A DNA stretch of 64,000 nucleotides, from assembly GCA_013265495.1 (NCBI GenBank), contig MU058213.1, positions 3,596,001 to 3,660,000 of the forward strand, written 5' to 3'. The DNA comes from Vicugna vicugna. Taxonomy: Eukaryota. The position numbers and the translations under genes are program-made. Shown in pieces: positions 1 through 64,000 of this stretch. How positions within the stretch are numbered: position 1 is the first letter of the stretch; each line of letters begins with the position of its first letter. A model generated the notes under the pieces. It searched no databases, had not been told where the DNA came from, and was given only the letters and a program-made list of their open reading frames with translations.

Positions 1-914
1 GCATCTCACAGGGACCCTGACAGGAGGTGGTGCACACATTTCCTCCCAGGGTGCCAGCATTATTACAGAATTCTATCACTACATCCTCCTGATCGCTCAG
101 CAGCAAGGATACAGGCAGGGAGTAGGGTCTTCTCTCAGAGACAGTCAATTATATCTTGTTTTCACCTCCAACTCTCTCTTCAGGGGAGGAAGACTGGCTC
201 TTTTATCATCATTCATTCTACCGAAATCTGCTGCTAATGGCATCAACTTTGGCTGTTGGTACTCAAAATCCAAACTTCTGAGACTCAAAAAGCCTTTTTC
301 TCTCAACCTGTTTTTCCTACTAGGAGATTAAAAACTCTTATTTTGAAACTTATAAACTGAACATTGACTGTCTTTCTCTTTTTATTTCTGTAGTAACTGT
401 CCTCCCCTGAGGGCAGTAAACATAGAAAGCACGGCTCACTGCTGCCCGAGGGCTGGGAAAGAGAAAGGGAAGCAGACTATTCCAGGAATAATAAGTAGTT
501 ATCAGCAACAAAATTGCACAATAATATTGTGCACAACTTCCACGCCCTTAGCTCTGTCCTAAGCTTGACACATGTATTTCTCACTAGCTAACTCTGCCTG
601 AGCATCTTAAAAAAAAAGCCAAAAAACCCCCTCAAACTTAATAGATCCAAAGCTGAAGTCACCATTGTCCTATATTCTCTGTCTGGAAATGGCATTACTA
701 TATATTTAGTCCCAAAGGCAAGCAGCTTCTGAGTGTCCTCAAATTCTACCCCCCTAACTTTTCCTACCCCTACTTTATTATATAATAGAAATTCTTCTCC
801 CTCTAATCTCATGAGAGTATTTCGTTTTACTGATATCCCTGACTAAGGTCAGTGCACTACCATTCTCTGCTTATTGGCTCAGACAGGTAGATTACCCTTT
901 GTCCTTCCTGAGCC

Positions 915-1190
915 ACATGTATCTTCCGAGACAAAGGTTTGTGTGCAGGTAGTTTATTTGGGGCCATGCTCCCCAGCAGTGGTGTGCTTGGACTCAGCTC
1001 CTACTGGCTTCCAAGGACCAACTGTGCACATGTCTATCCAACTGCAGAAATTGGCAAACACTATAAACCAGGATTTTTTTTTCCCTGGAGAGCTGGTAAT
1101 TAAATATCAACCAGCATACCACTGATCCTAGGGAACACGAGTGAGGGCCTGAGAAGAATGAAACAGGGCAGGGGGTAAAAACCAATGCAA
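915..1190. mobile_element. Old ERVL-type LTR fragment (LTR16-like) split by a MER63 insertion
   Basis: agacaaaggtttgtgtgcaggtagtttatttgggg continues after the insertion as atcctagggaac...gaaacagggcaggg, resembling LTR16-family sequence from recall. Confidence 0.45.
977..1124 (+). mobile_element. MER63-like hAT non-autonomous DNA transposon
   Basis: Terminal inverted repeats CAGTGGTGTGCT (977) and AGCATACCACTG (1124); internal gaaattggcaaacactataaaccagg and ggagagctggt match MER63 from recall. Confidence 0.75.
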
Positions 1191-1299
1191 TGGTTCTTGA
1201 GTTACTGGCTTTGATCTCTATTATTAAGTTGACGTGGGGCTCGCTCTCACTAAGAAGCCCTGACGCATAGACTGTATCTCGGAATTATCTTCCCAAGGA

Positions 1300-1625
1300 A
1301 GGCGTATTTATCCACTGGCTTCTCCTCCCCACCGGAAGGGCTGCCTGGGAGGGCGCTGACTCTCCTGCACGCCCGGGTCCGCCTGCGTGTGGAACGGCCG
1401 AGCGCGCTCCTGCCGGCACCCCAAGCAGCCGCGGCCGGGCAGCCCGGGGGCGGAAACGGGGAGACGCGCTCAGCAACTGCACTGAGCGGCTGCCCAGCGC
1501 CGGCTCCACGCAGCCGGCTGCCGCAGCCCGGGCTGCAGCCGAGGCCGGCTGAGAGGGTGAGCAAGAGAGCGAAAGGAACCCCCCGACCCAAGGCTTAGCA
1601 GGACAGGCTACGGTGCCCACGGCAC
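1300..1625. promoter_or_regulatory. CpG island / candidate promoter with a possible plus-strand first exon
   Basis: Very GC- and CpG-rich block in AT-rich DNA; ETS motif ACCGGAAG 1331-1338, GC-box-like gggggcgg ~1446-1453, and a plus-strand donor GG|GTGAGC at 1557. Confidence 0.7.
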
Positions 1626-1884
1626 TGACTGGGCTCAGGGTGGTGACTAACGTTCATCATTTCTCTTCTCAGCCACGCGGTTTAGATTTCCCCCACCCTT
1701 GGCCGGCACCTTAGCAAGTCTGAGTTGTTGCCTGGTGGTGACTCAGATTTTTATCCCCAGGGGCTATGAACTGTCAGTTGTGTTAACCTTATCAGGCCAC
1801 GGTTGCTGTGAGAGACCATTTGAGGTTAGTATTGGACCTGCAAGTACTAAGATATGTCCCAGTGAATCCCCTGGGCTCCACACA

Positions 1885-2007
1885 TTTTGGAGGGGGGAGG
1901 TAATTAGGTTTATTTACTTACGTAGTTTTTCAATGGAGGTACTGGGGACTGAACCCAGGACCTTGTGCATGCTAAGTATGCACTCTACCACTGAGCTATA
2001 CAACCTC
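1885..2007 (-). mobile_element. vic-1-type camelid tRNA-derived SINE
   Basis: Minus strand reads GTATAGCTCAGTGGTAGAGTGCATACTTAGCATGCACAAGGTCCTGGGTTCAGTCCCCAGTACCTCC (A and B boxes) followed by a TAAATAAACCTAATTACCTCCCCCC tail. Confidence 0.85.
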
Positions 2008-2314
2008 ATCCCCTTCAAAATCTATTCCTGTTTATGCTCTCTTGGTTTCTTTGAGGTATAGTAATGGGAACAATTTTTCCTTCCAGAGCAGGGATTACAT
2101 TTCCTTATTTAGACTGTGCTGTGACCTGACTCAAAAATGCATCCACTATGTATCTGAAGGAGTTGATAGGAATTTGAAGAGGACAAGCATCATTTGAGAG
2201 GCACCTGCCCCGTGTAATGTCTTTGCAGGGCCTCCAGGTGAAGGAGGACACTGGACTCTAGCAAGGGCAAGGGAAGTGCTTCTGCCAGTCCAGAGGGTTC
2301 AGGGAAGTCTGGGT

Positions 2315-2770
2315 GGGTGTTTCTGAGGGCTGCCATTGCAAATTACCACAAACTGAGTGGCTTAAACAGCATAAAATTACTCTCTCACGATTTTGGGGGA
2401 CCAGAAGTCCAAAATCTAGGTGTTGGCAGGGTTGCACTCCCGCTGGAAGTTCCAGAGGAGAGTCGGTTCCTTGCCTCTTCCAGCATCTAGCAGCTGTTGG
2501 TGCCCCTGGTTCGTAGCCTCATCTCTCTGCTCCGCCTTCTCATTGCCTTCTCCTCTGTGTATCTGTGTTATCTCCCTCTGCTTCTCTCATCAGAACACTT
2601 GTGATGGCACTTGGGGCTCACCTGGATAATCTAGAATAATCTCCTTATCTCAAGATCCTTGACTTAATCACATCTCCAAAGATCCCCTTTCCAAATAAGT
2701 TAATGTAATCACAAATTCCAAGGATTAGGACTTGATAGGTTTGGGTGGCCATGATTCAGCTTAATATCAA
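2315..2770 (-). mobile_element. MaLR solo LTR (MLT1C/D-like)
   Basis: aattaccacaaactgagtggcttaaacagc...ccagaagtccaaaatc...ctcaagatccttgacttaatcacatc matches the MLT1 reverse consensus. Confidence 0.85.
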
Positions 2771-3299
2771 TAGTGTTTCAAGATTCTTGGGCTCTTCCAA
2801 CCAAATGCCCTCTTCTAAGGTTTACAGGATTGGTCCCAGTATCTTCTGCATCAGAGCCCTAACTCTGGCATGACCAACCTGTTGAGTCCATGTATTCAGT
2901 CATTCCCACCCTTACCCTTAAAGCTTGGACTTGTTTTCATCACAACCTGCCTTGGAGCTGCAGGAAGATACACATCTTTTGAATGCTGCCATGGGAGATT
3001 TCTGACTTTCACCATTCAATAACCTTGCCCACACTGTCTTTCTGCCTGCAGTGCCCTTCTGCCTCATCTTCTTCGGAAAGCAGTCACTCATTTCAGATGT
3101 CATCTGCTCCCCAAAGTCTCCCACAATTCCCCCCCCTGGCAAACTTAGTTGCTCTGTTTTTGGCATAATCATAGCCTTAAAAAAAAGACAAACTTATTCT
3201 TATCTTAAAAAAAAACCTTACTCAGCTTTCATTCTTTAAAAAAATTATTCATACCTCTTCTACAGTAGCTAACACACTGTCTAATAAATTGTATTACAG

Positions 3300-3369
3300 T
3301 GCTCCCTGAATTAGTGTGGGAATCCCTTGAATATAGGTACCTTGTGTATTATCTTATCACCGGACCTTG
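3300..3369 (+). pseudogene. Candidate exon remnant (LPELVWESLEYRYLVYYLITGP)
   Basis: ttgtattacag| acceptor, |gtaagc donor, 70 nt, stop-free in one frame. Confidence 0.5.
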
Positions 3370-3853
3370 GTAAGCCAGTCAACAGCTATGTGCTAAATGA
3401 ATGGAAGTTGAAACACATTTCCCAGCAATGGAGGAAAATGCATGTGGAACACTCATGTTTTTACCTCATAAAATTGTTATATTTCTGGATTTTATGATTT
3501 CTTAATGCGAATGACAATTCTACAATACACAAGCCATATCTATACCATGAATACTCTGTAGCTCAAAACATTTGAGCCAATGTTATTGTTTGCTTTCACT
3601 CTTAAAAATAAAATAAACTTACAAAGAACATTTCATTTTGTTATTAACCGTTTTTGAGTGATAAAATGAGAAAGGGGGGGTTAAGAAAAAACATCACTAA
3701 TTACTGCAAAACAGTATTTCTACAGTGACTTTTATGGTTCAGCTTTTATTTAAAATGAGTAGCCTTTAGGATTATAAATGATACTTACCTGAATTATTAA
3801 AAAGACAGAAAGATAACATTTTTAATTGCAAAATGTTTTATATTATTCCCTAG

Positions 3854-4086
3854 AAGAATAAAAGACATTGTATTTGAGGGTTATTTTCCTAACTATTCTT
3901 AAGTATGAATTAGGGAATCTATCCATTAAAGTAAATTTCAGTTAAAGTTAAGAAATTGCTTCTATTTTATTGTAACATATAGAGTAAAATTATTATAAAG
4001 GAGAATTTCTATACTATAATTTGAAACAACTCAAATACGTGGCTAAAAATAAAATTACCTCCATATAAGACCAAGAAGACAAGTTA
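3854..4086 (+). pseudogene. Two candidate exon remnants (3854-3930 and ~4001-4086) with EF-hand-like LRVIFLTILKYELGNLSIK|ENF
   Basis: ttccctag| ... |gtaaat, then a weak acceptor ... |gtgagt; in-frame join with one stop in each exon. Confidence 0.45.
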
Positions 4087-5849
4087 GTGAGTAATTAGAA
4101 GCTCAGTATTTTATTCAAAAAGTGAAAAGTACCCTATAGGTAATATGGTGTGTGTATGTACATGTGCAAGTGGGTGTGTAATTTTGTCTTCTTTCTTTAT
4201 CTGCCACATTCCTAAGGCAAAGAAATCTTTTCTAAATGACACACAGTCGCATATCTAAACCATTGAGAAAACTCTCTCCAAGTTTTCTTACCAAATGTAG
4301 ATTAACATTCCAGTTTTGTTATTAAGAGATGGTGAATGACAAAATGGCTTGAGGGTTTTGCAGGAAACCACTTATAAATTCAGCTAAAGTTCTTATCTAC
4401 CTTCACAAACTTGTTTAGCTTTCAACTCAAGTGCAGATAAATAATTTGTAAGCAATTTATTAAATAAAATTTTGCATTTGAATTCTTTCTCCTTCTCTTG
4501 ACTCCTTTTTGAGGCCCAAAACAAAGTCACGTCTTCTAAGAAGATATTTCTGAGGTTAAAACACTACCTGTCTAGTGTATAGTGAAAGTACAACTTGGCA
4601 TCTCCTACTCAGAATACACATACAGAATCACAGAATTTTAGAACAAGTGGGCATGTTCCTCCCTATACATGGTAGATGATGTTGAAGGACAAAAAAAGTA
4701 TGTAGTGCAGAATAAATACAAAAATTCTGACTTCAAAAATAATGTTCTTTTGTTACATTGAGTCTTTTGGATCAGTTTTACATATGGAAATATTTTTACA
4801 ATGGAAATGTTTTTCCTATTAAGTTAAAAATTCATAGGAAACAATGAAATCTAAACAACCAAATTAATATCAATAAGGGAATAGCTTAAATACATTGTGG
4901 TACATTGATAGTCTATATTTCCATAAATATAAGTATATAAATTTGATGGGTACATAATACCACAGATTACAAGACAGAATGTGGAAGGAAAAAGAAAACA
5001 AGTTGCTGAAAAATATATACTATTTACTATCCACATCAAACCTGTAACAATGGTAATTTGTGGCACAGGGGGAGATTATTGGGATTTGGGGGTTTGGTTA
5101 AAAGGGACTTTAGCCTTATTGCTAATGTATTAATTTTTTTGAAGAAGAATTTTTAATCTTTTTTATATTATAAAGATTAAGTTAAACCATGATTAAATAA
5201 TACAATAAATAAAAATATTTTAAACTATACAGTGCTACATTAATGTAAGGTTTAATATAAATATAAACTTATATTTATATTTAATATAAAAATATTAGGT
5301 AAGATTTGGGGTAAGGAGGAAAAGCACTTCATCAAAATTACTCCTGATTCTTATTTGATGATAATATTGTAAGAAAATGATTTTATAATTACTAAGAATC
5401 AGAGGACTTTTCAGAATAGCTTAACATTTCTATTCAAATGAGAACCCAAATTCTGGTTCATGATGGCTCTAGGACACTGTCACTTAATGAGAAAGAAGAA
5501 ATGAGTATTTAGACGAAAACTATTGTAAAATATGTATCACTTGCTTTTGTCTGCCCAACAGGTCTCCCTTTGGAGAACTTCCACACCCTTGACCACAGGG
5601 ATGAGAATGTGGTCCAAGCCAGGCCATTCTCTTCTGGGAATTTAAGTTTTAAGTGTGGAATCTAATAAAGGATTCAATAAGAAAAAAGACAGACAACTCA
5701 GTAAAATACTTAAATACTCCGCAAAGTATTTAACATACTTAAATAGGTGCTTCACAAAGGAGGATATCTAACTGTTCAATGAGCATTTGAAAAGAAGGTG
5801 CTCAGCATCATTAGTCACCAAGGAAATGCGGACCATCTCAGAAAATGAG

Positions 5850-6075
5850 AGCACCCCGGGGTGAGGGGGTGGTTAGTTTTTATGGGCTGGGCAATTTCAT
5901 ATGCTAACAAGTAGGAGGAGTATTCCAACTATTTTGGAGAAGGGGTGTGTCCACGAATTGGGCCACCACCCACTTTTATGGTCAGCCTTGGAACTGTCAC
6001 CGTGCCTGTCATGGCTCTGGAGGGTGTGTCATTTAGCATGCTAAAGTATTGCAATGAGTACCTAAATACATAATG
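5850..6075 (-). mobile_element. ERV1 LTR fragment (MER41-like), left copy
   Basis: Reverse complement contains ttagcatgctaaatgacacacc...aaaagtgggtggtggcccaattc...cccataaaaactaaccac. Confidence 0.7.
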
Positions 6076-6909
6076 TAATATTAACAGACACAAAGGACAG
6101 TAAGACAATAGTAGTAGAAGACTTTCACTTCCCACTTATGTCATTGGACAGATCACCCTAACAAAAAAATCAATAAGGAAACAGAGGCCTTAAATGACAC
6201 ATTAAACCAGATGGACTTAACTGATATTTATAGAGCATTCCATCCAAAAGCAGCAGGATACACAATCTTTTCAAGTTCTCATGGAACATTCTCCAGGATA
6301 AATTGCATGCACCTCTAAGATCAGGTACAAGACAAGGATGTCCAATCTCACTACTTTTATTCAACATTGTTTTGGAAGTCCTATCTACAGCAATCAGAGA
6401 AGAAAAAGAAATCAAAGGAATCCAAATTCGAAAAGAAGTAGTAGCTACTGTTTGGAGATGACATGATATTATACCTAGAAAATCCTAAAGGTGCCACGAG
6501 AAAACTGAGCTCATCAGTGAATTCAGTAAAGTTGCAGGACACAGAATTAATACACAGAAACTTATTTACAAAATGGAAATAGACACACAGACATGAAAAA
6601 CAAACTTATGGTTACCAAAGGGGAAAGAGGGGTGGGGGAGGGATAAATTAAGAATTTGGGATTAACATGTATACACTACTATATATAAAATAGATAACCA
6701 ATAAGGATGTACTGTATAGCACAGGGAACTATACTCAATATCTTGTAATAAGTTACAACAGAAAAGAATCTGAAAAAGAATATATATGTACGTATGTGTG
6801 TGTATATAGATAGATAGATAGATAGATAGATATAAATAACTTAATCACTTTGCTATCTACCTGAAATTAACACAACATTGTAAATCAACCATACTTCAAT
6901 TAAAAAAAA
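6076..6909 (+). mobile_element. L1 fragment: internally deleted ORF2 pieces joined to a 3' end with A tail
   Basis: Endonuclease-region sequence (tcattggacagatc...gacacattaaaccagatggac), RT-region sequence (ggtacaagacaaggatg), and 3' UTR ctgtatagcacagggaactatactcaa ending in cttcaattaaaaaaaa. Confidence 0.9.
6807..6830. repeat. (TAGA)6 microsatellite inside the L1 3' UTR
   Basis: Read directly from the sequence. Confidence 0.9.
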
Positions 6910-6919
6910 GAATCCAACC

Positions 6920-7185
6920 AAAGTCCAAATGGTGGAAGATTTGACTGCCAGGAGACCTTAAGCCTCATTATATGCTCATTTTAATATGTTAGCATGCTAA
7001 ATGACACACCTACCAGCACTATGACAGGAAGCATGGCAGTTCATAAAAGGCCAAAAGGTGGGTGGTGGCCTAATTCCTGGAAATCCCTACCCCCTTCCCC
7101 AAAGTAGTTAGAATACTCCTTCCACTCTTCAGCAAATGAAATTACCTAGCCTTTAAAAACTAACTACCAGCACACCTCAGGGTGA
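6920..7185 (+). mobile_element. ERV1 LTR fragment (MER41-like), right copy, inverted relative to 5850-6075
   Basis: ttagcatgctaaatgacacacc...aaaaggtgggtggtggcctaattc...tttaaaaactaactacc. Confidence 0.7.
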
Positions 7186-7189
7186 TCTT

Positions 7190-8465
7190 AAAATCAATGA
7201 AGTTAGAACACTCCCTCATACCATACACAAAACAGTTTAAAGACTTAAATAAAGACCAGACATGATAAACCTCCTGGAATAAAACATAGGCAAAACATTC
7301 TATGACATAAATCTTAGCAATGTTCTTCTAGAGCAGTCTACCCAGGCAATAGAAATAAAAGCAAAAATTAACAAATGGGACCTAATTAAACTTATAAGCT
7401 TTTGCACAGCAAAGGAAACCACAAGCAAAACAAAATGACAACCTACAGAATAGGAGAAAATATTCGCAAATGACTGACAACAGTTTAATTTCCAGAATAT
7501 ATAAACAACTTAACAAGAAAACAAACACCCAATCCAAAAATGGGCAGAAGATCTAAACAAGCAATTCTCCAATGAAGACATACAAATGGCTGATAGGCAC
7601 ATGAAAAAATGCTCAATATTGCTAATTATCAGAGAAATGCAAAATCAAAACTACAGTGAGGTATCACCTCATACCAGTCAGAATGGCCATGATTAAGAAG
7701 TCCACAAAGGATAAATGCTAGAGAAGGTGTGGAGAAAAGGGAATCCTCCTACACTGTTGGTGGGAATGTAGTTTGGTGCAGCCGTTATGGAAAACAGTAT
7801 GGAGATTCCTCAAAAAACTAAAAATAGACTTACCATATGATCCAGCAACCCCACTCCTGGGCATACATCAGGAGCGAACTCTAATTTGAAAAGATACATG
7901 CACCCCAATGTTCATAACAGCACTATACAACAACCAAGACATGGAAGCAACCTAAATGTTCATCAACAGATGACTGGATAAAGAAGTGGTGGTATATTTA
8001 TACAACGGAATACTATGCAGCCATAAAAAAGAATAAAATAATGCCATTTGCAGCAACATAGATGGACCTGGAGATCATCATTCTAAGTGAAGTAAGCCAG
8101 AAAGAGAAAGAAAAATATGATATGGTATCATTCATACGTGGAATCTAAGAAAGAAAAAAAGAGGGCACTAATGAACTCATCTACAAAACAGAAACAAACT
8201 TGCAGACACAGTAAACAATATTATGGTTACTGGAGGAAAGGGGGTGAAAAGGTATAAATTAGGGAGTTTGAGATTTGCAATTAGCCACTATATGTAAAAA
8301 TAGATTAAAAAACAAATTTCTTCTGTATAGCACAGGGAACTATATTCAATATCTTATAATAACCCTTAATGAAAAAGAATATATATATATATATGACTGG
8401 GATATTGTGCTGTACACCAGAAACTGACACACTGTAACTGACTATACTTCAATTAAAAAAAAAAG
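7190..8465 (+). mobile_element. 5'-truncated L1 (ORF2 C-terminus plus 3' UTR)
   Basis: caaatgggacctaattaaacttataagcttttgcacagcaaaggaaacc...tgttggtgggaatgta...A tail at ~8455-8464. Confidence 0.92.
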
Positions 8466-8786
8466 CTACTACTTTTCCACTAAAAATAGTTTCTGGAATT
8501 CTTATTATTTATTTTTCTGTAAATGGTTTCCTATTTTCTATAGAGATTACTATCGATATTTTAATTGTACTGCACTAAATCTATGACTAAATTTGGAAGG
8601 ATATTGTGTTCCTCACCATGTTAATTATTTTTACCCCAGAATGTGACACATTGCTTCTCCTATTCAAATCTACCTTTATTGAAATGCTGTTTTATTAGAT
8701 CTAGTTGGAATTTTATTAATTTTATAAATGGCTTTGTATCTAAGCATGGCTAACATATGCTGGATTGCTCAAAAAGAAGTTTGATG

Positions 8787-9135
8787 AAGAAAGAGAAAGA
8801 AAAATACCATATGAGATTGCTCATATGTGGAATCTAAAAACAAACAAACAAACAAACAAAGCATAAATACAAAACAGAAATAGACTCACAGACATAGATT
8901 ACAAACTTGTGGTTGCCAAAGGGGTGGGGAGTGGGAAGAGATAGATTGGGATTTCAAAATTGTAGACTAGATAAACAAGATTATACTGTATAGCACAGGG
9001 AAATTTATACAAGATCTTATGGTAGCTCACAGAGAAAAAAATGTGACAATGAATATATATGTTCATGTATAACTGAAAAATTCGACACAACATTATAAAA
9101 TGATTATAAATCAATAAAAAATGTTAAAAAAAAGA
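8787..9135 (+). mobile_element. L1 3' end fragment
   Basis: agaaagagaaagaaaaataccatatgag...ctgtatagcacaggg...tcaataaaaaatgttaaaaaaaa. Confidence 0.88.
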
Positions 9136-9407
9136 AGGCAAATTATAAAGTAAAACGCAAAAAAAACAAAGGTTGATGACACATTAAGGGAAAAAAATCA
9201 GACTGATAGAAAGTTGTAAAACATCAAAAAAAATCTGAATAATGATACTAATAATCCTAATTAGCTTCACTAAATCCAAAATTCCCGTGTCCTTAAGTAA
9301 CGCTGTTCTGTCAGCAAAGTGATTGGCACATGGCAACCTTCTCCCATTTGAACTGACACCGACTCATTTCTAAGCTAAGCTGTTTTGTGGTTCACACCTC
9401 CCTAGGG

Positions 9408-9622
9408 TAGGGTTGCCAGATAAAACACAAGATAGTTAAATCTGCATTCCAGACAAACAACTACTACTTCATTTTAGTTTAAGTATTTCCAAGTTTTGAA
9501 TATTCCTTGTTAGTCTGGAAACAAATTTTAACTGGAGATTTATATCAATATCTACACTTCTATCTATTTATCTATATAGGTATGTGTGTCTATCTAATAT
9601 TTTCCTAAATCTGGCAGCCCTA
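9408..9622. mobile_element. MER53-like palindromic hAT MITE
   Basis: TIRs TAGGGTTGCCAGAT (9408) and ATCTGGCAGCCCTA (9622); internal agttaaat...atttaact symmetry. Confidence 0.8.
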
Positions 9623-10169
9623 CCCCCTACCCTAGGTATTACCAACTAGTTTCATTTTCTGGTCTGAGTGATACACTGTTCACAATTCAAGCGCTGGTTA
9701 GTGGAGATGAAGCTTTTGAGACCAGTCAAGTAATAAAAGTTACATCTTCAAAGCATTCAGTGGTTTGCAGTCCACACTTTTTAAGGATATAAAAGACCAG
9801 GCCAGAAGGTGCGAGTCCCCGTGTTTGAAATTATTGTACAATTTTACTGAACTGATCACTTCTGTTCAGCTATCCTGAGAAGCCTGATCTTTAGTTCCTT
9901 ACCTGTGCCTTCCAGGTTTGTTGGAGAGCTCCAATACCAGCTCAAGATCACTCATGGAAACTTGTTTCCTGTGTTCCCGCCAGGCTGTCAGTGTGTCTGA
10001 CTCCCTGATGCAGGCTGCAGCCTGTCTGTGGCTTCCCGCCATCGCTTCCTCCCCTGCACAGCACTCTCCCCTCCTCCCAGACATAGTCCCGTTCTTCCCT
10101 TGCCCCACATGGTCTTCACGAGCCTGCTTCTCATGGCAGAATGACTGTGGGAAGGAGAGAAGACACCCC

Positions 10170-10670
10170 TGATGCTGGGCGCTTGCAGCTGACCTTGGTG
10201 TTCTCCTGCTGAACGTAAGGAATTTCATAGAATAAACATCAGACAAGGCCCCTGTGACCAGGATGGATCAAGACAGAAACAAATCCACACTGTAATCATG
10301 TCCAACCACTGTCCAAACCACAAAATGACCACCCGAACGTGTCCTGGCTAACAGGAGTGACGGCTGCTTCTTTGCCAATGAGGAGCTTTAGCTTTACCCT
10401 AGTCCTCCCTCCTTCTGGGTAAGGTTCAGTAAGATCCACAGTCACAGAATTACCCCTGCTTCCCAACAGCCTCCAACCAGAGCAAGCTCTTGCCTCCTTA
10501 ATCTCTCCCTAAAAGGAACAAGAGCCCAAATCCTTTAGGAAATCTTTTCAAACCCCCATGGCTACTGAGGCACATGCCATGGGACGCTTCTCCCCTCTTG
10601 TAGGAGTAATAAAGCCAGCTGTTCAACTGCAGGGGTGTTCCAGGTGCTCTTTGACTGGAGGGGACTGACA
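10170..10670 (+). mobile_element. ERVL-type solo LTR (MER54/MER73/MER74-like)
   Basis: TG...CA ends, about 500 bp, AATAAA at 10608-10613, near-perfect 5-bp TSD acccc/actcc. Confidence 0.7.
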
Positions 10671-12319
10671 ACTCCCAGCAACCCATGATTCAGCACCAAC
10701 AGTCTTCAGGGTCACTCCCAGGGTGGAGCAAAAGAGGGAGGCTTTTTGTCAAGCCCTAAGCTGCTCTGTGTTCCCTACAGGTATTCTTTTCTCTGGCTCC
10801 TACCTCACAGGTGGGCTCTAGAGGAGAGTACAGGTCTACCCACCTGTCGGCAGTCAACTTTCCATCCCTTCCACCCAGGACCACCTGGCCACTGGGGGAG
10901 TAGCTCCACTTGGTTGTTGGTGGGTAGCCCTGCTCTGATGGTTTCACTCTGTTTCAGTGGGACAAATAAATCTAGAATAACTAAGCCCCTGGGCCATTAA
11001 CCATCTAATTGGAACTGTGGCTTTGTAGCTCTGTCCTCAAACTCCAGAACAACAACCTTTGTCTTGGCAGAAGCACCCACTTCTCCATCAGTGATCAAAG
11101 AGCAAGAAGAATGCTAGGCTAAGCATATAATCGACCCAAAGTTGGTACAGGAGTATCTATATTATTAAAGTTCAGGGGAAAAGGGTCCCCATCTAGCATA
11201 CGAGGCTGAAACGAGCAGCTTTAAACACCCGCTGAAGTCTATAACTTTTACCACACAGATATAATAATCTCAAAAAAAAAAAAAAAAGAAAAGAAAAAAA
11301 GAAATGTCCAGTATCTGCCAGGCTTCCTTGGGGATCAGCTCTGACCATCCAAGGAGCCAGGAGGTGAACCCCTCTCTCTCTGGCCTCAAATATACACCCA
11401 CCAAAAATTATCTGTCCAAACCTAGCAGTGTTGGTTGAACTCCATTGCTTTTAATTACCATGGGCTGCTGTTTTGTACCTTTCCCATTGCGAACACGAGT
11501 CTTCAGTCTCTGTTAGGGGATGTGCTATTTTTACTCTCCTTAGGACACTGCCGTTTGCTGTCTGGATTTAGCTTCCAGCCCATGCGTTGCTGGCCACAGG
11601 GTCAGGAGCAGAGTCCAGTCTGCCCCAATCTAGAGAACCTGGTCTCCCCGCCATGGCCCAGTGAACCCAGTACCCTTGCCACTGTCCCCACCAACTTCCA
11701 TCTGGGCAGGACTCACCCAGTAGTCACACAAAGGGTGGTACTAACCTTTTCCTCTGTTCTCCGTGAGCTTCCCTTGACTTTGTTGTCATGCTCATTCCTT
11801 CTCTGTTTAGATTTTCTTCCCATTCGCCACTTCTCTTCCTTAACTTACTAGTGTTTAATCAGAGTTCTCTAGCTTTAGTAGCATTCAGTTTTCACAGCTT
11901 TTTGGACAGGACACATCATATTATAGGAGTACTCAAAATTAAACAAGAGGATCTCTAAGGTCCGTTTCAACTCTACAGTTACATGGTTCCTTGGAACACT
12001 GTTTTCCTCATTTCTACCCACTAAATAAACAATTTAATTAGAATTTTCACTTTAGGTGATATTTTATTGACTGTTTAGAGTTAGTTTAGAAGACAGAATA
12101 CCAGGTCATAAACAAGTCTCTCAACCTTGGAAATAGTCAGAGAAACTCAGATTAAAGAAACAACAAAGTATTGTTTTTAATCAATCAAACTGACAAAGAT
12201 TAAAAAATAACACTAATTTCCAGGATAGGCAAAACTGACCGTATAGTACTTTGGTACGTCTTTCTGGAAAAGAATCTGAAAAAATGCACTAACATTGTAA
12301 ATGTACCATATTCCACATT

Positions 12320-12770
12320 TAGGAATTTAAGAGTTCTTTGTATATTTTCTATTTACATTTTGCTGATAATAGTGATGTCCAGAATCTTTTCATTTATGTG
12401 TTGGCTATTTGAATGTCTTTTTTTGGAAACGTGTCTATTTAATTACGCTGCCTGTTTAAAAAAATTGAATCGTTTGGGGTTTTTTTGCTATTGAGTTGTA
12501 TGAGTTCTTTGCATATTTTGGATATTAACTCCTGATCAGATAGATGGTTTGCAAATATTTTCTTCCCTTCTGTATGTTGCCTGTTTATTTTACTGATTAT
12601 TTCTTTTGTTGCGCAGAAGTGTTTTAGTTTGATGTAGCCCTGCTGTATTTTTGCTTCTATTGTGTCTGCTTTTGATGGCATATCCAAAATTCTCTGCCAA
12701 AAATCAATGCCAAGGGGCTTTCCTCCTATGTTTTCTTGTAGGAGTTTTATAGTTTCGGGTCTTACATAAA
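12320..12770 (-). mobile_element. L1 ORF2 C-terminal fragment
   Basis: ORF 12439-12816 gives VRPETIKLLQENIG...YIKLKHFCATKEII...IFANHLSDQELISKICKELIQLN, typical of L1 ORF2. Confidence 0.88.
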
Positions 12771-12777
12771 TGTTTGT

Positions 12778-14110
12778 TAATGGAACAGGATAGAGAGCCC
12801 AGACATAAACACACACACTGAAGATTAGTTAATCTATGACAAAGGAGGCAAGAATATACAATGGAGAAAAGACAGTCTCTTCAGTAAGTGGTGCTGGAAA
12901 AACTGGACAGCTACATGTAAAAGGATGAAATTAGAACATTCTGTAACACCATATACAAAAATAAACTCAAAATGGATGGAAGACCTAAATCTAGGACAAA
13001 ATACTGTAAATTCCTGCAAGAAAACATAGGCAGAACACACTTTGACATAAATTGCAGCAATATTTTTTTGGTTCTGTCTCTTAAAGCAAAGGAAACAAAA
13101 ACAAAAAGAAACAAATGGGATCCAATCAAACCTGAAAGCTTTTGCACAGCAAAATGAAAAGACAACCATTAAATGGAAGAAGATATTTGCAAATGTTATG
13201 ACTGATAAGGGGTTAATAGCCAACATATTTAAACAGCTCATACAACTCAACATCAGAAAAAAATAATAACCCAGTCAAAAATGGGTGGAAGAACTGAACA
13301 GACATTTTTCAAAAGAGGAAATGCAGGTGGCTAAAAGGCACATGAAAAGATGCTCAGCATCGCTACTCTCAGGGAAATGCAAATCAAAACCACAACGAGG
13401 TATCACCTCACACCCATCAGAATGACTATTATCAAAAAGAACACAAATAACAAATGTTAGTGAGGATATGGAGAAAAAGGAACCCTTGTACACTGTTGGT
13501 GGGAGTATAAATTGGTGCAGCTAACATAGAAAACAGTATGGAGGTTTCTCAAAGAACTAAAAATAGAACTACCATATGACCCAGCAAGTCTGTTCCTGGG
13601 TATACCTGAAAAAAACAAAAACACTAATTTGAAAAGATACATGCACCCCAATGTTCATAGCAGCATTATTTATGATTGCCAAGGTATGGAAGCAACTTGA
13701 GTGTCCTTCAACACGTGACTGGATAAAGAAGATGTAGTGTATATATACATATACAATGAAATACTACTCAGCCACAAAAAAGAATGAAATTTTGACACAT
13801 GCAACAGCATGGATGGACTTGGAGGGTATTTTGCTAACTAAAATACGTCAGACAGAAGGACAGATAATGCATGGTATCACTTACATGTGGAATCTAAAAA
13901 AATAAAACAAACTGAATAAAACAGAATAGAAACAGACTCTGAGATGTAGAGAACAAACTAGTGGTTTCCAGTGGGGAGAGGGAAGGAGGGAGAGGTATAG
14001 GGGTAGGGGGAAAAATGTTATTATGGGATTATACAAAGTCATGTGTGTGAAGCTTTTGAAAATTATAAAGCACTATAGAATTTAAAGACTCTTTCATTCA
14101 ACAAAAACTA
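12778..14110 (+). mobile_element. 5'-truncated L1 (ORF2 3' part plus 3' UTR)
   Basis: aatggaacaggatagagagcccag...gacaaaggaggcaagaatatacaatgg...NKWDPIKPESFCTAK...3' UTR. Confidence 0.92.
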
Positions 14111-14206
14111 CTACAATTCAATGAAACTGTATATATATGTATATTTAAATACTATTAATTTAAAGTCTTATAATTCTTTTTTTCCTTCCCTTCCTTCCTT
14201 TTTTAG

Positions 14207-14836
14207 GGGAGGTGCAAGGCGGAACTTACCTCATCAATGAGTTTGCATGAGGCTAGACTACCAAACAGCTGATTTCTTCATTTTATATAAACCATACTAT
14301 TTGTGCATTTAAAAAACAATTTAAACTCACAGATAATTCATTGTTTTCTCTGTTAGTTCTTTCTTTCGTATACAATCTTCCAGAATGATAAAAAAAAAAT
14401 TGAGGCTCTAGTCACAATTAGGTTCAACTGTCAGGAATGACTTAACACCTTCCTTATCCCCAGGAAGGGTGTGAACCAAACAGAGAACAACCATGCAAGT
14501 CCAGCTGTTGGCTTCCCCCATTCTGATCTACAGCGCATCCCAGCTCAGAACAGGAAAACAGCATGGTTTTGCACCAGATTATGGGAAGGAGAATGGGATA
14601 CACTTTCTGGTTTCTTCTAGAAAGAGTTATTTCGCTTGAAGTTTTGTTTCCAGAACATCTAAACACCAACTCTCAAATATAAAATTCTAAACACCAAAGT
14701 CATAAATCATAAGGGATTTCTGAAGCATTCTTCATAACCATCTGGGTCATTCTTTCCCTTTACTAGCATGGATAATTTGGAGTTAATTCAGAGTTAATAC
14801 CTAGGAAATAAATACCACATGATTTTCAGGTTAAAG
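14207..14836 (+). pseudogene. Large exon remnant containing about 1.5-2 repeat units
   Basis: Long pyrimidine tract plus ttttag| acceptor, AAG|gtgaga donor. Peptides CAFKKQFKLTDNSLFSL (14302), PAVGFPHSDLQRIPAQNRKTAWF (14501), INHKGFL and FFPFTSMDNLEL, with stops and frameshifts. Confidence 0.62.
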
Positions 14837-14859
14837 GTGAGAAAAAAAGGAGAAAGGGC

Positions 14860-15020
14860 AGTTCCTGTGCCTTGATGCAACACTCTTCCATCTGCAGAAG
14901 CGGCTGTAGCTCACACGCGTGACTCATATGGGAACACTGAAAAGAGCACCACGTGCTGGAAAACAGTGTAGATGACAGGCTGCTTATCTCATTGGGCTGA
15001 TGCAATCCTGGAATTTCCTG
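14860..15020. promoter_or_regulatory. Candidate enhancer: dense transcription-factor motif cluster
   Basis: TGATGCAA 14873, TGACTCA 14920, CACGTG 14950, CTTATCT 14983, TGATGCAAT 14998, TGGAATTTCC 15009. Confidence 0.45.
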
Positions 15021-15149
15021 AATTGAAAGACAATTTAGAACCAGAGGCAGAGACCCTGGGCTTTTAGGCCTTTAGTTAATTCTGCCCCTTCCCCCTCCTT
15101 TTTAAAGCATTTTTCTGTTTCCGTCCTTTCTAATGTAGGAGGTGACAGT

Positions 15150-15330
15150 TGCTAACAATTACACTGTGCCAGACGCTAATCTAAATGTTTAATTTTTTAA
15201 ACCTTCTCAATGCTCTTACAAGGTGATCATCCCATTTTACAGACAAGGCAACTGAGATGCAAAAATTCTATGTAACTGTTTTAGGTCACACAGGAGAAAA
15301 TGTAAGACTCTTCTCTTGGAGACCCATATC
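15150..15330 (-). mobile_element. MIR SINE
   Basis: cccattttacagacaaggcaactgagatgc...ggtcacacag core. Confidence 0.75.
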
Positions 15331-15670
15331 TGAGGGTCTTTGCCTTCAGTGCTCAGGTTGTGTCTAAGTCTTCCAGGAAGCCTCACTCTTAGAAAGACCA
15401 TGCCCACTGAGCTGTGACAAAGAGGACGTTGCCGCCTCAGTAAACTCAGTGCTCTGGTCACCCATTTTTAACAATGAAACTGGAGCTTTTTAAAAACTAT
15501 ATTAGAATTTTATTTTTCTATGATTGTTTCAGATTGCTCTTAGTATTTTGATTGTCTTTAATGTTTTGGTAGAAAAGGGTCACCACCTAAGATCTCCCCA
15601 CTGCCCCCCACACCTTTCTAGGATTTAAAGAGTGGGATCGATTTATTTGGGGTTTTAAGATTATTTTCAG

Positions 15671-16315
15671 ATAAAATCAAATGAGCAAGTCCGAATAATC
15701 TTTTATAGCTCATTATTTTGTTCTGGATTTAATACCAATATTTACATAAATAAGAGATCAGAATTAAAAAACAGGCAAGGAATATGTTGGCTTGATAATT
15801 ATCCAATTATCTTTTTGGGTGTCACACAATTCAAAATCCATACATCCTTCACTTCTTATCATCATATAGGAATGGAGAAAACTACAAATGTGTTGTAAAC
15901 CTGGAGTCCATACCAATGATGGAGTCTATTAAGCCTTGGATACTTTTGGTATAAGACTTCCACCCGGCAGTCACATCCATCCAAACTACATATGCCCACT
16001 GGCAACTCACTAGGAAGGCAAGGAGCACAGGGTAAATATAGATCAATTGCCTATAGACTTACTACCTGGAGCCCAGGTGCCCAGAGCAGTGTCTCTAGCA
16101 CCTCCTAACCAGGGATGGAGTTAGATATTCAGAGTTAATACCAGTCTGAGGGTCTTTTACTACTTCCGTTTACTCTCGAGACAGAGTTCGACTCTTGCTC
16201 TCATGTGTTCCTGGAGTTATCAGAATGTTTCAAAGGTTAAAGTCAATGTTCTTTGACCTCACCTGTAGTGCAGGGTTTTTGTTCTGTTAGGGCCTCTGCC
16301 AAGTGTTACTTCAAG
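15671..16315 (+). pseudogene. Three exon remnants (15671-15774, 15870-16017, ~16181-16315)
   Basis: ttttcag|IKSNEQVRIIFYSSLFCSGFNTNIYINKRSELKNR|gcaagg joins in phase 2 to NGENYKCVVNLESIPMMESIKPWI...|gcaagg; the third holds RLKSMFFDLTCSAGFL (EF-hand-like). Two donors are GC (GC-AG or mutated). Confidence 0.55.
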
Positions 16316-16684
16316 GTTTCTTTCTTATCTGTTGAGACTTACTTCTGTTTAAAAGAGGACAGGTCATACTAAACTAGTGGAGGATAGACAGAACTCTTCT
16401 ACTAAAATATATATTCTAAGTAAATGAAAAGTGTGGTTTATAATCACACACACGTATATAAACCAGCACAACTGATGCTTTGATTATTGCTGATTTGAAG
16501 ACTAATTCCTAACTCTCTTCATTCCGTGATGACATGTAATCAGTACACTTACAATTTTTAACATGGAGGAGTACCAACAGACAGAGATACTGATGGGAAG
16601 TGACCTGATTTGTCCCCATAGAACCCTGGAAATGCTCAGGGATTACAAGTGCTGAGTGCCTCAGAAGGCAGAGGTTGAGGTGTC

Positions 16685-16716
16685 AGAGAGAGAGAGAGAG
16701 TGTGTGTGTGTGTGTG
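16685..16716. repeat. Compound microsatellite (AG)8(TG)8
   Basis: Read directly from the sequence. Confidence 0.92.
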
Positions 16717-17726
16717 TAGTGTAAGGAACAACAGCAGGAGGATTGTTTGAAAGTCTGTGTAAGCAACAGCCAGATTCCCAAGTTTCCATCTGCACTCCAG
16801 GTACCGAGGCCCCTACACTTCCCCGAAACTTGTAGCAGAAGGGACGCTTTGGAGAAATCAGACCAGAGGCTCTGGACTTGAGGACACCAGGAATAGAGGA
16901 GAGTGAGGATGAGATGACAGATTTAAAACAAGCAAGTGATATTCTGCATACTGAAAGGTGAAACATTCTCCTTCCCTGCTGAGTTTCAGAGTAACAATAA
17001 CCAGTCTTATAAACACAGGCAGGAGATGGAAAAGATGGACATTCTCAGGAAAAAATGTCTACAGATACTGACCTTTGGCATTACACAAAGAAAAAGGCAG
17101 CTGGCCACCTCACTGCTCTAGAGTAAAGACAACCGATCAACGAGGACTGTTCATTCATGCTACTTGAATTATATATGAAAAAAGCAAATATACACACATA
17201 TGTAAAAAAGCCTCGATACATACATACCTAAGCAGTTACATCTCAAAACAGAACAAGATGAGAAGGGCAGGATCTTGCTGTGTTTTACCTCATGCCTTTA
17301 ATAGTTACATAATATTTAAAAACTATAGACTAATAATACTTTGGTGAAAGTGATATAACATACAGCTTACAGTAAATTATATTATTTCTTATCAGTGAAT
17401 AATTTAAGGGGTGCACATCTTAATGGAATACCACTCATATACTCATGCTGGGACTGCTAATGGCACAGAGCTTTGTGGAGATGATTTCACACTATCAATC
17501 AAATCCAAAAATGTGCTTACTGCTGAACATGGAAATTCTTCTTTAGGAATTAATCCATGGAACCACTCTCTCAAATACACAAAGATATATGTATATGAAT
17601 TGTAATGCAGCATTACTTGTCTATTGTAGAGAATTGGTCAAATAAATTAATAATATAAGATAAAAAAAATTTACACCTTAACTTAACTAAACATGTTAAA
17701 GGTAAAATAACCCTATTCCTTTCCAG

Positions 17727-18795
17727 GAGGAACTAGATTCCTCTCTTTAAGAATATTTCCCATCTATACTATTGTGGGAATGTAAATTGGTACAGCCACT
17801 ATGGAAAACAGTATGGAGGTTCCTCAAAAAACTAAAAAAAGAGTTACCATACGATCCAGCAATCCCACTTCTGGGCATATATCTGGAAAGATGGAACCCT
17901 AATTTGAAAAAATACATGTACCCCAATGTTCATAGCACTATTTACAATAGCCAAAGCATGGAAGGAATCCAAGTGTCCATCAACAGATGACTGGATAAAG
18001 AAGATGAGGTATAGATGTACACAATGGAATATTAGTCAGCCAAAAATCAAATGAAATATTGCCATTTTGGCAACATGGATGGACCTAGAGATGATCATAC
18101 TAAGTGAAATAAGTCAGACAGAGAAAGACAAATATCATATGATATCACTTATATGTGGAATCTAAAAAATAATACAAATGGACTTCTTTACAAAACAGAA
18201 ACAGACTCACAGACATAGAAATAAAATATATGGTTACCAAAGGGGAAAGGTGGGGAGAGGGATAAATCAGGAGTGTGGGTTTAGCAGATACACAGTACTG
18301 TATATAAAATAGATAAACAACAAGGATTTACTGTGTAGCACAGGGAACTATATTCAATATCTTATAATAACCTATATGGAAAAGAACTGAAAAAATACAT
18401 GTATATATAACTGAATCACTTTGCTGTACAGTTGAAACTAACACAATATTGTAAATCAACTATACTTCAATTAAAAAAAAAACTTCCCATACAGGAGATA
18501 ACTGTTTAATGAAAGACAAAGAGATTTCCCCAATTAGGTATTTCCATGAAGACATCAGAACCCAGACAAGGGAAGCAGAAGATTGTCTTTCAGGAGATAC
18601 ATTACTCTTTCTAAATCAGCCTTGATATCTTTGCCAGAAATAGCCATTACCTACCTAGAAATTCAAATGCTTCACTATTTAAGAATATTGTTGAGCTATA
18701 GTTTGAGGCATTCACTTGAAAACTGTGGAATAGTGTGCAAAAAAAAAATTAACAAGCCTTTGATAGATACATCATTTCTCACTAATTGCACAAAG
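17727..18795 (+). pseudogene. Exon remnant interrupted by an L1 insertion
   Basis: ttcctttccag| acceptor at 17726. Removing the L1 gives [20 protein letters not shown]... in frame; later RFPQLGIS, LSFRRYITLSKSALISLPE (18583), IVEL*FEAF/LENCGIVCKKKI (EF-hand-like) and FSLI. Confidence 0.62.
17764..18482 (+). mobile_element. 5'-truncated L1 with degenerate TSD
   Basis: ORF 17772 [36 protein letters not shown] is the L1 ORF2 C-terminus; flanks aatatttcccat / aaaacttcccat. Confidence 0.93.
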
Positions 18796-19003
18796 TGAAG
18801 AGACATTTTAAGAACACATTATCTCTTCATCAGTATTAGGTCATGCCCCAGGCAGAAATCAGGACCAGCCTCTGATACTAAATGGAGAAAATCTACAGGG
18901 TCAGGAGACATAGGTCAGGGCTTAATTATCCAGTTATTCAGTACAAAAGGTCATATGGATTATTTAAAGGCTCCTTTGAAGAAAAACTGACAGTTCTTTC
19001 TAG

Positions 19004-19736
19004 AATCTTCTTCTTCAGGAGTAACTTAATATTATGACCAAAGCGGAGATCTGAAAAAACTAAAGTAAGTCTTAAATTTATTCTATTACCTCATAAATTT
19101 ACCAAAACAAGTTTTAGTTCAATGATTAATCAATCCATATCTTTCCCTATAAAAATGACCTCCCAGTTTAAGTAGGGATTCTTTCTACTGAGTATCAGAC
19201 TATGAAGAGATGTTAAATAAGTCAGAAGAAATAACCAAATGTGATAAGGAAATCTCTCAGTGCAGAAACTTTGATAAAGCCTTTAAACCTTGATTACATT
19301 TAACATCCATCTTTCCACAGTGCTTGCAAGCCATGTCAGTGAAGAAGTGGTTCAACAAGTATTTTGAAAGCCATGATGGCCTTTTTAAAGAAATACAACG
19401 GGTCAAAACAAAACTATAAAATTAGCAATAATTCTAAAGTATAACAAAGTCTCAGAATGTCTGTCAAGTTGTACTGAGATAATGTTTAGAGACATTAACC
19501 TTGGACTTTTTTGTCTCCTAAAATTACTCTGTAGTTTTCCACTGGTTGGATAATGGCATCCACTGTTTGATGAGGGCGGACGCTGCTTACAAAGGAACAA
19601 TTCCAATAGTTTAACTGAAGGACTGCATGAATTTTTAAATTCACACCTGGCAAAATAATCTGAAATCACAGCGTTTTGGATTTGTATGAGCCAAGCCTTT
19701 GACAGAGAAATGGTTTCATTTTAAATTCAAGGAGGG
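19004..19736 (+). pseudogene. Three phase-compatible exon remnants (19004-19064, 19321-19401, 19535-~19736)
   Basis: ttctttctag|...|gtaagt; ctttccacag|...|gtcaaa; ctctgtag|. Spliced: SSSSGVT*YYDQSGDLKKLN ACKPCQ*RSGSTSILKAMMAFLKKYNG FPLVG*WHPLFDEGGRCLQRNNSNSLTEGLHEFLNSHLAK*...SQAFDRE. Confidence 0.68.
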
Positions 19737-21029
19737 GTTGGTTCCAAATTTTCAACCAGATTGGAGGATCAGACTTTAGGCTTTATAAAAGGTAATCATG
19801 GAGCAGTGAGCAAGCACTCAGACTCCTGGGCAGTTCCCCACCCCCAGGGCAGGACAATCAAAAAAGATTTTCTGGGGCCAGGAGAGAGGAATCAGAGAAA
19901 GAGGGAGAGGAGAACTACAAAGTTAAATGTTTGAATGCAGCTACAAGAACCCAACCCTTCGTGCCAGAGCAGCCAGACCCGTGGTGGGGGGCCAGGCTGG
20001 TGGAGCTTGGGTCAGTAATCAGAGCAGAAGCCCAGCCCCCATTTCCCACATGGAGGGCACCCCTGCAGAGTGCCCCACACCACTACGGGTGGCCTCAGTA
20101 GAGTAAAAATGGTACCGTAATGTGTTTGAGTCTCCAGTTCCCCATGACCTGGACCAGATCCCTGAGTTCCTTGGGCCCAGGTTGACAGGCCAGGCATGTT
20201 AAGTAGAAGGAGATACGGGATTGCTGGTGGAAAAAGAAAGCAAAGAATGTGGGATGCAATATTCAAAGTTTCTCTCCTGTACTCTGAGAGATGCAAAGAC
20301 CTGAGACTCCTATGAGAGAGATAAAGATATGAAGCACCAAGCAAAGTCATAAAGCAACTCGAGTCCTAAGTGTGGAGGCTTAGGGGATATTTGGAAAGAC
20401 GGCTTGGGAGAAAGAGATAAGATTTTAAAGCAAGGCTTGGAACAGAACCCAACGCTACTAATACAGAAGCTGAGCAGACCTGGGAGGTGCTGGGAAGCAA
20501 GAGAGTGACAAGGGCAGGGCTGTACTCATCTGGGCAGAACCTCCGCTCAGGGGGTGCCCACAGCCCTTTCTCAGCCACAAGCCAAGGAGGACTTGGCCCC
20601 CAGCCAGGAGAAGAGGGATTTGGGTTGAGGGACCAGCCCACACTGTCTGCTGCTCTTAAGAAAAGACAGGCGCTTACCTTGTTGATGTGAAGCGAGGGCC
20701 ACCATGCACAGCCCTGTCGGGGGTATCACCTATACAGACGAGGACAGAAGTGATGCCCCGGGCTGTGCAATGCACTTCCTGCTCTCCTGTACTTTGGGCC
20801 TTGTCTAAAGCCTGTCTGAAACTTATCTCCCTCCAAGGGAGGCTCCGTGTACATGATAGCTGAAGCTTCCTAAGAGGTGGGGTCAGTGAGAGAATGAAGG
20901 AAAGCCACTGATGAAGGAATGTGAGGATTTTACTTAAGACTGAGGCCACCCAGGTAAACCTAGAAGGCTTTTAAAGAAAGATGAAACAGACTGTATACAG
21001 AAACCTTCTGGAAGTGAGGACATCTAGAC

Positions 21030-21175
21030 GAGAGTAAATGTCTTGGTGGGGACCATGGCTAACTCCTTAGAAGAAAAGAATCTGGAATTTTGAACACTAT
21101 TTGCTAATTTTAAACCAAGATTTATTTTCTTTCCAAAAACAATACATGTTGCCCAATGAGTCTTCAACCATGAGA
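21030..21175 (+). pseudogene. Exon remnant with repeat motifs (boundaries uncertain)
   Basis: VLVGTMANSLEEK, then after a frameshift WNFEHYLLILNQDLFSF (21083), which aligns without gaps to motif B at 14302 and 18583. Confidence 0.55.
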
Positions 21176-21493
21176 GTGGCCTTCACTGCTTTAGGGAAAG
21201 GCTGATTCAGCCAGAACAAGGCAGGCCACTGAAGGGCTGCAAAGCAGTGGGTGCACACGTGTGTTCCTGTAGTCTGTGTGCTTGAAGTCAGAGCAGGCAA
21301 AGCTGCCTGAAACCCTGCACGTGCAACAGGTTTAAAGTTTATGGTCATAATGACTAAGACACAAACAAATGTAAGCTTCTTTATTTGTCAATAAAAATAG
21401 AGCTCCTCATTTCCACAAGTGTTGGGAAAACATTTCATCCTGCCCCTTTAAGGTAGCTCCAGTTTAAAACCTCATCTCTTTGGGAAAAATAAC

Positions 21494-22376
21494 TGAAAGG
21501 TGGCAGAATATGCCAGCCCCAAATATGCCTTTTAGGCACAAGGGTTGTTTTGAGCTAAGGTAATTGAGAAGAATCAGGTCTAAGAAAAGTCATGGGGACA
21601 TAATGCAGAGCAGGGTGACTGTAGTTAAGCTCACTGGATGGCATACTTGAAAGTAGCTCGGAGAATGGATCTTGAAAGTTCTCAGCACAAGAAAAAAAAA
21701 AATCTACAACTATGGATGATGACGGATGTTAAGTGGACTTCTTGTGATGACCATAGCAATATATACAAATAACGAATCACTGCATTGTACACGTGAAACT
21801 GATATACTGTTGTTAATTATACCTCAATAAAATTTTTAAAAATGCTATTTGTCTATGAAACAGTTTTCTTAAAAAAAAAAAAAGAAAGAAAAAAGAAAAG
21901 CTTCCTGCCTTCCCTCTATTTGCCTAAAAGCAGGACATAAATTTGCAAAGGTGTCCCTCCGCCCCCTCTGCCAGGAGGGACAGAAGCTAATCAGTGGAAA
22001 CTTCAGACCCTGTCAGTCTGGAGATGACCCCGGAGGAGGCCTCTACACACAGCCTTTACTGCCTGGCCTTTGTCTCTCATTAGTTTCCCATATACTTTTC
22101 CGCCCCTGGAGATTCTAGGTCCTTTTTCTTTTTCTTGTCAGTGCTCTAAAATGCATTGTTCCTTTGCTAAGATAGTACAGAAACTAAAGTTCTAACCAAA
22201 CCTATGAATCCAAACTTGTGAGTTCCTCATCTCTGGGGTCTCCCATGTGTTACATGTGTGATAAACAGAAGCTCATGAACTTCTGTTTGTTTCCTCCTGT
22301 TAACCTGTCATTTGTTATAGGGGCCCCAGCTGCGAACTTAGAACAGTAGAAGGAAAATTATTTTTTCTTCCCTACA
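21494..22376 (+). mobile_element. MER34-like ERV1 solo LTR interrupted by L1
   Basis: cagaatatgccagccccaaatatgcc...ctatttgcctaaaagcaggacataaatttg...ggaaaattattttttcttccctaca; TG...CA ends; 4-bp TSD taac/tacc. Confidence 0.88.
21590..21892 (+). mobile_element. L1 3' end inserted in the MER34-like LTR, TSD AAGAAAAG
   Basis: gatcttgaaagttctcagcacaag...tgtacacgtgaaactgatat...tacctcaataaaa; TSD at 21582-21589 and 21893-21900. Confidence 0.85.
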
Positions 22377-23234
22377 TACCAATTTAAGATTCAAATTTTA
22401 TTAATTCAAAATCAAACTCCACATTCAGGCTTCTCTGGGTCTCCCTACCCTTTGCCCCAGGGCTGTGCTCTGAGTGCAGGTGGCAAGTGGCCTGGGCCCG
22501 CACTGTGCTGTGGAGAAGGCTGCCTGGCCCACCTGCAGGCCTGCCGACCTCTGCCCCTGCTAGCCTAAGATGACACCTTGCTCAGCTAAGGGGTCTTATT
22601 CTCTGCTGTGTGCACCGGCAGCCAGCACCTGCTGGGACCGCCTGCTGTGCTGTCCTGCCATCACCCACTTGGAAGCCTGTGGTGCTGGCCCTGGCCTCCC
22701 TGCTCAGGGGTGTGCGCTCCTCAGCTGGAACCCAGTCCTTCAGGGACACCCCCTCATCCTGCACAGAGGCACGTGGCCTCTGGGTCTTGTCCAGGACACA
22801 CATAACCCCAGAAACCCACAGAAAACCACAATCACAGGCTGTTTCTCTGCCTAAAACCCCACCCATTGCTACTCTGTCGTTGGTGTGGGCTATTTTTTAA
22901 GGTGGTGTCCTTCCAAACTTCCAGACAGAAAATAGTGGATGAGCCCCCCTGCTCTGGGAATGTTGGGCTGATGTTCTTTATCCCCACCTGCTCCCATTCC
23001 CAGAGCCTGAAAATCCTGTGTTCCTCAGTCTTTTCTCCAAGCTCCTTCTCCAAAGCCAGGAAGGGTTTTTATTGCTTTTTTGTGTGACGAGAAATTGCCA
23101 TGACCTCATGTCCTATACCCTATGGTTTATGTTAAAACCTCTAAACTTAACCCTCCCTGCTTTGGGCCTAGAGATTTAAAGAGAAAGTTTTGGAAGTTGA
23201 AAACGAAACAGAACAAAGGCAGGCCTGTTCTATC

Positions 23235-23680
23235 TCCAGTGGTTGGCCTTTGTAGTTGGTGTGTGCATTAGGAGCCTGCCTGCCGTCTAGTCCTTTCCTG
23301 TCCTGCTGCTGCCCGTCTCTCTGGTCTGGGGGCCTGGATGCCTGCAGGTCCCCATGGTCCTGGCTCTGGCTGGGTTCAGCCCCTGGGTAACACTAGCAGG
23401 AGACGGGGATGGGGATGGGAAGGGAGAAGTCTGAGTATGTCTCTCTGCCTCTGTGGTATGTCTGGCAGGAGCTGCCTTATTCCACTGCGGACCCTGCAGC
23501 GATAGGCTCCTCCCTCTGTCCCTCCAGTCTTGCTGATGCTGCTCATCTCAGGGTGACTTCACCATCCACTCTTTGGCTTCTCATCTCTTCCATCTCCTGT
23601 GAGCCAATTACCTAAGTCAATTTTCCTTTACTGTAATTTCTTATAGGGGTTCTTGTTTTCCTGGTTAGACTGACTGCACA
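23235..23680 (+). mobile_element. Old ERVL LTR (LTR33-like)
   Basis: ggctgggttcagcc...cactagcaggagac... ending gttttcctggttagactgactgcaca. Confidence 0.5.
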
Positions 23681-23704
23681 CCTGGCTTTCAAGACTCTTG
23701 CTTT

Positions 23705-24250
23705 TCACTATTTACAGTAGCCAAGACATGGAAGCAACGTAAATGTCCATTGACAGATGACTGGATAAAGAAAATGTGGTGTGTATATACATACACACAA
23801 TGGGTTATTACTCAGCTATAAAAAAGAATAAAATAATGCCATTTGTAGCAACATGGATAGACCTAGAGATTTATACTAAGTGAAGTAAGTCAGAAAGAGA
23901 AAGACAAATATCAAATGACATCACTTATATGTGGAATCTAAAAAAATGAGACAAGTGAACTTATTTACGAGGCAGAAACAGACCCACAGACATAGAAAAC
24001 AAACTTATGGTTACCAAAGGGAAAGGGGAGGGGGAGGGTTAAATTAGGAGTTTGGGATTAGCAGCTACAAACTACTATATATAAAAAAGATAAACAACAA
24101 GGACCTACTGTATAGCACAGGGAACTATCTTTAATACCTTGTCATAACCTATAATGAAAAAGAATACATATATATGTATAACTGAACCACTATGCTATAC
24201 ACTGGAAACTAACACAACACTGTAAATCAATTATACATCACTAAAATAAA
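23705..24250 (+). mobile_element. 5'-truncated L1 3' end with degenerate TSD
   Basis: cactatttacagtagccaagacatggaagcaac...; flanks aagactcttgctt / aagactttcgctt. Confidence 0.92.
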
Positions 24251-24757
24251 AAGACTTTCGCTTCTGAAATGGGCTTCAAGATTAAATAATGACTCTGCAT
24301 TCCCGCTGTAAAAATCCTGATCCTTCTTAAGGCGATGGAGACTAAATTAGACAGAAATAAAAAGCACATTAATATTTTAAAGACATCTCACCACCAAAGC
24401 ATACACAATTATTGCATTCATTGTATTGATACTTGAATAGACTTTTTTTTTTTGATGCCCTTATATACTCATGTGGCAAAGTTCTCAGATGTTCCGTTAA
24501 CCATGTGATCTCTCTGGGATCCTACACTTTGTCTCTGACCTCTTTCTTATGGAAGATTATACCCTGTTCAATAGTAAGTCATGCAATCCACTCAGCTTCA
24601 TGAAGGGATGGCATATATGCTCAGGTGTAACAAAATCTGTTTTACACACTAACCAAAACATGGCTGCAGGAAGGAGTTTGAGAACATCAGTGTGTAAAGA
24701 CTGGTATCGATCAGTCCAACAAAGACACTAAAATCTGCAGACCCAAAGGGGAAACAA

Positions 24758-25106
24758 AGAGATCACACAGATCAAACATCTACGGGGCCAGACAGGTAAT
24801 ATAAATGGAAAGGCACGTCCTGCACATCACACAAGGGAGCAGGGGCACACGGAAACTAGAGAGGAGGTGTGTTCTTGAACAGGGAGGTGGTCTCTGCCTA
24901 GGTCAGGCTGACCGGGTGAGAATGGAGATCCCTTGTTATGAAATTTTACAATATTTGAACAGAAATCAGCAATCTAGATTGCATGTGAAAACTTCATGAT
25001 TTGTAAAGTAGCATCAACTAACTAAAATTTTTTTAAAATATTATGCAAATCTAATAAAACATATTTCGAGCTAGACAGGACCCAACTCACCAGTTTGCAA
25101 TCTCTG
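24758..25106 (+). mobile_element. MER102-like hAT-Charlie DNA transposon remnant
   Basis: ctacggggccagacaggtaatataaatg at the left end and ccagtttgcaatctctg at the right end. Confidence 0.65.
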
Positions 25107-25204
25107 TCCTAACTGGACATTATACTTGGAGCAATGTACACTGTGTGTTCAAATAATCTACCTTAACTCAATAACTTCTGCGGATATTTTAGTTACATCC
25201 ACAG

Positions 25205-26639
25205 TGTGGTCGATTCTCTTGAGTATTTTCATTCATATGAAACAAAAATTCGTTAATGGTAAGCCAAATTTTTGAAAATAGCCAAAATAACATTAACATG
25301 AGTACCTTTAATAAACAGAAAAAAATGGGGGAAATGAATTTGGGTTTATTTTTTATCTCTCAGTTTCACTACCTGCATACATGTTTCTTTGTGGAACATT
25401 CTAGTGGGTGGGAGGGCTGTAGCTCTGGGAGGAAGGGAGCCCCAGCTGGGCCCAAAGGAAGGGATGGGGAGGAGCAGAGCCTGGTTCACTGACTGGTGCC
25501 TCAGAGAGACTGGGGGCATCACTATCACTGACTGAATTCATTATAATCTCTTCATCTCTGCATTTAAGGCGATAGAGCCCTATACTACATCTCAGGTCTT
25601 ACCTCTTTGTGTTCCAAGAACACGTTTTCAAGCTTTTTTGCCTCTGGGCTTGTTTATCCAACGCTCTCCACCTCAGGCAGTTGAAATGTTACTTGAACTT
25701 CAAAACTCAAATGCTACCTCATCCAAAAGTCTTCTGCTAACATTTTGGAGTTTTCTTTCTTTAGAGTGTCCGTAGAATTTTTGTCTGTATTTTGACATTT
25801 ATATTCTGCTTTGAAACACAGATTCTTGAGTTCTTGTCTTACGCACATCAGACAACTAGGACATTGAGAGCACCAACTGCATCTTATTTTTGATCATCTG
25901 GAGTTGCCTAACATTCAGCTTGGCACAAATTAGGCACTGGAGAGGTCTGTCTTGTGTTGGTGAGAAGATGAGTTCTCCATCTAGTGGTAGAACTGAAAAA
26001 TTGCATGCAACTTTTGCCTTCAACAACTATGTTATTAACAAAAGACTGCCTCATTGATACTACAGAATGCTTGAACTTTTGTCTCTATTGAGAAGTCTAC
26101 TGCTACTTCTTAATCAGACATGGAGCTCCTTTATAGCATTTTTGATCGAAATAGTTCAAGAAATTTCTCTAGATGATAAAAGATGCTATAAAAAATCAAT
26201 AGATTCCTTTAATTGGGTAAGTTTCCTTTATCAGGCTTAGACAAGTGTTACCGCTGCTTTCTGACCCATGACATAAATATCTTGGAATAAATGGAGATAT
26301 TCTCCGAACTCTTCTAGTTTATCAAACCCATATTTGTAGAATTTGTGACCTAAAGGATTCTCTACAAGAGCGTTTCTCACTTATTCAAGGACAAGTCCAG
26401 AAAAGTTAAGGTTAATACTCTGAATTGTAGGTTTATACAGAGCATGATTTCTGGTAGAAGAGGACCTACCCAATGATCTAGAGGTCTTACCTGACAGAAT
26501 TTCGAGTCAATTGCTGCTTTTATATTCCACTTTCTTCTTACTCTCTTTCTCAAGGTTTAAAAGGATTTCAGGGGGAGAACAGAATCCCCCCCGAAATGGG
26601 GTCCATGTGGGGTGATCTCAAGACCTGAGGAAAAGTCTG
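25205..26639 (+). pseudogene. Four exon remnants (25205-25258, 25985-26216, 26318-26410, 26555-26639)
   Basis: All AG/GT bounded (gtaagc, gtaagt, gttaat, gtaact). Peptides TFAFNNYVI/KDCLIDTTE, DMELLYSIFDRNSS/ISLDD, KDAIKNQ*IPLIG|LSNPYL*NL*PKGFSTRAFLTYSRTSPEKLR|FKRISGGEQNPPRNGVHVG*SQDLRKSL. Confidence 0.75.
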
Positions 26640-26889
26640 GTAACTCATAAAACAGTTTGGAGACTCTATTTTAGTGTTTGGTATCATTCTTCTAAAACTG
26701 GCTTTCTAAAAATACAGAAAAAGAGAAGTTAAGGTGGTTTTGACATTAAGGCTAAAGTAAACATGATGATAAAATGCTCTCATAAGATTAATTTTTAAAT
26801 TTCATGTATTTTATTTTGTGTACAGTCATTCTAGTTCTGTTCCTAAGCATAAATATCTGGTATTTGACTAACATTTTTGTGGTACAATG

Positions 26890-27290
26890 ATAGCTTGAAA
26901 AACCTTAGCCACAATACTTTGTGGCTCTTCCCATCAATAAGATGAGACGAGAAACTACTCAGTTCTCTGCTGCTTCCCCATCTCTTAAATCTGGGCTGAC
27001 TGTCTGACCTGCTTTGACCAACAGAATGTGGTGGAAGCGACACTGTGCAAGTTCTTAAAGACTCACCACAAGGAGCTTTGCAGCTCCTGTTTTGTCCTTC
27101 TGGGAATGCTGCCCTGAGACCACCACGTAAGGAAACTGGTCTAGCCTCCTGAAGATGAGAGGACATACGGAGGAGAACCAAGGCGTCCCAGCCGGGAGCT
27201 AAGTCAGCTGTCAGCCCTGTGGGTAAAGCTGTCATGCACCTTCCAGCCCAGCTAACCCTCCGCTGAATGCAGCCCTATGAGTGAGCCCAG
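26890..27290 (+). mobile_element. MaLR LTR (MLT1G/H-like), 3'-truncated
   Basis: tgctttgaccaacagaatgtggtggaagcgacactgtgcaagttc...ccagcccagctaacc...gctgaatgcagcc. Confidence 0.8.
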
Positions 27291-27356
27291 AACCTCTACA
27301 TTTTGATGGGGGAAGCCCAAAGAACTTGAGCTATCTTTAGTCCATCACAGTATTTC

Positions 27357-30300
27357 TGTTGCGTTCATCTATTGCTTTGTAACTGGCTATCCCAAAACTT
27401 AGTGGTTTAAAACCACCTCTGTGCATTTACTCACAGTTCTGGAATTTCGGTTTGCTGGACTCAGCAGGATAGTTCTTCGCCTGTGGCTAGGCAGGCTTGG
27501 AATTCAAGACAGGTTTTCCCACAAGTCTGGTGTCTCACTGTGATGGCTGGAACATCAAGGGCTTGGCCACCGTGACAGTGTGATCAGATAAGATGTCTAT
27601 ATCTGGTCTTTGTCCTGTCACAGAGCTCCTGAAACTCTTGGGATTTTCTGAGTGATGTGGTGAGAGAAGGGTCTTTTGTTAATCACAGTAAGCCCCCTTC
27701 AACCGTACCTGAGTTTATGTTAATGCGATGACTGGTGGCCAACGCCCCTGGGTAGCTTCAGGAAGGGGGCTGGTCACTGGGGGAACCAATCCTGTGACTA
27801 GAGGGTTGGAACTTTCAGTCTCACCCCCCAGTCTCCATGGAGGGGAAAGAAGCTGGAGACTGAGCTAATCACCAAAGGCCAATGATTCGATCAGCCATGT
27901 CTTCATAATATGGCTAACTTATGGAGTTCAGAGAAATTCTGGGTTGGTGAACACATTCGTGTACCAGGAGGGTCCACACCCCAAATTCACAGGACAGAAG
28001 CTCCTGTGTTCAGGACTTTTCCAGACCTCAGCTCACGTACCTCTTCCTTTGGCTATTCTCTGTATAATATCCTTCAAAATATCCTTTCTAATAGGCCAAG
28101 AGTGGTAAGTAAAGTGGTTCCCTGAGTTCTGAGCCATTACAGCAAATTCTCAAACCTGAGGAGTGGGTGGTAGGAACACCAGATTTGTAGCCAAGTTGGA
28201 CAGAAGTGTGGGTAACCTGGGGACCCACTGCTTGCGATGGACATCTGAAGGTGGGGGCAGTCTCATGGGACAGAGAGGGCCAATACTCTGGGTAAATAGT
28301 GTCAGAACTGAATTAAATGGTGGGACACCAGTTGGTGTCCATGGAGAACTGGAGAACTGCTTGTTGTGGAAAATCTACACATTTGGTGTCAGAAGTGCAG
28401 TGAGTAGAGAAAGTTTTCTTTTAGCCAGGCATCTTCCAGCTCTCCACCTAGGTGGCTGAATCTCTTCCCATGTGGCTCGGGCCCCCAAGAGGACAAAACT
28501 GGAAAGTGCACAGTCTTGTAAGACCTGGCACGGTATCACGTCTGTGGCATTCTACTTGCCAAAACAAGCCGCAGAGCCAGCCCAGATTCAAGGGGAGGAG
28601 AAATAGACTCCATGCCTCCATGCAGGGACAGAAATGATTTTGTGGCTATCTTCAATCTACTGCGGTGCATCCTCTGGCCATAAATTATTTGCATTTCTCC
28701 CTTGCGCAAAACACATTCATCTCTTCCAGTACCTCCCAAGTCTCATCCAGTGTGGCAGCAGCTCAGTGTTCTGAGTTTCATCCTTTGGATCAGGTCGGGA
28801 TGTGGATGAGGATGCTTGGGTGTGGCTTTTCTCAATCTGGAAACCTGTGAATCAAAAATTCAAGTTATCTGCCACCATCAACGCCACCTCCCCTACCCCA
28901 CATGCAGTGGTGAGAGAGGGATAAGATAACAGCATTAGATGCTCCCATTTTGGGGGAGGGGGCATTGAAGGCACAAAGCAGGCACGCACGGGTCTTCAGC
29001 AGTTCTGAAGTCCAGCTGCACACGTGTGGCCAGTGTCCTTGGCTCCAGATGCAGGGACTGTTTATGCTCCCTCCCCCCACCACACCTCACCAAGTTGCCA
29101 TCAGTTTACCTTATTCTTTTCTTTCCATTTCAAATGATCTTGCTTATGAATTTCCTAATGTGTTCACTTCTTTCCTTAATCCACTGTTCTTGGCTGCTGG
29201 CTCTGTCCTCTGAGACCTTTTTTCTTTTCAATGAGAAATGGTTCATCTTTGAAGCTGAGTAATTTCTCAGTCTGCTTCTTGCTCATGGGAAGGTGAGGGC
29301 GCAGAGGTCTCTACATTTTGAGTTGTCTTTGTTCCTTTAGTCTAAGTGTGTACAATTCCTTTAAAAATGCTGTGGATGTTCTGAACATTAAGTTATAACG
29401 TACTCCGTTAGACAAAAGTCACACTCTGGTCCACACATCTCTTGGATATGGGCAGGCCCTCTCCACCCTGAGCTGTGAGATCTTAAAATAGGTCTTACAG
29501 CCACACCCTTACTTCGGTCTTGACTAAGGTCACATTTTGTTGGCAGCAACCTGAGGCCATTTATTACTTTGAGAACCCTTGGGGGCAGGAGAGTCTGGGA
29601 TAGAGAAAGAGTTTTATTTTCCAACCCATCAAGCCCAAGGTAGCAAATATTTTCTCTAAATTCTGCCTGAAAATCGAACTGCTCATTCATCTCTCCTTCC
29701 CACATTTTATCATGGGCAGCTACAAGAAGCAAATTAGCCCCTTTGGCATTCCACTTGGAAATTTCTTTTGGCCAGGTCCACAAGTTCGTTAAGCACATTT
29801 TCTGTCTCACATGTTACCGTAATCATCAGCTTCACCTATTTTCCCCCTACTTTACGACACAGATAAGCATCTTTCCAGCCTTCAGTTTCCTCGCTGCCTT
29901 TGCCATCCTTCCAGCCTTCCACCACGGCTCAGTCTCTAAATCATCTGTTTCAGGTTTCTGCTACGGGAGCACCCCACCTCCACGTACAACCTTCTGCTTC
30001 AGTTTTCTATTGCCTTGTAATTAACCACCTCTATAATGACTAAAAACAGTGATTTATTGTTTCTCATGATTTTGTGAGTTCACTGTAGTAATGTGACTAC
30101 ATTCATTTAGGAGCTTGCTGGGGCTGCTATGTCCAAGGTGAGCCCTCGTCCTCCGGAAGCTGCCTCCATACGAACTCCCATCACATGCTAGTCTAGCCTG
30201 AGCCACTTTTCAGCATGGTGGCTAGCCTCCAGAGAGAGCGTTCCAAGGGGACAAGCCCCAGTGTGCAAGTACTTATCAAGCCTCCTTCCATCACGCTTGT

Positions 30301-30410
30301 CCCACTGGCCAGAGCAAGGCACACGGTAAAGTCCAGAGTCAACGTGGGAGGGGAGGCCAAGGCAATGAATACTGGACGGGATGGTTTACTGGGGGTCATG
30401 GTCTACCGCA
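27357..30410 (-). mobile_element. MaLR provirus remnant: LTR (27357-28663, split by MER21), MLT1-int (28664-29994), LTR (29995-30410)
   Basis: MLT1 LTR motifs at both ends. The internal part starts on the minus strand with gaaggttgtacgtggaggtggggtgctcccgtagcagaaacc. ORF 29388-29810 KEISKWNAKGANLLLVAAHDKMWE resembles the MaLR internal ORF. Confidence 0.8.
27572..28425 (+). mobile_element. MER21-like LTR nested in the MLT1 LTR
   Basis: cacagagctcctgaaactcttgg...gtacctgagtttatgttaatg...agagggttggaactttcag...cacatttggtgtcagaagtg. Confidence 0.85.
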
Positions 30411-30584
30411 CTCTCCAACTTCATGTCTTACCAGTTTCTCCCTTTTTCCCTATGCTGTATTTACACTGTGTTCCTTGCTGTTACTGACATGGAAATCTCT
30501 TCCTTGCCTCAATCGTTGCTTTTGATTTTCTCTACCTGGATCACTCTATCACCAGTCCTCAAATGTCTGTTCTTTTATAGTCTT

Positions 30585-30860
30585 TAGGTATCAGTCAAAA
30601 TGTCACACTTCCCCTCCCCCCACCCCACCAAGTTACTATCACATTACCTGTTCCTTTCTTTCTTGATGTTTGAAATAACCTTGTTTATGAATTTTCTAAC
30701 TTGTTTGCTATTTTCCTCCCCCTACCAAAATATAGTCCCAGGGGGTCTTGTCTGCTTTGTCTGCAGCTGTATTCCCAGCACTTCACATGGGTCGAGCCCA
30801 AACTAAGTGCTTAATAAATGTTTCTGAATGTATGATGAACAAACAGATAAATGAATGAAG
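30585..30860 (+). mobile_element. L2 3' end
   Basis: gctgtattcccagcac...aagtgcttaataaatgtttctgaatg...aatgaatgaa. Confidence 0.75.
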
Positions 30861-31029
30861 TAATTAAATCTTAGTGTAAAGGAATTTGTAAGTAAATATG
30901 TTTATTTTGTATAGAAGCTGAATCAAAGTTTTAAACCATCATTGACTACTAAAAATCAGGAGTGACCCAGAAAAGTCTTTTTGAGAAAGGTGCTTAACAG
31001 TAGTTACAGCTCGCTGAAATATTTATAAT

Positions 31030-31215
31030 AAGTGAAATATTTGAGATTTGCTTCAAAATGATCTGGAGAACATGGAGAAATGAGTTGGGGGTACAGATAA
31101 AATGAGACTGTGAATTGACGCTTATTTAAGTTGGGTTAAGGGTACATGAGGGTTCATTATACTGTTCTCTTAACTCACATATTTATTTGAAATTTCCATT
31201 ATAAAAAGTTTTAAA
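31030..31215 (+). mobile_element. Old L1M 3' end fragment
   Basis: gagatttgcttcaaaat...gggtacatgagggttcattatactgttctct...gaaatttccattataaaaagttt. Confidence 0.7.
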
Positions 31216-31430
31216 ATTATATGTAGATTACTAAGGGACTGAAGAGCATTAGAAAGTGTGGAAAATATTCACAACTATGAACTAATTTATTAATATTCCC
31301 ACTTTTCCTACATTTTTTAGAAAGAGTTATGATGGAAGGGATTCTAAAGATCATCCAGGAATGTCATTGGCTAGATGATCCGAGGGTTATTTAGATATTG
31401 CATTTAACCTATCATGGACCTTATTTTAAG

Positions 31431-33205
31431 ATATTCCAGGAATTTTGCATGCAGAACAGGTTTCTGGAAAGCAAGGCATTTCCCCATTGATTTCCATTCA
31501 GTTTTGAAGACATGCTCTCATACCTCCCGTTGACTTCTCTGTCTGCTAACTACAGCTCAAGGCAGGAGGTGGGAAGTGCCACATTCATGTAAGCGCTGGC
31601 ATTTTGCCTTGATCTGGGGCTCAGTCAGGTATCCGATGCAACAAATTTTTCTGTTCCCTGCCTGGAACAAGAAGTCAGGGAGAGTAGGAGTTTGCCTCAA
31701 CAGATGCCATCCTCAAGCTGGCAGCTCTTTGCCAGGCTTAGTTATCAGTCTGGGGAGTCGCTCATCTGTTGGCAGCATTCCATTAATAAGAGACTTTTAA
31801 TTATTATGTATCTTTCATGCAAGTCTTAATTTGGGAAAATCTAGAAGAAATACGGCTTCATCCCTGGTATTAAGGAGCCTGCAGGGCCTTACAGGGCACA
31901 AGAACAAGTCTAGCCTTAAAGCATTATCTTATATTTTCCACCCAGAACTGGAAGATTATTATGTGGTTGGGGGCTGCCATACCCTGGCCATTCATTTAAG
32001 GAATCAGGACCATGGGGCCAAAATCATCCAGCACAAAGCCGACTCATGAGTGAGCGATGGAATCAATGATGTAGTTACTGGGGCAGAAGACCAGGTGGCT
32101 GGTTTCCAAGCAGAGCAGCAGGGTCTCCCACTCCTAGAGACCCCCAGATTTACCATCGCCAGGCAAATTCACTTAGGAAGACCATTCTGCTGGGCATCTC
32201 TGCCTCTGGAATAGCGATAAAGAAACACGTGTGAATTTGTTATAATGGAAGTCTCTTTGCTGGGAGATTTGTCTTCACTCACAATTCACACACACCCTAA
32301 ATTTAATGCTGTCTGATTACAAAGATGGTAGGAGAAAGGCCAAAACACAGAAATGGAGGTGTGTGAAAGCAAGAGACCTGGGGTGAGAGAGGCCTAACAG
32401 TTTGGGGTACCTTCAGCTGCAAGTAACAGTGAGCTCCAAGGGTGGGTTAATTCACCAAGTCTCACCTCCCCACACAGCTTCATGTTCTCAGGGAGACCCT
32501 GAATTTGTAGGGGAGAAAGCACTGGGCCAGGGGCCAGGTGGCCTGAGTACTGGTCTTGACTCATCAATTATCTCACCTTTCCAGACCCTGTTATCCCACC
32601 TGAACAAAGAGGGAAGGGTCCAACTTCTCTGAGATGTCAGGATCTATAGGTCCAGGAACGCTGAGTGTTTAGCTCCCATGGGTGGGTCATGGATCATCGA
32701 CAAGTGGGAGGAGAGAGCACCTCACTTTGCAATTATGTTCAAAGCCCCAAACTGACCTTGGTCTTTTGGAATAAGTTAAATGAAGGTACCTGCCACAGTG
32801 CTCAGTGTATGTGAGTCTCCTGTTTCCTTCCTACAGCTCAAGTCCACCTTCCACATGTAGGGCCATCTCACCCAGAAAAGAGAGAGAAGCAGTTGTGATT
32901 TGCAAATGCAAAACAAGCCTATGTCAAGACTTCCTTTAAAAAATAGCTTATTACATTGAAATATATATATTTGCATAGCGTAATTTCACAAAGGCTATAG
33001 TAGACTCCAGTCACCAAAGTAAAAATTAAAATACAAAAATGTCATATTCTTATTGGAATTCAGTTGGATTTGAGGATGTTACCGTTTATAGACTCACACA
33101 GTAAAATAGTGGTTTAATCAAAGATTCATTTAATGCAAATATTTGGAGTCCTACCAGAAAGACCATAAGGCTATTGTCAAATCAGTTCAATTTCTGTTAT
33201 AAGCA
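31431..33205 (+). pseudogene. Four exon remnants (31431-31568, 31946-32049, 32138-32327, 33064-33205)
   Basis: All AG/GT bounded. Peptides IFQEFCMQNRFLESKAFPH*FPFSFEDMLSYLPL...; LEDYYVVGGCHTLAIHLRNQDHGAKIIQHK; ...LMLSDYKD|VGFEDVTVYRLTQ*NSGLIKDSFNANIWSPTRKTIRLLSNQFNFCYK. Including 31946-32049 needs one frameshift. Confidence 0.62.
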
Positions 33206-34197
33206 GTAAGGGCAACCATGTGCTGTGGTTGTCAAGGAAATTAACATACTTCAAAATGCAAATCCATCTTAGTCTACCCCTCCAGACCTCAAAGCAGGCA
33301 TCTTGGCTATAGACAATTTAGATCTAACATCTAGTACTCCAACTACAACGATATCCAATGTCTTTAAATAGGCAAGAGATACTACATAATAAACGTCCTA
33401 TTCATTTGTTACTTTGAAGGATGACAATTTCTTAGCTTCATACTTTGTGCCTCATTGAGAAACAATCTGAAAATCACTAGCGTCAATTCAATTAAGCAAA
33501 CAAGGATTGTGGCCTTGCTGTAGACAGGTCCCTGGGCTCCATGCTTTGAGGCATACAATGAAAGGCGCCTTTCAGGAACTTCCAGTTTAGTGGGGGATAT
33601 GGATACACACGATTGCCCATACAAGGCAGAATACTATCAGAGAGGCCCGAATTCAGTGCCACAGGGGTCTCCTTATTTTACAGGCATATTTGGCAAAGAC
33701 TTCCTCTAAGATGGCAGTAGAGGTGGTTTTGAAGGAAAGTGTGCCTCAGTTAAAAAAAAAAAATACAGACAGCCTGAGCAAGACTTAGAGGCACAGGAGC
33801 GTGCTCTATTCGGGAGACAGCAAGTGGTCCTGTTTGGCTAGACACACTCTGTAAGGTGCAGCTCAGAACGTTGCGTGGGAACCACGGTGGGCATCCATTA
33901 TGTTTTTTTTGCTTGGCTTTGATTCTCCTTCTGGAAACAGGACCTTGGTGTTCCCTTGGGAAACTATGCCTGCCCTCTTTTCAGCTCAGGAGAGTTGAAG
34001 GAACTGAATGTGCAGTGCCCTGAATACCCTCCAAGAGAGCTTGGACTCTGAGTTGTATATTTTAAATCTCTTCTTTAATAGAATGAAGAATCAGAAAAAT
34101 CTTTCTAAATGAAAAATGTTCAAGCATACATAGAAGTTAAAAAAAACCGAAATGACGAATCTTCATAAACCCATCCCATACCCAGATGAAACAATTA

Positions 34198-34585
34198 TAG
34201 GCACACCTCATTTTATTGTGCTTCACTTTATTACACTTTGGAGATAATGCAGTTTCTCTTTCTCTCTCTTTCTTTCCCTCCCTCCCTCCAGCCTTCCCTC
34301 CCTCCCTCTCTCCTGTCTTTTTTACAAATTGACAGTTTGTGGTAATCCTGAGCTGCCACAAGTCTATCAGCGCCATTTCCCCAACAGCATTATTTTAGAA
34401 GTAAGTTATGTACATTGTTGTTTTAGGAAAAAAATGTTATTGCACACTTAAGACTACAGTATAGTGTAAACATAACTTTTCTATGTACTGGGAAACCGAA
34501 AAGTTCACGTGACTTACTTTATTGCCATGTTCACTCTATGGTGGAGGTCTGAAACCAAACCTGCATTATTTCCAATGTACACCTG
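34198..34585 (+). mobile_element. Internally deleted Tigger1 derivative
   Basis: TA then taggcacacctcattttattgtgcttc... and the right end ttattgcacacttaagactacagtatagtgtaaacataactttt...gtacacctg. Confidence 0.88.
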
Positions 34586-34599
34586 CGCCATGATTTCAT

Positions 34600-37500
34600 C
34601 ATTCTTCCTCTATCCTCCTCTCTGTCTTTTGCCAAAGTATTTCAAAGTAAACCTTGGACATCTTGTATTTTCCCTTCTACATATTTTAGCATGCATCTCT
34701 AAAAAGTATGGACATTTTCTTACAAACAAACACCTATTGAGTCTTTGGAATTGACTACTGCTCAGTCTATAGTAAAAGCTCCCTATCTCAAAAATGTCTC
34801 TGTAAGCTGGCTTGTTTAAATCACGTTCTAAACAAGGTCCATACATAGAATGTGGTTTTTATAGCTGTTAAGTCTATTTTAACCTATAGCATCCCTCCTC
34901 ATCCCATTTTTCTTTCTTTATGCTACCGTCTTGCTGAGGAACTACGTCCGTGGTCCCTTAGAATGCTCCGTTTCTGGACGGGTCTGGTTGCTTCGCTGGG
35001 GTGTTGTTTAACTTGTCCCTCTGTTTCCTGTATTTCTTATGAATAGAACTTCCCCATGTCTGCTTGTCCCACATTTACTAATAGGAATGCTAAGACTGAC
35101 CAGTGGGTTCAGGTGGTGACAGCCTGACGCTCCAAAATTTCCTGTCCATCTACTACACATTGCTTTCATCCAGTGACGATCTTTGTTTGAATTTTCTATT
35201 TCATTAGGGGATGCAAAGTGGTGATTTTCTAATTATACCATTCTTTCCACACTTGTTATTTGGAATTTTTCGCTAAAGAAGAATTTTCCCTGTGTCAAGT
35301 AGGGCTAGTTGACATACGAAAGTCAAGTTTCCTTATAATTGTCAATTTTCAACATACTATTAAAAATAACTTTACAAACTGCAAAATATAACAAATGCAT
35401 AAAGCCACATAAAATAAGTAATACTTTAATAAATTATTGGAAGCAAACACCTTGGAAACCACTACCTAGGTAAGGAAACAGAACTTTGGCAGCCACCCCA
35501 GAAGCCATCTGTATGTCCATTTATTCTGATCTCTATGATAATCATTTCCTTGCTTTTTAAAAATATTTTATCACCCAAGTGTTCATCCCTAAACACTATA
35601 GTTAGTTTTCATCTATTTTTAAATTTAATATAAACTGTAATATGACGTTTTTAAAAAGTCCCTTTTAATCTACAAGTTCTCCATCCATCGCTTTTTCTTT
35701 CTTCCTTTTTTTTTTTTCCCTTGAAATTTATTTGTTAAAGAAACTCAACTGTTTGATCTGTTGAGTTTTCCAGACTCTGGACTTTACTGATTGTATCCCC
35801 ATGATGCAGTGTTCCCTGATCTATATACTTCCTGTAAATTGGTAATTGGGAACAGAGACTTGGTTAGATTTCAGTTCAATTTTTGGAGGCAAAACTACTT
35901 AACTGTGGGTTGTGTTCTTCTGTTTGGGGGCACATGATGTCTGTTTATTTCTCTTTGTGATGTTAGTAGCCGTCAATGCCCATTGTCGAGATCAATTCAT
36001 TAGGGATTGTAAAATGATGATATTCCAATTTTATCACTCCCTCATTTATTAGCTAGAATATTTCTGTCTAGATCAGCTCCCCCTCATCTATTATTTGATT
36101 ACCCAGTGGTACAGCCCACATAAGAAAGGCAGGGCGACTATTTGATTCTTTCCCTCTACCCAACTTTAAAAATAATAACTTAGTTGCCTATCATCCTCAA
36201 AAGGTGACCAATTAATTTTTTAGGATCATTAAAACTCATAAATTTAAACATTTTAAGATTATCAATCCACTTAAGTTATTTTCCTTACTGAGTTTAAGTT
36301 GTTCTATCTTTGGCCAGTGGCAGCCTCTTTAAGTTGGTTCCTGTGTCCTTTGAGCATGACCTCAGTAGTATTTGATAGCTTCCTTACTATTGTCGACAAG
36401 ATATTCCACAAGTTCATACTGATACTTTCAACGCAGTCAGGACTGTATTGTTTTTACTTAACATCTTCTATCTTACATCAGTATCCCCTTTCTTGTGAGA
36501 ATCCACATTCTCAGAGACCAGAGAATGATAGAATTAGATTATCACACAATTACAGTTTGCATAGTCTTACATTTTATCTACAGTCTTAGAAAAATCACCC
36601 ATTTTACCACCACCAATATTACTGAAACGGTTTAAAAAAATGTTTGCATATACTCTCTCCATTTTCTTTAGTTTTATCCACATTTTCACAGCCTATATCC
36701 AAAGCAGTCTACTCTTTAACTCTCATGTAGTATGTGTTTTGCAAGTAAATAGGTATTTGACGCTCACCACCAGTCCTTAGGTTGGTATCTCTCTGGTCAT
36801 CTGGATGTCCGAAGTTTGTTCTCCAGCCGATGCTTTAGGATATGTGAGATGAAACAATATTAAATGCCTGTGACCCCACAATGTTTCCAACAGAGGATGC
36901 CATCAAACACAGATTTTGTTTTGATTTGTTTTGGGCAAACTGATAGTTGAGGAGGGGTAACTTGGCATGGTTTTAATTTGTATTTCTCTTAGTATGAATC
37001 AGGGTAGGCATTTTTTAAATTATGCTTAAGGATCATTTCTTCTTTCTGTGAGCTGTTTGTCACATCTTTTGTCCACTTTTCTATGGGGTTGTTGGCTCTC
37101 CTCCTTTCCTCATTTTTAGGAGATTTTTCCTTATTAGGGTCATTACTCCTTTGTATGTGATAGGGGTTATAAATACCTCTTCCTACTCTGTTATTTGTTG
37201 TTTGAGTTTACTTATGGAGATTTAGGTATGTGACTCTACAATATGTTTAAAACCTTCCAGGATTCACCCTTCACACATCGCTTATTCTCAGATTTTTTGG
37301 GGGGCTATCATTGTTTATATTCTCATTGTAAGTATATATTCAATTTGTCTAGCTCTTGGAAAAAAAAGATTGACATTTTTATTGGGATCATGTTAAATTT
37401 TTCAATAAACACAGGGAGAACGGATATCTTTATGATTTTGAGTCTTCCCATCTACGAACATGGTTTTCTCATTCCATTTGCTCTGGCCTATCTTGTGTCT

Positions 37501-37660
37501 TTCAGTAAAATGTGTTTAAAATTTTTTCCCCATTTAACTTTTGCATGTTTGTTTTTAGGTGCATGCCTGAATAGTGTATCTTTTTTGTTGCTAGCGTAAA
37601 AAGAGTCTTCTTTTGCATTGTATCTTCTAGCTGGTTATTGCTGATGTATATGAAGAATAT
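34600..37660 (-). mobile_element. Block of old, fragmented L1M (L1MC/ME-like) sequence
   Basis: T-rich, with motifs such as tatacttcctgtaaattggta, ggttttaatttgtatttctctt and ggagaacggatatctttatgattttgagtcttcc. Confidence 0.7.
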
Positions 37661-37719
37661 TGATTCCTAAATATCAAAGGCTTTTGAGTTAAGGATTTTA
37701 AAGGGGTCACAGTATAAAA

Positions 37720-38340
37720 ATTATTAGAAGAATGACAGATAATTAAGTATTTCAAGTGAGCAATGAGTCCATGTACCAGAGTAGGATCAGGTGGAAAACG
37801 AAAGAACAAGGGGATAGGGACCTTGAAGGTACAGGACTTGGAAAGTAATCTGATGCTGAGGAGAGGTTGGAGGAAAGGGCACAAGAGCCCCCAGCTGGGT
37901 GACTGCAGTGATAGTAATGTTAACAGATAATAGGAAGAGGAGAGGGTTGGGGAGAAGAGAACGAATTTCAATTTTGGGTGTTTAGATTTTAAGACCGGAA
38001 GTCAGGGAGAGATTAAGTCTGAAAACTTAGACTTAGAAGTCATCTGGAAGGGCTGTGGGAAGGTTGGAAATGATGAGGGAGAGAAAGTAGAATAAGAAAA
38101 GACAATGATTGAATGTGGAAGGATTTCTGTATGTCAGTAATAGACAGAAGAAGCTGATCCCTGAAAGACTGGCGAGGAGGGGTCTGAGGTAGGAAGTGAA
38201 GCAGAATATAAAGTGATAGAAACCAAAGGAACAGTGACACAAGGTTAACCAATTATGAAAATCACCTGTGATTTTTGAGACAGCCATTTCAGAACTGCTA
38301 TGAGGGTGAGGTAAAATTGTGAAAGGTTAAGTAAAGAGAT
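37720..38340 (-). mobile_element. L2 fragment
   Basis: Purine-rich L2-like segments (ggaaagtaatctgatg, aatttcaattttggg, ctgtgatttttgagacagccatttcag). Confidence 0.55.
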
Positions 38341-38578
38341 CTTACTGACTGGGGGTGAATCTGCATAGGACATTTAAACTCTTGTGTCTTTCAAACATCT
38401 GAAATCTAAATACAAGGTCCCATGATTTAAATAATCTACGTAGGTATCGGTTAAACAAACATGCTCAGGTGACAGTGACTTGGCTTAAAATTTATTAAGT
38501 TATTTCTTATGGCCACATAACCTAATTCAAAGTTCACCCCTTTGCCTGAATATACATTCTTACTTTACCTCCTGACAG

Positions 38579-39818
38579 ATGTGATGCATGTGTTCGAGGA
38601 AAACACAGCATTTTAGTGCTAAAAAGGAAAAGAATTCTTCCCACTCCTAGGTGAATGCTTGTTCTGTTATGTGGGCGTGTGTAACAATCATAACAGCTTG
38701 TATTTAGGGCTTTATAAAATATTGTCACATCTCACTGAACTTCACAAAAGATTCAGGAAGTAACAAGGACAGGGGTCATTATTCTTAGTAAAGTGCACAG
38801 AGGGGGAAAGGATGACAAAAACACATCTAGATCTCAGAAGTTCCTGACTCAGCCTGTGGACATACGTTATGAGTCAGAACTTAGTGTAGGAAATGTTTAT
38901 TCTAGCTGTCTTAAGCAGAGAAATACTTAAGGCAGGCAGTCTGGCACCTATACATAAATGAAAGAACAAGCTTTAGATTGTGCCTCCAGAAATGACTCCC
39001 AGGACAACACGGTAGAGTGGACCACTGGGGGACCAAATCCATACCTGGAATCACTCCAGAGATCAGGAAGCCAGACAAGGACGTTGCTGATACTGCTGCT
39101 GTTAGCATCACTGCCACCACTGGACTGCTTCTTGATAGTCACAGAACTGTTAAGTTGGCGCGGGAACATAAATCCCATACATCTCAGGATCTCAAGAATG
39201 GACACTGGAACATTGCTGCTGAGACTCTGTTGCTATGAGCTTGCTTGCAAGAAAATCACAAAAAAATGGGTAGGAGGATAGCTTTTGTTTCATTTTCATC
39301 CTCCAGATCTTGCAAGAATGCATCTAATAGATGGAATACAATTTATATCCAAACCCAAGCTGTGAGGAAGTCTAGAAAGTGTAGCTTTTAGCTTCCCAGG
39401 ATCTGCATACCAGGAAGAGGCCAGAACAGAAACTGAGCAAGCCATTCTACAGTATTTGCCAGAGCAAACCTGTTGTCTTGACATTCAAGATGTTGGCAAA
39501 AGTGATGAACAGGCCAGAATCATGTGGCACACCACTAGGAAATGCTCTCCAGATGAGTATCATTACTAGTATCCAAATAACTTGTCAGGGTTATGGTTAT
39601 AATTGGCAGAGCTAAGACTTAAACACAGGTCTGACAACAATGACAGAATGCCTTTCAACTTGATCCATTAATTCTGTATAGTTGTTTAAGAAGCTTAGAC
39701 TCCACCTGTACTTTTTTTTTTTTTTGCAGGGGGAACAGTTATGAAGTATCAAATCTGTGCTAATATCAGGGCATTCTAAGGTTCTCTCCCGATTTGCCAA
39801 TTCCAATGAAGAGGAGAC
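38579..39818 (+). pseudogene. Four exon remnants (38579-38650, 38906-~39235/39269, 39307-~39556, 39730-39818)
   Basis: The 72-nt exon CDACVRGKHSILVLKRKRILPTP is stop-free and phase 2/2. It joins in frame to ORF 38958 (GGPNPYLESLQRSGSQTRTLL; LLDSHRTVKL in a shifted frame). The 39307 exon has about 83 codons with one TGA. The 39730 exon has a T-tract gcag| acceptor and a |gtaagt donor. Confidence 0.72.
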
Positions 39819-39914
39819 GTAAGTTTGCCTTCCTTCAGGGAAACCCATGGTGGCTTAGTGATTCCCATGCTAATTGAACATGCCACACTCCTGCTTAAAA
39901 CCTTCTTTCTGGTG

Positions 39915-40345
39915 GCTATGTTGGTTCGAATGTGGATTTGTGTTGAGTGACAGAAAACTCAAAATTATGACTTAAACCAGAAAGAGGCTTCTATCTCGTG
40001 GAAAACACATCCAGAGGCAAGCAGTCAGGACCAGCAGAGCAGCTCCCCTCTGTCATCAGGCCCTCAGGCTCCTTTTATCTTGTTCCTCTCTCATCCTTAG
40101 CACGTGGCTTTACCGCCGAACCCAAGGCAGCTACCAGAGTTCTAGTCATCATATCCACATCCCAGCTGGCTGGGAGGAAGGAGGGCAGGAGCACTACAAA
40201 GACACACACAAATATTTTGATTGTATCTTTTGGCTGAGTACTTGGTAAGTGGTCCCCCTTAACAAGGGAAGCTGGTAAATGTAGACTTTGGCACAGATGG
40301 CTAGGAGAATGTGTATCAGTGGCAAACAGCAGTCTCTGCTACAGT
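39915..40345 (-). mobile_element. Old MaLR LTR (MLT1J/K-like)
   Basis: gagtgacagaaaactcaaaattatgacttaaacc...ccagaggcaagcagtcagg...aagggaagctggtaaatgtag. Confidence 0.7.
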
Positions 40346-40834
40346 GACATCACTGCATCCTGCAGTCCTGTTCTTTGTGCATCTTCCTCATTGTACTGTA
40401 AAATTTCAAAATGACTGACACCTTCTCTAGCCTTGGCACAGGGACTGGCATATTTTAGACATTTTATCATTTGTTTAACAAAACTTTTTTTGTCTAGTTT
40501 TTATTTCCTGATGAAATTTTAAAAAGTGGTTTATTTAAATCTAGTTTCTCCCTTGATTTCCCATACACCAGGGCATGTACTTCCAAGAATGAGAGAGGAG
40601 GGAAAAGAACTCAAATAACTGAGTTTTTAAAAAATACAGGTAAAAATTCAAAAGCAACAAAAAATGAAAAGGAAGCATAAGAAATATAAAACTCAGAGTC
40701 TAAATAGAAACAAATTCCCTATAAAGATCAAACTTAATTCTAAATATTAAGCCAGAACGAAAACTTCAAAGAAGCCACCAAATCAAATTACTACAGCAGG
40801 TAATTTGAACAAGTATCTTAAGTACAGCATAAGA

Positions 40835-40995
40835 ACTAGATCTTGGAACCAAGTTAATTCCCGCTCTCCCTGTTACCCTTAGCAGTTTATCTCTGAACTA
40901 AAATTTTCTCACTTGAAAAATGGTATTTTTTCAGAATTGTTACAATGAGAAAATGAGCATATATGCCAAGTGTTTAATACAGGGTCTAGTGCAAG
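40835..40995 (+). mobile_element. MIR SINE
   Basis: ctctgaactaaaattttctcacttgaaaaatgg...gaattgttacaatga. Confidence 0.55.
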
Positions 40996-41659
40996 GAAAT
41001 ATTGTATATACAGTAGCAAGGCTGTTCTCACAATATATTTCATTTATAAAATCATTTTCCCTTCCTTCCAAAAAATTCAGTACTTCTTAGAAATAAAGTC
41101 TATCTTGAAAATGGCGGGTTTTTTTTTTCTTTCCATTTCTCCCCTTACAAGCAGATTATAGCTCCAGGGCTGGTCATATACATAGTTTTAAAAATTTCAG
41201 ATTATATACTATTGATAAATGATCCCACCTGCAAATTAATTCTAATTATTTAAAAATTCATTTATAGCAATATATACCAAAATAAATCTCTACAGACTGA
41301 GCAGAATCAAAGTTTTGGTCTTCTATTATGGTAACAGATACTAAGGACATTTGCATTTACAATACGCAATAATGCTTGATTTTTCAACTCAGAGAGGGAA
41401 GGCAGGATTCCAGTTAACAGTTTAAACTGGTTAACAGGCTACTTCTAAATGTAGCCCTTACTAAGAACCTTCTTTTGCCCAGTTCTTGAATCTTCTAAGT
41501 CTGAATTCTCAGCTCTTTCCTTCTAGGTAGCATGTTATCTATACTTCTAATTGGCACTTCTCAAAGAACATGTAATTAGTTCTTCACAAGACTATGAGTC
41601 TCTCTCAAAGGTGGGCACAAGATCTTAGGTCCTGGTATCTTTTCTAGGTTATAGAACTC

Positions 41660-42150
41660 ATTTTAGGTGGATGACCACATGCTCCTGGAAATGGGCCCCT
41701 CCCATAGCTATAAAAGGTGAATCAAGAATCTAAACTAGTTGGTTTTAGGGTGGGCCTTTGACCTTGTTTTGTCTAACGGGACTAAGTGTGGGGGAGGGAG
41801 GTGGAAGTGGGTTGGGAGGGAGTGCCTAACGGGAAAGTCTGGGAAAGATTTTTCTTTCTGATAAAACGCTGAGAGCTGCCCTTGCCACCTCATTTGGGGT
41901 GTATGAAGATGCAATATTTGGAGCTGTGGTAGACATCTTGTGACCATGAGGCAATAGACACATAAAAGCAAAGCTGAAGAGGGTGGTACAGGAACACAAG
42001 AGTCTGATTCTTGATAACACTGAGTCACTGAATGAACCCATGCACCTCCCTATCTCCATAGCTCTCATTATGTTAAAATGAGATATGTCCTTATGGTTAA
42101 AGCTAGTGTTAGGTTTTCTCTTACCGCCAAAAGCATCTCAGGTACTACAC
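41660..42150 (+). mobile_element. Old MaLR LTR (MLT1J/K-like)
   Basis: ggagctgtggtagacatcttgtgaccatgagg...ttatggttaaagctagtgttaggttttctcttacc...aaagcatc. Confidence 0.7.
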
Positions 42151-42447
42151 ATTTTTTCCCCTAGAATTTCCTACTGGTTCCATTATCCATATCCAGTGCT
42201 TATTCTTGATCATATTAAAAAAAAGTTTCCCCTTGTCACTGAGAATCCCCCTAAATGAACGATTTTAAAGTAACATCCAGATAGCTCGCTACTTCTTTTA
42301 TTTTATCTTGAGTGATTGCTGATTGTCTTCCTCAGGGTTAGTTTTTCTTCAGGTACTTTAGAATTTTAGTTTGCAGGCTCCTTTACGAGTCTTCCTGCTC
42401 TTCACCTCCCCTCTTCTCAATCTCCACTCTCTTCTTTCCTTTTACAG

Positions 42448-43150
42448 TTGTTTCCACCACCCGTCCACACTCAAGGCTCCAGTCCTGTGGTGATAGTGGG
42501 GTTACCACGGATCTAAGCAGATCTGTATACACAAAGGAGCATGCTGCTTGGCTCAGGGCCTGGCACTGGTTGTTGCTGCATCTTACTTTCCTTTCAAGAG
42601 CGAGGAATCTCCATGTCAAAAGCTGGCTTCTTATTTTTTAGGAGCTGAAATTTATGGCTGCTCTTTCCTGCTTCCAGACTTACAGCCCAGGTGCTGGCTT
42701 ACAAGTTCAGTGCACTTATCACTTTGTACTTCTGGTTCACCAAAATGCCTATGTTGCTTTTGGACATAGCTATGCTTTAAAATTCCCTCCACTTTTCAAT
42801 TATTTTTTCAATTCAAAGCTTCCAAAATATCCACATCTAGATACTTCATGGGCGAACACTTTAAAGCAAACAATACATGTCAATGAGCAAAAGGAAAGCT
42901 TTTGTGGGGGGGGGATGACAATATAAAGGTCTATGCCAAGTACCATTCTCTGGTAGTAAATTCTAAGTGAACAGCAGAGTTCTGATGAACGAAGTATCTG
43001 TGCAGCCTTCCAGGTTAGTAGCAGAGAACAGACTAGCAGCACTGTTCCTCCTGGTGCTGATTTTTTCCTATTGCCTTGAATTTCAGGAGTCAAAGGAAGA
43101 ATGGCTTCGGGGCTGTTTATAAAACGGCATGCGGCCTATATAAAGTAGAT
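42448..43150 (+). pseudogene. Last exon remnants (42448-~42680, 42770-43013, 43087-~43150)
   Basis: ctttccttttacag| followed by 63 open codons in the phase left by the 39730 exon; YALKFPPLFNYFFNSKLPKYPHLDTSWANTLKQTI; SICAAFQ|gttagt, 73-nt intron, tttcag|ESKEEWLRGCL*. Confidence 0.55.
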
Positions 43151-43159
43151 CCCATAAAT

Positions 43160-46045
43160 CACCTTAAGATCCAGTCAGTTTAATATAAAATGTTTTTAAT
43201 TGTTTTCGAAAACATTTAAAAAACAATTTTTGAGCACTTTCAATAAAAAAAGAGAACTGAAATGCTACTGCAATATTCAACTACCGTAGTTTCAGCAGGT
43301 ACAACAGACAACAGAACACTGGGGAGATCTTGACTTTCTGCACTAAATGAAAACATGAAACAGGGCTTGTTTTTGTCATTTATGGTGTAGTAAAGCACAT
43401 TATAGTACAGGACTATTATATGAACCTCGGATGCACTGCACAAAAAAACACTTTCCTTCTTTTCAGTTCAAAAGTCAGTGCTTATTGCAATTATATGCAA
43501 AATTATTTACTTCATGAAGTCTTATCATGATAAACAGTATGCAAAATGTTTTAAACATCAAAACGATGAAAATAATCTGAGAAAAGAACATATTCAACAA
43601 CAACTAAGCAGAATTAGTAAACATAAAAAAGTAAATAACTTGTGAATAACTATGCTTGTCTGGTTAACACTGAACCAGGTTCAATACAGCCAAGGGGGGA
43701 AAAAAAAAGTGGTTACAGGAATACCTAGTACTGTACAAGATAAGCCAATAACACTCATGCACATTTTGTGATCATGTATTAACATGGTGAAGCAAACTAA
43801 ACTTAATTCTTCCTGCTGTAATATTCTCAGGTAAGAGAATAAGAATTAGAAATATCTCATTGAGATCAATGCACATTGCTACATAAGACAATTTTATCTG
43901 TCACTTTGATGACATTTTGTCTTTTCATAATGAAACACATTTAAAAAGTTTTAATCTGTGGACTGTATTGGTTGCATTTATCCTAAGAGATGTGCCTACC
44001 ACAGGTTCAACAAATTTAGTGCAATATATGAACCCCAGAAAGTTTGCTGGACGAATTCAACCAAATTTAAAGTGTTTGCTGCAATACTGTACAGGGGGTT
44101 AAAAATCCTCCAGTCTATATTTTTATCAAAAAAGATTTCCATTATTTTTATATTAGTAGGAAGCTAATAATGTAAACAAGGGATTAGAATGGCCTCAAAA
44201 TCTCCTTTTCAGAGTATTTCATATAGAAAGGCTCCCATCATTTGTTAAAAGAAATCACACAGTTTCCTTTGGGTATTGCATACTTTGGTGTGCAGTAGTG
44301 CTGTGTCTCAATGTACAGTGAAGAAATAACTAGCATCAAGAAAAAAAATATCTAACAGATCATTAAATCAAGATAACAGCAAACACACACAAATGCCAGT
44401 AACTAGGACATATCAATATATAAACCTCTGAGCCAACCCTAGCACCAGTTATTTATCAAAATATGTTAATACCCTACCTTGCAAATTTATTGAGCAATGA
44501 AAACCTTATTAAATTAAACCCTTCATCACATTTGTTAAATATTCATTGATTGTAGTCTTCTGATTGGCTTACTAATTAAGGTAAAGGAAAGCTTAGCTAG
44601 GTTCAAGGTAGCACAGCAATGGTTTAATGTTAGCTTTGAAAACTTAATGGCAATTTTTAAGTCTATTTGAAACTGATCTTGAAACTTACTTTTATGAAGC
44701 TGTCAACTAGTGAGAAGATTTCTGTCAGGGTGAAATTCATAAATAATTATTCACAAAACAGAATGGGAGCCATAGAGAGAAACATTTTAAAACAAATCCT
44801 GAGTGCTTATTTTGCAATTGTGGTTATCACAATAAATAAATTAATAAGCATGTTATAAAATGCTCTTCTTCTTCAAGTACTATTGGTATCCCCTTTGTTT
44901 TATCAGAGATATAAAGATTTGTGGCTTCAGACCTCAGGTGGCGAAATGTTTTCCGATCCGATTTTTATGTTATCTCCTTCCTGGCCTATTTGTTTTTCGA
45001 AGGGACCTCATGATCAAATTGCATTTCTAAATTCAAGAGGAGTGAAGGAGTCAGTCACTAAACTGAGGACTTAAGAATACTACAATTAAAAATCTTCAAA
45101 ATAAATCTTAGAATTTTAATATGTGCATGCAGACATTGTGATGAAACTAAGAAAATGCTTTTATTTCCTTCTAAATTCTCCTATCTCAACTACCAAATAA
45201 TAAAACATAAAATATTTCCTAATACATTTGTATTTATTCCACTAAATTACAATGTTTGGAATTATTTGTTGTGTGTGCACGTGTGCATGTCCCTATGTGT
45301 GTTAGCTCCACATTAAAATCAACATTTTAAAATAATACTAATGCAAGGTCACAAATATAAATGGCTACTAGTTTTTCCTTTTAAAATGTTTAGTGCAGCT
45401 TTTGCTTTCCTTACATTAATATTTAATTTTCCATTATTTTCTCCTATTTAAGCCCTTCATTCAGGTGCAAATGGTACTGAAGTCCCAGAAAGTCCTATAG
45501 AGATTTTTTTTTTGTCATCCTACAGTAGCTCTATGCTTCAAGCCTACATACTTATAATAACCTGAATATTATCCCTGTTTCAAGGAAGACCTTCTTGTCT
45601 ACAGTTCACTTTAGCTATGATTTCATATCTAAAAGATAATGCCAACAACAAAAAATAGCCTATACCTAAAATCAATGGTTTCCTCTAAAATCTGTGCAGA
45701 TAAACCAATGAATTAAAATGAACTTACACAAAATAAAGATCTAGACTGCTCTTGTAAAAGCCTGTGAGTCTTCTGTTTACTAGCAAACAATGTGATTAAA
45801 TGGGGAACGTTATAAAATTTTAAAACCTAATACTTGTTTTTCTACAGCCTACTCTCTTCAGAAACTTGTTAAAAGCTGAGGCGAGTCTAACCGTTTCCTA
45901 CTGAAGAAGAAACCACTTCTGCAGCAAACTCTTTTAAAATGTCACAATTAATAGTAAGTGTTTCTGCTGCGGGAGGCACTTCCATTAAGACAAATACAAT
46001 ACATATGTCTTTAGATACAGTGTGCTACATATTATAAAACACAAT
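43160..46045 (-). other. RFX7: RFX7 3' UTR (3' end approximate)
   Basis: AT-rich DNA after the stop codon with no recognisable transposon; ATTAAA signals on the minus strand at 43195-43200 and 43179-43184; several miRNA seed matches. Confidence 0.7.
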
Positions 46046-49321
<3,276 letters not shown>

Positions 49322-49853
49322 TTAAAAGGTGGAAAACAAAGCAGGTTTAACAAGTCTAGACTATGATCGGTAACTCATATATTCATTATTATTAAGGAAT
49401 TCATTACATGTAATGCTAAAAGGAGAAAAAAGACAGTTCGTGTTAGGTAAGAGTTCTTCCAGAGTAGATTCTATATAACCAGACACATACCTATTACAAT
49501 AAATGCAGCACAGTGCCATATAGCTACCAAATACAATGATATGTAAGAATAATATTGAGATTTCAATGAAAAACTTCACATCTGTGTTGAATACTTCCCA
49601 AAACAATAATTTTTAAGGTTATAGGGAGAGGAGATAAAATCTTGAAGAAACGTGCAACTCTAAAGGTATCCAACTAGAGTCTGTGCCAAGATGATTCACT
49701 CACAGGGGACACTGTCTTATAAATGGATCTACCTTCGACATTAGTGATAAACCACTGTGGATGAGGTCTCAGATAAAACTACTGCCTCGCATGTTTGCTC
49801 TACAGTGAATAGTGCAACAAGAGTATGGTTCCTGGGTAGTGGGTTTTAATGAC

Positions 49854-49876
49854 ATGATGATGATGATGATGATGAT
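49854..49876. repeat. (ATG)7-8 microsatellite in an RFX7 intron
   Basis: Read directly from the sequence. Confidence 0.9.
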
Positions 49877-50517
49877 AACAAGAACAAGAAAAACAACATA
49901 AAATATCTCCTTAATAATATCATAATAAATAGCAACATAAAATATCACCTTGCTTTAGCGTGATGCACTCTCATTAAAATTTTTTTTTTAATTGTTGAAC
50001 TCTGATTTTACAAGCCCCTTCATCATAGCCTCACTTGTGTGACACAGGAAAAGAGAAGACTATAACCTTGATTTGTTGATGAAGAAAGAGACTCAATAGC
50101 TAAGGGACTTCCCCGGGGTCCTATGGCCAGCAAGCCACAGAGATAGGTCTATGTTAATACATCACCAACCCACTTTACAATTTTGCTCCACCTGAATGTT
50201 AAAAAGAAAAAAAAATTTAAACCAAAAAAGGCTACAATTGTGTCATCTTTGCTTAGCTAGAGATGAAACAACTCTGACAATGACACATCTCTTACATAAT
50301 AAACCTCTTGACTGGTTATGTGTGTACTTATATGTCTTACAATTTCACCTATGTTCGTTTCATAGCTCACTTTGTAATCAACAACGTACATCCTGAATTA
50401 AAGACAACCGACTGAACTGAAATCTGTGCGTGGTCACAAAAGCAGTTTACAACTGAATCTACATCTATATTTGTCTCCTTCTCATGTGCCACTCTGAATT
50501 AAACAACTGACTTTCTA

Positions 50518-50883
<366 letters not shown>

Positions 50884-52527
50884 CTAGAAGGCGGTTACAA
50901 CTCACTTTCTTTGACTATGTTGCCATCTACTGGACAAAGCAACCAAACCCAGCAAATTTTAATTCACAATTTCTTTATAAAGCATAAATATTATTAGACT
51001 TCCAGTTTATAAATGTTTGTCAATACGGTTTTAATTGACATCTTAAAATATGGTTCAACTCAGGTGACAGTTGTAGTTAAGTCAGCTATAATAGATGAAG
51101 ATTTCTAAGATGGAAGTAGCTGTGTCATAAATGTGCAGAAGGCAAGATAAAAAAATGCCAAGACAGCATGTTTTAACTTTTTATTGGTAGAGACCAGAAA
51201 ACTCCCTTCCTCCTCCTCTAATTAAGAAATTCATGCATTTTTATGATTTTAATATTCAGCTCACAAGGGGCACTCAGTAAATATTTGCTGAAATCATCCA
51301 TATCTTAGGGAAAAAAAAAATCACCAGGGGAAAACAAGTCTTTAATTCTACTAGCACGTTATGCAAATAGGTATTACAAGTTTAAATGCTACTACACAAT
51401 TATTCCAGTACGACCCAGGAGAAATTAAGGAGAGTTTCTGAAGAGTGAGGTTAAGATATTCTGAGAAGGGGTTACTGAGAGAAATTTTTAAAGCATTAGT
51501 AAGATCAAAACTAAGAAAAAAGGAATGATAAAATAAGCAAGGGATAAATTTTAATTTCAGAAAAACTGATTATGTAATGCAATTAATTTTTCAAAAGCTC
51601 ACTTCACATTTAGCGTGTGGCACTGAGATCATTAGAAAGTCGGCCGAGGTCAGTAAAAGCAGTGGAGAGAGGCAAGGGGAGGACACTGCTGACCTGCTGG
51701 CACACCCTGCCCTTCTTTCCCGGGGTTCTGCTTTTCCCCTTCTGTTAACAGCAACAGCTTGGAGTGGGAGATGGGAAGGAGAATGTGACTGTAAACTCCT
51801 ACCCCCACACTGACTCCTCAACAAGCCCTCATTTTCTGACTTCCCCTTTATCACCTAAGTACGATTTTTTTTTCTTCTCAAGCCTAACTCAGATTGCATG
51901 GCCGCTGTCTGGCCTGCAGCCTCGGCTCTGACTGCTCCACACCTGCACCCTGAGAGCCTTTGCCAAAGGCTCCAAGCTCGCTGTCTTACCCCTCCTGCCA
52001 GGGTTTCTGGACAGAAATGAGTTCCAAGCAGCTGACTTACAAAAGGACATCTGTAATACAACCTGTTCTTAATATGGACACTATATTTATAAAAAATCAA
52101 ATTCACCTTCAAAGGATGAAGATTATTCACTATCAGAGGTATTTTTTTTAAAAAGTGGCAATGGCTGAGAACAAAATTTCAAGAGATTCTAAAATACTGA
52201 GTGATGACACAACTGTCAAAGTAACTTTGAAAAACGGCAAACCCCTGTTCATATGTGTGATTTTTAGTATTTCTGCTTAAATAACACATCTTTCTTTAAA
52301 CTTATGCCTTAAAAATCCATTCATTCTACATTTCCTTCAGTCAGACTATGTGAATAATGTGGTAAATAAGGAAGACAGAGATGTTTCTTTACCCCCTGAG
52401 AACTCCCCAGTCCTCAACTTGTTTTAAGTACTTTTCTAGATGTCAGCAGGGGTAGGAGAAAGAAAACACAGAAAGGTGAAGGGCCCATATCTTTTAAAAC
52501 CCCATTTTGCTGAAAGATAAGAAGATA

Positions 52528-52740
52528 GTATGACGTAATGGAGTTAACCTGGGTTTTGGAGACAGACAAATCAGGATTCAAATTCTGGCCCCACTACTTC
52601 TCTGACTATGGACAAACTACTTTATTTCCTAAATTTGTTTCCCAATCTGTAAAATGGGACTAAATATCACCTATCTTACAGGACTGCAGAGGGGATAAAC
52701 AAGGAAATACATATGAGCTATCCAGCTAGACCTAAGGCTG
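52528..52740 (+). mobile_element. MIR SINE
   Basis: ggattcaaattctggccccactact...gtttcccaatctgtaaaatggg...cctatcttacagg. Confidence 0.8.
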
Positions 52741-53771
52741 CCCAAGCATGCTCCTGGCTCCTATGTAAGCTTAAGTGAACAGATTCGGATCACATACTTT
52801 ATACCTAGATAGGAAAAATTATGTTGAGGCTCTTATAAAAGGTTATTTTACTGATGTCATTTATGGTCCTGAACTGGCCATAAAATCAGAGAACAGAATA
52901 ATCTCTCTCACACACATACCACAAATACTTAAAGCTTCTGATAAATATAAAGAGAGAAAAATGATTTCTTATTAAAATGTTGAAGTTAAGATAAAAAAGT
53001 AAAATTATTTGATAGTACAATTATAGTTCTGGCTGTGATAAATCTACTATTTCATATTATTACATTTTCCCATAGATATTATAATTTCCTAGAGTAGTAC
53101 CACTTTTTAGGTTTATGAGGTATGATAGAAATAAGACATTTAAAAAATTTTATCAGAAGAGATACTTCACACAGCTATGAAAGTTAGGAGTGAGTCATTT
53201 ATTCCAACGGTACTGTTATTCCCAAAAACATCAATTCTAAAGTTCCTATCTGAATAAAAATACTCATTAGAATACACATTAAAAAAATCTTCTTGCTATT
53301 TTACAGTAATGCTTCATATGGTTTATTTTTTGTGAGACTCAGGTACCTTCTACATTGTTCAAAGGTCATTTGATTTATAGCATTAGTTTCTGGGATAGAA
53401 GTCTTAGCAAATAACTTAAAAACTTACATTTTTAACTTGTAATATTTAATTTATTAATTTAGATACATATATACTTAAAAATACATGTATACATATTCTT
53501 TAAATTTTAAAACAGTAATGGAAAAATTAATAAACTATCAACTAGGAAATCTTAAAACTTTCATATTTCAGCAGAGCAACATACAAAGCTACAGCTTTAA
53601 GCTTTATAATGAAAGAACTGTTATTTTTGTCTGCTCAACAAACCCATCTGAATTTAGTATTAAGTGAAGTAAGAGTGAACTCACACCAACACTGCAAAGA
53701 CAAAGAAGTTCTCTGGCTAAACTCTTCTTTTGCTACCAACTCTAAATATAGTAACACCCTGTCTATTTTTA

Positions 53772-53999
<228 letters not shown>

Positions 54000-54623
54000 C
54001 TAAACAAAGGAAAATGGAAAAGTTAACTTTTAAAAGAAAGTTCAGAGAAATTAAATTGAAGCACATTCAAGATACATATTCTTAATTAGAAGATACAATC
54101 TGAATCCGTCCGGTCAAAGCAGTATGAGGTGACTGGTGTTGGCAGGCATACTAGAGCCTTGCAAATAAGAGGCCTGTGCCTGTGCCCACTGGTGCACAGC
54201 CATCAGCAGCACCGTGAATGTAACACTTAAGCATACACTGCGAGACACATACGAAGACTAACAGAGCTTTCGAATTTTTCTAAAAGCCTTTTCTCACATC
54301 ACAAAAACAAACTATGCCATGAGCCATATTTTCTTTTCTGAAAACATTTATACTATACATGTTACTCTATAATTTAAATTTTCCTCTTGACAATGTGTAT
54401 CATTTACGTATCTACAAATCAGTAACTTTAGATCTATCTTTTTTCCCTTAATTTCACGAGCTATGTTGATATAAGTCACATACACTAACAGTTTCCAGCC
54501 ACTACTGAATTTTTTGGCTCATTTACTTTGTGAAAGGCACAGTTCCTGGTGCCTTGTTCTATTCCAATGAGACTATGCAATATGCATTTCCATGCTGGTA
54601 ATAAGGTGCAATTTTACTTATTA

Positions 54624-56174
<1,551 letters not shown>

Positions 56175-57589
56175 TTAGAGAGCAACAGAACTCAGAGTTA
56201 CGTAAGCACAGTGCTGTTTCAGTCCAATGTGACCCCTATGACAAAGGGAATAAACACAGCTTCAAGTCATTCGCCACAATTTTCACTTGATGCATGATCA
56301 TCATTCTTTAAAGACTAGCTCAGGTTTAGTTGGCTTGTTTCATCTTCAAGGTATACAGTATCACTGCTGTTAATAGCATTCAAGAAACTTGTTGGAAGAG
56401 ATACCGGCACAAAGTTTTCCAACGACAACCCAACTGCGCACTCTGAGATGAGTATATTCAGACTCAACCAGAAGGCTATACATTTTCACATATATATCAA
56501 ACTTACATACTGGAACAATTTCCGGTGTAAACATTATGTCAGACGTTAGAGGCAAAATTACTACATGGTTTAGAATAGAAACATGATATGATATATCAGA
56601 ACTAAGAGAGGCCTTAGGGATCATCTATAGCAACACTCAAATTTTACCAATAAGGGAAAAAAATGAAGACACAGAGAAAGGTTCCAAAGGTCCAGTGTTC
56701 TCACCCCTACAGCTCCTATTACTGTCAGGAAAAAAGCACTTTGTATAAGGCAGTAACTTCAAGTGGGACCAGGGAACCAAGCCAAGTCTTAACTACTGCT
56801 GGAATCAGGTATTCTGTTTTTCACTAGAGCTTCCAGTCATAGGTAAAAGGCCAAGCCCAGTCCAGCAGCAGGAAAAGGCCACATTTTGCTCTAGCTACCA
56901 AGGCCTTCCTCGTAACTGCTGGCCTTTGGGAGAACCCCTATCTGAGAAATACCATAGAGGAAGTCAGAGGAATTCCAAAGTAATTCAGTCAAATCCCCTC
57001 ACCTCACCCCCTATTTCAGCAGCAACCAGAGCAGCTTCTTGATGAAGAAGTCATGCAGTGGAGAGCCAAAGAGAGAGCTTTAGGATGAAGAAGGAAAACC
57101 CCTGCAATGCTTGGTGGGCAGGGTACAGTGGTAACCTGGACTCGAGTTCTTACAGACTGCTGAATATCTTGGCATATTCTCAAAGTGACCTGAACTCAAG
57201 GAGTCAAACTGGTAGAGTCTCAGGAGAAGGCAGGAACCCCTGGGAGCCTTAACACAGAGAACAGGGGTAGGTCTAAAGACAACAGTATTTCTCTTAATTG
57301 TGCCCTTCCTATCCCCACACCAAGTACCAGACACTTCTACTGGGGGTGGGGGTGAGGGGAAGGAGAGCAAATGCATTCCCAACAATGCTGAAGAGAAGGG
57401 AGACGGGAAAGGACTACTCTGTACAGAGAATTCCCTCTACAGGGAATATGAGATACATCATATTTAAATTGAGACTAAATGTGGTATTTCAAGTGGTTCA
57501 AGGGCCAAGGTTTAAAGTATAAAGTAATGGAGTGTCTATTTTGGGGGGGGGCTGACAATTTAAATGAATTGCGTCAAATCAGAAATGTT

Positions 57590-57865
57590 GTTTCCTCCAC
57601 CTAGAACGTTACTTTTCTTACCCTTCAAGACCCAGCTTAAATGATGATTTTGAACGGGTCTTCTGACTTCCCTACCCAAAGCAGTGCCCTCCTGCCACAC
57701 CCTTACCATATTCCCTATCTGTGTACTTATTTCTCTTCTCATGACTTATAGCTATGTAACAGTCAATGTATTTGTTGTTTGTCTCCTCCATTAGTCTGTA
57801 AGCTCAGCCAGGGCAGTGACCGTATCTATCTGGTTCACCAAGGTATTCTCTGAACTAGAAACAAG
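57590..57865 (+). mobile_element. L2 3' fragment
   Basis: cccttcaagacccagcttaaatg...tgtctcctccattagtctgtaagctc...gggcagtgaccgtatct. Confidence 0.75.
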
Positions 57866-59869
57866 ACGAAAGAGTCACATTAAGCCCACCTGTCATGTTA
57901 AACTTTAATATGACATGTAATTTAAAATGATTTTAATTGTGACTTAATAAGTATGTTATGTTAAAAATGACAAAAAACCTTAAAGAAACACATAAAACAG
58001 AAAGAGCAAAAAAGAAAACACTGCTCACTGGTCCTAGGACAGCACTGGCAGATGGGCCTAAAGAAACTGCAACCAAGTAAAGAGAATCAAAGCAAGGAGT
58101 CTAATGAGAGATACAATATCCATTCTAGTCTCCCTCTGTGATTTAGCTTTTGACGCTTTTTCATATTAGTGTATCAAAGTTTTCTCCTTTGGCAGAAGGG
58201 GTAGGTGGAAAGGTGGCAAAATTAAGGATCAGGATGATCAACGCAAAATTTGCTTGTCACATAGGAGTAATCCTGAGTGTGATTTTAGAATGTGACCATC
58301 TAATTTCATCTGGTTTTTTATTCTTATTTATTCCACAAGAGAGGAATTCACCTTTTGGAAAAATGACCTTTTTTTTTTTTTCACAATGACCTTATTTTTA
58401 AAACACTCTTTAGTAGATAAATATAAAAAGTACTTTGCAGACATATAACTAACTTAAATTATACCTCCTGAATCAAATAGTAGGCAATGTTAAGAATAAA
58501 CCTGCTTATGATTCAAAACTCTATGCTGTGACATCTTATGCATCAAAGAGAAAATAAGGAGAGCCTCAATTTTAAAGTAACACTAACAATACCTGAACAG
58601 GTCATCAATTTCCTTAATTCTGTGAAATCTCAGAACTGGAAATGAGTTCAGAAGTTGTATAATTCAACTTCCTGCCAAGTGTAGAATAATGGGTTACCTA
58701 ATGTTTACACGTTCCTTGACGGGGAGGGCTCTGCACTGTGAAGGGGCCTATCCAATTTTCAGTGGTTCCAATTTTCCAAGAAAATGAATTTCATTATTAC
58801 AACCTCTTCCCCACTGAGAAGTTCTAAGCAGTCAATGACTCTGTTTAATATAATCATTTATAGGCTGTCTATTCACATTTTTGAAACTATTGCTACATAA
58901 CAAGCCATAGGTCATTCCAGGTCATGAGGAGACCTTGGTTATTTACATCGTGTTTTCCGACTTCATAACTTTAACTGCAGGCTGATCAAGCAAGACATGG
59001 TGTCAATTAACACCTAACTCAGCGTCAGATTATATTTATGCAAGATGCAAAACAGAGGAAGGAACAGAGGATATTTTGTTCACAGGATAACTAACACTCT
59101 AATGCCATTTTTAAAATGAGATTTTTTTTTTTTTTGGTCTTACTCTTTTTTAAAAGTTTGCTACACAGACTTTGAAATTAAACCTAACATTCAACATGGC
59201 CATCAACATGCCACTCAAAGTCGTCAGCAGCAAGTCAGTCTTAACCGTTTACTCATACCATTTGTAAACAAACTGTACATTACGGTAAGGTAAAGGTAAA
59301 ATTTTGTTTAAAAGTACAAAAATACAAACAGAATAAAAGACTAGTGGCAAAAGATAGTCATAGGATACATAACAATACATGAACTTTTTGGACTGTTTTG
59401 TATGTTACATCATTTAATCCCCCCAACAACCTTGAGGCAGGTTTTTTTTTTTCCCTCCACAGGGTTTTTACACTCCTTTCAAGACACTTAATTTCAAAAC
59501 TACTATAAAGAAGCCCCTATTTTCTTGCAGAAGTAAAAATCCTCAACATTATTTATGTGAAAATGTTCACACATATTCCAGTAAATATAAAGTATATGTG
59601 TTATCCATAGTGTCTAAATGCCAGTTAATGATGGTGACTGTAGCCCTTGGAATACAACTAAGTTGCCTCACTGCAACAACGCATCACGACCTACAAAAAG
59701 ACTGATGCAAAAGGTTATCCTTACAATATCATGTAGAAAATAAAGGAAAACAGCATTACATGTCTTTGAAATGTTATAAAGTCCAACTACTTTTATGTAT
59801 AAGAATATGCTTTCAATTTGTGGTGTAATTCTCAGCTATGGACTCCTACAATTCAAAGCATGCTACTGT

Positions 59870-62800
59870 CTTAGTGTATGAGTTCAAGATCCATTTTTTA
59901 AACCCTTTGACCCTCTTCACCCATCTCTCCCACCCTCTACCACCATCTTCTGGTGATCAAAAATACATTATCTGTATCTATGAACTTGACATTTTTTAAT
60001 ATAAAATTTTAGTTTCAACATATGAGAGATCACACTATATAAGTCTTCCTCTGTCTGACTTATTTCACTTAGCATAATGCCCTCTAGGTACAAATGCTGC
60101 AAATGGAAAGATTTCATTCTCTTTAATGGCTGAATAATATTCCACTATATATATGCACCACAATTTCTTTAGCCATTCATCCACGATAGATACTTGGATA
60201 GTTTCCATAGCTTGGCTATTGTAATTTTTGGGGCATCTCCATACTGTTCTCCATAGCAGTTGCACCAGTTTACATTCCCATTCACAGCACAAAGTTTCAA
60301 TTTTCTCTACATCCTCACCAACACTTGTAATTTGTGTTGTTTTCTATAATAGCTATTCTGACATGAGTAAAGTAACATATCTTTGTGGTTCTGATTTGCA
60401 TTTCCCTGATGATTATTGATGTCCAACATTTTTTTATGTACCTGTTGGTCATCTTTATGTCTTCTTTGCAAACTGTCTAATCAGACCTTCCAGCCCATTT
60501 TTAAATCAGATTACTTTTTTTAAAATTATTGAGTTGTATGAGTCCTTTATACATTTTGGATATTAACTTGTCAGATATATGACTTGCAAATATTTTCTCC
60601 CATTTAGTAGCCTTGTCCTTTTATTTGGTTGATGATTTGCTTAGCTATACAGAAGCTGTTTAGTTTGATGCAGTCCTACTTGTTTAATTTTGCTTTTAAA
60701 AATTTTATTTTTGGTGTCAGATTAAAAAAAATCATCACCAAGACCTATGTCAAAGAGCTTGCTACCTATGTTTTCTTCTATGTGTTTTATTATTTCAAGT
60801 CTCATGTTCTAGTCTTTAATCCATTTTGAATTGATTTTTGTGCATGGTGTTAAGATACGGGTCCAGTTTCATTCTTTTGAATGTGGCTGTCCAGTTTTCC
60901 CCAACACCATTTACTGAAGAGACTGTCTGTACCCTCACTGTATAATCCTGACTCCTCCGTTGTAAATTAATTGACCATATATGTATGGGTTTATTTCTGG
61001 GTTCTCTATTCTGTTCCTTTCAACTATGTGTGTGTTTTTATGCCAACACCATACTGTTTCAATTACTACAGCTATGAAACAGAGTTTGCAGTCAGAGAGC
61101 GTTGATGATTCCAGGTTTGTTCTTTCTCAAGACTGCTTTGACTACTTGAGGTCTTCGGTGGTTTCATACAAATTTTAGGATTCTTTGTTCTATTTCCATG
61201 AAAAATGCTACTGGAATTTTCATAGGGACTGATTGAATCTGCAGGCTATTTTGGGTAGTATGGATATTTTAACAATATTAATTCTTTATGACCACAAAAA
61301 AACTTTCCATTTATTTGTGTCTTCTTCAATTTCTTTCCTTGATGTCTTGTAGTTTCCAGTATACAGGTCTTAAACCTCTTTGGTTAAATTTATTCTGAGG
61401 TATTTTATTCTTTTTGACAGTATTGTAAATGGGACTGTTTTCTTAATTTTGCTTTCTGATAGTTTACTAGTATATAGAAATGCAAAAGATTTTTGTGTAC
61501 TGATTTTTTATCCTGCAACATTACTGAATCCATTGATTAGTTCTAACAGTTTTTGTTGGGAGTCTTTAGGGTTTTCTATATATAACATCATGTCACCTGC
61601 AAATAGTGATAGTTTTACTTTTTCTTTTCCAATATGGGTGCCTTTTATTTCTTTTTCTTGCCTAATTGCTCTGGCTAGGGCTCCCACTACTATGTGAATA
61701 AAAGTGGTATGAGTAGGCATCCTTGTCTTGTTCCTAATCTTAGAGGAAAAGCTTTCAGATTTTCAGTACTGAGTACGATGCTGGCTCTGGGCTTCTCATA
61801 TACAGCCTCCAGTACGTTGAGGTACTTTCCCTCCATAGCTGCTTCGCTGAGTTTTTATCATAAATAGATGCTGAGTTTTGTTAAATGCTTTTTCTGCAGC
61901 TATTGAGATGATCATATGATTTTTATCTTTCATTTTGTTAAAGTGCTGTATCACAATAACTGATTTGTGAATGCTGAACCAGCCTTCCATCTGTAGAAGA
62001 AATCTCACTTCATCATGGTGTATGATCCTTTTAATGTATTGTTGAATTCAGTTTGCCAGTATTTTTTGAGAAGTTTTGCATCCATATTCATCAAGGATAT
62101 TGGCCTGTAATTTTCTTTTCTAGTGGCAACCTTGTCTGTTTGGGTTCAGGGTAATGTTGGCCTCATAAACTGAGTTTGGAAGAATTTCCACCCCCTTTCT
62201 ATTTTTTGGAAGGGTTTGAGAAGGATAGGTATTAATTCTTCTCTGAATGTCTGGTAGAATTCGCCAGTGAACCTGCCTGGTCCTGGACTTCTGTTTGTTG
62301 GGAGGTTTTTCATTACTGATTCCAACTCCTTTCTAGTAATCAGTCAGTTCAGATTTTTCTATTTCTTCGTGATTCAGTCTTGGTAGGGTATATTAGGAAT
62401 TTATCCATTTCTTCTAGGTTGTTCAACTTGTTGGCATGTAACTGTAGTCTTTTATGAACCTCTGTATTTCTGAGCTATCAGTTGTACTATCTCCTCTTCA
62501 TTTCTCATGTTACTTGAGTCCTCTCTTTTTGTCTTGGATCTAGCTAATGGTTTTTCAATTTTGTCTTTTCAAAGAACCAGCTCTTACTTTCTTTAATCTC
62601 TGATATTTCCTTCCTTCTACTAACTTTGGGCTTTGGTTCTTTTTCTAGTTCCTTGAGGTGTAAAGTAAGGTTGTTTATTTGAGACTTCTCTTGTTTCTTA
62701 AAGGAAGGCATTTATCACCATGAACTTTCTTCTCAGAACTTCTTTTACTGTATTCCATAAATTTGGTTATATTCCCATTTTCATTTGTCTCAAAGTATTT

Positions 62801-64000
62801 TTTGATTTCTCTTTTGATCTCTTCTTTGATCCATTGGTTGTTCAAGCAGCATGTTGCTTAATTTCCACCTATTTGTGAATTTTACAGTTTTCTTCATATA
62901 ACTGATTTCTAGATTCATACCACTGTGGTTGAAAAAGATACCTGATATGATTTCAATTCTCTTCAATTTACTAAGACTTGTTTTGTGGCCTTACATATGA
63001 TTTATCCTGGAGAATGTTCCATGTGCTCCTGAAAAGAATGTATTCTGTTGTTTTTGAATGGACTGTTTTTAATGTATCTGTTAAGTCCATTTGGTTTAAT
63101 GTGTCTTTTAAGGTTGATGTTTCCCTACTTATTTTCTGTCTGGATAATCTATCCATTGATATAAGCGGGGCATTCTGGTCTCCTTGACGGAATGTTAGTC
63201 CATCTGATGCTGTCCCAGAAGTCCCTTAAACTATTTGGATTTTTTTCCACTTGCTGCTCTGATTGGATGACGTCTGCTGCCTTATCTTCAGGTTCACGGA
63301 TCTTTTCTTCTGCTTCATCTAGTCTGTTGTTGAACCCTGCTAGTGTACCTTTCAGTTCAGTAATTGTTCTTCAGCTCTGTGACTTCTGTCTGGTACTTTC
63401 ACGTATTTTCCATCTCTTTGTTAAAGCTCTGACTGTGTTCATACATCCTTCTTCCCAGTTTATGTTTATTTTATGACCATTACTTTGCACTCTTTATCAA
63501 GTAAATTACTTATCTCAGCTTCACTGTTACTTGGCTAAGGTTTTATCTTGTTCTTTCATTTGGAACATATTCCTTTGTTTCTTCCTTTTGCTTCACTGTG
63601 TTGGTTTCTATGCAGAAAATGAAACCACCACGTCTCCCAAGCTTGAAGGAGTGTAGGAGATGAAACTTGTTCAACCCTGTCCTAGGTCTTGGTTGTCCCT
63701 TAAACTTCTGTGCTTGTCAAAGCAGTCTATTTTTAATAGTTCTCAGTAGTTAAGTATGTACCAAGACCTGTCAGTGTCCCAAAAGGGAGGATCTCGGTAC
63801 CTAAAATCAGGCTGACTGGAAGCCAGACCCGCAGGCAGCAGCTTTTAAAAGTATGCAAGTATATACAGTCCTGTGGGACTGCAAGCATAAGCCCTGCTGG
63901 CCACCAGAGCCAAGCAATCTGGAGGTGTCCCCTGGGCAGTTGCAAAACTCAGGGCTCCTGACGCGTGTATCCACTCTTCTCTGTCAGATACCAGAAATGG
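59870..64000 (-). mobile_element. Long decayed L1 (3' UTR, ORF2, then an ORF1/5' remnant) in an RFX7 intron
   Basis: Minus-strand ORF fragments [68 protein letters not shown] and MDRLSRQKISRET; internal deletions near 60225 and 63180. Confidence 0.95.

What the first reader, a model, noticed from the sequence alone, without database searches (positions are those of the whole stretch)
25985..26216. Best-preserved EF-hand fossil, plus several degenerate copies
DMELLYSIFDRNSS (from ATG 26120) continues after small deletions as ISLDD and IKDAIKN, fitting helix E, a DxNxSGxISxxE loop and helix F. Similar loops: LRVIFLTILKYELGNLSIK|E (3874-3930), MFFDLTCSAGFL (~16246), EL*FEAF/LENCGIVCKKKI (~18693-18750), QAFDRE/NGFI (~19692), SVLHTNQN...RKEFENI (~24636-24690) and LLDSHRTVKL (~39128). 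Inference: the lost protein was a multi-EF-hand, possibly calcium-binding, protein.
Basis: partly seen in the sequence, partly recalled or inferred. Interest (0 to 1): 0.7.

Follow-up and report, generated by a model that had tools for sequence, protein, structure and literature searches.

The report
Probable dead EF-hand exon beside RFX7
A 232-base stretch next to the RFX7 gene of this mammal probably preserves one broken exon of a lost calcium-binding-type gene with two EF-hand loops, but the other claimed loops look like chance and the parent gene remains unidentified.

Summary
The window is mammalian; 46046-49300(-) is RFX-family coding sequence, most likely RFX7. Segment 25985-26216 has a weak AG and a strong GT donor. 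Its Gly6 and Glu12 are not in the DNA. The pair is the top score in 86 kb (shuffles reached it 2, 3 and 30 times of 200). A donor this strong follows a random point 0.8% of the time. The six 'degenerate copies' score like background. No Pfam, PDB or protein-database search found an EF-hand match or an intact relative; only unspliced readings of similar DNA near 19620 turned up. Verdict: probably (0.55) a decayed exon of an unannotated, intron-containing gene with one EF-hand pair. 'Multi-EF-hand' and calcium binding are unshown. Modest interest until an intact orthologue is found.

The parts
25985..26216 (+). Candidate decayed exon H (232 nt), weak AG acceptor and strong GT donor, holding two EF-hand-like readings
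25986..26117 (+). Loop 26031-26067 has Val1, Asn3, Asp5, Cys6, Ile8, Glu12; the Val and Cys codons are each one base from Asp and Gly codons
   Evidence: frameshift positions are inferred
26117..26202 (+). Loop from 26144 has Asp1, Asn3, Ser5, no residue 6, Ile8, Ser9, Asp12
26217..26222 (+). 5' splice-site consensus GTAAGT (9.0 bits)
24556..24795 (+). Candidate exon G (240 nt, AG..GT, one stop in its best frame); phase fits F before it and H after it
   Evidence: no homolog
19522..19791 (+). Candidate exon F (5' end uncertain, 19522 or 19535; donor 7.8 bits). Its 3' part matches unspliced readings of similar DNA elsewhere at 40/57 and 38/59 residues, with no indel and a 15-residue invariant run
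19321..19401 (+). Candidate exon E (81 nt, open frame, acceptor 8.0 bits, weak donor)
19004..19064 (+). Candidate exon D (donor 9.8 bits), phase fits E
18620..18833 (+).
3854..3930 (+).
31321..31460 (+). Candidate exon I (acceptor 9.2 bits, weak donor, one stop); membership uncertain
33420..33527 (+). Candidate exon K (acceptor 7.0 bits, weak donor); membership uncertain
43173..49322 (-). Context: large last coding exon (ORF 46046-49300, 1084 aa) and conserved 3' UTR of an RFX-family gene, read as RFX7
   Evidence: the name RFX7 is recalled

Best explanation
25985-26216 is a decayed internal or last coding exon of an unannotated, intron-containing gene on the + strand, tail-to-tail with RFX7. 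The exon encoded one EF-hand pair, a two-loop lobe with loop starts about 38 codons apart. Shown: the bases, the splice-like ends and the profile scores. Inferred: four or five 1-2-base indels and a few substitutions broke the frame after the gene lost selection, so no protein is made now. In the living ancestor the pair would have worked like other EF-hand lobes: the two loops pack together through their position-8 residues, and an ion bound in one or both loops moves the flanking helices, which regulates a partner or a neighbouring domain (established knowledge, recalled). The upstream loop is the better calcium candidate (Asn3, Asp5, Glu12; Val1 is one base from Asp). The downstream loop ends in Asp12 and may have been weak or structural. 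Exons D-G upstream probably belong to the same gene; what the rest of the protein was is not known.
For: The pair score at H is the best of 86 kb on both strands at all three frameshift costs; shuffled 43-kb strands reached it 2, 3 and 30 times of 200. The spacing (113 nt, about 38 codons) falls in the 36-38 class, the commonest among the EF proteins held (23 of 75 neighbour pairs). The donor lies 17 nt after the motif; such a donor follows 0.84% of random points. F3'+G+H5' join in phase with 3 stops in 171 codons (binomial P 0.02; 3.4% of random AG..GT triples). Similar DNA at F in two other records keeps an open, indel-free frame with a 15-residue invariant run. A real EF pair decayed in simulation by 25% substitutions and 4 indels has a median score of 9.2 and reaches the observed 14.1 in 33% of runs (optimistic, since that gene is in the profile).
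Against: No EF-hand or other Pfam family above cut-off in 12, 27, 2 and 18 window readings. No EF-hand chain in 9 PDB searches. No intact relative in 3 word-based searches or the 1.84-billion-protein scan (that query covered C-F, not H). The single loop is beaten by a chance hit in an L1 relic. The pair test was devised after seeing the data and weakens to 30 of 200 at the stiffest frameshift cost. The EF reading needs 4-5 indels, and it starts H in a different frame from the one the low-stop F-G-H chain uses, so these two supports cannot both hold without one more indel. The + strand has no excess of strong donors (12 vs 17), and a blind exon-chain search did not recover the chain and scored the - strand higher. 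Pairwise or profile tests with an NCS protein, a calmodulin-like protein and bacterial NOX5-like proteins gave H background scores.
Confidence: 0.55

Rival explanations
1. H is ordinary AT-rich intergenic DNA. The EF-hand readings come from the freedom to place several frameshifts, and the GT donor is coincidence.
For: Two free frameshifts give 27 perfect pattern hits in 84 kb. All family and database searches for H were blank. No strand bias in splice sites; no chain found blind.
Against: A partner loop at the predicted spacing (P about 0.01-0.04) and a strong donor right after it (0.84%) are two separate coincidences. Neighbouring segment F looks constrained.
Confidence: 0.3
2. The region holds a real fossil gene or constrained non-coding elements, but H is not an EF-hand pair: its true frame is another one, for example the frame that continues from G without a shift.
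For: The in-phase F-G-H chain with 3 stops in 171 codons enters H in the frame VVELKNCMQLL, not in the frame of the upstream EF motif. F's 15-residue invariant run implies about 45 nearly unchanged bases, which also fits an enhancer-like element. The Atlas gave P0002 residues 1-58 only unnamed hits at 0.90 or below.
Against: No family matches that frame either, and it has 5 stops in H; it leaves the EF pair score unexplained.
Confidence: 0.12
3. H is a fragment of an old processed copy (retrocopy) of a small EF-hand gene and has nothing to do with the other segments.
For: Two EF loops in one uninterrupted stretch ending in a stop (26200-26202) would fit an intronless copy of a C-terminal lobe.
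Against: No poly-A tail follows; no further EF signal directly upstream; the splice-like ends would be unexplained; calmodulin-like and NCS queries score H at background.
Confidence: 0.03

Closest known systems
EF-hand domain pair (Pfam PF13499 EF-hand_7; loop pattern PROSITE PS00018, recalled)
   Same: Helix-loop-helix twice, loop starts about 38 codons apart, Asn3/Asp5 or Ser5/Ile8/Glu12 or Asp12 present.
   Different: Broken by 4-5 indels; Val at loop-1 position 1, Cys at position 6, no residue 6 in loop 2; no Pfam hit in any reading.
Calcineurin-B/CHP, NCS and NOX5-type third EF-hand (lead-in G-x-x-E-K-L..A-F..Y as seen in L088, L089, L090)
   Same: H opens with GRTEKLHATFAFNNY; the CHP-like fragment L088 has its best window hit there (11 of 20 identical, E 0.21).
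   Different: L088 was fetched with a pattern I drew from H, so that hit is circular. The NCS protein and a five-sequence NOX5-like profile score H at background, and their EF3-EF4 spacing is 45-48, not 38.
EFCAB6-type multi-EF-hand ciliary proteins (recalled; no sequence available to test)
   Different: Not tested: no EFCAB6 chain appeared in 9 PDB searches, and the extra loops score like background.
Unitary pseudogenes (e.g. the 44 added by Mudge et al. 2019, PMC6886504; PVALEF is an EF-hand gene there, pseudogenised in rodents)
   Same: Spaced, splice-bounded, frameshifted exon relics between intact genes.
   Different: No intact orthologue or synteny shown here, which the definition requires.

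Membership tests
EF-hand (PF00036/PF13499, PS00018) | Scores above the Pfam cut-off or matches the loop pattern | tested here: not met
   0 hits in single frames and in two readings with X at one frameshift; 3 pattern mismatches in the best single frame. Positive control L090 gave EF-hand_1 E 1e-22.
EF-hand (PF00036/PF13499, PS00018) | Helix-loop-helix profile match when frameshifts are allowed | tested here: inconclusive
   Single loop matched by 16 of 200 shuffled strands at cost -5; 27 and 87 of 200 at -3 and -8.
EF-hand (PF00036/PF13499, PS00018) | Occurs as a pair at 32-42 codon spacing | tested here: met
   Partner at 113 nt; 35 of 3000 shuffles at cost -5, 122 of 3000 at -8; needs inferred frameshifts.
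Calcium-binding EF-hand loop | D, D/N, D/N/S and E at positions 1, 3, 5, 12 (criterion as stated in PMC6170504, table 2 legend) | tested here: not met
   Upstream loop V,N,D,E; downstream loop D,N,S,D. The ancestral states are unknown.
Multi-EF-hand protein (EFCAB6-like) | Three or more EF pairs along the gene | tested here: inconclusive
   Six extra loops at background singly; other exons together 31 of 1500 random-place chains but 48-74 of 600 composition-matched shuffles.
Multi-EF-hand protein (EFCAB6-like) | Sequence similarity to EFCAB6 | not testable with these tools
   No EFCAB6 sequence could be obtained; PDB searches blank.
NOX5/DUOX-type EF-hand oxidase | EF pair followed by ferric-reductase, FAD and NADPH domains | tested here: not met
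   NOX5-like profile best + score 42 vs null 40-56; no such Pfam family in 26901-34102 or 38201-40002; 34100-38200 and 40000-43000 not run on Pfam.
NCS/GCAP/recoverin | Similarity to a four-EF NCS protein | tested here: not met
   H score 25-28 vs null maxima 34-51 with one NCS query; low power.
Unitary pseudogene | Disabling lesions in the coding frame | tested here: met
   No open frame across H; 4-5 indels needed.
Unitary pseudogene | Exon-intron structure retained | tested here: inconclusive
   AG..GT ends and in-phase joins, but no strand excess and no blind recovery.
Unitary pseudogene | Intact syntenic orthologue in another species and no intact copy in this genome | not testable with these tools
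   No genome held; bird-like RFX7 contig L001 covers only 5 kb past the 3' UTR and shows no match.

The most novel reading that the evidence does not exclude
Between 3854 and 33527 lie the remains of an undescribed vertebrate gene of eight or more exons that encoded a protein with several EF-hand pairs. It is dead in camelids but may still be open in some other mammals, whose DNA at exon F has no stop where this genome has two (P0002, P0003). It would be a missed calcium-sensor gene next to RFX7.
Probability: 0.15. Interest if true: 0.6.

Novelty: new member of a known kind. Interest (0 to 1): 0.3.

Why it matters
If real, it marks a gene loss beside RFX7 that I did not find in print (searches) and points to an EF-hand protein to look for in marsupials, reptiles or fish. 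It would add one entry to the list of lost mammalian genes, not a new mechanism. If some mammals keep the gene open, it would be a missed protein-coding gene. It also shows how easily EF-hand loops can be read into non-coding DNA once frameshifts are allowed.

Tried and rejected
Pfam on candidate regions with stops read as X: 0 EF-hand hits in 12, 27 (one weak RALGAPB_N, E 0.019, below cut-off) and 18 window readings, and in 2 readings with X at a frameshift. PDB by sequence: 9 searches, only weak unrelated hits (best E 0.053). Word-based homolog searches with G, P0002 1-58 and the 5' part of H: 5, 1 and 20 candidates, none at E<=10; they covered proteins up to 2000 aa and close relatives only. 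The representative scan with one frame of 18600-19793 gave 3 hits: P0002 and P0003 (unnamed singletons that run from F on into the sequence after the donor, so unspliced readings) and P0004 (a repeat, noise). NOX5-like, NCS and calmodulin-like ideas were tested and not supported. GCIP/GCAP: PMC6170504 main text (passages seen) names neither NEDD4 nor RFX. An internal repeat between F and the G/H junction (LKDCMNF vs LKNCMQL) was noticed but, by my estimate, is within chance. A minus-strand gene: no Pfam hit in 9 minus readings. Blind exon-chain search: uninformative, driven by GC-rich repeats. Rfam: one tRNA-like hit only. Papers: PMC6886504, main-text passages plus a search of 9 supplementary files (files 1 and 8 not searched; 30 of 92 chr15 places seen in file 3), no RFX7 entry; the unseen parts could list this locus by coordinates. 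All other papers: search listings only.

Full report
Setting. The window is CpG-poor and full of L1 relics, so it is mammalian. A tRNA-like element at 1934-2005 looks to me like a camelid SINE (recalled), and earlier notes on this genome call it camelid (unchecked). The only long ORF, 46046-49300 on the minus strand (1084 aa), falls in an RFX cluster of the ESM Atlas (score 0.97) and is 75% identical to a bird-like contig, L001. I read it as the last exon of RFX7; its conserved 3' UTR ends near 43173. In human the next gene on this side is NEDD4 (recalled; not in the window). The finding lies about 17 kb beyond the RFX7 3' end, on the opposite strand. No genome is held for this window.

The observation. 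DMELLYSIFDRNSS occupies 26117-26158. One base later comes EISLDD (26160-26177), and one base after that KDAIKNQ* (26179-26202). The loop from 26144 therefore has Asp1, Asn3, Ser5, Ile8, Ser9 and Asp12. Position 6 has only one base, and position 12 is Asp, not Glu. The segment starts after a weak AG (3.9 bits) and ends at a strong GTAAGT donor (9.0 bits) (splice matrices recalled).

Is one loop more than chance? Not clearly. A recalled PS00018 pattern has no perfect hit in the window. With two free frameshifts it has 15 on + and 12 on -, and 26144 is not one of them. I built a 29-column EF-hand profile from 108 distinct loops found in viral-collection contigs and scanned 1-43000 on both strands with frameshifts allowed. 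Locally shuffled strands matched its score 27, 16 and 87 times of 200 at frameshift costs -3, -5 and -8. The six other loops are ordinary: at cost -5 they are matched or beaten by 86, 319, 167, 300, 258 and 106 peaks on + and similar numbers on -.

EF-hands come in pairs, so a real loop predicts a partner about 36 codons away. There is one. From the start of the segment the frame reads GRTEKLHATFAFNNYVINK (to 26042); after one extra base comes DCLIDTTE (26044-26067); then the first frame resumes with MLELLSLL. This loop has Asn3, Asp5, Ile8 and Glu12; its Val1 and Cys6 codons are each one base from Asp and Gly. As a pair, the segment is the top score in 86 kb at every cost; shuffled strands reached it 2, 3 and 30 times of 200 (double these for two strands). 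Shuffling only the upstream part gave a partner as good in 43, 35 and 122 of 3000 trials. A donor of 9 bits or more lies within 30 nt after 0.84% of random points; here it is 17 nt after the motif. A real pair decayed in simulation by 25% substitutions and 4 indels keeps a median score of 9.2 and reaches the observed 14.1 in a third of runs, so the score suits an old fossil. I devised the pair test after seeing the sequence, which lowers its weight.

Surroundings. Other AG..GT-bounded stretches lie at 3854-3930, 18620-18833, 19004-19064, 19321-19401, about 19522-19791 (F), 24556-24795 (G), 31321-31460 and 33420-33527. The 3' part of F, G and the 5' part of H join in phase with 3 stops in 171 codons, against a background of 5.2% per codon (P 0.02; 3.4% of random triples). 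That chain enters H in a different frame from the upstream EF motif, so both cannot hold without one more indel. The 1.84-billion-protein scan with one frame of 18600-19793 returned 3 proteins. P0002 and P0003 are unnamed singletons that match F at 40 of 57 and 38 of 59 residues, without indels or stops and with a 15-residue invariant run, then run on past the donor at lower identity. They look like unspliced readings of the same locus in other mammals (inference). P0004 is repeat noise. Against a gene: strong donors are no commoner on + than on - (12 vs 17), and a blind chain search did not recover these exons. Without H, the other exons carry EF signal in 31 of 1500 random-place chains but in 54, 74 and 48 of 600 composition-matched shuffles, which is not enough for 'multi-EF-hand'.

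Identity. Nothing names the protein. Pfam was blank for EF-hands in 59 window readings, while the control L090 hit EF-hand_1 at 1e-22. Nine PDB searches and three word-based searches were blank too. These tests have little power on frameshifted 25-80-residue pieces, and the most sensitive one did not cover H. The lead-in of the upstream loop resembles the third EF-hand of CHP, NCS and NOX5-like proteins, but the one supporting hit is circular, and NCS, calmodulin-like and NOX5-like queries score H at background. The bird-like contig reaches only 5 kb past the RFX7 3' UTR and shows no match. EFCAB6-like remains an untested, recalled idea.

How it most likely works. Today it makes no protein: no frame is open across the segment (shown). 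It was probably one exon of an intron-containing gene and encoded a two-loop EF-hand lobe (inferred, 0.55). Such lobes act as ion-dependent switches on a partner or a neighbouring domain (established knowledge). By the criterion in PMC6170504 (D, D/N, D/N/S, E at 1, 3, 5, 12; passage seen) neither loop as it stands would bind calcium; the upstream one is one base from meeting it. The rivals are chance (0.30), a real fossil or constrained element read in the wrong frame (0.12) and a retrocopy fragment (0.03). Whether the region is transcribed was not tested.

Novelty. Five literature searches (listings only) and the searched parts of Mudge et al. 2019 (PMC6886504) show no described gene relic here; unseen supplement parts could list it by coordinates. 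Earlier notes of this scan hold nothing on this place. If real, it is a new member of a known kind, a probable unitary pseudogene with an EF-hand pair. Interest 0.3; it would rise to about 0.6 if an intact multi-EF-hand orthologue turns up.

Noticed in passing
window 19650-19700 (+): A 15-residue run (SEITAFWICMSQAFD) is invariant in this genome and in P0002 and P0003, implying about 45 nearly unchanged bases: a coding core or a constrained non-coding element.
   Followed up: partly
window 1300-1600: Small CpG-rich patch (CpG o/e 0.58 in 1001-2000) with a donor-like site at 1557, inside what I recall as an ERVL/LTR16-type LTR; could be a promoter or first exon for + strand transcripts.
   Followed up: no
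window 12490-12578 (+): Best single EF-hand profile hit of the region lies inside an inverted L1 relic; a clear chance hit and a useful yardstick.
   Followed up: yes
   Followed up: no
window 1934-2005 (-): Rfam tRNA hit of 35.7 bits, probably a tRNA-derived camelid SINE.
   Followed up: partly
window 47535-47588 (-): Pro-Thr tandem repeat in the RFX7 exon, also present in the bird-like orthologue L001.
   Followed up: partly
L001 9433-10724 vs window 43173-44430: The distal RFX7 3' UTR is 81% identical over 1.3 kb between this mammal and a bird-like contig, while the proximal UTR does not align.
   Followed up: no
L001 about 11800-12000 (-): A stretch just past the RFX7 3' end in the bird-like contig reads like a degenerate EF loop with a stop upstream; no match to the window above chance.
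   Followed up: partly
L089 and L091 (GTDB MAG contigs): Intronless neurocalcin/NCS-like genes of eukaryotic look in a bacterial MAG, twice; probably contamination.
   Followed up: no
L090, L097-L103: Bacterial NOX5-like proteins (EF-hands plus ferric reductase) in 5 of 301 genomes searched in that phylum.
   Followed up: partly
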